Shown here: positions 1 to 64,000 of the stretch, in pieces | Position numbering within the stretch: position 1 is the stretch's first letter | Layout: each line of letters begins with the position of its first letter | Assembly (NCBI RefSeq): GCF_026210795.1 | Contig: NC_089434.1 | Coordinates: 1,798,001 to 1,862,000, forward strand | Length of the DNA stretch: 64,000 nucleotides | Direction of reading: 5' to 3' | Source: Rhizophagus irregularis | Taxonomy: Eukaryota | The notes under the pieces: generated by a model | The model's input: only the letters and a program-made list of their open reading frames with translations | What the model was told of the DNA's origin: nothing | Databases searched by the model: none | Translations under genes and position numbers: made by a program

Positions 1-1548
1 CTTCTTGTCCTTCTATAAACATTTAAATTAAAAAAAGAAATTAGTAATGTCATATCTTATAATCAATAAACAAAAAAATCTTATAAACAATACCTTCTGT
101 TGCATTCTTTGGTTCAGGTAAATTTTCAAATTGATGAATTTTGCTTGTAAATAATCTGCTACTACTTGTATAATTTGTACTAGTTTTTGTTTCAAAATTA
201 CTTTTTGCTTTTGATTGAAATAATTCATTTGGCATATTTTGATATGATAGATGAATTTCTCTCATTTTTCTCCGAAGAGATAAAGCATCAGGTCTTTTTA
301 ATGAATCAGCATCCCAACATTGTACCATTAAATTTTTATAATCTAAAGGAATATTTAACATAATTTCTGGTCTCATACCATTAATTATATCCATTGCAAG
401 ATTATAATCATCATGATTATAATTAATAAATGGTGGTTGTCCAGATAAAATTTCCCACATAAGTATTGCAACACTATAAATATCAGATTTAAAAGTATAT
501 CCTTTTCCATTAATAACTTCTGGTGCTATATAGGGAAGATTTCCATATATACTTTTTGATGATTTATCAGCAGGTCCACAAAATCCAAGATCACTAATAA
601 ACCATCCATCATTAAATTGTGAATATAATATATTTCCAGAGTGCAAATCTCTATGAATTGCCTTCTCTTTATGAATCCAATATAGTGCATTAGTAATTTC
701 AAAAGTAATTCTAATTCTTTCTTTCCATGTGAGTCGTTCATTATTTTGTTGTAAATATTTTCTTAAATCCATATCCAATTTCATCATTACAAGCATATAA
801 TTCCCATTTGATGGATTTTGTGTCATTCCATAACATCGAACAATGTCTGGCCATTTATTATTTATAGTTAAATGTGATTTAGCCTGTAAATATAAAAACT
901 TTTATTGTAAAACAAAAAATTGGCTAATTTTATAAATACATTTAGAATACAAACCTCTTCAAACCAACTTTGATTTGCACTTTCAACATTTTCTAATTTT
1001 TTGAGTACTACTTCATGACCTCCCATTCTTTTTAATTGTTGTTTTTTAGAATCCCATTCTTCATAACATCCATTAACCCAATCTGCAGTATAAATTTCGG
1101 AGAATCCTCCTTTTGTAAGATATTTAATATTTTCTAAATTACTATATGAAATCCATTCAATTATCACATTTGGTCTAGTTGTTTCCAATTGACATTGCTG
1201 TATTAAATTATCAATATCATCATTTCCAGATGTCCAATGTGAAAATTTTCCTTTTAAATAATTTCGAATACAATATTCACAATATAATGTAGCTAAACAT
1301 TCTTGATTGCAATTTTCACAAATTCTTTTTGTTCCCGTATTTTGAAGAATTTTATCTCGGTCGTAAGATTTAGTTATATATTTTATTGCAAAAGTTTTTT
1401 CATCATCTGTAAGAAGTTTATCAGCAGCAAGAATTGTTTGTTTTTCAAATTCATGTTGTTTGTGAATATCAGTGTGAATATTATAATCAATTAACGAATA
1501 TGCTCTATTAACTGTTGCATAAACTAATTCATATCGAATGGTAGACAT
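1..1548 (-). CDS. Tyrosine-kinase-like protein kinase, copy 1 (N-terminal CxxC..CxxC motif; 3' exons run off the window)
   Basis: Exons 1548-955 and 883-94 plus a 12-nt microexon at 12-1, with GT-AG introns. Motifs KGGFSEIY, VVLKKL, HRDLHSGNIL, SDLGFC, GNLPYIAPEV. Confidence 0.92.
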
Positions 1549-4500
1549 AATGCAATTTAATTACAAAAGTTTAAAAAGAAAAATTTTTTTATTGATTTAA
1601 AAAAAAAAATAAGTATATGAACTGGGAAAAGAATTTTTGGACAACGAAATTTAAGTTTCAAAAGATTCCCGAATAGTGTAACCATAAATTCGAATTTTTA
1701 GTATGATCAGCAGAATAATGTCATGTGACAATTACACAATTAAAGTTCAAAGATAAACAAAATAATATATTTTTAGATATGCTTGTTGATCATCCCTATA
1801 AATAATTATTTTTTTTTAAAAAAAAAACTAAAAATAGAAGATAGCGTGATGAAAAATTTAAAAATAACATTGACAGTAGTGGTGATAGTGATACATGAAT
1901 TTTTTTTTTTATACATGGAAAAATTTCTTGTAAAAAAAAGCTTTAAAATTAGTAAATAAAATAAAAATAAATTATATTATATGAAGCAGAATAAATGAAT
2001 ACTTTCGTATTATTTGAGATTATAATATTTCTACATTACTATCAAGTTTTATTGAAATTCTCACTCTATAATGAGTTAAGAAAAGTATCAAACAAAATAA
2101 ATTAAGAACCTCATACTGACCTTTTTGAGTAAAATCAAGTCTTATTGTAAAATATACAAACATTATAACATTAAACTCAATTTCTTATAAGCCTGATTTT
2201 TATAAACAACTTAGCTTGTTTTAAACCAAAACTATATTGAACTTATTAATAAATTAATATTTTTCGTTTCATTATAAATTGCAATTCTTTTTTTTATAAT
2301 TCATACATAATTACTAGGAAACAGAAACTGTTGGAGCATCCGAAGCATTATAATCATGATCAATTATTACTTATCACAAAAAATTGAAATTGTCCACAAA
2401 AAATATGTATTGTTAAAGTTAAAAATAATGTATTGCTAAAAAATGTATAGTTAAAAGATGCAGTTATAAATAAAAATATTTATTACTACCACTTTAAAAA
2501 GCCAATGATATTTATTATTATAATTTATAATTCGTTGCAAAAATTAATATGTAACATTTATATTTTGTTTCTACACAAGCGTTACGTCTGATTCTAAAAT
2601 CCCATTGGCCATAGCATAATTTGTTGTTTTTGTTACTACGTTATTACTGTAATCGTTTCATAAATTTTTATTGGCCATACACTAGCGTGACGGACAGACA
2701 TTGCATGAGTAGAATGGAAAGTCCTTCGCTAACGCTTTGGATAATAAACTCAGAAACAGGAAATCGTATACTAGTACGACAGTATAAGCACATTTCATAT
2801 GATTGCATTTCATTTATAATGATTTAATAGTAAATTGTTCATTAACTCGTTAACTAATTCATTTATTTTTGCATGACAGGCATTCTACGATTTCTGTAAA
2901 ATTAAACTTAAACGCTTGTCAGCGACTGGTTTGATCAGGTTTAAATCAAATTTACTGTCAAGATAATTATTTATAAAATAATAATAAAATGAAACAATCT
3001 TTATTACAAATATTTAATGACTCTACGTTCATCTACCAATTATATCATTTGGCAATAAACTAGGATAACGGAAGGCGTCATTAAGTCCGAAGTAGTGATT
3101 AAATTACGGAATCTGTCATCTAAGGAACATAGGTTCAGTTTCTAGGATGAGCGGAATTATTGGGAATTACACGGACATCTGGACATGACGTCATCAAGCG
3201 TAGAAGTATATAGTCCTTCGTTACGCTTCAGACTAACAAGGTGTTACTATAAAAAATTAATTGTAATTTAAAATGATACATTTGATTTATGAAAATATTT
3301 TATGCTCTTAGTTATTTAAATAACAAAAAAAAAGAAAGTTTAGTTTATCATTACAGGATTTAAGTTCTACAATTCAAATTTTTCAACCTCTCTTTAAAAA
3401 AGAGAAGAAATCAAAAATTTTTAAATGGTTGAACTCATGATTGTAGTGATAAATATTTTCTGTCTCGATGTTATTTTATTTTATTTAGCTTTAATATTCA
3501 CATTAGTGTTTATTTTTTTTTATTTAAATTCAATTTAAAATATATTATAGGAAAACGTATTAAAAAATAATATTTTATATGATTTTTTATTAGACTTCTC
3601 ATTATTTAGAAGAAAAATAATTTAATAGGAATTGGAATCCATGTTATTTTTAGAACTTAAATTCGCGTTTTGTTTTCATATAAATCAATTATAATCTCCA
3701 TACAAAATAATGAATTTATAATAAATATGATATCTATTTTTAGATTAATTTATTTCCTAAATTAGGGCTAACACTTTTTTTTTAGACGTTATTTTAAAAA
3801 TCACTTCTTTCGATAGCTGAAATAGAGCGATGAAACTCAAGATGAAAGCAAAACTACGAGTTATTAAATATTCATGTTGTTAATTTCATTGTTGCTGATG
3901 AATTTATGAAATTCATTTGATTTACTATTAAGTTTTTATAAATAAATACGTAAAGCAAGTTTAAATATAAAAGGATGGTAAAGCAAAGTACCATCTATAT
4001 TAATTTTAAAAAAAATTGTCATGCTTAGATTACTCTGTATAAATAATTTAATTTGATTGGCCTTAAGAATGTACACATGACTGCGGTAGCCAATCTTTTT
4101 CCGGTTAATTAAATTTTAATCGGATTTTTTTTTTCATTCTGATAATACTAAAAAAAAAAGTATACTTTTTCTTATTAATTGTATTTCGTTTGCGATCATT
4201 TCCCATCAGATCGATACTGTGGTGTTACGGCTTTTCGATTTTTTTGTTTAGTTGATATTGTTTCCCGATTAATAAGTTTGTACGGAATTTTTTTTTTTTT
4301 GTAAAAATTTTTTTTTAGTGGAAACTTTTTTTTGATTAGTGAGATTTTTTTGGTCAATGATATTGTTTCCTGACTAATAAGATCACACGAAAATTTTCTT
4401 TTAATGTTTTTTAGTGAATTTTTTTAGTAAGATTTTGCTTTTAATTATATAGATTGCATAATAATATTATGATTTTGTAATTGAAGCAATTGAAGCTATA

Positions 4501-5199
4501 ATAAATTTTTTAATAAATAAAAAATAAATATAAATAAGAGATACTTTCATGACATTTCAAATATTTGTTTATTAATATAATACATACTTCATATCAGTGT
4601 ATCAAGGTACTCATAATATGTGATACAAAACAATCAAATACCAAAAAATATTTAACATATCAATAATCGTATTTAATACGTTATTAAACGTTTATTATAT
4701 AATTATGTATGAATCAAGTGATTTTATTTCTTTTTTTTTTGTATGAGAAATTATAACTAAATAAAGTTTTATTTTACAATATTTCATTCAAAAAAAAAAA
4801 TGTATATGGTATACAGATTATAAAAAATTATTCTGTAACCCTGATTCATCTTCTATGTTGAAATGTTTAAGATACTTCCACTAGTTGATCATGTGCTATC
4901 TTAACTAAACCAAAAATAATAGAAGTCGACGCAATCATTATGCATTTTATCTTTCAATAAAGTACTTCAAAATTTTTAAACGAACTTTTCTATAGTATTT
5001 ATAATAAATTCTTAAAATTCTATGAATAAATTTGAAAATACTTTCTGTATCACTAACAGAAAGTTCTATCATTTTTCTAAACTCTTAATAAAGGTATCAT
5101 ATAAATATAAATAAAAGACGTTCAAACTTTCTAAATTCATTATCGTTATCAATACCTGTTTATAACATATTATAACATACAAGTAATAATTAATATAAT

Positions 5200-6245
5200 A
5201 AAATGGAACTTGTAGATATAAATGATGAAAATTCTTTTGATTCAGCAACAAAATTAAATCTAGTCCTATACTTATTAAATTTATTTCTGTTAATAGTGAA
5301 GATAAAAATTGTATTTATTGTGGAAAAAGAATATATCAAGACGCTTTTCGTTAAAACACAAAAATATTGTAAAAAATGTTTTATTACTCTATATATATTT
5401 GTTTACTAAATGGATTTGGAATGTAATAAACATGAAATAAAGAAGGAGAAAATAATACGAAATATTTCAAAAGTTCTGTAGAAATGTATCAGACTATTAT
5501 CAGACTGTCAAAATATTGTAAGAAATGTCTTAAACTTTATACAAATATTATTTTTGGACTTAGAGGTCAATCTCAATGTAAAAAAATGTAAAAAAATATT
5601 ACTTATTATAAACAACAATGAAGATAATGATTTAGTAGACGCCTTTAATGATAACTTAAATTTAGATGATACTGTAAATCTTACGAATTCTATAAGCGTT
5701 ATGCAATATTCTTAACCATCACACGGATATATTAAGAATATGGTGTTATATATAAAGCAACTTGGTTAAGAAATAATGAAACTGTCATATTAAAAAGATT
5801 TGAAATTCCAAAAATATTGGTCAATGAGGTAAATACTTTAGATACTTTTCTGAACTGAATAATTTCTTAATAAATAAATTTAATACTTAAATTAATTTAA
5901 ACTTAAATTTAATAGTTAAAATCATTACAACAAATGTTTTACTGAAAAATATTATAGTCGTCAGAAGGAGATTTACAAAATAATTTTACAAAAATTAATT
6001 GGAATGAAAAATTATTTATTTTACGACAAATTTCAAAGAGGTATTTATATTTTGAGTAAATATTCAAATTTGATTATTAATCATTTTAGTGACATAAATA
6101 ATGATCGAAATCATCAATGAACTTAGATACAAATAACATTTCGAATAATGAAATATATGGAGTAATACCTAAATTCTTGATGGAGAACAACCTAAAATTA
6201 CACCAGAATGTTACGCTAATTTAATGAAAAGTCGTTGATATTGCG
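5200..6245 (+). pseudogene. Heavily degraded protein kinase relic of a different subfamily
   Basis: Broken frames give Cys-pair repeats (KYCKKC), ETVILKRFE, IYGVIP and KILDGEQPKITPECYANLMK, with many stops and indels. Confidence 0.6.
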
Positions 6246-7679
6246 GGAACTTAAAACCTTTTGCTAATTTTGAACATGACATTATCTAACACCAATATAA
6301 AAAGTACCGTGCGATCTCGATCGGATTCTTCAGTCTACCTCTTTCCAAAAGCGGCAACGTTTGGATCAAACATTTGGTTCTAGATAATACCAAAAAAATA
6401 CAATAGATGAGTCAGATCTTCCATGACGAACTAGAAGGTCATCAACAGGATATCTAGAAGGTGTCCTGCATAGTCATGGCTGATACGTTAGCAAGAACAT
6501 CTAAAAGGTGCCTTTTAATTTCATTTCACCACAACGATCTAGAAGGTCATCAACAAAGCTTCTGGAAGGTGCCCTGCATAGTCATGGCGCGCAAAGCAAC
6601 TTGCTAGCCTGTTTCACTTCAAAATTAAAACAGCTCTTTTTGTTATTTGTAATTTTTTCCAGACTTTTTTTTAAGCCAGGTATTCTCTTCATGAAAAATA
6701 TTATTAAAATCACCTTGTTGTTTTCAAAATTCATAATATCTGGGAATGGACCAATAATTATGTGGCGTGTTGAATATGTGAGATTTGTAGTTATGGGACC
6801 CATACTTTCAAGTAGTTTAACGTGACAAAATTTTCACGCGATCCAAGCCACGCAAAAAATAATTTCTGACCATCACATGATATTAATCATGTGAGTCACA
6901 TGATTCTGATCGTTACTCAAAAAATTTTTTGATGCAAGTGAACGAAGCTTTATCAATGATTTTTCAGAATCAGAAAATGATAGAGATAACAAGAGAAACA
7001 AATGATGCTATCAAAGTGGGGAGTACGCGGATTCTAGGCCATTTAATGCAAGTCCCAGGCTCCCAGCATCATATTATTTCTTTGCTCTCTTACTTTTTAG
7101 AAAAATATCTATAGCTAATTCGTTTTTATTTCTAACTATGTAACTCTCACTTCTACACTTCCACACTCTTTTACTACACCAGATTTCTGAAATAAATTAT
7201 TGATAGATAAAATTCTGTAAATATAGGATATACAATAAAAACATTAAGTTCCGCACGAGAACTTTCTCGAGATCAAGGACCTATAACATAAATTCGGGAG
7301 TGAGGTAAAAAACCAAGCATTATTTCCGATTCATACTCAAAACTACGATTCATTTTTACAAAATTTCAACATCAATGTAGACAAACCAATGCGTTGATTA
7401 CTGATAAATGTGTTGTCTTCGTAAAACCACACCAATCTGTATTAGCATAAAACAATACAAAGTTTCACATGCACGTAATTCTATGTGCAAGCGTTTGAAA
7501 TAAAGTTTACCCATTTCGGTATTTTAAAATATTAATCGATCTAAATAGAATTGTTTACAACTTTTGTTTAAATTTGTGTTAGTTATTAATCTCAAATAAA
7601 TAAGAACATCCTTCTTGATTTACATTTATCGTTAACTTATTATTTAATATAATTTTTATTTAGACATACAAAATATTCA

Positions 7680-7950
7680 TAAAAAAATAGGAACAATGCA
7701 ACAAGTGAAAGTATCATTTAATGTAAGTAAAATTTTTACTACAAATTTTTAATTTTGCAATGTTTAAATTAAATATTTTTGTCCTTTTAAAGATAATAAT
7801 TTAATCCAAATCTTCATTCAGAAGATCAAGATAAATTTGAGATTCCAGATGGTTAGTTTCTTAAATATAAATAGTAGAAATTAGCAAATTAAAAATATTA
7901 TTTATACAATATTAATATTATTTATATATATTTTTTAGATGATTTTAAAA
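7680..7950 (+). pseudogene. Orphan 3' exons of the kinase family
   Basis: 7805-7856 encodes NLHSEDQDKFEIPD followed by gttag, matching the penultimate exon of the intact copies (e.g. 32473-32546). Confidence 0.7.
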
Positions 7951-10183
7951 TCATAATCATAAACAAGCAATATTAAAAGTTCCTTAGTTTGTGATTTAAA
8001 TAATTTAAAATATATATTATAGTTACCAAATAAATTTAAAATCAATATTTTTTACTTGTAAAATAATCTACATGTTAAAAAACTAATTTTATTAAAAACA
8101 TGAAAATTTTGTTTCACCGCATGATTTATGAAAAACTTTTTATTAATAATCTTGATAAAAGGTAATGACGTAACGGAAACTTAATTTCAGACAAACTAAG
8201 ACAAGCTTTTAAGTACCAAATATTAAATCAAATTGTGTTAATTTAAATCTGCTTACAAGTATTATAAATTCTGATTTTATACTGTGATAAACAAGCTTGG
8301 GCTAACGAAGTATGTTTGAACTTTGGAATATATTCAATTAGGAAGCTTGATTATTAAACTTTAAAAAGATATTTTCAGACGGTACACAATAAAGTTGACT
8401 AAATATCGTTAATTCGTTATTATTCAAATGCTGAATTTAAGCTCAAGTTATTATTTAGAGTTGAAAATTTTTTATTATTTTTGTATACATGAATTCCAAT
8501 AACGAATAATAATTCATTTTGTTAAAAAATGTTCGTTTCCTTTTAGTAAGTTAGAATAAATTGTAATATAACAAATTTAAAATTATATTATCGATCGGTG
8601 TTTTGAATTAAAAATATTCATCATTTTTTAACTGAGCATTAGTTAGTGTCATATAAAAATCTAACATAGATTACTTGAAATTTTTTTTTAATATCGATTA
8701 TTATTGTTGAAACAATTTAGGAAAAAATTTAAGATCTAACGTAAAAATGAAATTTCATACTTTACTAACTCATTATATCTTCGGTTGTTTTTGAAAGAAA
8801 TTTTAAAAAAATATATAAACTCACTAATTAATTATCCCACATTTATGGTAATAAACTTAGCGTAAAAGTATTAGATAAATAAAATTTATTTATCCGATGT
8901 ACTAAAAAGAATTTATGATCCAGTCACAAGTTTATTTCCGGTAATAAGATAGGTTGTTGAATTTTTTTATATTAGTTTTTACCAATATTTTTGTGATCAA
9001 GAATTTCCGAATAAAGAGTTCCAGGTCACTTTCTATCTGCACCGTAACAACTTTCATATTATTTTCATGTGATGCCTTGGCTGGGAGTGACTTGGATTAA
9101 AACTGAATAAATATCCGTGTCTTGTTTATTTTGAATCGTTAACCTAATATAAAGTATATAATTAAATATATGAATTTTCTAAGGGTTTTTCATTATTTAA
9201 CACCGACCGCTAAAACGGGGAATGGGAGCACCAATTCCGATTTTGCATGGCAGGACTGCCAGGTTACAACAAGACAGAAGATTAGGAACTTTGCAAAGTT
9301 GATCAGGACATCTACCACGACAAAACTTAGCACGACACTTTGCAATAAGAGAGACGCTATATTTCTTAGCAAGAGAGATAAGAATAGCAGGCAAAAACTT
9401 TGGTTTCAACATCTTTTACATCATTCCCTTAACGTTTTACCAAATGATCGTCAAGTGCTAAAGTAACAGCAGTAAAAATAATCAAGATGAAGAAAAGGTA
9501 AAAACTTGAATTTCATTTTGATTTTTCTGTTAACTTTTTTAATGCGGCTGCATAAATTGGTGGTAATTCTTCTAAAACCTTATTGCTTAAATCCACAAAT
9601 AGTAATACTCCCTTTGTTTTATCAATTGAATTTGAAATATCAAGATAAAAAATTCACCTGAAATATGATCACGAATGTCATACCACCAAAATATACTAGA
9701 ATATAATTGGTATTTAAACGCGCGCAGACAGACAAGAATCCAGAATGGAGTATATCTAATCATTTGTATAAGATGTCATTTTGTACTTATAAATATTAAT
9801 TTCCCGAAATTGAATATAAAAATACTACATATGGTTGACCAAATTACGAATTAATTTTATATGTTTTAATTAAATACTTTTTATCCTTTGATGAAACATA
9901 CTAGAAAACGGAAACCATTATCATTCCTGAATCGCAGTTATCATTGCACATCATCACGTGTCACTAATAATTAGGTAATGATCACATAATCATCAATGTT
10001 GATTCTAAAATTTCATTGAATATACACACGGCGACCACGGCGTGACAGTACAGTATTTGAAAGTTTCAAGTACCGAGTTGAAAGAAAATCTTGCTAAATA
10101 AAATCATGTATCAAAAAATTTGATTGGTGTTTACACACGTGCGGGCAGACAGATAGAAAATCTGGTTTAGAGGGTATCTGAAG

Positions 10184-10516
10184 TAGAGGTCTGCATCGAC
10201 CACTATTTTACAACCCGTCCCAGCCCGCACTTGGAAATTAACATAAAATGCCCGGCCCGACCCGGACCCGGACTTTTATTATATCATTTTGTTGTAAAAA
10301 CAAAAAAATCGGCCAACTTAATTTTGGCCAGTTTAATTTCGGCTGGAATTAAGACGATTTTGGCCAGAATTATGAAAATCCGGTTTAACGAAAATTCATG
10401 TGCCGGCCCGGATCCGGCCCGGGTGAATTTTGAATAAAGTTTGCCAGCCCAAACCCGGATCCAGGTCCGGGCCGGGTTAGGGTTTCTGGGTTCCGGGTCC
10501 CGTTTGAAGACCTCTA
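10184..10516. mobile_element. hAT-superfamily MITE (333 bp)
   Basis: TIR TAGAGGTCT...AGACCTCTA. Perfect 8-bp TSD ATCTGAAG at 10176-10183 and 10517-10524. Subterminal GC-rich ACCCGG/GCCCGG repeats. Confidence 0.9.
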
Positions 10517-11195
10517 ATCTGAAGTGTCCAACGCTTACGCTTCAGACAATAATCCAAACCCTCGATCAAGATGAATTCATAGATTCCTGATGGTTAGTTT
10601 CTTAATATTTTTTTTTATCATTGTTCAAATAATATTATAATTATCAATTTAAACATTTCAGGTTATTTAACATTCATATGTAGATTTTTTATGTTAGGAT
10701 GAGACTTTAATATTCATACTACTTTGCCTTTAAGGAACAATAGCATGAAATTATTAGTTTAAAATTTATAAAAGTAACAACTGATAATATATTGCAAATA
10801 TCATATAACTTAAATCAAAAAATCCCTTAACTTACAATAAAGAAACAAACATTCTTTTGGCAAAAAAAAAGAGAATTCAAATAATTGTGATATTAAAGTT
10901 CATGTGTGACTCAAATAATAATAAATTATAACTCCAATAATAACTTGATGCTTCAACACAACATTTGAATAATAACGTCAACAGTAGTATGATTACTTCA
11001 AGTTTTGTTTAGTAAAATAAATTGGGATTTATAATAAGCTCGTTTGAATAACTACATAATATATCCATGCTTAACTCATATATCAAACTCAATTGCTTGG
11101 AAAATCTATTAGTGTGGTATTTTTACTCCAAAAATAAATTTTAGTCACATCAGATTACTGATAAAAAAAAATAATTTCGTAATCAATGTGATAAG

Positions 11196-11758
11196 TAGGG
11201 TTGGATTAGTCCGGTCCGGTCCGGTCCCAAAAAGACCGGTCTTTCAACCTGGACCGGACTGGACCGGGACCGGACCAATTTAAACTTAAGAAATTTGTCC
11301 CTATGATTTTAAGCTTCTAAATTACGCAACGTTTTTTATTAAACAGTTAATAAACGTTGCGAAACGTTTTTTAACATGTAATTTAACAAATGAAAAAACG
11401 TTTCGCAACGTTTTTTATTAAAACAGTTAAAGAGCGTTGCGAAACGTTTTTTAACATGCAATTTAACAATAAAAAACGTTTCGCAACGTTTTTTTATTAA
11501 AACAGTCAAAAAACATTGCGAAACGTTTTTTGACATATAATTTAACAAATAAAAAACGTTTCGCAACGTTTTTTTAATTATTTTAACAAAAAACGTTGCG
11601 AAAACGTTTTTTATTAAGTAATTTAATAAAATAAAACGATTTCTCACGTTTTTTAATTAATTTAATGAGTCATTTTTATTGGATATTAATCATATAGATC
11701 GGTCCCCGGTCCCAAGACCGACGCAGGACCGGTCTTTGCTAGGACCGATCCAACCCTA
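11196..11758. mobile_element. hAT-superfamily MITE (563 bp)
   Basis: TIR TAGGGTTGGAT...ATCCAACCCTA. Perfect 8-bp TSD GTGATAAG at 11188-11195 and 11759-11766. GGACC/GGTCC subterminal repeats and an internal array of AAACGTTGCGAAACGTTT units. Confidence 0.92.
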
Positions 11759-12053
11759 GTGATAAGGTAAAATAAAAAGCAGTAAAGTTTCGATAGCACG
11801 TCCATAAAATTTCATGTTTTAAAAAAATGTCGATCGACATTTCCTGTTATTTGCACATTATTAAAAGTTTCGATTATTAATTATTTTTTTTTCTCTGTGT
11901 TTTTAATTTAACAAGTAAAAAACTAGTGATTTTAAATTTATTAATAGAAAAATTATTTAAATTACAAACTAAGGATGCAAAAATATTTTGCTACTCTAGC
12001 CTTAGTGTTTAAATAATTCAAAATAAAATATTCAATATTGTTTGTTTATAATT

Positions 12054-14355
12054 TTAAAATCCATCTAAAAAAAAAATGCATATAAATAAACAACAATTAG
12101 TAATTAAAATATTATTATTTATAAAATATTAATATTAAGAAACTAACCATCAGGAATCTCAAATTCATCTTGTTCTTCCGAATGAAGGTTTGGATTATTA
12201 TGTATTTCATCATCATCTATAAAAATATAAAAAAGTACTTATTTAATTAAAATATTGCAAAATTAAAAATTTATAACAAATATTCTACTTACCAATACAA
12301 GGTCCTTTCACATGTTGTATTGTTTCTTTTTTATAATTATAATTATTTTGAATTTCTATATTTTTTAAATAAAACAAATAAAATTTTATTGAATAAATAT
12401 TGCTTAAACAAGAAATTAAGATTTAAATTTATTTTACATACCATTCTTGGAATTTATTTTTAACGTTTTAAATATTTTAGACAAACTTTTACTGCTGGCT
12501 ATAATTGAGATAAATTTGTATATTATTTCAAAAATTTTGAATATATAAATAAATTACTACCTTTAAAAATACTATTCATTTTTGATGTTTTATTAATCTT
12601 CTGATCGTTTGAATTATTAAAATCTTCAACTAAAAAACGAAAATCTGTTTAATAAATAATTCATCAAATGAAATTTTAATAAATACTTACTATTATCAGG
12701 AATACTAAAGTCATATGTTTTACTATGAAATGCTATTTCAAAATGGTTAAAAAATTATTATAATAGTTAAAAAATAGTAATAAAAAATATTAACCTTCTT
12801 GTCCTTTTATAAACATTAAATTAAAAAAGAAATTAGTAATGTCATATCTTAATCAATAAACAAAAAAATTTTATAAACAATACCTTCTATTGCATTCTTT
12901 GGTTCAGGTAAATTTTCAAATTGATGAATTTTGCTTGTAAATAATCTGCTACTACTCATATAATTTGTATTAGTTTTTGTTTCAAAATTACTTTTTGCTT
13001 TTGATTGAAATAATTCATTTGGCATATTTTGATATGATAAATGAATTTCTCCTATTTTATTCAGAAGGGATTCAATATCAAGTCTTTTTAATGGATCAGC
13101 ATCCCAACATTGTACCATTAAACTTTTATATTCTAAAGGAATATCTGACATAATTTTTGGTCTCATACCATTAATTATATCCATTGCAAGATTATAATCA
13201 TCATGCTTATAATCAATAAATGGTGAATATCCAGATGAAATTTCCCACATAAGTATTGCAACACTATAAATATCAGATTTAAAAGTATATCCTTTTCCAT
13301 TAATAACTTCTGGTGCTATATAGGGAAGATTTCCATATATACTTTTTGACGATTTATCAGCAGGTCCACAAAATCCAAGATCACTAATATACCATCTATC
13401 ATTAAATTGTGAAAATAATATATTTCCAGAGTGCAAATCTCTATGAATTGCCTTCTCATCATGAATCCAATATAGTGCATTAGTTATTTCAAAAGTAATT
13501 TTAATTCTTTCTTTCCATGTAAGTCGTTCATTATTTTGTTGTAAATATTTTCTTAAATCCATATCCATTTTCATCATTACAAGCATATAATTCCCATTTG
13601 ATGGAGTTTGTGTCATTCCATAACATCGGACAATTTCTGTACATTCATTATTCATAGTTAAATGTGATTTAGCCTGTAAATATAAAATTTTTTATTGTAA
13701 AACAAACAAATGGCTAATTTATGAATACATTTAGAATACAAACCTCTTCAAACCAACTTTGATTTGCACTTTCAACATTTTCTAATTTTTTGAGTACTAC
13801 ACCTGCTACAAAGTTTTGTGTTCCAGGTCTTTCAATTTTTTTCAATAGTTGTTTTTTAGAATCCCATTCATCATAATTTCCACCAATCCAATCTGCAGTA
13901 TAAATTTCGGAGAATCCACCTTTTGTAAGATATTTAATATTTTTTAAATTATTATATGGAATCCATTCAACTATTGTATTTGGCATAAGTGATTCCATTT
14001 GACATTTCTGTATTAAATTATCAATATTATCATTTCCAGATGTCCAATGTGAAAATTCTTCTTTTAAATAATTACGAATACAATATTCACAATATAATGT
14101 AGCTAAGCATTTTTGATTGCAATTTTCACAAATTCTTTTTGTTCCTGTATTTTGAAGAATTTTATCTCGGTCGTAAGCTTTAGTTATATGTTTTATTGCT
14201 TCATCTTTTTCATCATCTGTAAGAAGTTTATCAGCAAGAATTGTTTGTTTTTGAAATTCATGTCGTTTGTGAGTATCAGTGTGAATATTATAATTAATTA
14301 ACGAATATGCTCTTTGAACTGTTGCACTAACTAATTCATATCGAATGGTAGACAT
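12054..14355 (-). CDS. Tyrosine-kinase-like protein kinase, copy 2 (complete, multi-exon)
   Basis: ATG at 14355; exons 14355-13744 and 13673 onward, then short 3' exons ending ...EFEIPDDGF-TAA at 12056-12054. All catalytic motifs are present. Confidence 0.9.
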
Positions 14356-14451
14356 AATGCAATTTAATTAAAAAAGTTTAAAAAGAAAATTTTTATTGGT
14401 ATTAAAAAAAAAAAATAAGTAAATGAACTGGGAAAGGAATTTTTGACGTGT

Positions 14452-17173
14452 TTATTTTATTTATTTATTTTTATTTTATTACTAAAAGAGTAGTACTCCC
14501 AAAACTATTACAAAATAAGAGTAAAACATCATTTACATGATGGTACAAATAGGCTAGTATAGAATTTTGGAAATTAATCCCCTACGGGACCCCACCCTTC
14601 GAACAATACTATTCAAACTACTAGAACTACGCTAATACTTCGAATGGGGAAAAGAAAAAAATAAAACCTAAAGACCCATCCGTAACGAGAGAACCTAAAA
14701 CAATTCAAACTAAAAAATAAGAATCCGTATTTTTCTTTCGACCAAGGTCGCCACTTGTAAATACTGTAAGAAGTGGAATGTTTCACTCTATTTTAAGTTG
14801 TTTTTTGTTAAAATATATATATATAAAAAAAATTAGATGAAATAAAATGTAGATTAAACTACTTGATAAAGGTATTTAACTCCTCATGTATCAAAATTAC
14901 ATATGAATAAAAAATTTTTCTGAATTAGTTGACGGTCCAGCTACTGTGGAGTTGTCTAATGTATCAGTAGAAGGACGAGGACGTTTGTTAGGATGTGATA
15001 AATTGTTGGAAATTGTATTAGTAAATCGAGTTGAATCGTGTTTGTTGGGTCGATGTTCTAAAATTTTTGTATCATCTGATAAGTCGTCTTGACGAGTAAG
15101 AGAATTGAATGTAAATTGTTTCAAAAATTTAGATAAATTTTTGTTAAGATTACGCTGTTTTCTTTCATTATTGATATGATCGGGGTGATTCTTGTCTTTA
15201 ATATGACGGCGTATATATTCATCATAGCAATTTGTTACAGTTGTAAGTATCATTGGACCTCGTAAACGTGATCCTAAATGTTTGCGACTTGTACCATAAT
15301 AAGCGGCCCTTGCATTATTATTTTGTTCACGTAAATTCCATTCGGCTAGAGCTTCAGCCTGGAGTTGGCGATCCTGTTCATCGAAACGTTGTTGTCTTCT
15401 GATTCTCTTTTCTAAATTGTACATATAAGTGAACCACTGTCTAGATCCAGGTGGAATATAAGTATCACCTTCTTCAGTCAAAATGTAAATAGGTTCTTTT
15501 GGGATAATATCTCGGTATTTTAACGGGATAAACATGTTAGGAATAGGATTATATTCTTCAACCCAAGGAATCAAATTATCGAATGATAGTAAAGTAGAAG
15601 AAATGTGAATACGAGCCCCAAGATGATTCACATTCGCCTTGATTGTAGTAGCGTGTTGGGAATTGTTTATATAAAAAGGTATAAAAAATTGGTAGTTGTC
15701 AGCATTCGGAGCGATGTTGTCCTTTTTGTATAATAAATGTTTGATTGGTTTGTTGATATACTGTGATTTAACGAATAGGAATCGGTATTTTCTTCCCATA
15801 GCCAAATAATCTGAGTGTTGAGCGGTACGTCCAGGAGGTAATTTCATCTTATTGAATATGCGACGACAAGCGCGATTAAAACGAATTTCTTGTTTTTTCC
15901 GTGTACGAAGATTAGGACTTGGAATCTTTTCAAAGTTGGATAGTCTTTTTCTGTACATGTGTTTGTTGTGAAATTTCAGGACCGATACATTGTCCTGAGC
16001 ATGGTAAGAAGAAATAAAGGATATACCCATTCTTTTAGAGAAAATATGTTTTGGTCGTCCAGCTAACCATCTAAAATACAACAGGTTAGCATGTGAAGTT
16101 TTACTATTAGTAAAATCAGGCGTGATATCTTTATCATTGTGTTCAGGTTTGGGTTTAATATTATGAAAAATCTGTTCTTTAAAAAATTGTGGTTGGTGAT
16201 TGACGCAAGCACGTCTATCACGTGACATAATAAAAGGAGCAGGAATTCTACATTTGCCTAACATAGGGAAGGTGTCGGGAGTTGATTGATTATGAGAACA
16301 GGGTATAAAAATTCCAAAATAAAATCTATATTTTTTGTAACTAAAATTAAAAAAAGTTCGAGTGTGAATATTTCTGGACGTTACCAACGAACCACGTGAT
16401 TCTATAATATTGATTCGGTCCAATAATCTATTACGAATCATATTGAAATATTTTTGTTGAATACGTCGGGGTATAACTCTTTGTGAAGAAAAAAAGTGTG
16501 TGAGCATAACACTAATTTGGTATTTGTTATTTGGAAATGAACTCGTGTTTTTATAATTAATAGGTTTTGTGTTCATCTGATAATCATTTGTGTGTATTGT
16601 TAATTGAATATTATTGGTGTTCGAATTATGATCAGCAAGCTCAAAAAAGAAACTTCTTGATCAACGTATTTCATATATCTTGTTGTAACCTGATCGATTT
16701 GGTTTGGTCACATGGAATTTTTTCAGGGATACCTGCAAAGGAGTTTTCGAAAAATTTTTTTCCAAAGAAAAATTTTTGGAAGACATTTTAAGGGATATAT
16801 AATAATAAAAGATAGTAAAAATTTTATATTTTGAATATTAAAATATAAAGGTTCAAGTATATAATGTAGCAACAGTAAAAAATAAAAAAAACTCTTATAT
16901 AACTACTGGGGTGTATATTACGTAAAGGGGGTATATATGACGTTGTTTCTTGACTGTATAATTCTATTAAAAGTAAAACTTTTACCATATGTATATACTA
17001 AAAGATATGGAGTGACTTGTGTATATTCGCGAGTTGTTGTAAGTTAAAAGAAAATGTAATAGCTAGCGAAAATAAAATAAAAAAAACGTCTAGTTCGTAA
17101 TAATAAAAGTAATTCTACTGCGCCATTTTAACAAAAATTGGGTAGAGCGGAAAGAGTTTTTTTTTTCCTCACC
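14452..17173 (-). mobile_element. Retroposed non-LTR-type element lacking reverse transcriptase (2.72 kb)
   Basis: 14-bp direct repeat AATTTTTGACGTGT at 14438-14451 and 17174-17187. (TAAAA/TAAA)n A-rich tail at 14452-14480 on the minus strand. The insert is absent from the matching upstream regions of kinase copies 1 and 3. Confidence 0.85.
14897..16786 (-). CDS. Basic intronless protein of unknown function carried by the retroposed element (559 aa open; 629 codons if one in-frame TGA is ignored)
   Basis: ORF 16576-14897. An upstream ATG at 16786 is in frame, interrupted only by a TGA at 16663-16661. No RT or endonuclease motifs were recognised. Confidence 0.7.
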
Positions 17174-18692
17174 AATTTTTGACGTGTATTTATAAATTCG
17201 AATTTTTAGTATGATCAGAATAATGTCATGTGACAATTACACAATAGATAAACAAAATAAACTATTTTTAGATATGCTTGTTGATCATCCCTATAAATAA
17301 ATATTTTTTTTTAAAAAAAAAACTAAAAATAGAAGATAGCGTGAATCTAAAGTACGGATTGTGATGAAAAATTTAAAAATAACATTGACAGTAGTAGTGA
17401 TTATTGCATTAGTGATACATTAATTTTTTTTTTATACATGGAAAATTTCCTGTAAAAAAAAGCTTTAAAATTAGTAAATAAAATAAAAATAAATTATATT
17501 AATAAAGCAGAATGAATAGACTCGTATTATTTGAGATGATAATATTTCTACAATTCTATGAGTTAAGAAAAGTATCAAACAAATAAATTAAGAATCTTAT
17601 ACTGACCTTTTTGAGTAAATCAAGTCTTATTGTAAAATATACTAACATTATAACATTAAACTCAATTTCTTATAAGCCTGATTTCTATAAACAACCTAGC
17701 TTGTTTTAAACCTAAACTATATTGAACTTATTAATAAATTGTATTTTTTAAATTGCAATTTTTTTTTAATTCATACATAATTACTACTAGGAAACAGGAA
17801 CTGTTGGAGTATCCGAAGCATTATAATCATAATCAATTACTCATCGTAAAAAATTGAAATTGTCTACACAAAAATATGTATTGCTAAAGTTAAAGATAAT
17901 TTATTATTATAATTCATAATTCGTTACAAAAATTAATGTATAACATTTATATTTTGTTTCTACACAAGCGTACGCCTGATTTTAAAATCTCATTGGCCAT
18001 AATTTATTGTTTATTTTTGTTACTATGTTATTACATTAGTTATTATTGTTTCTATATAATAGTTTCATAAAATTTTATTGACCATACATATGGCGTGACG
18101 GACAGACATTGCATGCTTTTTTGAGTGGAATAGAAAGTCCTTTGCTAACGCTTTGGACAATAAACTCAGAAACAGGAAATAATATAGTACAACAGCATAA
18201 TAAGCAAATTCATATGATTACATTTCATTATAATGATTTAATAATTGTTCATTAACTCGCGTTTATTTTTTGCATGCCAGGCATCCTACGATTTCTGTAA
18301 AATTAAATTTAAACGCTTATAATATACCAAACTCAGTTGATTATATTTTTACTCCAAATCAAATTTCTGTTATCGTACTATAGTAGCCTATTTTCAAGAT
18401 TAATGATAAAATCATGTGATAAAATTAAAGAGCAATCTTCCATAAAATTTCATATTTTTAAAAATATCAATTGACATTTCCTATATGTTTACATTAAAAG
18501 TTTCAATTATTAATTTTTTTTTTTCTCTTTTTAATTTAACAAGTAAAAATATTGATTTTAAATTTATTAATAAGTCATAATATATATATATAAATTATTT
18601 AAATTACAAACTAAGGAATGTATAAAATATTTTGCTTCTCTAGCCTTAGTGTTTAAATAATTCAAAATAAAATATTCTTTATAATTATAATT

Positions 18693-20978
18693 TTAAAATC
18701 CATCTAAAAAAAATGCATATAAATAAACAACAATTAGTAATTAAAATATTATTATTTATACAAATATTAAGAAACTAACCATCAGGAATCTCAAATTCAT
18801 CTTGTTCTTCCGAATGAAGGTTTGGATTATTATGTATTTCATCATCGTCTATAAAAATATAAAAAAAGTACTTATTTAATTAAAATATTGCAAATTAAAA
18901 ATTTATAACAAATATTCTACTTACCAATAGCTGGTCCTTTCACTTGTTGTATTGTTTCTTTTTTATAATTATTTTGAATTTCTACATTTTTTAAATAAAA
19001 CAAATAAATTTTATTAAATAAATATTGAAATTAAAATTTGGAATCATTTTGCTTACCATCGTTTGAATTTATTTGTAGCTTATTAAATACTTCAAATAAC
19101 CCTTTACTATCATCATCTAAAATTGAAATAAATTTGCATTATTATTATCTAAAAAAAATTTTATATAAACAAATTACCTTTAAAAATACTATTCATTTTT
19201 GATGTTTTATTAATCTTTTGATCGTTTGAATTATTAAAATCTTCGACTAAAAAACGAAAATTTGGTTAATAAATATTTCATCAAATGAAATTTTAATAAA
19301 TACTTACTATTATCAGGAATATTAAAGTCATATGTTTTACTATGAAATGCTATTTAAAATGGTTAAAAAATTATTATAATAGTTAATAATGAAAATAGCA
19401 ATAAAAAATATTAACCTTCTTGTCCTTCTATAAACATTTAAATTAAAAAAAGAAATTAGTAATAATTTCATATCTTAATCAATAAAAAAAAAATCTTATA
19501 AGCAATACCTTCTGTTGCATTCTTTGGTTCAGGTAAATTTTCAAATTGATGAATTTTGCTTGTAAATAATCTGATGCTTGTATAATTTGTGCTAGTTTTT
19601 ATTTCAAAATTATTCACTGCTTTTGACTGGAAAAATTCATTTGGCATATTTTGATATGATAGATGAATTTCTCTTATTTTTTCCTGAAGAGATTCAATAT
19701 CAGGTCTTTTTAATGGATCAGAATCCCAACATTGTACCATTAAATTTTTATATTCTAAAGGAATATGTGACATAATTTCTGGTCTCATACCATTAATTAT
19801 ATCCATTGCAAGATTATAATCATCATGCTTATAATTAATAAATGGTGGTTGTCCAGATGAAATTTCCCACATAAGTATTGCAACACTATAAATATCAGAT
19901 TTAAAAGTACATCCTTTTCCATTAATAACTTCTGGTGCTATATAGGGAAGATTTCCATATATACATTTTGATGATTTATCAGCAGGTCCACAAAATCCAA
20001 GATCACTAATAAACCATCTATCATTAAATTGTGAATATAATATATTTCCAGAGTGCAAATCTCTATGAATTGCCTTCTCTTCATGAATAAAATATAGTGC
20101 ATTAGTAATTTCAAAAGTAATTTTAATTCTTTCTTTCCATGTAAGTCGTTCATCATTTTGTTGTAAATATTTTCTTAAATCCATATCCATTTTCAACATT
20201 ACAAGCAAGTAATTTCCACTTGATATATCTTGTGTTAAACCATAACATCGGACAATTTCTGACCATTTATTATTTATAGTTAAATGTGATTTAGCCTGTA
20301 AATATAAAAACTTTTATTGTAAAACAAAAATTGGCTAATTTTATAAATACAATTTAGAATATATACCTCTTCAAACCAACTTTGATTTGCACTTTCAACA
20401 TTTTCTAATTTTTTGAGTACTACCCTTATTATTAGGTTTTGTATTCCAGGTCTTTTAACTCTTTTTAATTGTTGATTTTTAGAATCCCATTCATCATAAT
20501 ATCCATCGATCCAACCTGCAGTATAAATTTCGGAAAATCCACCTTTTGTAAGATATTTAATATTTTTTAAATTATTATATGGAATCCATTCAACTATAGT
20601 ATTTGGCATAATTGATTCTATTTGACATTTCTGTATTAAATTATCAATATCATCATTTCCAGATGTCCAATGTGAAAATTTTCCTTTTAAATAATTTCGA
20701 ATACAATATTCACAATATAATGTAGCTAAACATTCTTGATTGCAATTTTCACAAATTCTTTTTGTTCCCGTATTTTCAAGAATTTTATTTCGGTCGTAAG
20801 CTTTAGTTATATCTTTTATTGCTTCAGTTTTTTCATCATCTGTAAGAAGTTTATCAGCAAGAATTGTTTGTTTTTTAAATTCATGTCGTTTGTGAATATC
20901 AGTGTGAATATTATAATCAATTAACGAATATGCTCTATGAGTTGTTGCATTAACTAATTCATATCGAATGGTAGACAT
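18693..20978 (-). CDS. Tyrosine-kinase-like protein kinase, copy 3 (complete, multi-exon)
   Basis: ATG at 20978; exon 1 ends at 20367 and exon 2 starts at 20295. Same 3' microexon series, TAA at 18695-18693. Confidence 0.9.
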
Positions 20979-22299
20979 AATGCAATTTAATTACAAACTT
21001 TAAAAAGAAAAATTTTTTTATTAGTATATAAAAAAAATAAGTATATGAACTGGAAAGGAATTTTTGACAACGAAATTTAAGTTTCAAAAAATTCCTGAAT
21101 AGTGTAACTATAAATTCGAATTTTTAGTATGATCAGAATAATGTCATGTGACAATTACACAATTAAAGTTCAAAGAACGAAATAAACTATTTTTAGATAT
21201 GCTTGTTGATCATCCCTATAAATAATTATTTTTTTTTTAAAAAAAAACTAAAAATAGAAGATAACGTGAATACTAAAGTAGGAAGTTACCGGATTGTGAT
21301 GAAAAATTTAAAAATAACATTGACAGTAGTAGTGATTATTGCATTAGTGATTATACATGGAAAAATTTCTTGTAAAAAAGTTCTAAAATTAGTAAATAAA
21401 ATAAAAATAAATTATATTATATGAAGCAGAATAAATGAATACTTTCATAATAATTGCATAATAAAACTTTCATATGTTTACGTTTCATTAATAATGATTT
21501 ATTAATAATTGTTTATTAACTCACTAATAGATTACTTCGTTTATTTTTGCATGCCGGACTCCGTAAAATTAAATTTAAACGTTTGTCAGCAACTGTTTGA
21601 CCAATCCAATTTACTTTCAAAATATTTATTTATAAAATAAAAATTAATAATTTTAACTTTATTTACGAAATATTTTAATAACTTTACAATGTAATAAGTA
21701 TTTTTATATATATTAAATTATCAATATTTTTAAAATACTTTTTACTTTTTAATTGAAACCAGGTAAATAGTATAGCTATTTGCTTGGAATTAGTTTTTTT
21801 CGAAAATAAATGGTTCCTGTACAGTAAATAACATAAATTTAATTTTCGCAAAATTTGATCACAAAATAATAATTATATTGGGTAAAAAAATTCATTTTAA
21901 CCCAGATTTGAAAATAACAAAAATAGTGAAAAAATAATACTTTTTATATTCAGTAAGTTATGAAATGATCTGTTATACTTATAGTCGGTTAAAAAATTTG
22001 ATCGCTTCTTATAAAATATGTAAAGAATATAACGTATACAAGAAATATTATATTAATTATAAAAATAATATTATGCGCATCGTACGTATCTTATTTGAAT
22101 GAGATAAAGTCTAATATTTTACATAAAATAGTATTTATATAAAAATTATCAATCGTAAAAAAGATTTTATTTCGATTAAATTAAAAATCATATAAACCAT
22201 TTTTTATATTATTTTTCCACAGATACACGTTGTTTTATAATGTGATCTAGACTAATTTTATTTGGTAAATTTCTGTTGTTATAATTATTGTAAAATTAT

Positions 22300-23650
22300 T
22301 ATTTCAAACACGTAATATTAAGTTCCTTTCCACAACATTACTCATATTATACCCAACTTTACACAAGAAATTAATACTAATATGTTTATTAACTCAAATG
22401 GTAGTATTATTAGAGGTTTATGCTGATCAACGTAACTAAATTGTATGTATTTTATATGTCTTATAATAATCTTGGTGTTATAAGTCATCATTTTATGTTT
22501 CTCGTCATGTGATTTATTTATGTATGAGTTCAAAATTTTTAATATTACCAACTATATTATTAATTACATTGTCTATTTTAATTTTTTTTTATAATTTTTT
22601 TGGTAAGGGATAAATTAGAAGAGGTTGTCATGATACCATTTAAAATTATATATGGATATTCAATTATGAGAGAATAACTAAAGGTCAAATTATTTGCTGA
22701 TTCGGAAGTTAAAAAAGAAAAATCAAAGATTATTCAAGTGTGTGGTGAATACATGAATGAACTACGATCTAAAATATGTAATTGAGTTTGAAGAGTCAAG
22801 GGTTAGGTTGATCCTTTCTAAAACTTCATTCCATATCTGCCACTCCGTACTTATGTTTTTCGAGCATTCCCATATGTGATTCCATGATTCAACATCTATA
22901 TGACACCTTGCGCATTTATTAGATTTAATCCAAATACTCTTCTTTTATATAAAAAATCATAACTCGGCAGTGTTTGAAAGAAAATTTAATTCTAAAAGCT
23001 CGTATTTTTGTATCTAAATCGTTCGTTATATATTTATCACTTGAGATTCCATTTTTAATTAGTTTAAATGTAAACGTCCATCAAGATATTCTTCATATAA
23101 CTCTACTTCCATTTGAATCTTATAATCTTCATCCCTTATATTTAGATGACGTTAAAAAAAAACACCTGTAATTTTTTCTTTTCTAATTTCTATCAATTGC
23201 TTCAAAAATTTTAATAGCGTGTAATTTTTATGATTAATTTCTTTTTTAGAGCTAGATTCTTCAAAAAATTCATTATAAATGAAATGAATTTTATGATTAA
23301 TTACTATATTCACTGTATTATTATCCAGAATAATAATTAAACTAAAAATCAACGCCATTATTACTCTTTCATATAATTATCGCTTTTAAACTTTTAAGCC
23401 ATACAAAATATTTTCCCATTATTAGTTAAAAACTTAATCTCGTTGTAAAAGAAAGACTTAAGACAATTATCCGAAGAAGCCTCCCTTCTAACTAAATTAG
23501 CCACAAATTATTAAGAAATCTGAAATTATACTTTGATTCTCTAGAAGCTTGTTTAAATTTTCCCAAAATATTCATACGGTTTTATTTTACTCGTATTTCC
23601 ATCTTTAACCTTTTCTTTTCTCACCTTAATATTTCTTGATGACCGATCTA
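22300..23650 (-). mobile_element. Degraded 3' fragment of a LINE ORF2
   Basis: Minus-strand broken frames read LDTKIRAFRIKF..LPSYDFLYKRR..NKCARCHIDVESWNHIWECSK (about 23015-22858) and LWKE near 22330. This is the C-terminal zf-RVT-type Cys/His motif of non-LTR ORF2 proteins. Boundaries are approximate. Confidence 0.65.
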
Positions 23651-25237
23651 ATGGTAAATAAATTAAACAATCATGATGTCATGTAACGTCATTTTCTTAC
23701 ATGTTAACTTGTATTTTTTCCGCTGTTTATTATATTATCTATAAATGTCTCGCACCTCAAAATTTATTCCGTACAAGTTTTATCTTAAAAAATTTTTAAG
23801 AAAAAACGTGGTTAAAGCAGTGTATACAATTATTATCATTTTAAAAATCAAAAAAAAAACTTATTTAACAAACATTTATTTTTTTTATTGTGATACTTAA
23901 ATATATTGTGATTTATAATTAACAACATATATTTGTAATTTTCAAATTATTATAATTATAAATAAATAAAACACGAAGTGTAACTTTGACATTATACTTT
24001 AGATTTATAAAATATTTTTTTCTTTGAAAAAATACGCACAACTAATGTAAAAAAAAAATAAAGTAAGGGCTCGTTTGATCGGCATTATTCATGTGACAAA
24101 AAATTAATAATAATAAGGGATCATTTTTTGTTTTTACAAGCATCTCTCTCTTCTCTCTGTTCTCTCTGCAATATGTAATTTCATTATTTGAGATATAAAA
24201 TTAATAAAAATAGCTATAAATTCTTCCTATTACATACCTTCCAATACTAATAGTTCAAGTCATTCAAGCAATCTCAATAGAAAATCAATTAACATCAGGG
24301 AATCAGGAAATAAATTCTCAATAAACCCAATATGGAAAATGCTAATGTCGGTAACGTGCCTAATAATGTAATGTAGGTAAATAAGATTTTAGTGTATGTA
24401 GCAGTTTTCAAGTTATTAATAACTATTATTGTCATTTCAGTACAATTATTTCCAGAACTACAAAAAGTTCTTGATAGTTTGATCCCAAGGCAAAGAAAAA
24501 GATAACGATGCCTCGCAAGTGAAAGTCGATTTATTGGTAGTGATTTTAGAAGAACGTAAAAAATCGGTAATATTATTTATTTTGTTAAGATATTTTCACT
24601 ATATTTTTTTTTTGATTTTTACTAATATTTTTTTTAAAATTTTTCATTATATTTAAATATATATTTTTAATTTTTACTTCTATACTTTTTAATTTTAATA
24701 CTTCACACTTACACCAAAAAGTTTTGTCATCAGTTTCTATTTCCTAATAACCCATATAAGAAATTAGCTGGAAATTAATCTCTGTTGCAATTTACTGCAA
24801 TAATTACTGCTGTTATTTCTCTTGCAAATGCACTATATTTTTAAGTATGATGAATAAACAAAATTTTTTATCTTATTATTACTTGTGTTTATTTTGGGAC
24901 AAAGTTTCTTATTCTGATGATAAAGATAGAACGCGATAGAACGCGATTGGCTTATTTATAAAAATTATGATTTTTATTATTATTTCATCACCAATGTTTA
25001 AATTATTGATTGTGGTGATTTTGAGTATTTATGTCCAATCACCTGTAATAAAAGTTAATTTCGTAAATTTTAGGCTGGAAATATTTAAGTATATCATTTT
25101 ATTGATTGCCCATTAGTCTAAGGATTTGGTCATTTACTGCTAACAATACACACAAACTACACATTATAAATTGCTTGTAATGTAGTTACGCACAATTAAT
25201 TGCATAATTTTTTTATTTGAATAGCTTTATTTAGAGG

Positions 25238-27363
25238 ATGATGCGGGTTTTGATTAAGTATTTTTTTTCAATACAGAATTTCAAAATCTTGTTTGAAGAA
25301 AATGCACCATATATTCCTCAAATAATGCCAGCTAAAGCGAGCGCCAATCTAAGTAATCCACCTATACCCCGAACTTCAAAAGCATCTAAAGTTCCTCCAA
25401 AACAATCACAAAGTGATCAACTCATTCCACTCTGGAAGAAGCTATCAAAAGGGAAGCGTAAATGTCAAGAGGTTATTGTTAAATCAATTCAAAAAGAACT
25501 TGGGCCACGTTATTTAGAACTAACATGTTTAGGTATTAACGTGTTTAGATATAAAGCTCAACAAGGTGAGCATCAAATGGATTGCTACAACATCTTTGGT
25601 TCGGGAACCTGCCCTATATCAGTATCAACATGGCAACATGGTGGATTGATAGCAAAAGAAATAAAAAATATTATGTACTTTACGATGAAATCAAAGAACC
25701 TGGAATCCCACTTGATGAGGCGTTAGAATTATATTCTGAATCAAGTTCGGATATATACCAGAAATAACATACCTGAAAGCATCTCCGGATAGAGAAGTAA
25801 CAGTGAAATTATAACATAAAATTTTTATCATGTGAGATCGATGCGCAGTTGATATCAGAAGTGTGACGTAAGATTTGCATAAGTTCTCATCCCAGGATTG
25901 ACGAACTAATCTCCATGATTCGCAAAGGGGTGGAAGATTAACGAAATGATGAAATGCAGTGCGTCATTAAATGGAGATCTCAGGACCGGTTGTTCTTGGA
26001 AATGTTACCTTTGATAAGCGTTATAAAACAGATAGATCATTTTTTTGCTCAGCCATATACGCAAGGCAGTATGGATAGAACATACAGTACATCGAAGTAA
26101 TTGCAAAAAATATTCTCAGTGCCCTTGCAGAAAACACTGATATATCCATGCTCTTTGTGTGGAGAAGATATTTATACGAATGAATTCACTCCATACAAGA
26201 ATTTACCCTAGGTTCATGTGGACACATCTTTGAAAAGTATCTGGTGAGTGAGTGGAAAAGCGATTTGTCCGAATAAGAAGTGTAACAAAGCTGTCGAAAC
26301 TTTTCTTCCTCCAGATCTATTTAAGGGATCGCAAGACAAATCTTCAACTGCAGATGCCACCTCCAAGCCAGCGGACGAGGATGCCGATGTAACGCTCATT
26401 AACGAACTAGGATTATTAGGCAGAGGAACAAAGTTCGTCCAACAACACCAAGATAAGCAATCAGCCCTATTGAGATTTTAGTATTGCACCTGGCAATTCC
26501 AAAAATTTGTATAACTCACAAATCAAGCGCATATATGAGAAAATGTTGACGTACAGTCAGACCTCTATGTACCGATATCCTATGTACCGATAATTGCCTG
26601 TACCGAATTTTCTATGTCCCGTTTCACAATTAATAAAAAAACCTCATTGTACCGATATTATATAGTAACAACCGATACTTTTCTTTGCCACTTTATAATT
26701 AATACATAGTATAAAGATGTATCAATACTTTAGGTACACTGGTATTAATTCGGGCCAACACTATAAATTTGGCCGAAGTTAACGTAAAGATTCCATCCAA
26801 ATCACATGACATTTTAATAGATTGAATTTGCATAATTCTGGCAAGAATTGGATTTTGGCCTGCATTATGATTCACTGATGACGGTATATCATATATGTAA
26901 CGATAATTTGATATACCGATATATTTTCCCCCAAACAACAGTATCGGTCCGCCCGTAATAGGAAATCGTCTGCATCTACCGAAGAACCTTCTAGCAAGTA
27001 AGTTAAAAAGTAAATTTTTAATAGCTGATGATCGATTGATTTTCCTATTTCTTCAACTTGTTAGTTAATTCTGTTTGAATTAATTATTTATTTAGATTCA
27101 ATTAAGGAAATAAAAGAAAAAAAATTTACTAATTGGGAAGTTACGACATGAACTGGTGGAAAGAAAGTACCTAGTATGCTAAAAAAAACTTATTGAAGTT
27201 TTATTAACTGATATTCCCGATCGTGATGTGAGATTGGAAGAAATAAGTGAAAATGCAACTAAGTATTTTTTGTAATTATTCAATAGATTGAAAGCGCCAA
27301 ATCTAAAAATGAAGATTGCAGGTCAAGAACTTATTCCCTGCTACTTTGACTTTGGGGAAGTTA
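25238..27363 (+). pseudogene. Degraded repeat-borne ORF(s) with a RING-like Cys motif, interrupted by later insertions
   Basis: Fragments PCSLCGEDI and AICPNKKCNKAVE, plus AGQELIPCYFDFG directly before the Tc1 insertion; many stops and frameshifts. Confidence 0.35.
26554..26950. mobile_element. Possible truncated pogo/Tc1-type MITE
   Basis: Starts TA|CAGTCAGACCTCTATGTACCGATA with repeated TACCGA motifs. Only a partial inverse (TATCGGT, 26942-26948) is seen at the right end. Confidence 0.4.
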
Positions 27364-27365
27364 TA

Positions 27366-28684
27366 CAGATGGTGATCAAAAGTATACGGACATTTTAATT
27401 TGCCAAAATTATGCCGATCATCACGTGATGACGTAATATAAACAATACGTCATTTAACGCCTTATATCATAATAAAAACCTCCCCAATGTTTTTTTTTTA
27501 GTAAACATTCACCAAATATGAAGCCACTCACCCCAAAAACCCGATATGCGATTATTTATGGTTATAATTGTGGACAATCGGGCCGTTTAATTGCAGAACA
27601 CTTGGGGTGTAGTAAAACTGCTGTTTATGATGTACTTAAACATTTTCGTGAAACTGGCTCTTTCACACCAAAAAAAAAATCAGGTCGCCCTCCACTCTTT
27701 GACTCACCAGCACGACAAGAACTCAAAGCTTTTGTTAAAGAAAATGGTGAAAATCGTCGACTTTGTTCAAAAAAGCTTGCAACTGTTTGGACAGCTCGTA
27801 AAAAGCAACCTATTTCTGTGTGTACCATACGCCGAAACCTCAAAAAGGTTGGACTTAGTGCCTGTATTCCCCGTCATAAACCTGCAATGACAGAAGCACA
27901 TCGTCAGGCTCGTCTTGAATGGGCTCTTGCACACAGAGATTGGACAACAAGAAAATGGAGAAGAGTGCTTTTTTCAGATGAAAGCACTTTTACACAATTT
28001 CAGAAAGGTCGTCAGGGAAGGGTTTGGCGTGAACCAGGAGAAGAATTGAATCCTGATTGTATTGCAGTTACCGTTAAACACAGTCCTAGCAGAATGTTTT
28101 GGGGTTGTTTCTCCTGGCGTGGGCTTGGACCAATTGTTCCGTTAAAAGGCTCAGTTACAGGTCAAACTCATGCTAAAATTATTCAAAACTATGTTGTACC
28201 TACTTTGGATGAGCATTTTCCACAGGGTAATGGAATTTTTCAAGAAGACAATGCTCCACCACATCGTTCAAAAGTCGCTATGGCCACCCGTGAAGATGCC
28301 AAAATTGTGGTGCTTCAATGGCCAGCACAAAGCCCCGATTTGAACCCCATAGAGAACATGTGGGCAGAAATGAAAGCAATGGTGCATCGACGTGACCCAC
28401 CACCATCTAATATCAAAGTACTTGAGAAATATGTTAAAGATGCGTGGGATGATATTCCTCCAGAATATTATAAAAAATTAATTGATAGCATGCCACAGAG
28501 AATTGAGGCAGTTATTGCTGCAAATGGATATAGTATTAATTATTAATATATAATTTTTTTTTACATAAAATTAATAAAGGACAATCAGATTAATATATTT
28601 ACTTAATAAATTTTATTTTTATTATATTATTTTATATGAAATTTTTATTTTAAAAAATGTCCGCATACTTTTGATCACCATCTG
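27366..28684 (+). mobile_element. Tc1/mariner DNA transposon, apparently intact
   Basis: 31-bp TIR CAGATGGTGATCAAAAGTAT(A/G)CGGACATTTT with one mismatch; TA on both sides (27364-65 and 28685-86). Confidence 0.95.
27518..28546 (+). CDS. Tc1 transposase (HTH + DD34E)
   Basis: Motifs KSGRPP, VLFSDES, FQEDNAPPH, WPAQSPDLNPIENMW; 34 residues between the second D and the E. Uninterrupted 342-aa ORF. Confidence 0.95.
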   Translation: MKPLTPKTRYAIIYGYNCGQSGRLIAEHLGCSKTAVYDVLKHFRETGSFTPKKKSGRPPLFDSPARQELKAFVKENGENRRLCSKKLATVWTARKKQPISVCTIRRNLKKVGLSACIPRHKPAMTEAHRQARLEWALAHRDWTTRKWRRVLFSDESTFTQFQKGRQGRVWREPGEELNPDCIAVTVKHSPSRMFWGCFSWRGLGPIVPLKGSVTGQTHAKIIQNYVVPTLDEHFPQGNGIFQEDNAPPHRSKVAMATREDAKIVVLQWPAQSPDLNPIENMWAEMKAMVHRRDPPPSNIKVLEKYVKDAWDDIPPEYYKKLIDSMPQRIEAVIAANGYSINY

Positions 28685-30347
28685 TATTTAATCGAATACA
28701 AGAAGTTAAAACTCGTCCACGACAAAGGTGGAGTTGAGGTTAAAATAATTCGTTATTTTGCAGTGTATTTAGCAGAGTATTTAGCAATTTTCAATGATTT
28801 TTTATTAGCTTTTTCATTATTAGGAAAAAAAATAAGAAAAGTAATTTAAAGAAATTAAAATTCAAGATGTTTATAGGACTTAAATTCGCATTTTTTCATT
28901 TTGTATAGAGATTGTAATTTAATTTAGATACTGTAACAAATATTAACGAATTTAAAAAATATATATTTTTACATTTAAAACATTTAAAGGAATTGTACAA
29001 TCAATAACTTATCTCCTAAATAAATGTTAACACTTGTTATTGACATTATTCTAAAAGTCACTTCTTACGGCAGTTGAAATAGAGCGATAAAACTAAAGAT
29101 GAAAGCAAAACTATGAGTTATTAAACTTCTTATCCACGGTGTTAATTTCATTGTTACCGATGAATTTATGAAATTCACTTAGAAAAATGTCTCGTATAAT
29201 TTATATTATTTTAGAATTTAGTAAATATGCGAATAAATAAATAAATACGTAAAGCAAGTTTAAATATAAAAGGATGTCAAATCCAAGTACTACATTTTTT
29301 TAAATAAATTCCTTTTTTTTATTTAGATTAGTCTGAGAGGCAAAAGTACCTTATTGTAAAATATATGATACGGGTCAATTTAGCACCGCGTGGTAGTTCA
29401 AGAACGATACATTTGCGTCTGAGAGTTAAAGTAGTCTATTATCAACTTGCGTATTATTTATTTATACAGTATATTAACAATTCGCGAGATTTACTATAAA
29501 TTTATTTTATTATTACAATATAGTGAGTGAGCTTTATACTATAATTATAAACACTGATTTGTCATCCAAAATTTTTTTTGGCCTCATTTTATATTTTTAT
29601 ATGCAAAGAAAAAAATTCTTTTTTTATTTTCCATTATTGTACAGTTACTACAGTACAAATGATGTCTTCGCCTTCTTTCTGTTTCTTTCATGTTAATTTG
29701 TACTTTCCATCATTAGTATCTTGCTTCTATGCCAAAATATTTAATAGTTAGCCAATACTTAAAGATATTTATTTTCGCTAGTATCTCAAATAAGCAAAAT
29801 GATAAAGGTAAATGCATTAATTACATTATTTTATGCATTTACTCTGATAAAGTACTTCTATAATATTAAACGGACTATTCCGTAATACTTATGGTAAATT
29901 CTCAAAATTCCTTGAGAATCAAGAAATATTTTCCGTACCGTCAACAAAAAGTTCAAACCTCTGATAACGCATAATTCAGAATAAATAAAATATGTACGTT
30001 CAAAATTTCATCATAGTATATCTTACTATTTATTATAAAGAAAAGTCAAAATGGAAAAATCAAGTTTTTAACTATTGCATGAGTTTCACTTTATTAATAA
30101 ATAAAATAAATTAATTAATGACAAAGTAACATAATAAAATTATAATATTTATTTATAGCTATGATTAACAATTAAACATGTTTAAAAATATTTTATTTTG
30201 TCTATTTTTAAAATTTTTTGTGTAATTGTAATTGTCATATGACATTCAGATCATACTAAAATTTGAATCTATAGTTACACCATTAATTTCGTTTTTCAAT
30301 TTATTTTTAACAATAAAAAAATTTTTTCTTTTTAATTAAATTACATT

Positions 30348-32648
30348 ATGTCTACTATTCGATATGAATTAGTTTATGCAACAACTAGTAGATCATATTC
30401 GTTAGTTGATTATAATATTTACACTGACATACACAAACAGTATGAATTTCGAAAACAATTTATTCTTGCTGATAAACTTCTTACAGATGATGAAAAAACT
30501 TTTGCAATAAAATATATAACTAAATCTTACGACAGAAATAAAATTCTTCAAAATACGGGAACAAAAAGAATTTGTGAAAATTGCAATAAAAAATGTTTAG
30601 CTACATCATATTGTGAATATTGTATTCGAAATTATTTAAAAGGAAAATTTTCACATTGGACATCTGGAAATGATGATATTGATAATTTAATACAGAAATG
30701 TCAAATAGAATCAATTATGCCAAATACTATAGTTGAATGGATTCCATATAGTAATTTACAAAATATTAAATATCTTACAAAAGGTGGATTTTCCGAAATT
30801 TATACTGCAGATTGGATTGGTGGAGGATATGATGAATGGGATTCTAAAAAACAACAATTAAGAAGATTTGGAACTACAGAAATAGTACTTAAAAAATTAG
30901 AAAATATTGAAAGTGCAAATCAAAGTTGGTTTGAAGAGGTTTGTATTCTAAATTGTTTATTATATTAAATAATTTTGTATTGACAATAAAATTTTTAAAT
31001 TCTTATAGGCTAAATCACATTTAACTATAAATAATAAATGGGCAGAAATTGTCCGATGTTACGGTTTAACACAAGATACATCAAATGGAAATTACATGCT
31101 TGTAATGAAGAAAATGGATATGGATTTAAGAAAATATTTACAACAAAATAATGAACGACTCACATGGAAAGAAAGAATTAGAATTACTTTTGAAATAACT
31201 ATGGCACTATATTTTATTCATTTTGAGAAGGCAATTCATAGAGATTTGCACTCCGGAAATATACTATTTTCACAATATAGTGATAGATGGTTTATTAGTG
31301 ATCTTGGATTTTGTGGACCTGCTGATAAATCATCAAAAAGTATATATGGAAATCTTCCTTACATAGCACCTGAAGTTATTAATGGAAAAGGATATACTTT
31401 TAAATCTGATATTTATAGTGTTGCAATACTTATGTGGGAAATTTCATCTGGATATTCACCATTTATTGATTATAATCATGATGATTATAATCTTGCAATG
31501 GATATAATTAATGGTATGAGACCGGAAATTATGTCATATATTCCTTTAGAATATAAAAATTTAATGGTACAATGTTGGGATGCTGATCCATTAAAAAGAC
31601 CTGATGTTCTAACTCTTTGTAATAAAATAAGAGAAATTCATCTATCATATCAGAATATGCCAGATGAACTTTTCCAGTCAAAAGGAGTAAATAATTTTGA
31701 AATAAAAACTAGTACAAATTATATAAGCAGCAGATTATTTACGAGCAAAGTTCATCAATTTGAAAATTTACCCGAACCAAAAAATGCAACAGAAGGTATT
31801 ATTTATTAAGTTTTTTGTTTATTGATTAAGATATGATGACGTTACTAATTTTTTTTTTTTGAATTTAAATGATTGTACTCGTTATAGAAGAACAAGAAGG
31901 TTAGCTTTTTTATTGTTATTTTATTAACTATTATAATAATTTATAACCTATTTTTCTTATTTTTTAAATAGCATTTCATAGTAAAACATATGATTTTAAT
32001 ATTCCTGATAATAGTAAGTATTTATTGAGATTTTCATTTGATGAAATATTTATTAATCAAATTTTCGTTTTTTAGTTGAAGATTTTAATAATTCAAACGA
32101 TCAGAAGATTAATAAAACATCAAAAATAAATAGTATTTTTAAAGGTAATTTATTTATATATTCAAATTTTTAAAATAATGATACAAATTTATCTCAATTT
32201 TAGGTGATAGTAAAAGGTTATCTGAAGAATTTAAAAGTTTACAAATAAGTTCAAATAATGGTAAGTAATATTATTCTAAATTTTAATCGTTTAATTAAGC
32301 AATATTTATTATAATCTTATTTATTTATTTAAAAATTCAGACATTCAAAATGATTATAAAAAAGAAACAATGCAACAAATGAGAGGATCAGTTAATGGTA
32401 AGTAAAGTAATTTGCTATAAATTTTCATTTTATTTTTGCAATGTTTAAATTAAAAATTTTGTCCTTTTATAGACGACGACGAAATACATAATAATCCAAA
32501 CCTTCATTCAGAAGATCAAGACGAATTTGAGATTCCCGATGGTTAGTTTCTTAATATTAATATTGTAATAAATAATAATTTAATTGCTAATTTCTATAAT
32601 TTCTATTATTTAAATTTATTTATATATATATTTTTAGATGGATTTTAA
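30348..32648 (+). CDS. Tyrosine-kinase-like protein kinase, copy 4 (complete, inverted relative to copies 1-3)
   Basis: Exons 30348-30938, 31009-31795, 31888-31899, 31972-32013, 32076-32144, three more short exons, and 32638-32648. Ends NNPNLHSEDQDEFEIPDDGF*. Confidence 0.92.
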
Positions 32649-33886
32649 AAATAATAATTATAAACAAGCGATATTGAATATTTTGGTTATTTTGAATTAT
32701 TTAAACACTAAGGCTAGAGTAGTAAAATATTTTATGCGTTCCTTAGTTTGTAATTTAAATAATTTATATATATATACTATATGTTATAGCTTACCAATAA
32801 ATTTAAATCAATATTTTTCAACATGTAAATGAGAAGTTGACGCCTCGCCACATTGATTTACGAAATAACTTTTTTATTGATAATAGGTTGTGACGTAATG
32901 AAAATTTAATTAATAGAGTCGAAACTATATGAACTAATTAATATGTCGTTAATTAATTTAAAGATTTTTATTTATAATACTGATTACTGTGATAAAGTGA
33001 TAAACAAGTTCAAAGTAACGAAGCATGTTTGGATTATTGTTGTCGTTATTATTTAAAAGCTGAGTTGGGGCTCAAGTTATTATTTAGAGTTGAAGATTTA
33101 TATTATTTTTGTATACATGAAATCTAATAACGCAAATTATTTGAATAATAATTCTCTTTTTGCTAAAGGAATGGCTTGTTCTTTTATTTAAGTAAGAGGA
33201 TGACGTGCTAAAAGAATTATTAGTTATACCCAACTTATTTCATAAATCATTAATTAAAAAAGTAATTCTAACAAATCTGGGTTAATAGGATAGCTAATAA
33301 ATAGGTTTTTATAATAAATTTATATGCAATCAAAAATTTCAAGAATAATTTTTAATGTCGTTCTATTTATACCGTAAATGTAATACCCTGTGACTTTACA
33401 AAGAAAAAATCGGTTTAAAAAATTGAATCATATTCATGATAACTTCTGCAGCCTAATAATTCAAAATCAAATATTTCAATATTACATATTTAGATTATTA
33501 TATACCATATTTCTTCATCATTATATATATAAAAAGTAAATAAATTATCGCTATAAAATTAACAATTATTTTAATATCATCATCATTATTCGAAATTTAA
33601 AGAATTATATTTAATATTATTGTTCAATCGATTACTAAGAATATACGGGATTTTAACGTAATAACCAAACTATTCTTTATTCTTTCATCTAATATTATTA
33701 ATTTTTAAATTTTAAATTGATGTATTAACATTATTTTTACTACACATGTCAATAAAATCGACTATTTTTAAGACAAACGTGATTTTCATTTTAAAATTAA
33801 ATTAATTAATATAATATGAAAGGTGGTACGACATGAAATAATTTTTTTTTATAAACAAAAAAAAAATTTTTTGTTTTTAAAAAAAC

Positions 33887-34845
33887 ATGTTACCAGACTT
33901 TTCTGATAAAAAATTAATTTATACATCTTGTTATTGTGAAGAAAATATTTACCATTTATGTAAAGAATTAGATGATATAAAAAATAAAATTGATATTTAC
34001 GTTTGTTTTATATCAAATGAAAATCTTACGGTAAAAAAAAAGAAAATTTTATTTTATTTATTTATTTATTTGTTTTTAGTTGAAAATAAATTATAATTTA
34101 TAATGAAAAACTTTTCCAGGTCCCATTATGGAAACAACGTGCATCTAAATATTCAGATGGAATGATAATTTGGGTAAGGGTAATGGAAAAAAAAAATTTC
34201 TTTTTTTTTTTTAAAAAGAAAAAATTATTAATTTCGCCTCATAATAGGATTATCATGTGATTTTGATAGTTAAAGAAAAAGATTCGGAACAAAAGTATTT
34301 GAATTTGATATTTTGGATGTCACAAACCATCTCTTTTATTCTAAAAACATTTTTTAATCAGGATAAATGTTTATGATCTTGACACAACACTTCCATTCCC
34401 ATGTGATTTTTCAACTTATACGCAAGAATCATTTAAAGTACTCAATATTCCACAATATTATAGGTAAGTAAATTTTAAAAATATATAATAAAAAGATTCA
34501 ATTGTATAAATTCCTTTTTTTTTTTTATGTTAGAAAATTTCGGATAATTCCTGCTGAAACTTTCCTAAGAGTTTTTGCATCAGATAGAAGTCATATGGTA
34601 TCATACTGTATATGTAATACAATTTCAAATTTTATATTTGTAATAATATTAATTAAAAATTCTTTACTTTTTAGATTAAAGAGGATGGAACTTGGAGTTC
34701 TCCTCCACCTACTTATCCACCTATATTCACTTCAGATTCTGTTAATAATTTACAAACATTTATAAATATGATAGAGAACTTGGATTCAAATGATTTCGGT
34801 AAAGTACTTGAGGAAGATGACTTTAGAAATTACTTTTTTCGTTAG
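33887..34845 (+). CDS. NTAQ1: Protein N-terminal glutamine amidohydrolase
   Basis: Spliced motifs YTSCYCEENIY, VPLWKQ, IWDYHVI, YDLDTTLPFP, FASDRSHM, SPPPTYPPI. Confidence 0.93.
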
Positions 34846-35141
34846 GGAATTTACATTTTTTTCGGTTAGTTTGTCTAGTTTGACCTTGACCCCTTTTAGA
34901 TGTGGTATTGTAGATCAATTATGGAGATTTTCATAAGATTTTTTTCTTTCCTCGGACATTTGGGCGATAATTTTCACATGTATTTGAGGGGCTTGATCAT
35001 AAGATCAAAATTTGGGTGAAACATGATAAATAGTTCAATTGCCGATTTTTTTTTTTTAAAAAAAAATACATAATTTTTTTCAAAAATTAAAAAAAAATTA
35101 TTTATATTTTTAATATATATATATATATATATTTTACGATC

Positions 35142-36188
35142 ATGTCAACGTTTAATTCACTCTCTAAAACGGCATCAACTTTTGTTTCCCCAACATTACT
35201 TCTTATCGGTTTCATTTCGGTTTTACCGATTTTGTATATCGCAAATTTTTATTGTCGTTATAAACGTTATCAAGCCGCTACACCATGGTCTGTTCAAAAT
35301 AAAGTTGTTGTAATTACTGGTGCTTCAAGTGGGATTGGTGAAGAACTCGCTTATGAATTTGCTCGCCAAGGTGCAAAATTGATTCTCTGTGCACGTAGAG
35401 CTGATAAATTATCTGATGTAGCGGATGTATGTAGAGATAAATATGGTGCAACACACGTAGCAATTAATAAGGTTGATGTTACACGTGAAAATGATGTGGA
35501 TCGTTTAATTGAAACTATTGAAGCATCTTATGATAAGATTGATTGTCTTGTACTTAATGCTGGTGTATCAATGGGTGAATCTTTAGAAGATATTGAAGAT
35601 TTTAATATTATTAAAGATATTATGAATGTAAATTATTATGGTAGTACTATGCTTACTTATTATGCTTTACCACTTTTGAAAAAAGCTGAAAAACCTCGTA
35701 TTGTTGTTGTATCATCTCTTGCTTCTGTTTTACCTTTTGTTCCTATGAGAACTGGTTATGCTGCTTCAAAATGTGCTTTAAGAGGTTTCTTTGAAAGTTT
35801 ACAAACTGAACTTCTTAAGGATAATATTTTCGTCACGATCGCTTACCCGGTAAATATCTTTTAAAATTATATTTCTTCTTTTTTTTTTTACTAAAAAAAA
35901 ATACTAAAAATAATATCATCATCATCATTACAGGGTATTGTTAAAACTGAAATCAACGATAGTAGATTAGGAAAAAATCCAAAACATCTTGATTTTAATA
36001 AAGCTATGCCAGCTGAAGAATGTGCTAAAGTCATTGTTGATGGAACTATTAGAGCTGATAGAGAAATTGTTTTTACTCACCTTGGTAAATTGGGTAAAAT
36101 ACTAGATGGTGTCTTTCCTGATTTATTATTTTACGTTTCTCAAAATTACGTTTTGAAACAAATTAGTATGGATAAAAAAATTCAATGA
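35142..36188 (+). CDS. Membrane-anchored short-chain dehydrogenase/reductase (DHRS7/11beta-HSD-like)
   Basis: N-terminal hydrophobic helix, TGASSGIG, LNAG, YAASK; one intron at about 35850-35933. Confidence 0.9.
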
Positions 36189-36628
36189 AAAATCATCAGG
36201 AAAAATCTCCTCATTCTCTTGTTTTTAATGTGATTTAGTGATTTAGTTAAAAAAAAAAAAAAAAAAAAAAATTTAAAAAAGTTATTTAAAAAATTATATT
36301 TATTATTTATTATTATAACAACAATCAAGTTGAAATCATTTTATTTGTTAAAGGAATAAATCATTCTCGAATTATTTTTATTATTTAATATATTACATTT
36401 TTTTTTTTACATTTATTAACTGATTCATGGCGCTGACTTTATATCTTAAATAATTTTATAATCGATAATATTTTCTTAAATCACGTAAATTTCATTCGGC
36501 CCCATTAGATTTGGTAATTCTCTTTTTTTGGTGTATTGACTTAACTTATATTTTAACGATAATAAATTAGATTGCCTTAACTATATCCGAACAAAATAAT
36601 TTGTAAATATAAAAGATAACTTTAATTT

Positions 36629-38862
36629 CTATAATACCTTGGAACCAATCAACAATTAAAAGAAAATACGAAACGAAACAAAATTTAGATTAAAATCATA
36701 ATGTTTTAACTATTAAGATGTTACCTTTGGCGTTTCATCACTCTCATATTGAGGTGGCGGTCTAACATATGGTACAGGGACAGAATGATCATCAAACCAA
36801 TCTCTTTTATCATGATCTTCGCTGGGAATATAATCTTCTTCCTTCTTGTAAATTGGAAATAAAACGCCCAATTCCCAATTATTAATCTTGATTTGCAATT
36901 CTTTTGTTTCGCGTGATGTAGTGACCTTTCCCCTAATAATTCGGGTAATTCAGGTTATAAACGAAAAAAAGTTTTGAATACTTATACATAATCTATCGAA
37001 ATACAAATATTTTAATTTATCTTACAAAGCCGATTCGGAAAAATTATGACTCCTATAATTGAAAAATATAAAGTTATTTTTTCTGTATGAGGTCGTGCAT
37101 ACACATATAAAACATACAAAACATATAAAAAAGTACATACCCACAATAATACCATCCTCCAATATTCTCCTGAGATTCATCAAGGACAGGATCAGATTCC
37201 GCTTCATTAAGATCTTCGCGATATTTCGCCAATATAAACTATATATAATAAATTCCTTCTTAGAATTAAACATTTGTATAATCTCATTACTTATGTACCT
37301 TTTCGACATTACCTTTGAATGCATCAATAACCCATCACGTTTAGAAATGCAATTTCTGAAATTAAAGAAATTAAAGATAACTGGATTAATAATTGACATA
37401 ACAACTTTTTTTTTTTCTGGTCAACCCTTTTTCAAATTACCTTAAAATTTCTTTAGGAAAAGTATCCTTATTGTAAGATTGTTCAAAAAGGCAAATTGTA
37501 GACGCGATACTAGATTTTGCCTATATATTAAAATTTAACAAGAAACAATTAAGTTAAAGATAGTCAACATACGAATGTTTTAAACTATTTATATGTACCG
37601 GATTATCGTATTTTGATTCATCAATTACTTTTCTGGATGGATAAACTACAGTAATCGGGGGCAAAGGAACAACTTCACCTTTTTTTGGGCGAGGCCGACT
37701 TTGGGCCGAAACGGGATCTAATCCTCTTGCTGATCGATAAAATTCGTTCAAGAACTGTTTATTAAGACTCCCAATTGAAGACGACTTCATAAAAAATTTT
37801 ATATATAGTTATTGATCGAATGCTAATAAAGTAAGAGATACTGCTAAAATCACGTACTTGAACTTCTAATTGAAGATCATCTTCACGTTCTCCGCATAAT
37901 TCTTTAACCGCTTTACATATACGTCCATGACCAAACTTTTTGATATTTTCCATTCCTTTATAAGTTCCAGGAATTGATGGAATAAGGACTGCCTTAAAAA
38001 TGATTTAATGATTTATAAACATATATAATTAGTAAAGTGAATTTTATCATTTTTTTTAATGAATTAACGACTTACTTTTGCCTTTGAGTAATCATATTCT
38101 GGAAGCCTAGTAATAATATGCGTTTTAAGCCCCATCTTTACCAACATATCATTAATAGTTTGAGCGAATTCTGGTAGACCATTATATTCTTTTGATTTAT
38201 CACGAGACGGAAAATCTTGAACAAAGACAACATTTTCACAAAGTTCCCAATCTTGAGGAATCAAATTTCCGGATGAAATAACGACTCTCATCCATTTATC
38301 GAAAATCAATAACATTAATTTCGCGTGAAAACATCCAAATCCACTTTCCGCTTTCGGCGCATGAACGATCAAATAATTCGTGTTTGGGATACCAGATAAT
38401 CCTTGCTTTTTTTTTAACAATCATAAATTAGTTAAATTGAGATCAATAAATAAATAACATATTACATATAATGATACTTACCGACTCACTATTTGCATCC
38501 CAATCTTTGGCTAAAATGATCTGTCGATTATTAGGTAATTTTGTAAATAACCATGGAAAATCAACGATCATAGTACTGAGGAACGCAAGCTTTAAAAATG
38601 GCTTTTTTAAAAATTAAATAATGTTATTTTTTTTTAAAAAAAAAAAGATGGATCAAATGATTTGATAGTGATCATTCACCTTTTGAATTAAATCATCAAT
38701 TTTCACATAATTATCTTCACTTCCATAACCTGGTACATAAGTAAGTTTGGTAACACCATTCAAGTATCGTGGGCCTATTTATATTTTTTTTGATTTATTT
38801 ATTCAATTTTATAAACTTTTTTTTTTAACAAAAAAAAAATGATTTTTACCTTGATCTGTCAT
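36629..38862 (-). CDS. TDP1: Tyrosyl-DNA phosphodiesterase 1
   Basis: Two HxK motifs (GCFHAKLMLL, LMHSKV), plus SSGNL, IPSIPG, SSSIGSL, SHNFSESA, NWELGVL. The exact last exon is uncertain. Confidence 0.88.
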
Positions 38863-39266
38863 TGTTGTGATATATCTAAAAGTCGGAGGTCTTACGAGAC
38901 GTACGAGACGAGAAAGCTTAAAAAAAAAATTGTGGGAACCCATTACCCATCTGATGATCACTTCATAAGGAAAAGAGACATGTTTTTCATATGTTTAAAA
39001 TAAACAGAACGAAATGGCGCAGTAATTAACTTTAGATAATCTGGAATTCTGGAATCTGGATACGCCCTTAAATGTACAGTACTATACCGCATATAGAAAA
39101 GTTAAAAAGATATGAAGATAACTTATTAATTATATTATTTATTTATTTTTTATTATACTGTATTAATCATAAACTATATTATTATTATATATGAAATTCA
39201 TTATTACTATTATATTATTTTTTGTTTTTTTTTTAATAAATAATGTTTAAATTCACGACTTCTCTT

Positions 39267-40625
39267 TCATAAATATCTATTCTCAATATGTAAATAATCA
39301 ATAAATTTTCTAACAGTGGCATGCATAGTGTATATCATTATCAACCACATGATTATATGTATCACGAATGCAGTTAGCCAAAAATAAAGTATACACAAAA
39401 ATAAAAATATTATAAATTTAAAATAACCATGAAATTTCTTTTCACAAATTATTGAACATAAATACCCAAGATATTTATCACTTTCTAAAAAATTTAATAA
39501 CATTGTCGTCTTATTCTCTAATGAAGCTTCACTTTCACGTAAATTAGGACGTCTAACACTATAAAAAGGTGTCAATATTTCATTTGTTAAATGATATTTT
39601 AAAACTCCATTAAAGATACGTCCTATAATTTATTATTAAATAAATTGTTAATATTTATATATATAAAAAGTAATTTAAAAATAATATATATATATATATA
39701 TCCGAATAAAAGTAATGAATTCTAACCTGGTATAATAGGTTGAAAAGGAACAACCGCATTATAAAAATCTTTTGAATTAATATGATGAAATCTTATCAAT
39801 GGAATACATTTCTTTAATTTCTCTTCAAGTTCCATAAAATCTTCTGTTGACCAATTTTCCAATTTATGCTTATCTAATTTTTTTGAAATTTGTTTAATTC
39901 CCCAATCTAAAACATTGTTCCAAATATCAATTTCATAAAGGTTTAAATTATCATTTTCTAAACATGATATTACAATATTTTCGGGTAATTCAATAAAATA
40001 TTGAGAATTAAATATCCGTGTTGAATAATTTCTAACAAGTATCGTGATATGTCTTTGAAGAATTCGAAAGTGAGGGAAAAGACTTATAATATTGCACATT
40101 TCAAGCAAATTATCAAGAAGAAAATTGGTATAATTTGTGGGATCCGTAATGAGGATTTGTGTATAATCAATTAATTTTTCAAGACAAAGTTTATCAGCTG
40201 CTAAAAGTACATCGAAAAGTAAAAAAGGATTTGATTTATCAGTTAAAATTGTATCTGTGTACATGAATCTACAAAGAAAAGAAAAAAAAAATTAATTTCA
40301 AATAATTTGTAAAAAAAAATTTAATTATCATTTTATTCTAAAATGACCTACAGTACCTAAGAATTATTTCAAAGACTTTAGGAGATATGTTTGGAATACG
40401 TAAGATATAATAATCATCTTCTTTATTAATCCACCTACTCGATAATGCACTTTCAAAATATTTACTCTTAACTTTTAAAGTTGCCGAATGAGCATAAAAT
40501 TTTTTATAATCTTGTTCTTCACCAACATGTAAAATGACATCATAATTTGTATCTGTAGAATATTGTTTATAATTAAAATATTTATTAACATTATCAAAAA
40601 GATTTTGCACAAGTTGAAATGCCAT
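39267..40625 (-). CDS. BTB/POZ-BACK domain protein with a hydrophobic C-terminus
   Basis: YDVILHVG..FYAHSATLKVKSKYFESAL..PNISPKVFEIILR (BTB) and EIDIWNNVLDWG..CIPLIRFHHI (BACK); three exons splice in frame. Confidence 0.85.
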
Positions 40626-41085
40626 TTTTCTTGGAAAAGATTAAGATGAAAAAGATGAAAATAAAAAAAAAAGAATTGGTTTGTTTATTTATTTAACTAT
40701 GGGATGAACAGCTGCTGACCTAGATATAAATGATTGGCTTGCTTTTTTTCTCGTAAAACGTAGCAAACAACAAACAATACATATTTTGTATACGAAAAAC
40801 TTTCCCATGCTATATCAGCCATTAAGGATTTACACTATAATCTCATGAAATGATCGCTATCCTTTTTTAGATGATGTAAATAAATTGGTACTTTTCCATT
40901 TTTTGACAATCCCCTTTTTGAATGTTGTACAATCTCGAGTCTATTGATCCGCAGTTAAATAAGAATGTAAATGGTAAACTTTTTTTCTTCCCGAGAACTT
41001 TTTTTTTTCATAAATTTTTACACACAAACAAAGATTTTAATTTTTTTACTTTTACCTTTATTTTACTTTTGATTTCTGATACAAA

Positions 41086-42138
41086 ATGTCAAACACTATT
41101 ATAACATCTAGATTAACGGAAGAACGTAGACAATGGAGAAAAGATCATCCTTATGTTGATTTCTATTAAGAAAAAAATTTTTTCCTGTTTTTTTTATTTG
41201 TCATCCTAATATCCAATAATATGTATTAACTATTATAATTGCCTTATTTAGGGGTTTTATGCTCGGCCCCAAAAGAACGATGATGGTACTTTAAATTTGT
41301 TTATTTGGAATGTTGGCATACCTGGTGTAAAAGACGTAAGTATTTTGAAAATAAAGTTCGAAATTGTCGATCGGATCGATATTTTAGATTATGTTTATAA
41401 TCGGTTACAAAATCATTTAAATTATTATTTAGACGCCTTGGGAAAATGGGACTTATAAGCTTGTAATGTTTTTTCCTCAAGGTAAATAATTATTATAGAA
41501 AAACTGAAAGAATTTTTTAAATATAAATGAACACTAATTTGTTTTGGTTTTGTATAGAGTACCCGGCAAAACCTCCGAAATGTAAGTGTTTGAAAGTTTA
41601 AAAATTTGAAACACTGAATTATAACTTTTCTGTTTATATTTTTTTAGGCAAGTTCGCTCCACCTTTATTTCATCCTAACGTTTATCCCTCCGGGACAGTT
41701 TGTTTATCGATTTTGAATGAAGAAGAAGGTTGGAAACCTGGTATTACTATTAAGCAGGTAAAGTTTTTTTTAATCCAAATTGTATTTTGTAGAGAATTCA
41801 TTTATTGATTATGATACTCCTCTTTTAGATCGTGCTTGGTATTCAACAACTTTTAAACGAACCTAATCCACAAAGTCCTGCTCAAGCGGAAGCTTACGAA
41901 TTATTTAAGTAACTTATCGATCTAAATATTTTGATTTTAAAGATTTTGTATTGACTTTTGCTAAATATTATTTTATTCCATCTAATACAGAAGGGACAAA
42001 GCAGCATACGAACAACGCGTCAGACAACAAGCCAAAGAAAATATAATGAGGTAAGTTATTTTTTTTGGAAGCATTTATTATTAATTTATTGATGTAATCA
42101 TCCAGCTAAGAAAAATTTGTCACTTGTTATTTAGATGA
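41086..42138 (+). CDS. UBC9: SUMO-conjugating enzyme E2
   Basis: Spliced [52 protein letters not shown]. Missed by the ORF track because the exons are tiny. Confidence 0.95.
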
Positions 42139-43724
42139 TATATTTTCCGAACGTGTCGTGTTTACTTTACTATATGATATCAATTTGATTCAAAAATAAA
42201 CGATATAACGAAGGACAAATATATGGGAGATGTTTTTTTTAGATATATGAAAATTTTATTTGTATATTTTCTTTGAAATTTTGTAATTCACAAAAAAAAA
42301 AAATTTTTTTTTCTTTTATTGTCCTAAAATGTTAGTGAGATCTTAAATTTTCTTCGTTTATTGTTTTATAATCAAATACTATTCAATTAATTCGAAAATA
42401 GATTATGTATATATAATTAGTACAGTACAAAAATATTTTTTTTCTTAATTCAACTCCCTGTAACTGTTGATCAATTCATAACAATCAGTTCTAGAACTAA
42501 GTTCTAAATTGTTGGAAAATTTGAAAGAACGTAAAGAGAAAATAACAACATGAATTTATTTCTCTCATCTATTAATTACATATTGTATTCATATTCATTG
42601 AAATGCCAAATGTATTAAAAGTTAACGTCCAAATCTTTCGGAAAATATGCCGAAACGTGAAATAACATTTCCTGAGCATTTTCCGGCGCAAAGTCTGTTA
42701 AATTAAGCATCTAGTTAGTGATTCTGACGGCCACAGTTGATCCAGGCACCAATTTTCTAATCATGTCTGAGGATATATCTAAACAATCAAAGCTAATGGT
42801 CGATATAAAAGAAAAACATAATTTTAGAGGCATTGCCACTACTTTCACAGAATCGCATGTTTAAGACATTGAAGCAATCGAACTAAAGTAGAAGAATTGA
42901 ATTTGAACTAATTTAAAATATTAAAAAGTTTCATGAATTATTTTATTGGTGGCTGCAGTTATATATACACACTAGATCGAAATTCTCGATTCTAATATAC
43001 AAAGATATATATACGTGATTATTTGATTATTTCATTTCATATGAAAGATCCGTTAAATTCATTCGAACGACAATAATTTATGTACTACTCTATCTTTGAT
43101 ATTTTTTTTTTTTAAAAAAAAAAGGAAAGTGATTCTCAGAAAAACCACTAAACATTCATTTACATCTACATCAATTTGAATTGCGCTTAAATAGTTTGGT
43201 AAATAACGTATTAATTATTTTTGAATGATATAACAAAGAATGCTTGTGCCACAAAGTTACCCAATTCAAATTTCGAATTTTAATAGACTTGAGCTTTATA
43301 AATTTCTCAATGAGGGCTAAAACATCATATCATTAATATGAACTCTGTCAGCCTCAAATTTCCGATTTGAGATTTGGAGTAATGTAATCCATGAGTTAAT
43401 TAGTTTAAAGACATGTATCATTAGAAGAATTGAGTCAGAATATTATATATTAATTAAAAATAAAAACAAACTTATACTATTTTCTGTCATTCTTAAAGAA
43501 GATTCGGAATTTCAATTATGGTTTTTTTAAGCTTTTTTAAGCTTTTTTTAAACTTCGTGAATCAGACAGATATCATGCGTATCTTTTCATTATCTAGTTA
43601 TATATATAAAGGCCTAAAGCTTATGAATAATGAAAAATTTTATTATTAGATTGCATTCGCTTTTTTTCTTTTTTTCTTCTTTCAATAAAACACAAATTAT
43701 ATTTGTATAGCCTCAAATATACAA

Positions 43725-44960
43725 ATGGTTACTTCAGAAAATAAAAAATTCTTTAATAATGATGGGAGTGAATTCACTTTTGATTTTGAAAATTTCATCA
43801 AGAATGAATTAGGAATCGGAAAAAAAACCGGTAAAATAAAAATAAATTTCATTATTACCTCGATCAATAATTGATTATTATTAAATATCGATTTTTTTTT
43901 TAAAAAAAAAATATATATATATATTATATAAGAGAAAGTGGCAAATCAATCTAATGAAATTTGTCAAGATTTTCTACGTGGAATTTGTACAAGGACAAAA
44001 TGTAAATACCAGCATAAAATCAGAAAATTTATCGTTTGCAAATACTGGTTACGTGGATTATGTATGAAAGGGGAAGAACAATGCGAATATTTACACGAAT
44101 ATGATTTATCAAAAATGCCAAAATGTGCACATTATAGATTATATGGTGTATGTAATTCAATAAATTGCATTTATTCGCATGATAAAGTTGAATCTGAAAG
44201 ATGTAATTGGTACGATCGTGGATTCTGTAGAAAAGGTAAGTACTTATTACACGAATCATTAGTCTGTTATATATATATATATTGACTTTCCCCTTTTTAA
44301 TATTTTTAATACAGGTCTAACATGTAATAAGAAACATGTAAAACAAATTGCCTGTCAATTGTACTTGACCGGATTTTGTCCTCGTGGACCTTCTTGCCCT
44401 AATGGACAGTAAGTACTTTACCAGAAAAGGCATGGAAATTTTTCCTCTATAATTAAATTTTTTTTATTTCTCATTAGCCCTAAAATGGATTTAACCGATA
44501 AACATCGCGGGATTTCGTTCTTCAATAAAAACGTATATAACGAGATGATGGATTTAATCAAGGAGGGTGGTGACGATTTTGTAAGTGCATTTTTCCTTTT
44601 AATTTTTAGTTCATTTTTCTATAGAATCGGTCCATTGGAAACAATTAGTAGATTTATCCTGCTTAATAGATATTAAAAATCTAACCAAAACTGATAAAGT
44701 GGATACGCCTTATTGAGAAAAGGCCATAATAACTAAATCTGAAATTTATTTTCATTTTGTATGTACAGCAAGAAAACATACGAGCTAAGAGTTATAATTT
44801 ACCTTATAAGAATGTTACTTGTTTTAATGTAAATAAATTTTTTAAATAAAATATCAAGATTTCCTTTTTTATTTATCAATCATTTACTAAATGTATGTAT
44901 CTCTTTCTACGCCAATAGTGTGGAAAGAAGGGTCATCTGGCAAGAAACTGTCCCGCTTAA
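43725..44960 (+). CDS. YTH1: mRNA 3'-end processing factor Yth1/CPSF30-like (five CCCH fingers + CCHC knuckle)
   Basis: FTFDFENFI, VCKYWLRGLCMKG..CEYLHEYDLSKMPKC, CNWYDRGFC, CQLYLTGFCPRGPSC, terminal CFNCGKKGHLARNC. Confidence 0.85.
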
Positions 44961-45362
44961 TTTCTTTGATAATTCCTTAGACATTAATATAATTTGCTGA
45001 TAACAATACTAATTTACTTATGCAGGAAATATGATATTGCTTATAATTATTCACTATTAATATCAGATATAGAATAGAATTTATTTGCTAGACTTTAATT
45101 ATGTTGGTTCTTTTGAAATAAGTAACTTCATGGCGGATCTATTGATAAAGCTTCATAAAAAACATTGCTCTCTCAAATAATTTTCAAAAATGTTGTAATT
45201 CTTAATTTGTAAATAGTGTTTACAAACTTGTTAAAAAAAGTTTTATTTATTTTCTTTTTTTTTAATATTGTAATATCAACTTGTTAATTTATATTTATTA
45301 TCTCAAGATTACATCCAATGAATTTTATCCAGATCATATTCTAGTGAAAGCGAAAAATGTAT

Positions 45363-46531
45363 TTATAATTCATCTCGTTCTTCAGGATAGATTTCTCTGA
45401 CTTTATCTCCAATGATCTCCAATGCAGCTAAATTACTGCCATAATGTTCGGATAATCCAACGTCAATAACATACACTTTTCCATGAAATCTTGACTTGAT
45501 CTTTTTACCAAGAACCGTATGTCCAACCACCATTCTCTTAATCTTTAAATTAAAAAAAGAGGGTGTAATTATTTATAATTGAATTAAACAAAAAAAAAAT
45601 AATAATCTAATTTAAACGATCAGATATAAACTAACCTTTAGCACTTCTAGGACTTCATCTACTTCCTTTTCGGTCGCCTTATCATCATTATAAGCAAACT
45701 TTCTGTTCCAAAGTGGCCCATCAGGATGAACAATGCTAATTTCATCACTGGCAGCAATTACTTTTTGCTTCCCATCAGCTAAAGCATCTGTACATTTCTC
45801 AACTAGACCTGCTCCAAGTTGGTTAATTTTCTCGATACCTTTATTTGCCCATTGTAAGTTAACACCTCCATGAACAAATAATGTATCTTGTTCAACAATT
45901 GCAACAACTTGGAAAGAGGACCTGAATGACTTTCCAATATATCCTTTAGAGGAGAATGCGGCAATTCGAGCTTTTTTTGATCCAAAAGTGTTGATATCTT
46001 CAGGAGTCACATATCTCCAATCCAATTGAAGATTCATAAGTTCATGATTACCAAAAAGATTTATAACCTATGGTACAAAAAAGATAATTATTATGCCATG
46101 GTAAAATAAATTAAATTAATTAAACGCTACGATTAATATTTTTACCTTTCCTCCGACCTTTTCCGCTTCTTTTCGTAATTTCTCGAAGAATTCATAAATC
46201 ATTAGGCAATCAGGACCTCTATCGACTATGTCACCCTATAGATATTCTTTGAACATTATGGAGAAATTTAAATAATAAAATTTGAAATAGAAATAATAAT
46301 TACTGTTTGAACCAGAATTCCATTACTACCAGACCAATTCTTGTTATCGTCAATTATGTTAGCTAAATGCAAAACTTTAATTGTTTGTTTATAATCTCCA
46401 TGTAAGTCTCCTATTGCAACTATTCTACGAGGTGAGTGAATTTCATTTGACTTGACTATGAAATTAGAATAAAAAAAATTTAAGTTTAGACTTAAAATTA
46501 TAACCAAAAGAAATTGTTTCTTGGACGACAT
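45363..46531 (-). CDS. Shewanella-like (SLP/Ppn2-type) metallophosphoesterase with a signal sequence and C-terminal RDEL
   Basis: Motifs GDLHG, GDIVDRGPD, GNHE, FVHGG, GPLWNR, VVGHT, IDVGLS; ends PEERDEL-TAA. Confidence 0.88.
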
Positions 46532-47416
46532 GTATATTTAATAAATAATAAAAAATAAATATGGTTTTAAAAGAAGTGTTTAAGTAATTTGCTTAAACTG
46601 CATTTAGAAGATCATTTAAAAAATTTAAAAAGGAAAATTTAATTCGTAAATAAGTTATTTCATAATCATAAGAAGAGAAAAAGTTCAAGAATTTTTTTTT
46701 TTTTTTTTTTTTTAGAGATAATGGAGATAATGGAAGATAAGTAAATAATGAATCGGCGTTTTTAAAATACACGCATTCCGGTATCACGCGTTAAGACTGT
46801 GTTAAGGTAAGTTTTTTTTCTTTTGGAATGGTTGGATTGATCATTGAGTGTGATTGGTTCTTCTAACGAATTAAAAGCGTGTGTTGAATTGCTATTTAAA
46901 GAAAAGGGTTGTTCCCATTATAAGCTTTAAGATTAAATTAAAATTTGGATCTATCACGAAAAATTTATTTACGAATCACATGATAACGTTAAAATACATA
47001 GAGGTTCTTCGACTTGTACCAAGATTAAATTCAGATCATCTCTATAAAAACTTCAAATTCAGGTAATAATGTTTGTAAGAACATCGGACAAACAACAGAG
47101 GATTTGTTCCCATGTACTTTCTTTTATTTGTGATTTCGATTGGCATAATGGCATTTATTAATTAGAATGAATACTATAATTTATAGGAAAAGAATTCGTC
47201 CGAATTAAATTTTAATAGCATTAGTTAGGAATATAATAGTAACATAGAGTCATTAAAAAGTATGTGATAAATCGTGATATCGCGACTAGCATTACGAATT
47301 TTGTTGATCATTTTGTTTATAAGTATCATGCATTAGAATTTACACTACCCAATGTCATACATGTATTTACATTCTTCGACGGTGAATAATTAATTACATT
47401 CTTCCACCTAACCTTT

Positions 47417-47455
47417 TAGTTTCTTGTAGTTTCTTGTAGTTTCTTGTAGTTTCTA
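47417..47455. repeat. Tandem 10-bp repeat (TAGTTTCTTG, about 4 copies) just upstream of the symplekin ATG
   Basis: Directly visible in the sequence. Confidence 0.8.
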
Positions 47456-47465
47456 GTATTAAATC

Positions 47466-50400
47466 ATGAACAACACATATGTCTTCGAAGATAAAAGGGT
47501 CTCGGTGTTGTTGGATCAAGCTACAGAAAAACAAAAAGAAGTACAAACAAGATTAGATGCTTTGAATTCATTTAAACAATTAGTTGAGGAACAAAGTATT
47601 ATATTACAGCCCGAAATATTACATACAATTAGTGGTTTATTGCGAGATTCTGTAAATGAAATAAAAGAATGGATTGTAGATTTTTTGGATTTTACTTTTA
47701 TGAAAATTGGATTATCGCGGACATTACGGAAAGATAGTATGTTTCTTTTTTGATTTCAACTGGAAATTTTTTAATTATAATTTAGGAGTAATATAGGGAA
47801 TATATCCTTCTTTATAAGAATAGATTTTATTTTATTTCATTTTTTTTTTTAGTTAGGAAGGTTTAAATAAATGTTAAATAATAAAAAAAAAATTTAAATA
47901 AAAAAAAAATTTTATTTCCCTTAAACAAATTATTGTTTTAATGACATATTATTAATAATTTTGTGAAATAAATGTACATTGAACCAGGTTTAGAAAAAGT
48001 GTTACCTTCCATAGGATATATTATCAACTACGAATCATCTCCTGCTATAATTAAAAAAGCAATACTTTGGAATGCGTCAGTTTATCCATTAATATTTGAA
48101 AGAGTGTGAGTTCATTTGATGAAAATCTTTCAGTTACTTTTTCGTCAGTGAGAAAATTTTTTTTGGTTTAAGTGCAATTATTGGGTATTCAATTTGCTAA
48201 TTTTCAGATCTAAAATTTTTCTATTGGATTATGTTTTATAAAGAGTCGAAAATGCATCAGATTCCACTTCTCTTTGGAATATTTCTTTATCTATCAAGTC
48301 TCAAATAATGAGATTTTTTGATTCAGAAAATACTAGTCAAGGCATTAAATTTTGTGCCGTTAAGTACCTTGTAACGGTTGCAAAAGTTCAATCTCGTCGT
48401 ATGCCGGATTCTTTGGTAATTTTTTTGTTTTAATTAGTTAATTAGTTAATTTTTACTTAAAGAGAAAAAATATTTATCTTGTGATTTGTGATTTTCTTTT
48501 TTTCCTTCGATTTTAGGGTAAACCTGAAGAAGACATTTCGTTGTCCCATTGTCATTCTTTACATCCCATATTGGATTTACAATATCTTGAAAAAGAGTCA
48601 ATTTCAATCGTTAATGGAATGTTGACAGTAATGCGAACAGAGTTAGTACAAATAAATGATGCCGTTCTATTATTTGTATAAGTGGTTAACATAATTGTTT
48701 TATAGATCAAGTAGCGTCATTACGGCTATAATCAATGCGTTTGGACCCTTATTGAGGGTAAGACCACAATATGTCTTAACATTTGTTAATCATGTTGTAT
48801 CATGGACTAAAATCCCGGAAAGAAACTTGCGTTTAAGTCAATTTCAGATTAGGAGTGTTAATAAGTCTATGAAGGTGCAATTGATGGCATTATTAAGGTG
48901 ATAGTGATAATTTATTAATTTTAAATTTTTTTTTTATTAAAAAAAAATTTTGGTGATTATTAAAAATTCAATTTCACTTTTAATAGAATACATGAAAATG
49001 CAACTTTCGTTATGGAAATTCTTAATGCTATAATTGCATTAGGAGGCAAGAATGATCCTTCCAAGTTTCCAAGACAGTTCCGTAGGCATTTACAAAGAGA
49101 TTCTATTGAAGAAAATGGACGTGGAGCTGTACAAAGGATTCCAAATACTCAACAATCAAATATTAGTGTAAGTAATTCATCGAAATCAATTATTATTATT
49201 TTTATAATATTAGTAATTTATTAATATTATTTTCTTAATGTTATTTATATAAAGTTTGATCCTTCGCAATTTGCGCTTCCTTTTGTTGTTGAAGTCATTT
49301 GTTTAGTTTTAAAAACGATTCCACAAGAAAGATTGAATCAAGCTAAAAAGGTTTGTAGTGTGAACATTTTATTTTGAGATTTCATCAACCGGTTAAATTA
49401 TTGATCCTAGGGATAATAGTTTATGATGGTCAATACTCGATAAGCGGAACCCTATGTTTTATTCGGAAAAACTTGAAAATCGATAGATAAGTTTCTTAAA
49501 TACTGAAATATATAGGATCCTCATTTCATAACGATAAGTAAAGTAATTAAGTGGGTCGATAACATGTTGTCTAATAACCAGGCAAATTATATCACAAATG
49601 TTCACCTTGTATAACACAATTTTCTAATTTCCTATTATTCAATTTAAATGCTATTAGGCAATACAAGAACGAAATGCCAAACAAGCAGCATTAGCAGCAC
49701 CATCAGTACCGCAGCCTGAAACTGAATCAAAACCAAAAGTTCGGGATCAAAAACCACGTGATCCACGTTTAGAAGAGGAGGAAGAAGAGGATGATGATGA
49801 TGAGTATGACGCGGGTAATGCGATCATTGTTGAAGATGACAGATTGGAAAGAGTGATAAATGAAATAGTTCAAGAAATACCTTTAGATTCTGATTCTGAT
49901 TTATCAGTTGAAATGGAAGATAAAAAATTCAAATATGAACCTACGTCTCCTCCATATGAAGTTAATGATATGGATATCGAGGATGTTTACAATGATGATA
50001 TTGCTGCAGAGCCACCGAAATCAGATATGATGGAAGATATAACTCCAACTCCACCTGAAGTCGAATCAACGCCGGAACCACAAGTTGTTTCTATTCCCGC
50101 TTTCAAATTTCAACCTTATGCCCTTCCACCTCCTGAATCTTTATCACATGATCAATCTAATTCTTTCATAAAAAATGCCTTTGAAAATATATTGGACGTT
50201 GAAGCTGCGTTATCTGCTGATGTAAAAGATAAACGTTCGAATGTTGTTCTGACAACTTTGTCTAATGGGAAACGACTGTCAAAGTCACAATTGCACATAA
50301 TGGCTTCAAGGTTTTTGACGCGAGGTCTTGAGACTTTTGAGGATGATCGTAAACAATTTGATGATTTAAGAGAATTGGTCATTAAATTCATACTGAAAGA

Positions 50401-52687
50401 TTTCAGAAATAAGTAAGTTTTTTATTTAGTAACCTTTTTTAGTGAAAATTGAATTCACCAAATTATTTTAAATTTTCTTAATCAGAACGGATTTTGCGTT
50501 AACATGGCTTGACGAGGAATGGTATCATGACTCCATCATGTTGCGTAAAGACCCATCATATGTAAGAACTATTTCTTCCTGTTATTATTATTATTATTAT
50601 TTTCTATGTTGCTATGAATAATAATTTATTAAATTTAAATTTTTTTCAGAAATCCAATTACTCAATTTGGTTATGTAGATTGTTAGACAGGATTATGCCA
50701 GCACTTGAAGATCGTATATTTACACAATTTCTCTTAGATGTTCCCGAATTGTTTGAAGATGCTGTTGATCGCATCAAGATCTTTTGTAACGATCCTGATA
50801 GGTGATTATGCATTCACGTCTTAAAATAGTTTTTAACCAAATTAATGACCGAGTTAAAATTTTATCTTGGTCCTTTATAGGAGTTCTCTTGGATTCACTA
50901 CTCTAAGCGAATTGATCGAACTTCGGCCACCAGCAAGACCATTTTGTCTAAAAATCCTATTAGCATATTGTCTGCATAAAGGTCAATAATTTAGATAAAA
51001 ATCATTTTAGTAAAATTTATATTATTTTGACACGATTTTTTCTTTTGATAAAATTCAGATGAACGGCCAAGAAGTTCCGCTATTACTACCGCTAACAAAT
51101 GGTTTCCAGTTCATCCAGTGATTGGTGGCGAGGTTGAATCTTTTGCATTACAGTCATTAAAACAACTTACCCAAGAGGTACCGCCTCCAACGTACGACTA
51201 TCATTATCATCATAGTGAAGTTTCAGAATTAGCAAAGGAAGAAGTAAAAGACGAGGAAAAGAAATGGACACAAATAGACGTAGAGCGACATCTTGATTTA
51301 TTTCTTTCTTTGTGTGCAAAAAAAAGACAATTATTTGAAAAGTAGATATATTTTGATTTATTTCATATATATATATATATATATATTATCTTAAAGATTC
51401 TAACATTTTTATTTTTTTAAAGATTAGTTTCAATCTACATCGAATCATCAGATTCCATTCAAAAGTTTATTCGTAATTACTCACAAAAAATTATTGATAC
51501 AATTGGGTTAACTGGATTAATAGAATTATTCCAAACTTTTCCAGACGGTGCTGAAGATTTTGTATTGAGATTATTAATCGTATATACAAATAAGACAGGT
51601 AATTATTTAAAGGATACATGGTTTATTCATTCTTGGAATTATTGTATTAATGATTTTTACATAATTAAGTGCAACCGCCAACACAGTTAATAAATACTGC
51701 AAAGTCTGTAATTGTACAGAGAAATCTAGATGGAAGATTTCTATTTCCGATTATTGCATACTTTGAAAAGGTACTCTATCTAACTCAATTCATGATGAAA
51801 CTATATAGATATTAATATATTTTTATTATAATAAAATAAAGGAAGAAATATTACGACATCTTCCTAAAGTCATATTAACGCTTGATGCAACAGAAAAACA
51901 GAGAGAAATTGTAAAAAAAGTTTTCTCGAAGATTATAACAATTTCTGCAAAAACTCCTACACCACTGGAACCAAGAGAATTGTTGGTTTTTTTACATCAA
52001 TTGAAGCAAAATGAAGTTCCATTAAAACACTCTGTTGAAGGTAAACGTTATTTATATGTTGATTTTATTTTGTCACATCGAATGTTTATTTATTCTTTAA
52101 TAAATTTTGTAGCAATTCATGTGTGCTTTAAGTTAACAAATATATTCACTTCACAAATATTGGGTGCGGTGTTGCAGCATTTATCTGTACAACCCGAATT
52201 GCCACCACCTTTTATGAGAACGGTATGATTACTTTGTAACGTGCGATTTATTTTAAAATATTAGTGTTATTAATATAATTATTTTTTTAGGTGACATTGA
52301 GTGTTAGAGCATATAAAAATTTATCTGGATTTGTAAATGAATTATTGTTGCGATATATTAATCAGATTTGGCAGAATGAGATGTTACGTAAAGGATTTAT
52401 ATTGTATTGTACAGAATATTGCCTTAAGGTAAGTAATTATTGTATCTTGAATATTTATCTTTAGATATATTATAATGTAATAATGGCATATTTATATCTT
52501 TATTTAGATACAACCAAATGATTTTAAATTCTTATTACGATTACCTAAAACTCAAATATTAGACGTATTAGAACAAAGTGATAGTACGTTAAAAAAGCAA
52601 TTTAGAAACACTATATTAGAATCTAATGCAGATCAAAGACGGTTACTACCAGGATATTTGATTGAATTGTTAGAAATCAATAATTAA
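47466..52687 (+). CDS. SYMPK: Symplekin / Pta1 scaffold of the cleavage-polyadenylation complex
   Basis: Many-exon HEAT-like protein with QIRSVNK, PRDPRL, WLDEEWY, IFTQFLLDVPEL, ELIELRPP, HLDLFLSLCAKK, LDGRFLFPII, LEPRELLVFLH, LPPPFMRTV. Confidence 0.85.
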
Positions 52688-53787
52688 AATTAGTTTCAAC
52701 TTTTTTTTTCCTTTTAAATAATTGTTAATCAAATAAAATTTGTTTAAGTTTTGTAATTTATTAGTATAATTTTCTGATTTACTTGAATAAAATGAATAAA
52801 ATAAGAAATTTTGAATTTAAATAAATAAAATATACTTTTAATATATAATGCTTTTAGATTTACATTATCTATTCTTCAATCTTATATTTGATTCGCCATA
52901 ATGAGACGTGGTATTTTTATAACTTTAACTTCAATAGATGAAAAAGTTATTGGCATTTTACTGTTTGAAGCTTTTTGAGAATAACTCCCTATTCTATCAA
53001 TACTAGAAACATGAATTTACTGCAATTTGATGCATTTCATTATGGTGATTCTAATGAGCTTTACTTTATCTTTTTATGATCATGATAAGTTATTATGATT
53101 TAACTTCTTTGAAAAAGGTAAATGTATATATATCATATAATATATTATACTGTATCAAAACTGTTGAAACAATTTCAGCAGGTTTTAGCAGTTTTAGCAG
53201 TTTCAGCATTTCAGATGATTTTGCAAACCTATTTTCAGCAGTTTTATATATACCATTCTGCTAAAACTCTTTAATTTTGGTAAGCAATTTTACTTTATCA
53301 CCACTATACATGCCACCCAAATTATTTTGGGTTGCCATAATTATAAGTAAAATCCTATAAATTAAATGAATTATGGAATTCCAAATTATAATCATGACAT
53401 CCCAAAATAATTTGGGCAACATATATAATCATCACTATTATAACTATTATTATCATCTTTACTATCATTTTTACTACCACTATTTTCATTACTTTTATCA
53501 TTTTATTATTGTTTCTTTCTTTTTTTTTACTTTTTTTATCAATTGACTTTTTTTCATCAGATTTTTCTAACTTTTTGAATCTTATTATTATTTGATTTAT
53601 AATTACTTGATTTTAGTATTTGGTTTATAAAAGCAAATCTGATAAATTATAGTTTTATAACAAAATGTTTTAAGAAATATTGTATCTTAAAATTTATTTT
53701 TAAGATTTCTTACAAAACAGAAGGAATGAGAAAATCATATATCTTTATTTGAATTTTCCAGTACATCTAAACAACAAGTTCATTTTA

Positions 53788-54228
53788 AGTAGTATGAAAA
53801 TGCCGGTTCTGGCTCACCCCCACCATATAATCTAAAATACTACCACTTTATATAATCTAATTACCACCATCATATAACTTAATTACCATCATATAATCCA
53901 CCTACCACTTTTACTATAATTTAACTACCACTTTATATAATCTAGTTACCACCATCATATAATTTTAATTACCACCATATAATCCACCTACCACTTTTCA
54001 TATAATCTAGTTACCATCATATAGTTTTATTACCACCATACAACTCTATTACCACCATACAATCTGAAAAAATTAACCGAACAAGAAATAGGATTTCAAA
54101 GCCAACGGAGCCAAAAAAGATAAGGAAATATTAACCCATCCAGGAAACCAGCCATGGGGTCAATAGAGCGGAATAGCAAGGCAAGTAATTACCCTTATAC
54201 CGAGAAAAAATGTAATTGAATAAAAGGT
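53788..54228 (+). repeat. Left TIR (441 bp) with internal TACCAC(C)ATATAAT-type tandem units
   Basis: Reverse complement of 63108-63549 with one substitution and one 1-nt indel by manual comparison. Confidence 0.95.
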
Positions 54229-54250
54229 TTACATATAAAAGACTTACAAG

Positions 54251-54920
54251 ATGTCACAATACAGACCATCACTAAGACGTATACTAGGTCAGTTTGAACT
54301 CAATATAGAAGAATGGGTAAAGGAAATAATGTGGTATTTAGATATAGTATATTTAAAAGCTTTAGATTCCGAATTTAGCAAAGAAAGTATGTTAGTATCT
54401 GGATTAGAAGAGCTAGTAGAAATATTTGATGAGATGTTAGAAGGTGATGATATATGGATACATCCATCACTTTTATCACGAATAAGATATTCTATTCTAC
54501 CAGATGAGATGGCAATATACGAAAGATTTTTAGATATCATTAAGAACTTCTCAGAGGATAAAGAATTAGCATATGCATTATTAGACTTAGTAGAAATATT
54601 ATCGAAAAAGCCTCTGGACATTCAACATTATAGATTACAATATACAAAGAATATTCACGAATCCTAATGATGAATATAGAAATGAATTCAGCATCTACCA
54701 TATTAAAGGAGATGAAGATATGAACGAAGACACAGATGAAGACATAGATGAAGTAGAGCAGAATGAATTCAATGAATACTATTAGAATCTTGCACCGACC
54801 ACCGAGAGTCAGCTGGATAGACTAAAAAATGAGTTGGCTATAACTCTATGTGACGAATGTCTTATGCCAACAAGCCAAGTTGGGAATGTGATTGCTGGAT
54901 TTTACAAATAGAGGTTTCTA
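54251..54920 (+). CDS. Acidic protein of unknown function (element gene; probably frameshifted near 54660)
   Basis: 138-aa ORF directly after the TIR promoter-like motif; an acidic continuation with a CDEC motif follows in another frame. Confidence 0.5.
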
Positions 54921-54940
54921 GTTCCCAGTGAAACCATTTT

Positions 54941-55734
54941 TTACCTCTCACAATCTGGAATAGGTACATCACAAATAAAATCCCCAAAATCATTCGGATT
55001 AGAAAATAACTTCTGTAAGAACTTATAAATCATATCAGCAGCCAATTCAGTCTTAGTGCCAAATATATTAACCTTACCAGATTTAGGCCAGATATGTACC
55101 CGAATCTTTGATGTGAAGACTATAACAATTTTAGAATGAATATCACCCGCATCATTCTTAATATACTTTATCGGAAAGGGGAGAATCTCACGAATACCAT
55201 CTACAGATTCTAAAGCATATGCTAAGGTAGAAAGATGAATAAACTTATTACTCCCGATATTAATCACAAATTTGTAATTACACAGGAGAGCCTTATTTCC
55301 ACCCACAAGTTCTACAGAAGAAAACTCAGGTAGGGAACATTCAGAAAGGTAACGTAAGAAGATAGCAACAGGATCAAAAGATCCGAAAACTTGTATACTA
55401 CCAGATCTAGGAAAATAACGAATGGTATGTACAGAATCAGCTAAAATGATAACAAACTCAATGCAAGCATTAAAAGTGCTACCATCCCCAGTACGTCACC
55501 GTCTATTTAATGGATTGTCAGGTGTACTTCTTCTGCATCGTCTCTCACCTTTTGGTTTAGATAAGTACTGTTCATAACCCTCAAAAGCTTTATGAATAAA
55601 GTTGCTATTAATGGCAATAACATCCTTAAGTAGGTTCAAGCTTATGTCCAAGCACGGTGTAATCAGCCCCCTTCAACATTGATCTTAAATTCAGTAACAG
55701 TAAGAGATGGAGTAAGTTCACTAAAAGTAAGCAT
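54941..55734 (-). pseudogene. Viral-type TATA-binding-protein-like gene (asfarvirus B263R-like), disrupted
   Basis: Reconstructed VIAINSNFIHKAFEGYEQY..TGDGSTFNACIEF..YFPRSGSIQVFG..CNYKFVIN..IRVHIWPKSGKVNIFGTKTELAADMIYKFLQKLF..ICDVPIPD. Two frameshifts at about 55630-55670 and a TGA near 55497. Confidence 0.75.
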
Positions 55735-55838
55735 GTCTGGTTTTTTCTATTGATAGAAAAGAAATGTTCAAATTATTTTATCCTAAGAAAAAATCTAATT
55801 AAATAAAACTTCTTCATCAATATCTCATATGAGATACC

Positions 55839-56351
55839 ATGACAAACAATAGCTTACCTTTCGAACTTTTAGAAAAGATATTCAAAACTTCATATGAAGG
55901 TACTTACTCCCGTTGGTATTATCTTTGCAATTATGCATTAGTGTGTCGAAAATGGGCTGTAGTAGCAAACTCTCTCCTATGGGGTGAAACAGACCTTTAT
56001 AACCGCTATAATATTAAGGAGTTCCAAATGTACAAACATCTCACAAAACCAGGGACAGTATGTGGAAAATATATCAGAAAGCTTAATATGGATGAGGTAA
56101 AATTATGGCCCATTTGTATTGTAAAAATGCTACAAGCTTGTCCCAATATCCAGGAACTTAGCATAATAGATTATCAATACTATGGTGGAAAAGGTGACGT
56201 TAGAGATTTGCTAAGTGAAATTCTGCATATATTACCAAAACTTCGAATGATAGATATCAGATATAGTCGATATTTTAAAAATAAAAATGCCATTGAAAAA
56301 CTCATAGAAACCCGTAAAGACCTAGAAATCAGAGTAACATGGCAAATGTAA
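55839..56351 (+). CDS. F-box protein with a short LRR-like C-terminus
   Basis: LPFELLEKIF..LVCRKW F-box pattern; ACPNIQELSI and LPKLRMIDI repeats. Confidence 0.75.
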   Translation: MTNNSLPFELLEKIFKTSYEGTYSRWYYLCNYALVCRKWAVVANSLLWGETDLYNRYNIKEFQMYKHLTKPGTVCGKYIRKLNMDEVKLWPICIVKMLQACPNIQELSIIDYQYYGGKGDVRDLLSEILHILPKLRMIDIRYSRYFKNKNAIEKLIETRKDLEIRVTWQM

Positions 56352-56367
56352 TATTTGTAAAGGCTAA

Positions 56368-56535
56368 TCACTGCCAAAAAATTTGGGCACTGCCCTGTTC
56401 ACCGCCCGTCACTGCCAAAAAAAATTTGGGCACTACCCCTGTTACTGCCCGTCACTGCCGAAAAAATTTGGGCACTACCCCTGTTACTGCCCGTCACTGC
56501 TGAAAAATTTGGGCACGCCCGTCACGCCCGCCACC
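56368..56535. repeat. GC-rich tandem repeat of about 40 bp (about 4 units) between convergent genes
   Basis: Unit TCACTGCC(A)nTTTGGGCACTACCCCTGTTACTGCCCG. Confidence 0.9.
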
Positions 56536-56639
56536 GCCCATCATCGCTGCAGAAGTTTGGGAAACACATGGATTTTTCCTAGCAAGATGACGCTTTAACT
56601 TAGAGGGAAAGTCAAAACTTGCTCCACATAGATGACAGG

Positions 56640-58803
56640 TTAATCTTCCTCGAGAGTGTGAATTTTTTTTAAGTCGATAGTATCCATCTGCAAGGAAGTC
56701 ACGTTAGTTTTCCGTTTATGTAGAGAAATTGGAATGGTAATTTTTTTACGTGATGATAGAGGGATGGTCAGTTGCCGATTTTGGAAATCTAGAATGACAT
56801 TATCACGATCAATCCAAGGTACACCCAGTAATAAAAAGTCCTTATCACTCTTAACAACCATGAAGTCATCTTCGATTTTTTTAGAGTTCTTCCCATCATA
56901 CACAAGAATACCAAGACCATATACTGTCCCAATAGTATCAGATTTTGTCGCAACACCACTAAGGTCAGGAGCATTACTTCTATCAACGTCAAGATTTAGG
57001 CGCTTTTACAATATTGTTAGATATCAGAGAACTATCAGAACCAGTATCGAAAATTGTCGTAGGAATAACCAAAGATTTTTCACTCTCAGGCGACTTCTTA
57101 CTTTGGTCTTAATATGACTACATCACTAGCAGACTTGCGGTTAACAATTCCAATACCTGCTATAGAAGACCATAAGTCATTATTACATATAACATCATCA
57201 TTTTTACGGATTAAATTTGCAGCCATACTATTAGTTACAACCGAAATCATAGGATGAAGGATAGATGATGAAAAAGGTCCTTAACATTATCCCAAACTTT
57301 TTCACGTGTTTTTATTGAGGGTTCTCCCTTTAAGCTGACTGAGTACTGGTTCTTTATAATTAATGAATTCAGCATTCAGAGCATTGTAAGCAGATATAAC
57401 AGTCTCTTTTGGTACAGCATTAACGAAGGATTGAACCAGAAGCTTTAAGAGTTGTATAAAAACCTCAAAGATAATACGCTGCCTTTCAAGTTGTGATTTT
57501 TTCTTATCAGTAGGCTTTTTATCTATACGTTTCCTTTCTGTAGGCTTTTTTTTAATCATAGCAGGCATGTCCAGAGTCTGATGAATCGCTATCAGAGGAT
57601 TCAGAGGAGTCAGAGGCGTCAGAAGAGTTAGAGGAATCAGAGGAGTCATGTGCATAATTTGTTTTCCTCTTTCCCTTCTTAGATTTTGGACAGGAACTCT
57701 TAGTATGACCAGATTTTCCACAACTTGAGCATTTCTTTGATTTCTTTGGTTTGCGTGTACCTGAACTTATACCAAATACCTGATTACCACGGTAAATATG
57801 GTCAGATGGTAAATTTTTATTAAGTTCTGTATCAATAAATATTTCAAGATCACTAAGGGTTACTTTACTTATATCGATATCTCTTGGAAGACCTAATTTA
57901 TATGCTAAAGCAAGTAATCTCTGAAATGATGTATCATTTTGAGGACTTGAAAATGGACTAGAAGATGGTACTGGTACTGCAGATGATCTAGCCGTAGTCA
58001 TAGGAATTTTAGAATTTATAAGATTCTCAATATCCGCTAAAGTTGGACCCTCGATATGTAACTATAGGAGTAGGTGGCATATCTGTCCTGTATTTCTCAA
58101 CTTCTTCCAATTTATTCAGAATAGATGCAACTGAATTTTCTAAACCAATACGTCGCGCATCCAACTTATTTTCACTGGAAAGACCATTTAAGAACTGTTG
58201 CCGTACTAATTCATTCTGATTTACCTCTGGAAGAGTTGGATATGCAAGTCTAACCATTCTTCGTAATTTAGAATAGAATCGGCTTACAGTATCACTACCC
58301 TGAACAATAGCATTAAATGCAAGTTTAGACTTTTCAGATGTTATAGTAGGGAAGTAATGCTTAAAACGATATATTAATTGTCCAATACGTATTCCAGGAG
58401 CCACAATTGTACCTCCATTATTAGCATTAGGATTATTAACAGCTATATCAGTAGGACGACCCTCGACTACTGACCAATCTTCATCCCATACAGTATGATC
58501 AGGTATAAAATTAGCACCAGTAATAGTATTATCTGCAGCTGCTTGTCCATGTAATACACCAGCCCTTCCACGAAATTGATTCGCCGCTACAGCCTGTATA
58601 GCGCCATTATTCAAAGCATTAAAAGCAGCAAGATTGGCCACACCAGTATTATCCAGAAGATTTACACATTCCCAATTTTTTCCTTTGATATGTGTTTCAT
58701 ACCAATCTCTAGCATCATCTTCAAGTAAAGTCTCAAAGATCCCATGAATCCTAACACGAGTTCTAGCATTAGCAGCAGGATCAAGTCCAGCAGACTCACA
58801 CCA
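56640..58803 (-). pseudogene. Ty3/gypsy-like Gag + CCHC zinc knuckle + retropepsin protease, 5'-truncated and frameshifted
   Basis: LEDDARDWY; QGSDTVSRFYSKL..RQQFLNGL (capsid-like); CSSCGKSGHTKSSC; IFDTGSDSSLIS (DTG at 57048-57040); FLLLGVPW. No RT, integrase or LTR is visible. Confidence 0.8.
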
Positions 58804-58805
58804 AT

Positions 58806-61800
58806 GCGGAGGCCAATAAATTCTGCTATAACTGCTCCATTACATTCATCCTTAAATTTTCCTGGGATTTTCATATTTATGTCAGTCTTATCACCTAATG
58901 CTTTTCGTACAGGATGATCTTTAGGATAATCACTGAAGTCAAATTGGTCTGCCATATCTATGAGGTCTGCATTAATATCCTCAGTTTGGATTTGTACAAG
59001 AAGTGAGTCTGTGTCTGTATAACATAACTGGATTTTTTCACCATATCGTACTTTAAGAGTATCATAGTAGAATTGATACATACAGAGCTTCGAGAGGTCA
59101 AGCACACTCATACCCACATATGTTGGACGGTTAAGCATTACCTCCACTTTTCGTCGGTGAATTGCAACAAGATTTTCTGAGAATATTTTACGACCCTTGA
59201 ATGCAGGATCTGAGGTAAGCTTTTTATATTTCTTGGGATGGGTTTGGGGTTGTACTACTGAGACACGTACACGTTTCCTGAGATTTTCCATAGTTTTACC
59301 AAATACACTATTATTCATGAGTTTATAGAAGTCCTTCTCAAAATCATTTTTAGCCTTAGCACGTTCGGCGGTGTTAAATTCTATATATGGTTTCATCCAT
59401 GGAGCCTGCTCGAATTTTATAGCTTCATAGACCTTCTTAATTACTAAGCCCTGGCTAACATAATACTGGAGATTTCTATAATGAACTACATATTCATCCT
59501 TATCAAATAGGTTAGGGATGAGCTTATCCGTGGGTGTATATCGTTGTCCTGAACGTGCTATTATTTCCTGCTGCTTTTTACTAAGCCATTCCTTCTTAAC
59601 CTTCATTCGTTCTGGTGCAAGGGGGTAATCTGTGTGTTGTGAATGGAGGGCTTGAGGGTACTCCAGTTTGACTTTAAGGATATATCCCTCAGAAGAATCA
59701 TCTGGTATTTCATTACTTTCTATTTGCCTTTGAATGTTAGATAACTCGTTTTCCTCCTTTATCCAGTGGAAGTTACCTGTAGGTAAGTATTGCAACATGG
59801 CCCATCCATATAGGTTATTTGCGTCTAAGTATAGAATAGATGACTTGGGCTTATCTGCGGTCCATTTACCTTCTCCCATACCTGGATTATTTGCACGAGC
59901 ACATCGTTTACTTACCATAGAGATTCCACCACGTAATCCTTGTTCTACCATCATGTACATGTCCTGGTCAGTTATAAGATCCAATCTTTGCCCTGTCATT
60001 AAGAATAGTGCATCCCATGCGAAGCCTGGTGTTGAATAGTACCAAGAGAGGATCTAACCCATATTTTTTCAAGGCCATTTCTCGGAAATTCTGAAATATA
60101 TCGGCTAGTAGGAGGACGTCAGTTTTGAGATAAATGTCATGATAATCTTGCATTGTTTTACATCCTGCTTTTTCCCATACATACTGTGCATATTCGTATT
60201 CTTTATCACTAATGTGGGTTTCATTAAGTTTGCTATAAAATGCTCCTTTAGGTGGTAAACTAGTTTTCTCGAACTTTTTCCAGTCATCCATGTATTCATA
60301 CGGGTAGACACCTTTCTTAAGATAAATCTCGAGTAATTCAGGTGGTATTTGACTTCGTGTTATTTTAAAGTTTTCGGGATGTGCAAAGCATCTACCTGCA
60401 TCAATTCGCCATAAGTGTTGTGGATTACTACATTCTTGTGCTCTACATTTTTCTGCGCCTAGGTTGGATGCTAATTTGTCGAGACTTGATTTCATGAATT
60501 GTAAGCTGTCTATAAATCGGAGGAACCTAACTTGAATGCCATATACTTTTCCATGTTATAAGGGATAGGATCAATATCATCCTCACATTCCATTGCACCA
60601 ATTCCTTGCATAATTATATGTCCATCATATCCTGATAAATTGTGAAAGATTACTGGGATATGCATTTCACGAGGTTTTATGGATAAGTCAAGATTACATC
60701 TTCTATGTGCTGCACCTCGATACCTTCCTGTAATATGGCAGTGGTCTCTTACTTTATTTCCATCTAAGGGGTTACGACATATCCAGCAGTTTATTGCATT
60801 ATCATAACTTGCTTGCTCTTGGGTTGTTAACGGCATCATTTCCATTGGGTTTCTGAATTCATTACGGATTGCTTCAGCCTCATTTAGCATTTCGATTACA
60901 AATTTTTGTGCTGCATTTTCTCCTGTAAATATCTTCTGTGATTCACTTACACCATCATATCTTACCTTAATATACGAGTATGAGCAGGGGATTTGCTCTT
61001 GTACTTTCTTGGTTTTCTTATCTTTGTCTTCATCTGTGGGTGGTATGTCCATTACTAGGGCTTCAAAGTCTGCAACAAAGTAATATGGGACTTGCATGCG
61101 GCGTTTCCAGTTCTTGAATTCATATATATCATTTCCTTTCTTTACTGATGGCATTCGGTCTGCTTGTGGGGTTTTCTTTAATCCTCGACATATTGCTACA
61201 TGTTTGTCGTAGGTTTCTTTGTTGATGTGTAAAGTGGGAGATACACCATCGGCAGACTAATATTGCATGTTCATTTTTTGTACGTTTATTTACTAAACGG
61301 CTCATATTCTTAATCCAGCAATAGTGCTGCTTTTCCCCGTTACTGATAAGTACTAAATCTATTATTTTACGGCCCTCTGCATCATCCCTATCGGTAACAT
61401 ATATTGGACATAGGCGGTGGTCACGCCATTCACAGATGCAGAGGGCAATAGTTGAGTTCTGTCGCTCAAATCTTCTTAGAATTACCTCATCAGCATGTAC
61501 TCGAAATTCGATACCTTCAAAGTTTAACTCATTTACATACTCCTTATACTTGGAAATTCTTTCTGCATTCTTTTCTACTGGATGTAATGCTGCTAGGATT
61601 GCCCACTGGAAGCATTTGTCATCATCATTAGCTGGATTTACTACTCCCTTTTTCGTGGCAAGATCTTTTGGGAGTGGTATATGTCCTGCTCCTGTGGGTG
61701 GTTGGAATTGCGAGATTTCTATAAATATTTTTTCTACACGATAGAATTCCCAACCTGATCCGTAATTTACATAGTCTTCTACTTTCTGCATGATTCTTGC

Positions 61801-62388
61801 TAATGCAAAGTTAAATGTACCATTAATATCTGTTGATGGTAGGATTGGCATATTGCGAGTTTTAAATGGTATGTTATATCTGTAGATATACTCTACTCCA
61901 TCATCTTCACTAAAGTTACCATCTCCGAATAATCCCTCAAGGTAAGAATCTAAACGTCTTATTGTAGCAAATATTCCAATTCTTACTTTTATTGATCCCA
62001 ATCGATTTCTTTCATCCCGAAGAATATTCTGGATTGTTTGACTGTGTGCTGTAAGAAATGAAGCATAGTCATGCTCTCCAGGTGTTCCTATAGCAATATC
62101 AGCTGTAAAGTTTGAGTCTGTTAACTCCTTTCCTATACGTACCTGATCACGACGTTCAAAGACTACCTCATAATGTGGGTCTGGGTCAATTTGCATCATG
62201 CGGGTTATCTCTTCATTGGTTACCGCCGCTTGTGCTTCACGGATTTGGCGGATCTCATCCTCATATTCCTGCAATTTTGCATTTGAGCGGGGATATAGGA
62301 TGGATTTGACAGGTACCTGTTTGAGTTCAGCTAAAACTGATCGGACGACTTGTCTGTGTTGGGCACTTCTTGCTTGATGTGTTGACAT
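58806..62388 (-). pseudogene. polB: Protein-primed family B DNA polymerase (Polinton type), with three frameshifts and a truncated C-terminus
   Basis: GSGW..DKCFQWAILAALHP; VADFEA; VRDHCHITGRYRGAAHRRCNL; FHNLSGYD; KGVYPYEY; YLDANNLYGWAM; KLMNNSVFGKTMEN; YTDTDSL; GKFKDE..EFIGLR, then an abrupt junction. Confidence 0.93.
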
Positions 62389-62410
62389 CTTGTATACTTT
62401 TTAGATCCCT

Positions 62411-62433
62411 CTTTTATTCAATTACATTTTTTC
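62411..62433 (-). promoter_or_regulatory. Element-specific upstream motif GAAAAAATGTAATTGAATAAAAG before polB
   Basis: Exact copies lie at the inner end of both TIRs and a degenerate copy lies at about 55787-55808. Each is 22-40 nt before an ATG. Confidence 0.7.
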
Positions 62434-62525
62434 TGAAAATAAAATTAATTATTCGCCTACCCTATAAGGATAAAAAAAGATGAAGACGGGTTAATATCGC
62501 CTTCTAAAATTTATCTGGATATAAT

Positions 62526-63070
62526 CTATTCCTCGTCATCTGAGTCATCATCATCCGAGTCACCGAACGCATCCTCATCAGGAGTATCCCCATCCTTAAA
62601 TAACTCAAAATTGCGCATCATTCGGATGTATTCTCCCTTATTAGTTTCTTCCGATATAAAACTACAATGGAGAATAGCTTGTTCTATGACTACCATTTCT
62701 TCGAATCTGGTATACTTTTCTTGACTAATTTTAGTTGATTCATCGGAAAGTTTATCAAAATTTATACCACCATCTGCACAATCTCGCCAGAAAGCCCTTT
62801 CAGCTTTCTTACATATATTGCCACTGTTCGTATGTCTATCGACGCATGCGCGCAGCAAAATCTTTCGGCTCTCCAGATTGGATTAACTTCTAGAAGATGC
62901 GGTCCAAAATTGTTACTTGGAATGTATTCCAGGATATGGCCTACAAGTTTGGGGATTGTTAATACTGCGTGCGGGGTTTGACAGCTTTTTAGGATTTCCC
63001 TATTGATAGCCATAAGATCGGAGACTGTGCAGCCGAAGATTGATGCCAACTTTTCCGCGGTATATGCCAT
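62526..63070 (-). CDS. F-box-like protein with an acidic tail (two ORFs joined by a probable frameshift near 62860)
   Basis: VLTIPKLVGHILEYI..LLEVNPIW resembles an F-box; the overlapping downstream ORF ends in a D/E tract. Confidence 0.5.
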
Positions 63071-63107
63071 GTTATGTGCTATTTATCTGTATAGTTACTT
63101 GGTACCT

Positions 63108-63549
63108 ACCTTTTATTCAATTACATTTTTTCTCGGTATAAGGGTAATTGCTTGCCTTGCTATTCCGCTCTATTGACCCCATGGCTGGTTTCCTGGATGG
63201 GTTAATATTTCCTTATCTTTTTTGGCTCCGTTGGCTTTGAAATCCTATTTCTTGTTCGGTTAATTTTTTCAGATTGTATGGTGGTAATAGAGTTGTATGG
63301 TGGTAATAAAACTATATGATGGTAAGCTAGATTATATGAAAAGTGGTAGGTGGATTATATGGTGGTAATTAAAATTATATGATGGTGGTAACTAGATTAT
63401 ATAAAGTGGTAGTTAAATTATAGTAAAAGTGGTAGGTGGATTATATGATGGTAATTAAGTTATATGATGGTGGTAATTAGATTATATAAAGTGGTAGTAT
63501 TTTAGATTATATGGTGGGGGTGAGCCAGAACCGGCATTTTCATACTACT
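63108..63549 (-). repeat. Right TIR (442 bp)
   Basis: Reverse complement of 53788-54228. Confidence 0.95.
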
Positions 63550-64000
63550 TTTTATCCATGCATTGACTAGTACCCTTTATTTCAGTTGTAATCATAAAAA
63601 AGAAATAAAATCATTTAATATGGATTGCAATCTGTAGTGCCTAGTACACATGTTGAAATGTACTATACCATTAATTTTTATTTAAAATAAATTAATGTAA
63701 TTAATGTATAATTAGTTTATATATTTTTTTTTTTATTTTTTAAATTTTAAAGTTTATTAATTATAACACTTAAAACCATACAATATAGGTGTTACATATC
63801 ACGAAAATACAGACGACAGGTCAACTACCCCACAGTGCAATGAAGATGCATTAATAAATCTGATACAAATACACTTACGAACTAAAAAAAAATGAAATGC
63901 AGGAAAAAACAAAACAAAAAAAAAGAATCCTACATACAAAAATGAAAACAAAAAAACAAAATGAAAAAATAAGGAAACAGTCAGTAATGAAGCCATCCTA

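Follow-up and report, generated by a model that had tools for sequence, protein, structure and literature searches.

The locus examined here raises the question of what kind of mobile element could combine a protein-primed DNA polymerase, a retroelement-type Gag–protease and a TBP of asfarvirus type, and of which machinery would transcribe it. It lies in a 64,000-nucleotide stretch of Rhizophagus irregularis contig NC_089434.1 (positions 1,798,001 to 1,862,000), which we refer to as the window. An earlier note had interpreted it as a Polinton-like element with a viral-type TBP and a giant-virus-like motif, which still stands, and as an integrase-less, transpoviron-like replicon, which does not. 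The features it listed (TIRs, ends, TSD, pPolB, TBP, one F-box gene, Gag–protease and upstream motif) are present, while its second F-box gene is unsupported and its 'no integrase' is misleading. The reading we favour, with slightly better than even confidence, is that of a Polinton carrying a Gag–protease, an asfarvirus-type TBP and an F-box gene, linear and protein-primed, with a likely Gag-type particle and predicted transcription by an asfar-like polymerase.

Termini and status of the copy

The left TIR (53788..54228, plus strand) and the right TIR (63108..63549, minus strand) are 441 and 442 bp long and agree at 440 of 441 aligned letters, with one gap in addition. AGTAGT stands at either terminus of the element, and both flanks carry TTTTA as a 5-bp TSD (53783..53787 and 63550..63554, both plus strand), a match expected between two random host 5-mers with P = 0.003. 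The repeats, ends and duplication first reported are borne out. No empty target site was seen among the joints shown. Within the left TIR are subrepeats of 19–22 bp and, at its inner end (~54205–54226), a promoter-like motif.

The element is multicopy, with high depth in all four sequencing runs, and the window copy is, with high confidence, a decayed and internally deleted member of this Rhizophagus Polinton family. As its TIRs are 99.8% identical whereas its interior differs by ~2.6% from other copies, and as its integrase is gone, this copy was likely moved in trans. Relatives from metagenomes have intact ORFs, in agreement with the proposed absence of introns.

Polymerase, internal deletion and integrase

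The pPolB (58807..62388, minus strand) was claimed previously and is confirmed as a match to Pfam DNA_pol_B_2; it contains an OTU-like Cys/His region and an endonuclease-VII-like zinc insert. In the window copy it is broken into four pieces, with two frameshifts, a break near 60045 and a deleted 3' end, and long intact models exist elsewhere in the family. The promoter-like motif upstream of it (62411..62433, minus strand) is the same as the one in the TIRs, and next to this lies the frameshifted ORF-R (62526..63067, minus strand), at a position where reduced depth together with loose ends hints at a variable slot. The nearest outside pPolBs are from coral, aphid and IMG/VR loci bearing a DJR capsid and an A32 ATPase. 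Sequences in the accessible part of the Zhao PolB alignment were unlike the window pPolB, and a peptide search of it was uninformative. The FastTree trees contain neither linear-plasmid nor named Polinton references, and we claim no origin from them.

At 58807 (58807..58807) the window copy has lost ~2.0–2.4 kb, comprising the end of pPolB, the whole rve integrase and the coiled-coil start of Gag. Loose ends are found on both sides of this junction in all four runs, one continuing pPolB and the other Gag. In relatives the rve integrase sits exactly where the window copy has its deletion: the order in L008 is pPolB–INT–Gag–PR–ZnF–F-box–TBP–ORF1, L005 has the same order from INT onward, and pPolB, INT and TBP occur together in five R. 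irregularis copies among the gene tags and accessions in the matches listed. The absence of an integrase is therefore peculiar to the window copy, for which the earlier statement was correct, and does not extend to the family. Families from soil keep the same gene order at 65–78% nucleotide identity. The family is spread through soil metagenomes.

A TBP of asfarvirus type and the upstream motif

The TBP gene (54941..55734, minus strand) is interrupted twice in this copy, by a frameshift at about 55670 and by a stop at about 55497. Its product is predicted by AlphaFold (pLDDT 84.7) to have the two-repeat fold, colinear with asfarvirus B263R, and Foldseek gives E ~1e-6 against cellular TBP and 1e-15 against the B263R of an abalone asfa-like virus. 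A full-length hhalign comparison with asfarvirus B263R (99%, E 5e-18, 29% identity) likewise bears out the viral type proposed for this gene. Neighbours in the Atlas are clusters of Nucleocytoviricota TBPs and poxvirus intermediate factors, and dN/dS values of 0.14–0.29 indicate purifying selection. Among 20 unnamed TBP relatives looked up, an informative name was obtained for only one cluster. A PDB sequence search with the TBP gave no significant match, and nothing was found either in the GTDB scan or in IMG/VR scans with a pPolB piece, the TBP alignment, a second-tier TBP, Gag and the terminus.

The shared, giant-virus-like upstream motif described previously is indeed present, at four of the five window starts. 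More widely, 14 of 22 starts have WTTGAA ahead of them, those of Gag and integrase not being included, against a mean of 3.1 in shuffles, 0 of 2000 of which reach 14, a count to be read with the motif having been picked after the sequences were seen, the starts being predicted and the relatives not being independent. In 28 other pPolB loci it is found at only 14 of 212 starts. The divergent intergenic region between TBP and F-box genes (55767..55810) has the motif on the minus strand and a one-letter variant on the plus strand. The core early motif of ASFV is AAAATTGAAT and that of the pacmanvirus transpoviron is AAAATTGA (PMC11788076); the element contains no exact copy of the AAAATTGA 8-mer. 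Asfar-like DNA has been reported in R. irregularis, as the earlier note stated (PMC10640383, accessible part).

Transcription by a helper virus, now or until recently, is a possibility to which we give a little short of even chances. We consider it doubtful, if well worth weighing, that the element is instead a helper-independent nuclear transposon, descended from a giant-virus satellite and now using host Pol II, its TBP retooled for host factors and its Gag acting as particle or escort. The high depth in all four runs and the near-identical TIRs point to recent spread, and the element is multicopy in every run whereas the large asfar-like insert occurs in just one of five R. irregularis strains, with a capsid gene in none (PMC10640383, accessible part). 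Nor is the motif enriched in that published 1.5-Mb insert, where the 10-mer core occurs 16 times (5 and 25 in two permuted controls) and AAAATTGAA 58 times (34 and 87), in a test that ignores motif position and on an insert that is itself decayed. Capture of the TBP would also be old, since all TBPs of the family group in a single deep clade (SH 99, in FastTree trees of the composition given above). Against a purely nuclear life, however, the TBP is still colinear with B263R, including a basic insert that B263R shares and cellular TBPs lack, and the ASFV-like motif is still found upstream of genes in families that have diverged in the rest of their non-coding DNA. Relics of asfar-type polB, moreover, are present in 15–33 copies in all five strains (same part of PMC10640383).

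A Gag–protease module

The Gag–protease of the earlier note is borne out as a Gag and a retropepsin. The Gag (57546..58806, minus strand), the 5' part of which is deleted here, has a capsid region, a CCHC knuckle and a Ser/Asp-rich tail, and is followed by a spacer and the retropepsin with its DTG motif (56640..57545, minus strand), which has several frameshifts in this copy. A C2H2 zinc finger (56494..56663, minus strand) with no Met ahead of the finger lies in the -1 frame relative to the protease, and at the junction is a slippery T-T-A8 run (56663..56672, minus strand) that is conserved in relatives. This -1 junction is conserved in the window, L004, L005, L008, L011 and two DNA runs; no stimulatory RNA structure was detected 3' of these slippery runs, where z lay between -1.6 and +2.1. 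Values of dN/dS (Gag 0.27, protease 0.09, zinc finger 0.39–0.42) indicate purifying selection.

Two further candidates were rejected. A conserved frameshift between Gag and protease was dropped because both share one frame in the main contigs from two DNA runs, and the A-run length there also differs between L005 and L008. In sequencing run X17 the slippery stretch lacks one letter, which we set aside as evidence of slippage: the loss shifts reading into the third frame, the contigs are fragmented and the run type was guessed.

We think it reasonably probable that Gag forms a particle. A role outside packaging, for instance as a chaperone of nucleic acids, as an escort for the integrase or in interfering with other elements, in a capsid-less Polinton that makes no particles, appears rather unlikely. 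It would fit with the lack of a packaging ATPase or envelope gene in the window and L008 ORFs scanned, and of a significant PDB sequence match to the capsid region, but coiled coil, capsid region, CCHC knuckle and DTG protease are all under purifying selection, and in the relative P0222 a single reading frame is predicted to encode protease, zinc finger and integrase, the arrangement of a packaged polyprotein.

Relationship to known elements

Polinton/Maverick features are found in the protein-primed PolB, the rve integrase (in the family; deleted in the window copy), the long TIRs and the 5-bp TSD, within the known range of 5–8 bp. No Pfam match to a jelly-roll MCP, penton, A32 ATPase or adenoviral protease was obtained among 19 window and seven L008 ORFs spanning the gene order, and the same library detected DJR capsid and A32 ATPase in three of three control pPolB loci. 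The claim of a Polinton-like, protein-primed and integrating element without the jelly-roll module is supported. Polintons/Mavericks and adintoviruses with an OTU-bearing (Alpha, group 2) pPolB share this polymerase, the integrase, long TIRs and a TSD in range; unlike them, the family lacks jelly-roll capsids, ATPase and adenain, and has instead Gag–retropepsin–ZnF, TBP, F-box and ORF1, which were found in 0 of 28 IMG/VR loci.

The full-length family is estimated at 11.8–12.1 kb, no one R. irregularis copy having been read from end to end, and this brackets the 11,954 bp of Polinton-1_GI (P_Gi1.1), from the same host under the name Glomus intraradices. Judged by size and missing-gene profile rather than by sequence, the family is probably Polinton-1_GI. 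In the parts of the sources available, Polinton-1_GI is entered as lacking MCP, penton, ATPase and protease (PMC4028283, Table S1) and is termed simply MCP-less, with Gag and TBP unmentioned (PMC7805220). The legend to Fig. 5 of Starrett et al. 2021, 'MELD viruses and related elements', includes TBP and Matrix/Capsid/NC/Pro (retroviral Gag, retropepsin), and the window family is likely among the elements of that figure; Section 3.4, within the same accessible portion, contains nothing on the element, the asfarvirus type of the TBP, the motif or the frameshift (PMC8502044). Discussion of a Polinton architecture with Gag and TBP was not found in the literature searched. One family TBP is accession DAC81703.1, the prefix of which we take to denote third-party annotation. 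Both this family and the labels of its genes have probably been recorded before.

Virophages possess jelly-roll capsids. Transpovirons and virophages/PLVs, especially the pacmanvirus transpoviron (PMC11788076), resemble the family in TIRs, internal tandem repeats and a linear DNA form, the last predicted for the family, and their helper-type early motif upstream of some genes may have a counterpart in WTTGAA. Transpovirons, however, are ~7 kb long and have a helicase and no polymerase or integrase of their own, whereas the window family encodes pPolB, integrase, Gag and a TBP of its own and is host-chromosomal; no helicase match was found in the window and L008 ORFs scanned. An integrase-less linear replicon of this kind, although it agrees with the window copy, is refuted for the family and very improbable, because full-length relatives encode the rve integrase in the segment deleted here.

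Ty3/Gypsy elements and caulimoviruses combine a Gag capsid, CCHC knuckle and aspartic protease with a downstream product under frameshift control, and caulimoviruses hold dsDNA within a Gag-type shell. The window family differs in having neither reverse transcriptase (no match in the window and L008 ORFs scanned), RNase H nor LTRs, and in that its DNA would be copied by pPolB. The least probable reading takes the window copy for an ordinary Polinton into which the remains of an LTR retrotransposon and a viral gene have been inserted. It is suggested by the retrotransposon type of Gag and protease and is refuted: TBP and Gag–protease hold their places in the gene order of diverged families, the soil families included, and evolve under purifying selection, so they are not nested insertions, and L008 contains no direct repeat of at least 25 bp.

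A proposed cycle and its implications

In the favoured reading, WTTGAA would be read by early factors of the helper, giving expression of pPolB, TBP, F-box and two terminal genes. The element's TBP, with helper TFIIB and polymerase, might then turn on the head-to-head, motif-less Gag and integrase genes. DNA would be copied by pPolB from the TIR ends, as in the established Polinton model. Gag–protease would be made together with a minority -1 product, its frames observed and its recoding presumed, that adds the C2H2 finger, and this finger could tether dsDNA to the shell. Finally, as the TSD and integrase indicate, copies would be inserted with a 5-bp duplication. The fullest version, in which fungal asfar-like giant viruses have a lineage of integrating dsDNA satellites, with a Gag–protease shell for the jelly-roll module, an own-TBP early/late cascade on the helper polymerase, a DNA-binding finger added by -1 frameshift and spread through mycorrhizal networks, is speculative and on balance unlikely.

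The lack of a detectable jelly-roll capsid in the Rhizophagus Polinton may be explained by the Gag module under purifying selection that stands in its place. If so, a genome driven by a DNA polymerase would be housed in a retroelement-type shell, bringing together two lineages of viruses that are otherwise distinct. Independently of each other, the TBP of asfarvirus type and the promoter-like motif hint at a long history of infection of mycorrhizal fungi by asfar-like giant viruses, and together they could provide a cheap reporter for tracking down an active helper.

Remaining genes and repeats

Two F-box-like genes had been proposed. One (55839..56351, plus strand) encodes an F-box above the Pfam cut-off followed by a leucine-rich region; the other has no Pfam match, and a profile of five family F-box proteins matched, of 502 window ORFs, only the 55839–56351 gene. 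Tandem repeats of 42–43 bp (56368..56516), variable in number among copies, lie between the F-box and zinc-finger frames, which converge here. ORF1 (54251..54920, plus strand, end approximate) is frameshifted and encodes a conserved helical, acidic and Cys-rich protein; its all-helical fold found no match (Foldseek E > 0.5; best VIA Z 6.9, a helical bundle), which is not proof of a new fold. T-runs are seen 3' of several stop codons.

Architecture and termini of the element

The Polinton-like element at 53788–63549 is a real but defective copy of its family, the architecture of which is an under-described variant. It spans 9,762 bp at 36.6% GC, against ~20–30% GC in the surrounding DNA, and the long terminal inverted repeats (TIRs), AGTAGT ends and 5-bp TSD described in the earlier note are borne out: the TIRs measure 441 and 442 bp, differ by one mismatch and one gap and carry AGTAGT at their ends, and TTTTA lies on both the left and right flanks, a 5-mer match with a chance probability of 0.003. 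Named homologues of its proteins come from Rhizophagus irregularis, at 90–100% identity. Pfam matches among the 19 ORFs scanned are to the protein-primed DNA polymerase B (pPolB), an endonuclease-VII-like zinc insert, Retrotrans_gag, a CCHC knuckle, a C2H2 finger and one F-box; of the two F-box genes previously proposed this one stands, and a second was not found among the window ORFs. Under the standard Polinton model, replication would be protein-primed. Almost all genes of this copy are broken. The CpG observed/expected ratio is 0.62 in the element versus 1.03 in the flank, the depletion that methylation-driven decay would produce. Just to the left, at 53305–53427, a short palindrome (42-bp arms, 83%) is covered by contigs at very high depth and occurs with many distinct flanking sequences; it is likely a MITE-like repeat and has an 18-bp motif in common with the 42-bp tandem repeats of the element.

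An internal deletion and the full-length family

The window copy carries an internal deletion. Contigs from public sequencing runs break off on either side of 58807 in four of four runs, their loose ends running on into pPolB at one edge and into Gag at the opposite edge, and the overhangs in one run (1,606 and 452 bases) mean that at least ~2.0 kb is gone. In the related soil metagenome contig L008, 2,377 bases separate the points matching the junction, and this segment encodes the last part of pPolB, an rve integrase (Pfam E 3e-10, above the cut-off) and the coiled coil with which Gag begins. The reported lack of an integrase is hence true of this copy and not of the family. R. irregularis gene numbers cluster pPolB, integrase and TBP (jg2311/2312/2315, jg3733/3734/3737 and jg28804/28803/28800), a grouping repeated in accessions GET50566/50569/50570 and CAB4408607/12/16; these five trios, and further pairs besides, were among the 15 matches listed per cluster. 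The deletion size and the gene content of relatives therefore give a full-length family of ~11.8–12.1 kb. Its predicted gene order, pieced together from overlapping sources rather than one intact R. irregularis copy, is TIR, ORF1, TBP, F-box, zinc finger, protease, Gag, integrase, pPolB, ORF-R, TIR.

Read contigs cover the element tens of times more deeply than the flank, which is consistent with many copies without fixing their number. In a 1,141-base comparison, 18 letters and 12 gap letters separate the window from the main contig of one public run, X5; because the two TIRs of the window copy are 99.8% identical despite this interior divergence, the simplest reading is of a defective copy recently moved in trans. 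The public runs also contain, at lower depth, a second family that is ~85% identical over 54914–56825.

The Gag-protease module and conserved genes

The order of Gag-protease, F-box, TBP and ORF1 is conserved in soil families at 65–78% nucleotide identity, and direct repeats of ≥25 bp are absent from L008. Pairwise dN/dS is 0.14–0.29 for TBP (four pairs), 0.27 for Gag (one pair), 0.09 for the protease (two pairs), 0.25 for the F-box, 0.33 for ORF1 and 0.39–0.42 for the zinc finger (three short pairs). The conserved order and purifying selection refute the idea that TBP and Gag are nested insertions in one copy: Gag-protease, TBP, F-box, ORF1 and the zinc finger are working core genes rather than passengers. 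Between F-box and TBP, the family of the related loci L005 and L008 has an additional ORF of just 82 residues (L008 6252–6497), absent in the window element.

Jelly-roll capsid, ATPase and adenain gave no Pfam match in the window or L008 ORFs scanned, upholding the absences first noticed from the sequence alone, and the control recovered capsid and ATPase in 3/3 pPolB loci. Homologues of Gag, protease, TBP, F-box and ORF1 were found in none of 28 other pPolB loci, 18 of which have an integrase. The Gag may form particles.

In two DNA runs the main contigs keep Gag and protease in the same reading frame. The C2H2 finger sits in the -1 frame after a T-T-A-rich slippery run, with no Met upstream of it, in the window and four related loci (L004, L005, L008 and L011), and this -1 arrangement is preserved in two DNA runs. 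The frames suggest recoding at the slippery run, downstream of which no stable RNA structure was found. One of 120 integrase matches, the predicted protein P0222 from a 1.9-kb contig, runs protease, zinc finger and rve integrase together in a single predicted frame, a fusion that hints at an origin of the finger as the head of a packaged integrase.

An asfarvirus-type TBP

The viral character of the TBP, already suspected, can be narrowed to the type of B263R, the asfarvirus TBP gene. Its fold was predicted from an alignment of 36 homologues (pLDDT 84.7); among the Foldseek matches listed against the PDB, all 43 at E ≤0.001 are TBPs, at ~1e-6, and viral matches are far stronger. The best named one is the B263R homologue of abalone asfa-like virus (E 1e-15, TM 0.71), which is also recovered by profile search and aligns over the full length (99%, E 5e-18, 29% identity). 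In the Atlas, the element's TBP has as neighbours TBP clusters of Nucleocytoviricota along with poxvirus intermediate factor 3. The family TBPs (~260 residues) form a single clade (SH 99, FastTree), and since the outgroups are mostly unnamed an asfar-like donor is proposed by similarity rather than from a rooted tree. In the related locus L015 (853–1974) a distant family TBP lies next to two different genes of unassigned type, one of them preceded by the complete motif; the slots adjoining TBP thus vary in gene content.

A promoter-like motif and the question of a helper

The shared upstream motif proposed earlier is confirmed: of the 22 predicted starts in the window and five loci, 14 have WTTGAA within the 60 bases before them (shuffle mean 3.1; 0/2000 shuffles reach 14), although the motif was picked after inspecting the sequences and the related loci are not independent. 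It precedes 14/19 regulatory and replication genes versus 0/3 integrase and Gag starts, which could reflect an early/late split with the element's own TBP driving the latter. The motif occurs at 6/22 starts on the reverse strand, in 12.5% of host windows, at 0/4 host kinase starts and at 14/212 starts in other pPolB loci. In its longest form it is similar to AAAATTGAAT, the core early motif of ASFV (PMC8906413); the pacmanvirus transpoviron uses AAAATTGA (PMC11788076).

Transcription might be supplied by an asfar-like giant virus. Such helpers are plausible because a large asfar-like insert is present in one of five R. irregularis strains and asfar-type polB relics (15–33 copies) in all five; no asfar-like capsid gene is recorded for any of the five in the available part of that source (PMC10640383). 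The main rival is that the family is now helper-free, a transposon on host Pol II. The published 1.5-Mb insert shows no enrichment of either motif form (16 vs controls 5 and 25; 58 vs controls 34 and 87), a count that ignores position in decayed sequence, and this counts against the helper link.

Relation to known Polintons

Both the family and the labels of its genes have probably been recorded before, given the profile of Polinton-1_GI (11,954 bp, without MCP, penton, ATPase and protease in the portion available of PMC4028283, where a second family, P_Gi1.2, possesses ATPase), the legend to Fig. 5 of Starrett et al. 2021, whose labels include TBP and Matrix/Capsid/NC/Pro, and accession DAC81703.1, a TBP of this family. 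Available parts of PMC7805220 and bioRxiv 2026.06.19.733378 regard Polinton-1_GI as MCP-less or remark on fungal ATPases; related literature includes PMC11296320, bioRxiv 2023.08.22.554363, PMC11075540 and PMC13533422, likewise in part. A literature search, mostly without full texts and with the 2006 original description and a 2024 review outside it, returned no account of a Gag taking the place of the capsid genes, of the asfarvirus type of the TBP, of the motif or of the frameshift.

Other features of the window

An open frame of 587 codons at 14897–16660 has no Pfam match at E 0.01. Four host protein-kinase paralogues of one expanded family lie at 50–1560, 12849–14367, 19468–20990 and 30336–31809, and an intact Tc1/mariner-type transposase (DDE_3, HTH_Tnp_Tc3_2) is found at 27476–28546.

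Follow-up and report, generated by a model that had tools for sequence, protein, structure and literature searches.

The described systems closest to the locus analyzed here are the TBP of African swine fever virus (ASFV), the Polintons (Mavericks), small helper-dependent linear elements, and the linear cytoplasmic elements pGKL1/2 of yeast. A TBP needs a polymerase and TFIIB, a typical Polinton is flanked by a TSD of 6 bp, and pGKL1/2 have a protein-primed DNA polymerase B (pPolB) together with TIRs. In ASFV, the role of pB263R in promoter binding and initiation is itself just proposed (PMC7163114), and B263R is described as an early gene with a proposed function at late promoters, while the ASFV early motif is described as related to ATNTGA (PMC7163114, PMC7458399). 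The same ATNTGA has been reported 20–40 nt before the start codons of yeast virus-like elements (PMC6211774), and AAAATTGA has been given as the early promoter that pacmanvirus has in common with its transpoviron (PMC11788076). Although no dsDNA virus is known to infect fungi, asfarvirus-like relics occur in Rhizophagus irregularis (PMC10640383), and Mavericks have been reported in Rhizophagus (PMC11952901). Three further studies concern Rhizophagus polintons or fungal giant viruses and, in their accessible text, not the TBP considered here (10.64898/2026.06.19.733378, PMC11296320, PMC12247965). Finally, the Figure 5 legend of Starrett et al. (2021; PMC8502044), on MELD viruses and related elements, lists TBP as well as Matrix/Capsid/NC/Pro, the Figure 6 legend of the corresponding preprint counts TBP and Fbox among host-protein homologs, and the name Rhizophagus MELD virus 6100 appears in 10.1101/2022.05.25.493380.

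We analyzed a 64,000-nucleotide stretch of the R. irregularis contig NC_089434.1 (hereafter the window), in which positions 54941–55734 of the minus strand hold a B263R-family TBP-like pseudogene, assigned by homology and fold. The initial annotation had reconstructed an ORF interrupted by two frameshifts and one TGA, and this is borne out by comparison with the intact protein P0002 and with the intact gene of metagenome locus L002: single-base frameshifts lie near 55667 and 55628, an in-frame TGA occupies 55496–55498, and the coding sequence is distributed across three minus-strand frames. The initial estimate was about 260 codons after repair, and P0002 has 263 aa. The 121-aa ORF from which the reconstruction started equals the stretch beginning at a GTG at residue 143 of 263, whereas the stop-to-stop frame is longer and, with 184 aa (54941–55495), forms the longest open piece. 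In BLASTN the window copy is 96.3% identical to the L002 gene over 794 nt with 2 gaps. A protein search with the 184-aa piece gave 56 proteins out of 82 candidates, and every organism-named match (12/12) comes from R. irregularis. The best match is P0002, which is 93% identical and has 56 cluster members, and an annotated R. irregularis protein (P0003) shows 100% identity to the window piece across the matched part. At the three places most contigs of four public runs have another sequence than the window, so the lesions are specific to the window copy. Intact copies do exist in the same element family.

The motifs on which the original reading was based (YFPRSGSIQVFG, IWPKSGKVNIFG, NSNFIH..GY, GDGSTFNACIE, NYKF, IHL, PFPI and CDVPIPD) are all present on the minus strand in the claimed order, and the likeness to ASFV proposed there holds as well, with the same order found in the ORF of locus L027 that bears the name pB263R (African swine fever virus). 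A viral-contig scan with the TBP returned 4 loci including this one, and the match between P0002 and ASFV pB263R has an E of 3e-30 with 78 of 256 residues identical (30%). No cellular TBP was found at E ≤ 10 in PDB sequence searches, which agrees with the contrast to eukaryotic TBP drawn in the initial annotation, and the PDB sequence matches include no solved structure of the B263R family. Pfam gives no match to PF00352 in P0002 at E ≤ 0.05, and the Pfam and PDB sequence searches by themselves do not recognize the protein. Matches to AdoMet_dc (E 0.02–0.4) were also obtained and are ruled out by the fold results as a local strand-pattern match.

The model of P0002 built with AlphaFold2 from an alignment of 30 intact homologs (pLDDT 85.1) is a TBP saddle, which the original reading had put forward as a structural expectation. 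The two TBP-like half-repeats that had been proposed align only weakly with each other (6/15 identical, E 0.002), and the predicted fold spans the whole saddle. In a Foldseek comparison of this model to viral structures, ranks 1–4 have E values from 3.5e-16 to 5e-13, and the one named structure in these four, at rank 2, is the B263R homolog of abalone asfa-like virus (E 8.7e-16, TM 0.72); other giant-virus TBPs come after, at E 3e-10 or weaker. TBPs also head the list in a PDB structure search, and VIA-align of the model to them gives Z 11.3–13.4 over about 172 residues and an identity of 15–19%; the alignment with Z 13.4 has an rmsd of 3.3 and 172–178 aligned residues. In an Atlas search, clusters of Nucleocytoviricota rank first, and the second cluster has PF00352 on 34% of its members. 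At the nine predicted DNA-face residues of pB263R, which together with the kinking positions we took from PMC5825884, P0002 is identical in 7 of 9, the exceptions being F221 (W) and N219 (H). For the DNA-kinking aromatics F90, F110 and F221 this means that P0002 has identical residues at F87 and F107 and a tryptophan, W215, as the third. The intact TBP is thus predicted to adopt a TBP saddle, and judged by its sequence the window gene is a copy of an asfarvirus B263R-family TBP gene.

B263R relatives also occur in contigs of large viruses: L001 and L026 both carry an NCLDV capsid gene, and by eye the gene order around the B263R relative in these two resembles that around B263R in L027. Together with L025 (2836 nt, 20% GC) they are asfarvirus-like contigs. 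In a tree of 40 rows (35 of 75 omitted, with no cellular or non-asfarviral outgroup) the element-type TBPs group together (99/99) on a long stem (0.92), separate from both the ASFV group and the L001/L026 group, and their clade has no strongly supported nesting inside named asfarviruses. On sequence grounds, then, the element TBPs are a deep, separate lineage within the B263R family, not adjacent to ASFV itself; as the tree has no outgroup, it supports family membership and not a donor or a direction of transfer. Deeper-branching TBP relatives lie on short soil-type contigs without known context (L015, L017, L021, L023; P0205, P0206, P0211, P0221), and these may be further element lineages or donor viruses.

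The initial annotation had placed the gene inside a transposon, and it does sit between long TIRs. The element spans 53788–63549 (9.76 kb), with TIRs of 443 bp that are 99.5% identical to each other: the left one (53788–54228, plus strand) starts with AGTAGT, and the right one (63108–63549, minus strand) ends with ACTACT. A TSD of 5 bp, TTTTA, is present at 53783–53787 and at 63550–63554, as read from the flank sequence and from a contig of public run X17 in which 53782 is joined straight to 63550 with a single TTTTA, that is, the empty-site allele. The GC content of the element is 36.6% vs. 26.5% in the left flank. In public run X16 the contig depth is approximately 1300–1700 inside the element vs. 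40–55 in the flank, a value that is not a copy number and indicates many copies of the element. The carrier is a multi-copy, Polinton-like mobile element of R. irregularis.

Next to the left TIR, ORF-left (54251–54931, plus strand, frameshifted) codes for a conserved helical protein of about 220 aa with a C-terminal Cys cluster; it has 98 matches, the organism-named ones among them being R. irregularis, and its structural model (pLDDT 75.5), which we examined for a TFIIB-like partner, gave no viral fold match at E ≤ 0.001. It is followed by the TBP pseudogene and, head to head with that, an intact F-box protein gene (55839–56351, plus strand; Pfam PF12937, E 1.5e-06). A frameshifted ORF for a retropepsin-like aspartic protease (56640–57600, minus strand) is 55–76% identical to a protein of the metagenome locus L009, which in turn matches gag-asp_proteas, Asp_protease_2 and RVP_2 with E 1.5e-4 to 5e-4. 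The frameshifted 3' part of a Gag-like gene with a CCHC zinc knuckle (57552–58740, minus strand) was assigned from the L009 match, where it corresponds to Gag residues 330–693, and from Pfam (Retrotrans_gag E 1.1e-4, zf-CCHC E 0.0036, both below curated cut-offs); its 5' part is deleted. By comparison with L009, a junction at 58741–58806 marks an internal deletion of about 2.4 kb that has taken the end of pPolB, the integrase and the start of Gag, with no integrase match anywhere in the window, and in other copies reads and contigs continue in pPolB sequence at 58807. The pPolB gene (58807–62388, minus strand) has several frameshifts and has lost its C-terminus, with Pfam matches to DNA_pol_B_2 (E 4.1e-08 and 5.6e-05) and Endonuclease_7 (E 2.7e-4). 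ORF-right (62526–63070, minus strand) is broken, has no Pfam match, and is probably variable between copies because contig depth is low over part of it in other runs. Double jelly-roll capsid, penton, A32-like ATPase and cysteine protease genes were not found among 13 window ORFs and 7 L009 ORFs, a set that includes no complete intact element, and the element genes found include no RNA polymerase or TFIIB gene. The window element is a non-autonomous derivative that decayed recently.

Several details of this organization can be recorded in their own right. Where the frames of Gag and protease overlap there is a run of 8–10 A (window 57545–57560, minus strand; L009 4455–4470; L006 3155–3170) that resembles a ribosomal frameshift site of retroviral gag-pro type, and a Gag-Pro module replacing jelly-roll capsids in a pPolB element is unusual in itself. 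A tandem repeat of about 44 bp, more GC-rich, lies between the converging F-box and protease genes (56361–56530) with a copy number that differs among contigs. In L009 the integrase and Gag ORFs begin back to back, 10 nt apart, around TAGTACTACT (2238–2249), which echoes the terminal AGTAGT/ACTACT.

The flanks of the element hold fragments of kinase, SDR, BACK and Tc1-type transposase genes. A protein kinase gene region is present in four dispersed copies of about 90% identity (50–1560, 12849–14367 and 19468–20990 on the minus strand, 30336–31809 on the plus strand), expanded kinase families being typical of R. irregularis. Elsewhere in the window are a Tc1/mariner-type transposase ORF of 356 aa (27476–28546, plus strand; DDE_3, HTH_Tnp_Tc3_2) and, where the GC content is higher (11309–11660), a tandem array whose units of roughly 80 bp each show inverted symmetry within themselves. 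A short high-copy repeat directly left of the element (53304–53540) has many loose ends in RNA and DNA runs.

The fuller gene order is seen in L009, which reads pPolB, integrase (opposite strand, rve E 3.3e-10), Gag, aspartic protease, F-box, TBP, ORF-left. Among 25 metagenome loci with a TBP relative, F-box or ORF-left adjoins the TBP gene in 19, with F-box in head-to-head orientation in 11; since 15 of the 19 are one close lineage, this corresponds to about 5 independent lineages. L025 and L026 group with viral proteins, and 4 loci have no recognized neighbor. The position of the TBP gene is fixed across element lineages at 55–70% identity. Seven intact TBP genes give dN/dS values of 0.22–0.55 in 21/21 pairs, with dS mostly near 1, and the 3' part of the window copy differs from L002 by 16 synonymous and 4 nonsynonymous changes. 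These comparisons argue that the TBP gene is under purifying selection and is standard cargo of the element family. Neither the integrase nor the protease nor the TIR end gave a match in viral contigs, and the search with pPolB returned two other pPolB contigs (41–45% identity) that are absent from the TBP scans.

Upstream of most element genes we find a putative early-type promoter motif. It precedes ORF-left at the TIR end (54204–54225, plus strand), is contained in the right TIR (63111–63132), and lies upstream of pPolB (62412–62433, minus strand); a putative core, ATTTGAACA, is located 39 nt upstream of the TBP start (55765–55773, minus strand), and a variant lies upstream of the F-box gene (55787–55808, plus strand). 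The 22-bp degenerate pattern has 4 mismatch-free matches in the window, all on the sense strand before element ORFs, a number to be read with the fact that the pattern was built from the matching sites themselves and that two of the four sites are TIR duplicates. A fifth match in the window, with 3 mismatches, is outside the element, and the number expected by chance is 0.23. Across genes from nine sources, a WTTGAA or ATNTGA core occurs 15–50 nt before the ATG in 14/22 and is absent in 8/22, compared to a shuffled mean of 2.6 (maximum 9 in 5000), 4/22 on the reverse strand and 15% of random host windows; the core was chosen post hoc from the sequences, and homologous genes among the 22 are non-independent samples. 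Of 5 occurrences of the longer form WWTTGAAYA across the entire element, 4 lie 35–52 nt before a sense ATG (two of the four in the duplicated TIR), and in L009 this form is not found before integrase, Gag or protease. What is kept across relatives is WTTGAA and not the TATA-like tail. Before the ORFs of the ASFV locus L027 the core pattern is found in 0/7, B263R itself included. In the published endogenous viral region of R. irregularis, exact-word counts were 58 vs. 34, and 29 vs. 18 and 24, for control words, and an exact-word search found no TIR match there. In L025, AAAAATTGAAT lies 38 nt before the TBP gene. By its sequence, the WTTGAA motif of the element resembles giant-virus early promoters.

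Transcripts of the element are rare. Out of 11 million reads each, three poly(A) RNA runs with the same species label place 140, 121 and 112 on a stretch of 11 kb, from both strands, counts that come without a control gene and of which part stem from the flank repeat; a fourth RNA run, of doubtful kind, has 56 reads. These low counts fit a near-silent family and separate none of the models discussed below, and they are explained equally well by ordinary transposon silencing.

It is also important to consider how much of this has been described before. The protein DAC81703.1 is a member of the 90% protein cluster of P0002, and its DAC prefix is presumably the third-party-annotation prefix used for the viruses of Starrett et al. 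The element is very probably identical with an element of that study, Rhizophagus MELD virus 6100. The initial annotation held that a TBP is outside the described Polinton gene set. The carrier is a non-canonical Polinton with a Gag-like protein and an aspartic protease, and the gene was probably described already (TBP in the Figure 5 legend, DAC81703.1). The accessible texts of Starrett et al. make no mention of an asfarviral origin or of a promoter motif for the element, and no paper on the B263R affinity of the element TBP or on the promoter motif was found in a literature search that mostly covered sources other than subscription journals. What appears to be new is that the element TBP is of asfarviral type and under selection, together with the promoter evidence that the element depends on a giant virus.

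Taken together, the gene and the promoter motif suggest that the element is likely transcribed with the machinery of a giant virus that infects the fungus. Our main reading, to which we assign a probability of roughly one half, is that the element likely depends on a co-infecting asfarvirus-like giant virus, that the RNA polymerase of this virus uses the intact TBP as an initiation factor, and that this TBP activates the late genes of the element. We favor such a helper-dependent parasite because neither polymerase nor TFIIB was found in the element, its TBP is of viral type, the early-type motif stands before replication and regulatory genes and is absent before structural genes, and R. irregularis carries an Asfarviridae-related endogenous region. 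The integrated element would be almost silent until a giant virus infects; the early machinery of the virus would then transcribe pPolB, TBP, F-box and both terminal ORFs from their WTTGAA promoters, after which the element TBP would join the polymerase and TFIIB of the helper and turn on the motif-less Gag, protease and integrase genes. Such a late-gene switch would parallel the proposal made for ASFV late promoters. The GC content of the element (36.6%) is close to the 36.58% given for the endogenous viral region (PMC10640383), a match that can be coincidence.

The same dependence on a giant virus could hold with the opposite effect of the TBP, namely as a decoy that competes for TFIIB, polymerase or late promoters and lowers virus yield, which would make the element an antiviral defense of the fungus. 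A helper supplies a TBP already, which may make another functional one superfluous; the element TBPs stand on a long stem (0.92) and have F221 changed to W; and PLVs have been described as antiviral in protists. The mostly kept DNA-facing residues, however, fit a working factor at least as well, and we consider the decoy unlikely. Comparably improbable is a nuclear, helper-independent element whose captured viral TBP binds the AT-rich upstream motif and recruits host RNA polymerase II. The motif does lie 25–50 nt before the ATG, and three window copies end in AATAAAAG, which is one mismatch from the TATA box consensus. The element is integrated in chromosomes and multi-copy, and Maverick elements are reported to be expanded in Glomerales (PMC11952901). 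Yet the core conserved among relatives is WTTGAA rather than the TATA-like tail, the TBP gene itself has the motif and would need its own product to start, the identity to cellular TBP is only 15–19%, and RNA is scarce in runs labeled as uninfected.

A non-transcriptional job, such as degradation of host proteins with the adjacent F-box protein, is much less probable still: the head-to-head arrangement in 11/25 loci and a preprint that reports promotion of Beclin1 degradation by ASFV B263R speak for it, but gene adjacency is weak evidence and conservation is centered on the predicted DNA-contact residues. That the TBP gene is a neutral passenger from a viral relic, as the window pseudogene and several truncated database relatives might suggest, is already largely refuted and has hardly any probability left, given dN/dS below 0.6 in 21/21 pairs with dS mostly near 1, a position fixed across lineages at 55–70% identity, and most contigs free of the window lesions.

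Extending the main reading from this gene to the biology of the fungi, we tentatively propose, as a possibility we lean somewhat against, that Glomerales harbor active integrated hyperparasites of asfarvirus-like giant viruses, which would combine pPolB replication, a retroviral-type Gag shell, use of viral early machinery and their own TBP redirecting or jamming late transcription. If true, these hyperparasites would indirectly indicate that giant viruses still infect mycorrhizal fungi, and they would be a fungal counterpart, for Asfuvirales, of the virophages. An element that is mobile, present in many copies and equipped with an asfarvirus-type TBP under selection and with giant-virus-like early promoters would be a sign of a helper virus that is still alive, and it would serve as a cheap marker that should light up in infected cultures. 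The element also provides a B263R-family protein from a small source that is not a pathogen, and for this family a function in late transcription has so far just been proposed. If the helper model is set aside, what remains is a gene re-assignment in an element that is probably already catalogued.

Compared to the known systems, the element is like the yeast cytoplasmic pGKL1/2 in being fungal and linear with ATNTGA-type cores, given for the yeast elements as 20–40 nt before start codons (PMC6211774), and unlike them in that pGKL1/2 encode their own RNA polymerase and are extrachromosomal, whereas the element has an integrase and no RNA polymerase. With virophages, helper-dependent PLVs and transpovirons (the pacmanvirus pltv; PMC11788076) it shares the form of a small linear TIR element; the genes of those systems bear promoter motifs of the helper, and the motif here is of early NCLDV type. 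It differs in that the available text of PMC11788076 reports no TBP for pltv, in its integration and retro-type structural genes, and in a helper dependence that here is inferred. Long TIRs with AGTAGT ends, pPolB, chromosomal insertion with a TSD and the rve integrase of the relative L009, deleted in the window copy, place it close to Polintons/Mavericks (Polintoviricetes), unlike which it has a TSD of 5 bp instead of 6 bp, a Gag-like protein and an aspartic protease where jelly-roll capsids, packaging ATPase and cysteine protease are expected, and carries TBP and F-box genes. In contrast to ASFV, the TBP is encoded by a 10–12 kb integrating element whose identified genes include neither RNA polymerase nor TFIIB, and relative to pB263R it is a separate deep branch with W at the F221 position, broken in the window copy. 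What it has in common with pB263R and the asfarviral TBPs is a length of 263 aa, the motif order, 30% identity, the predicted TBP saddle and 7 of 9 DNA-face residues.
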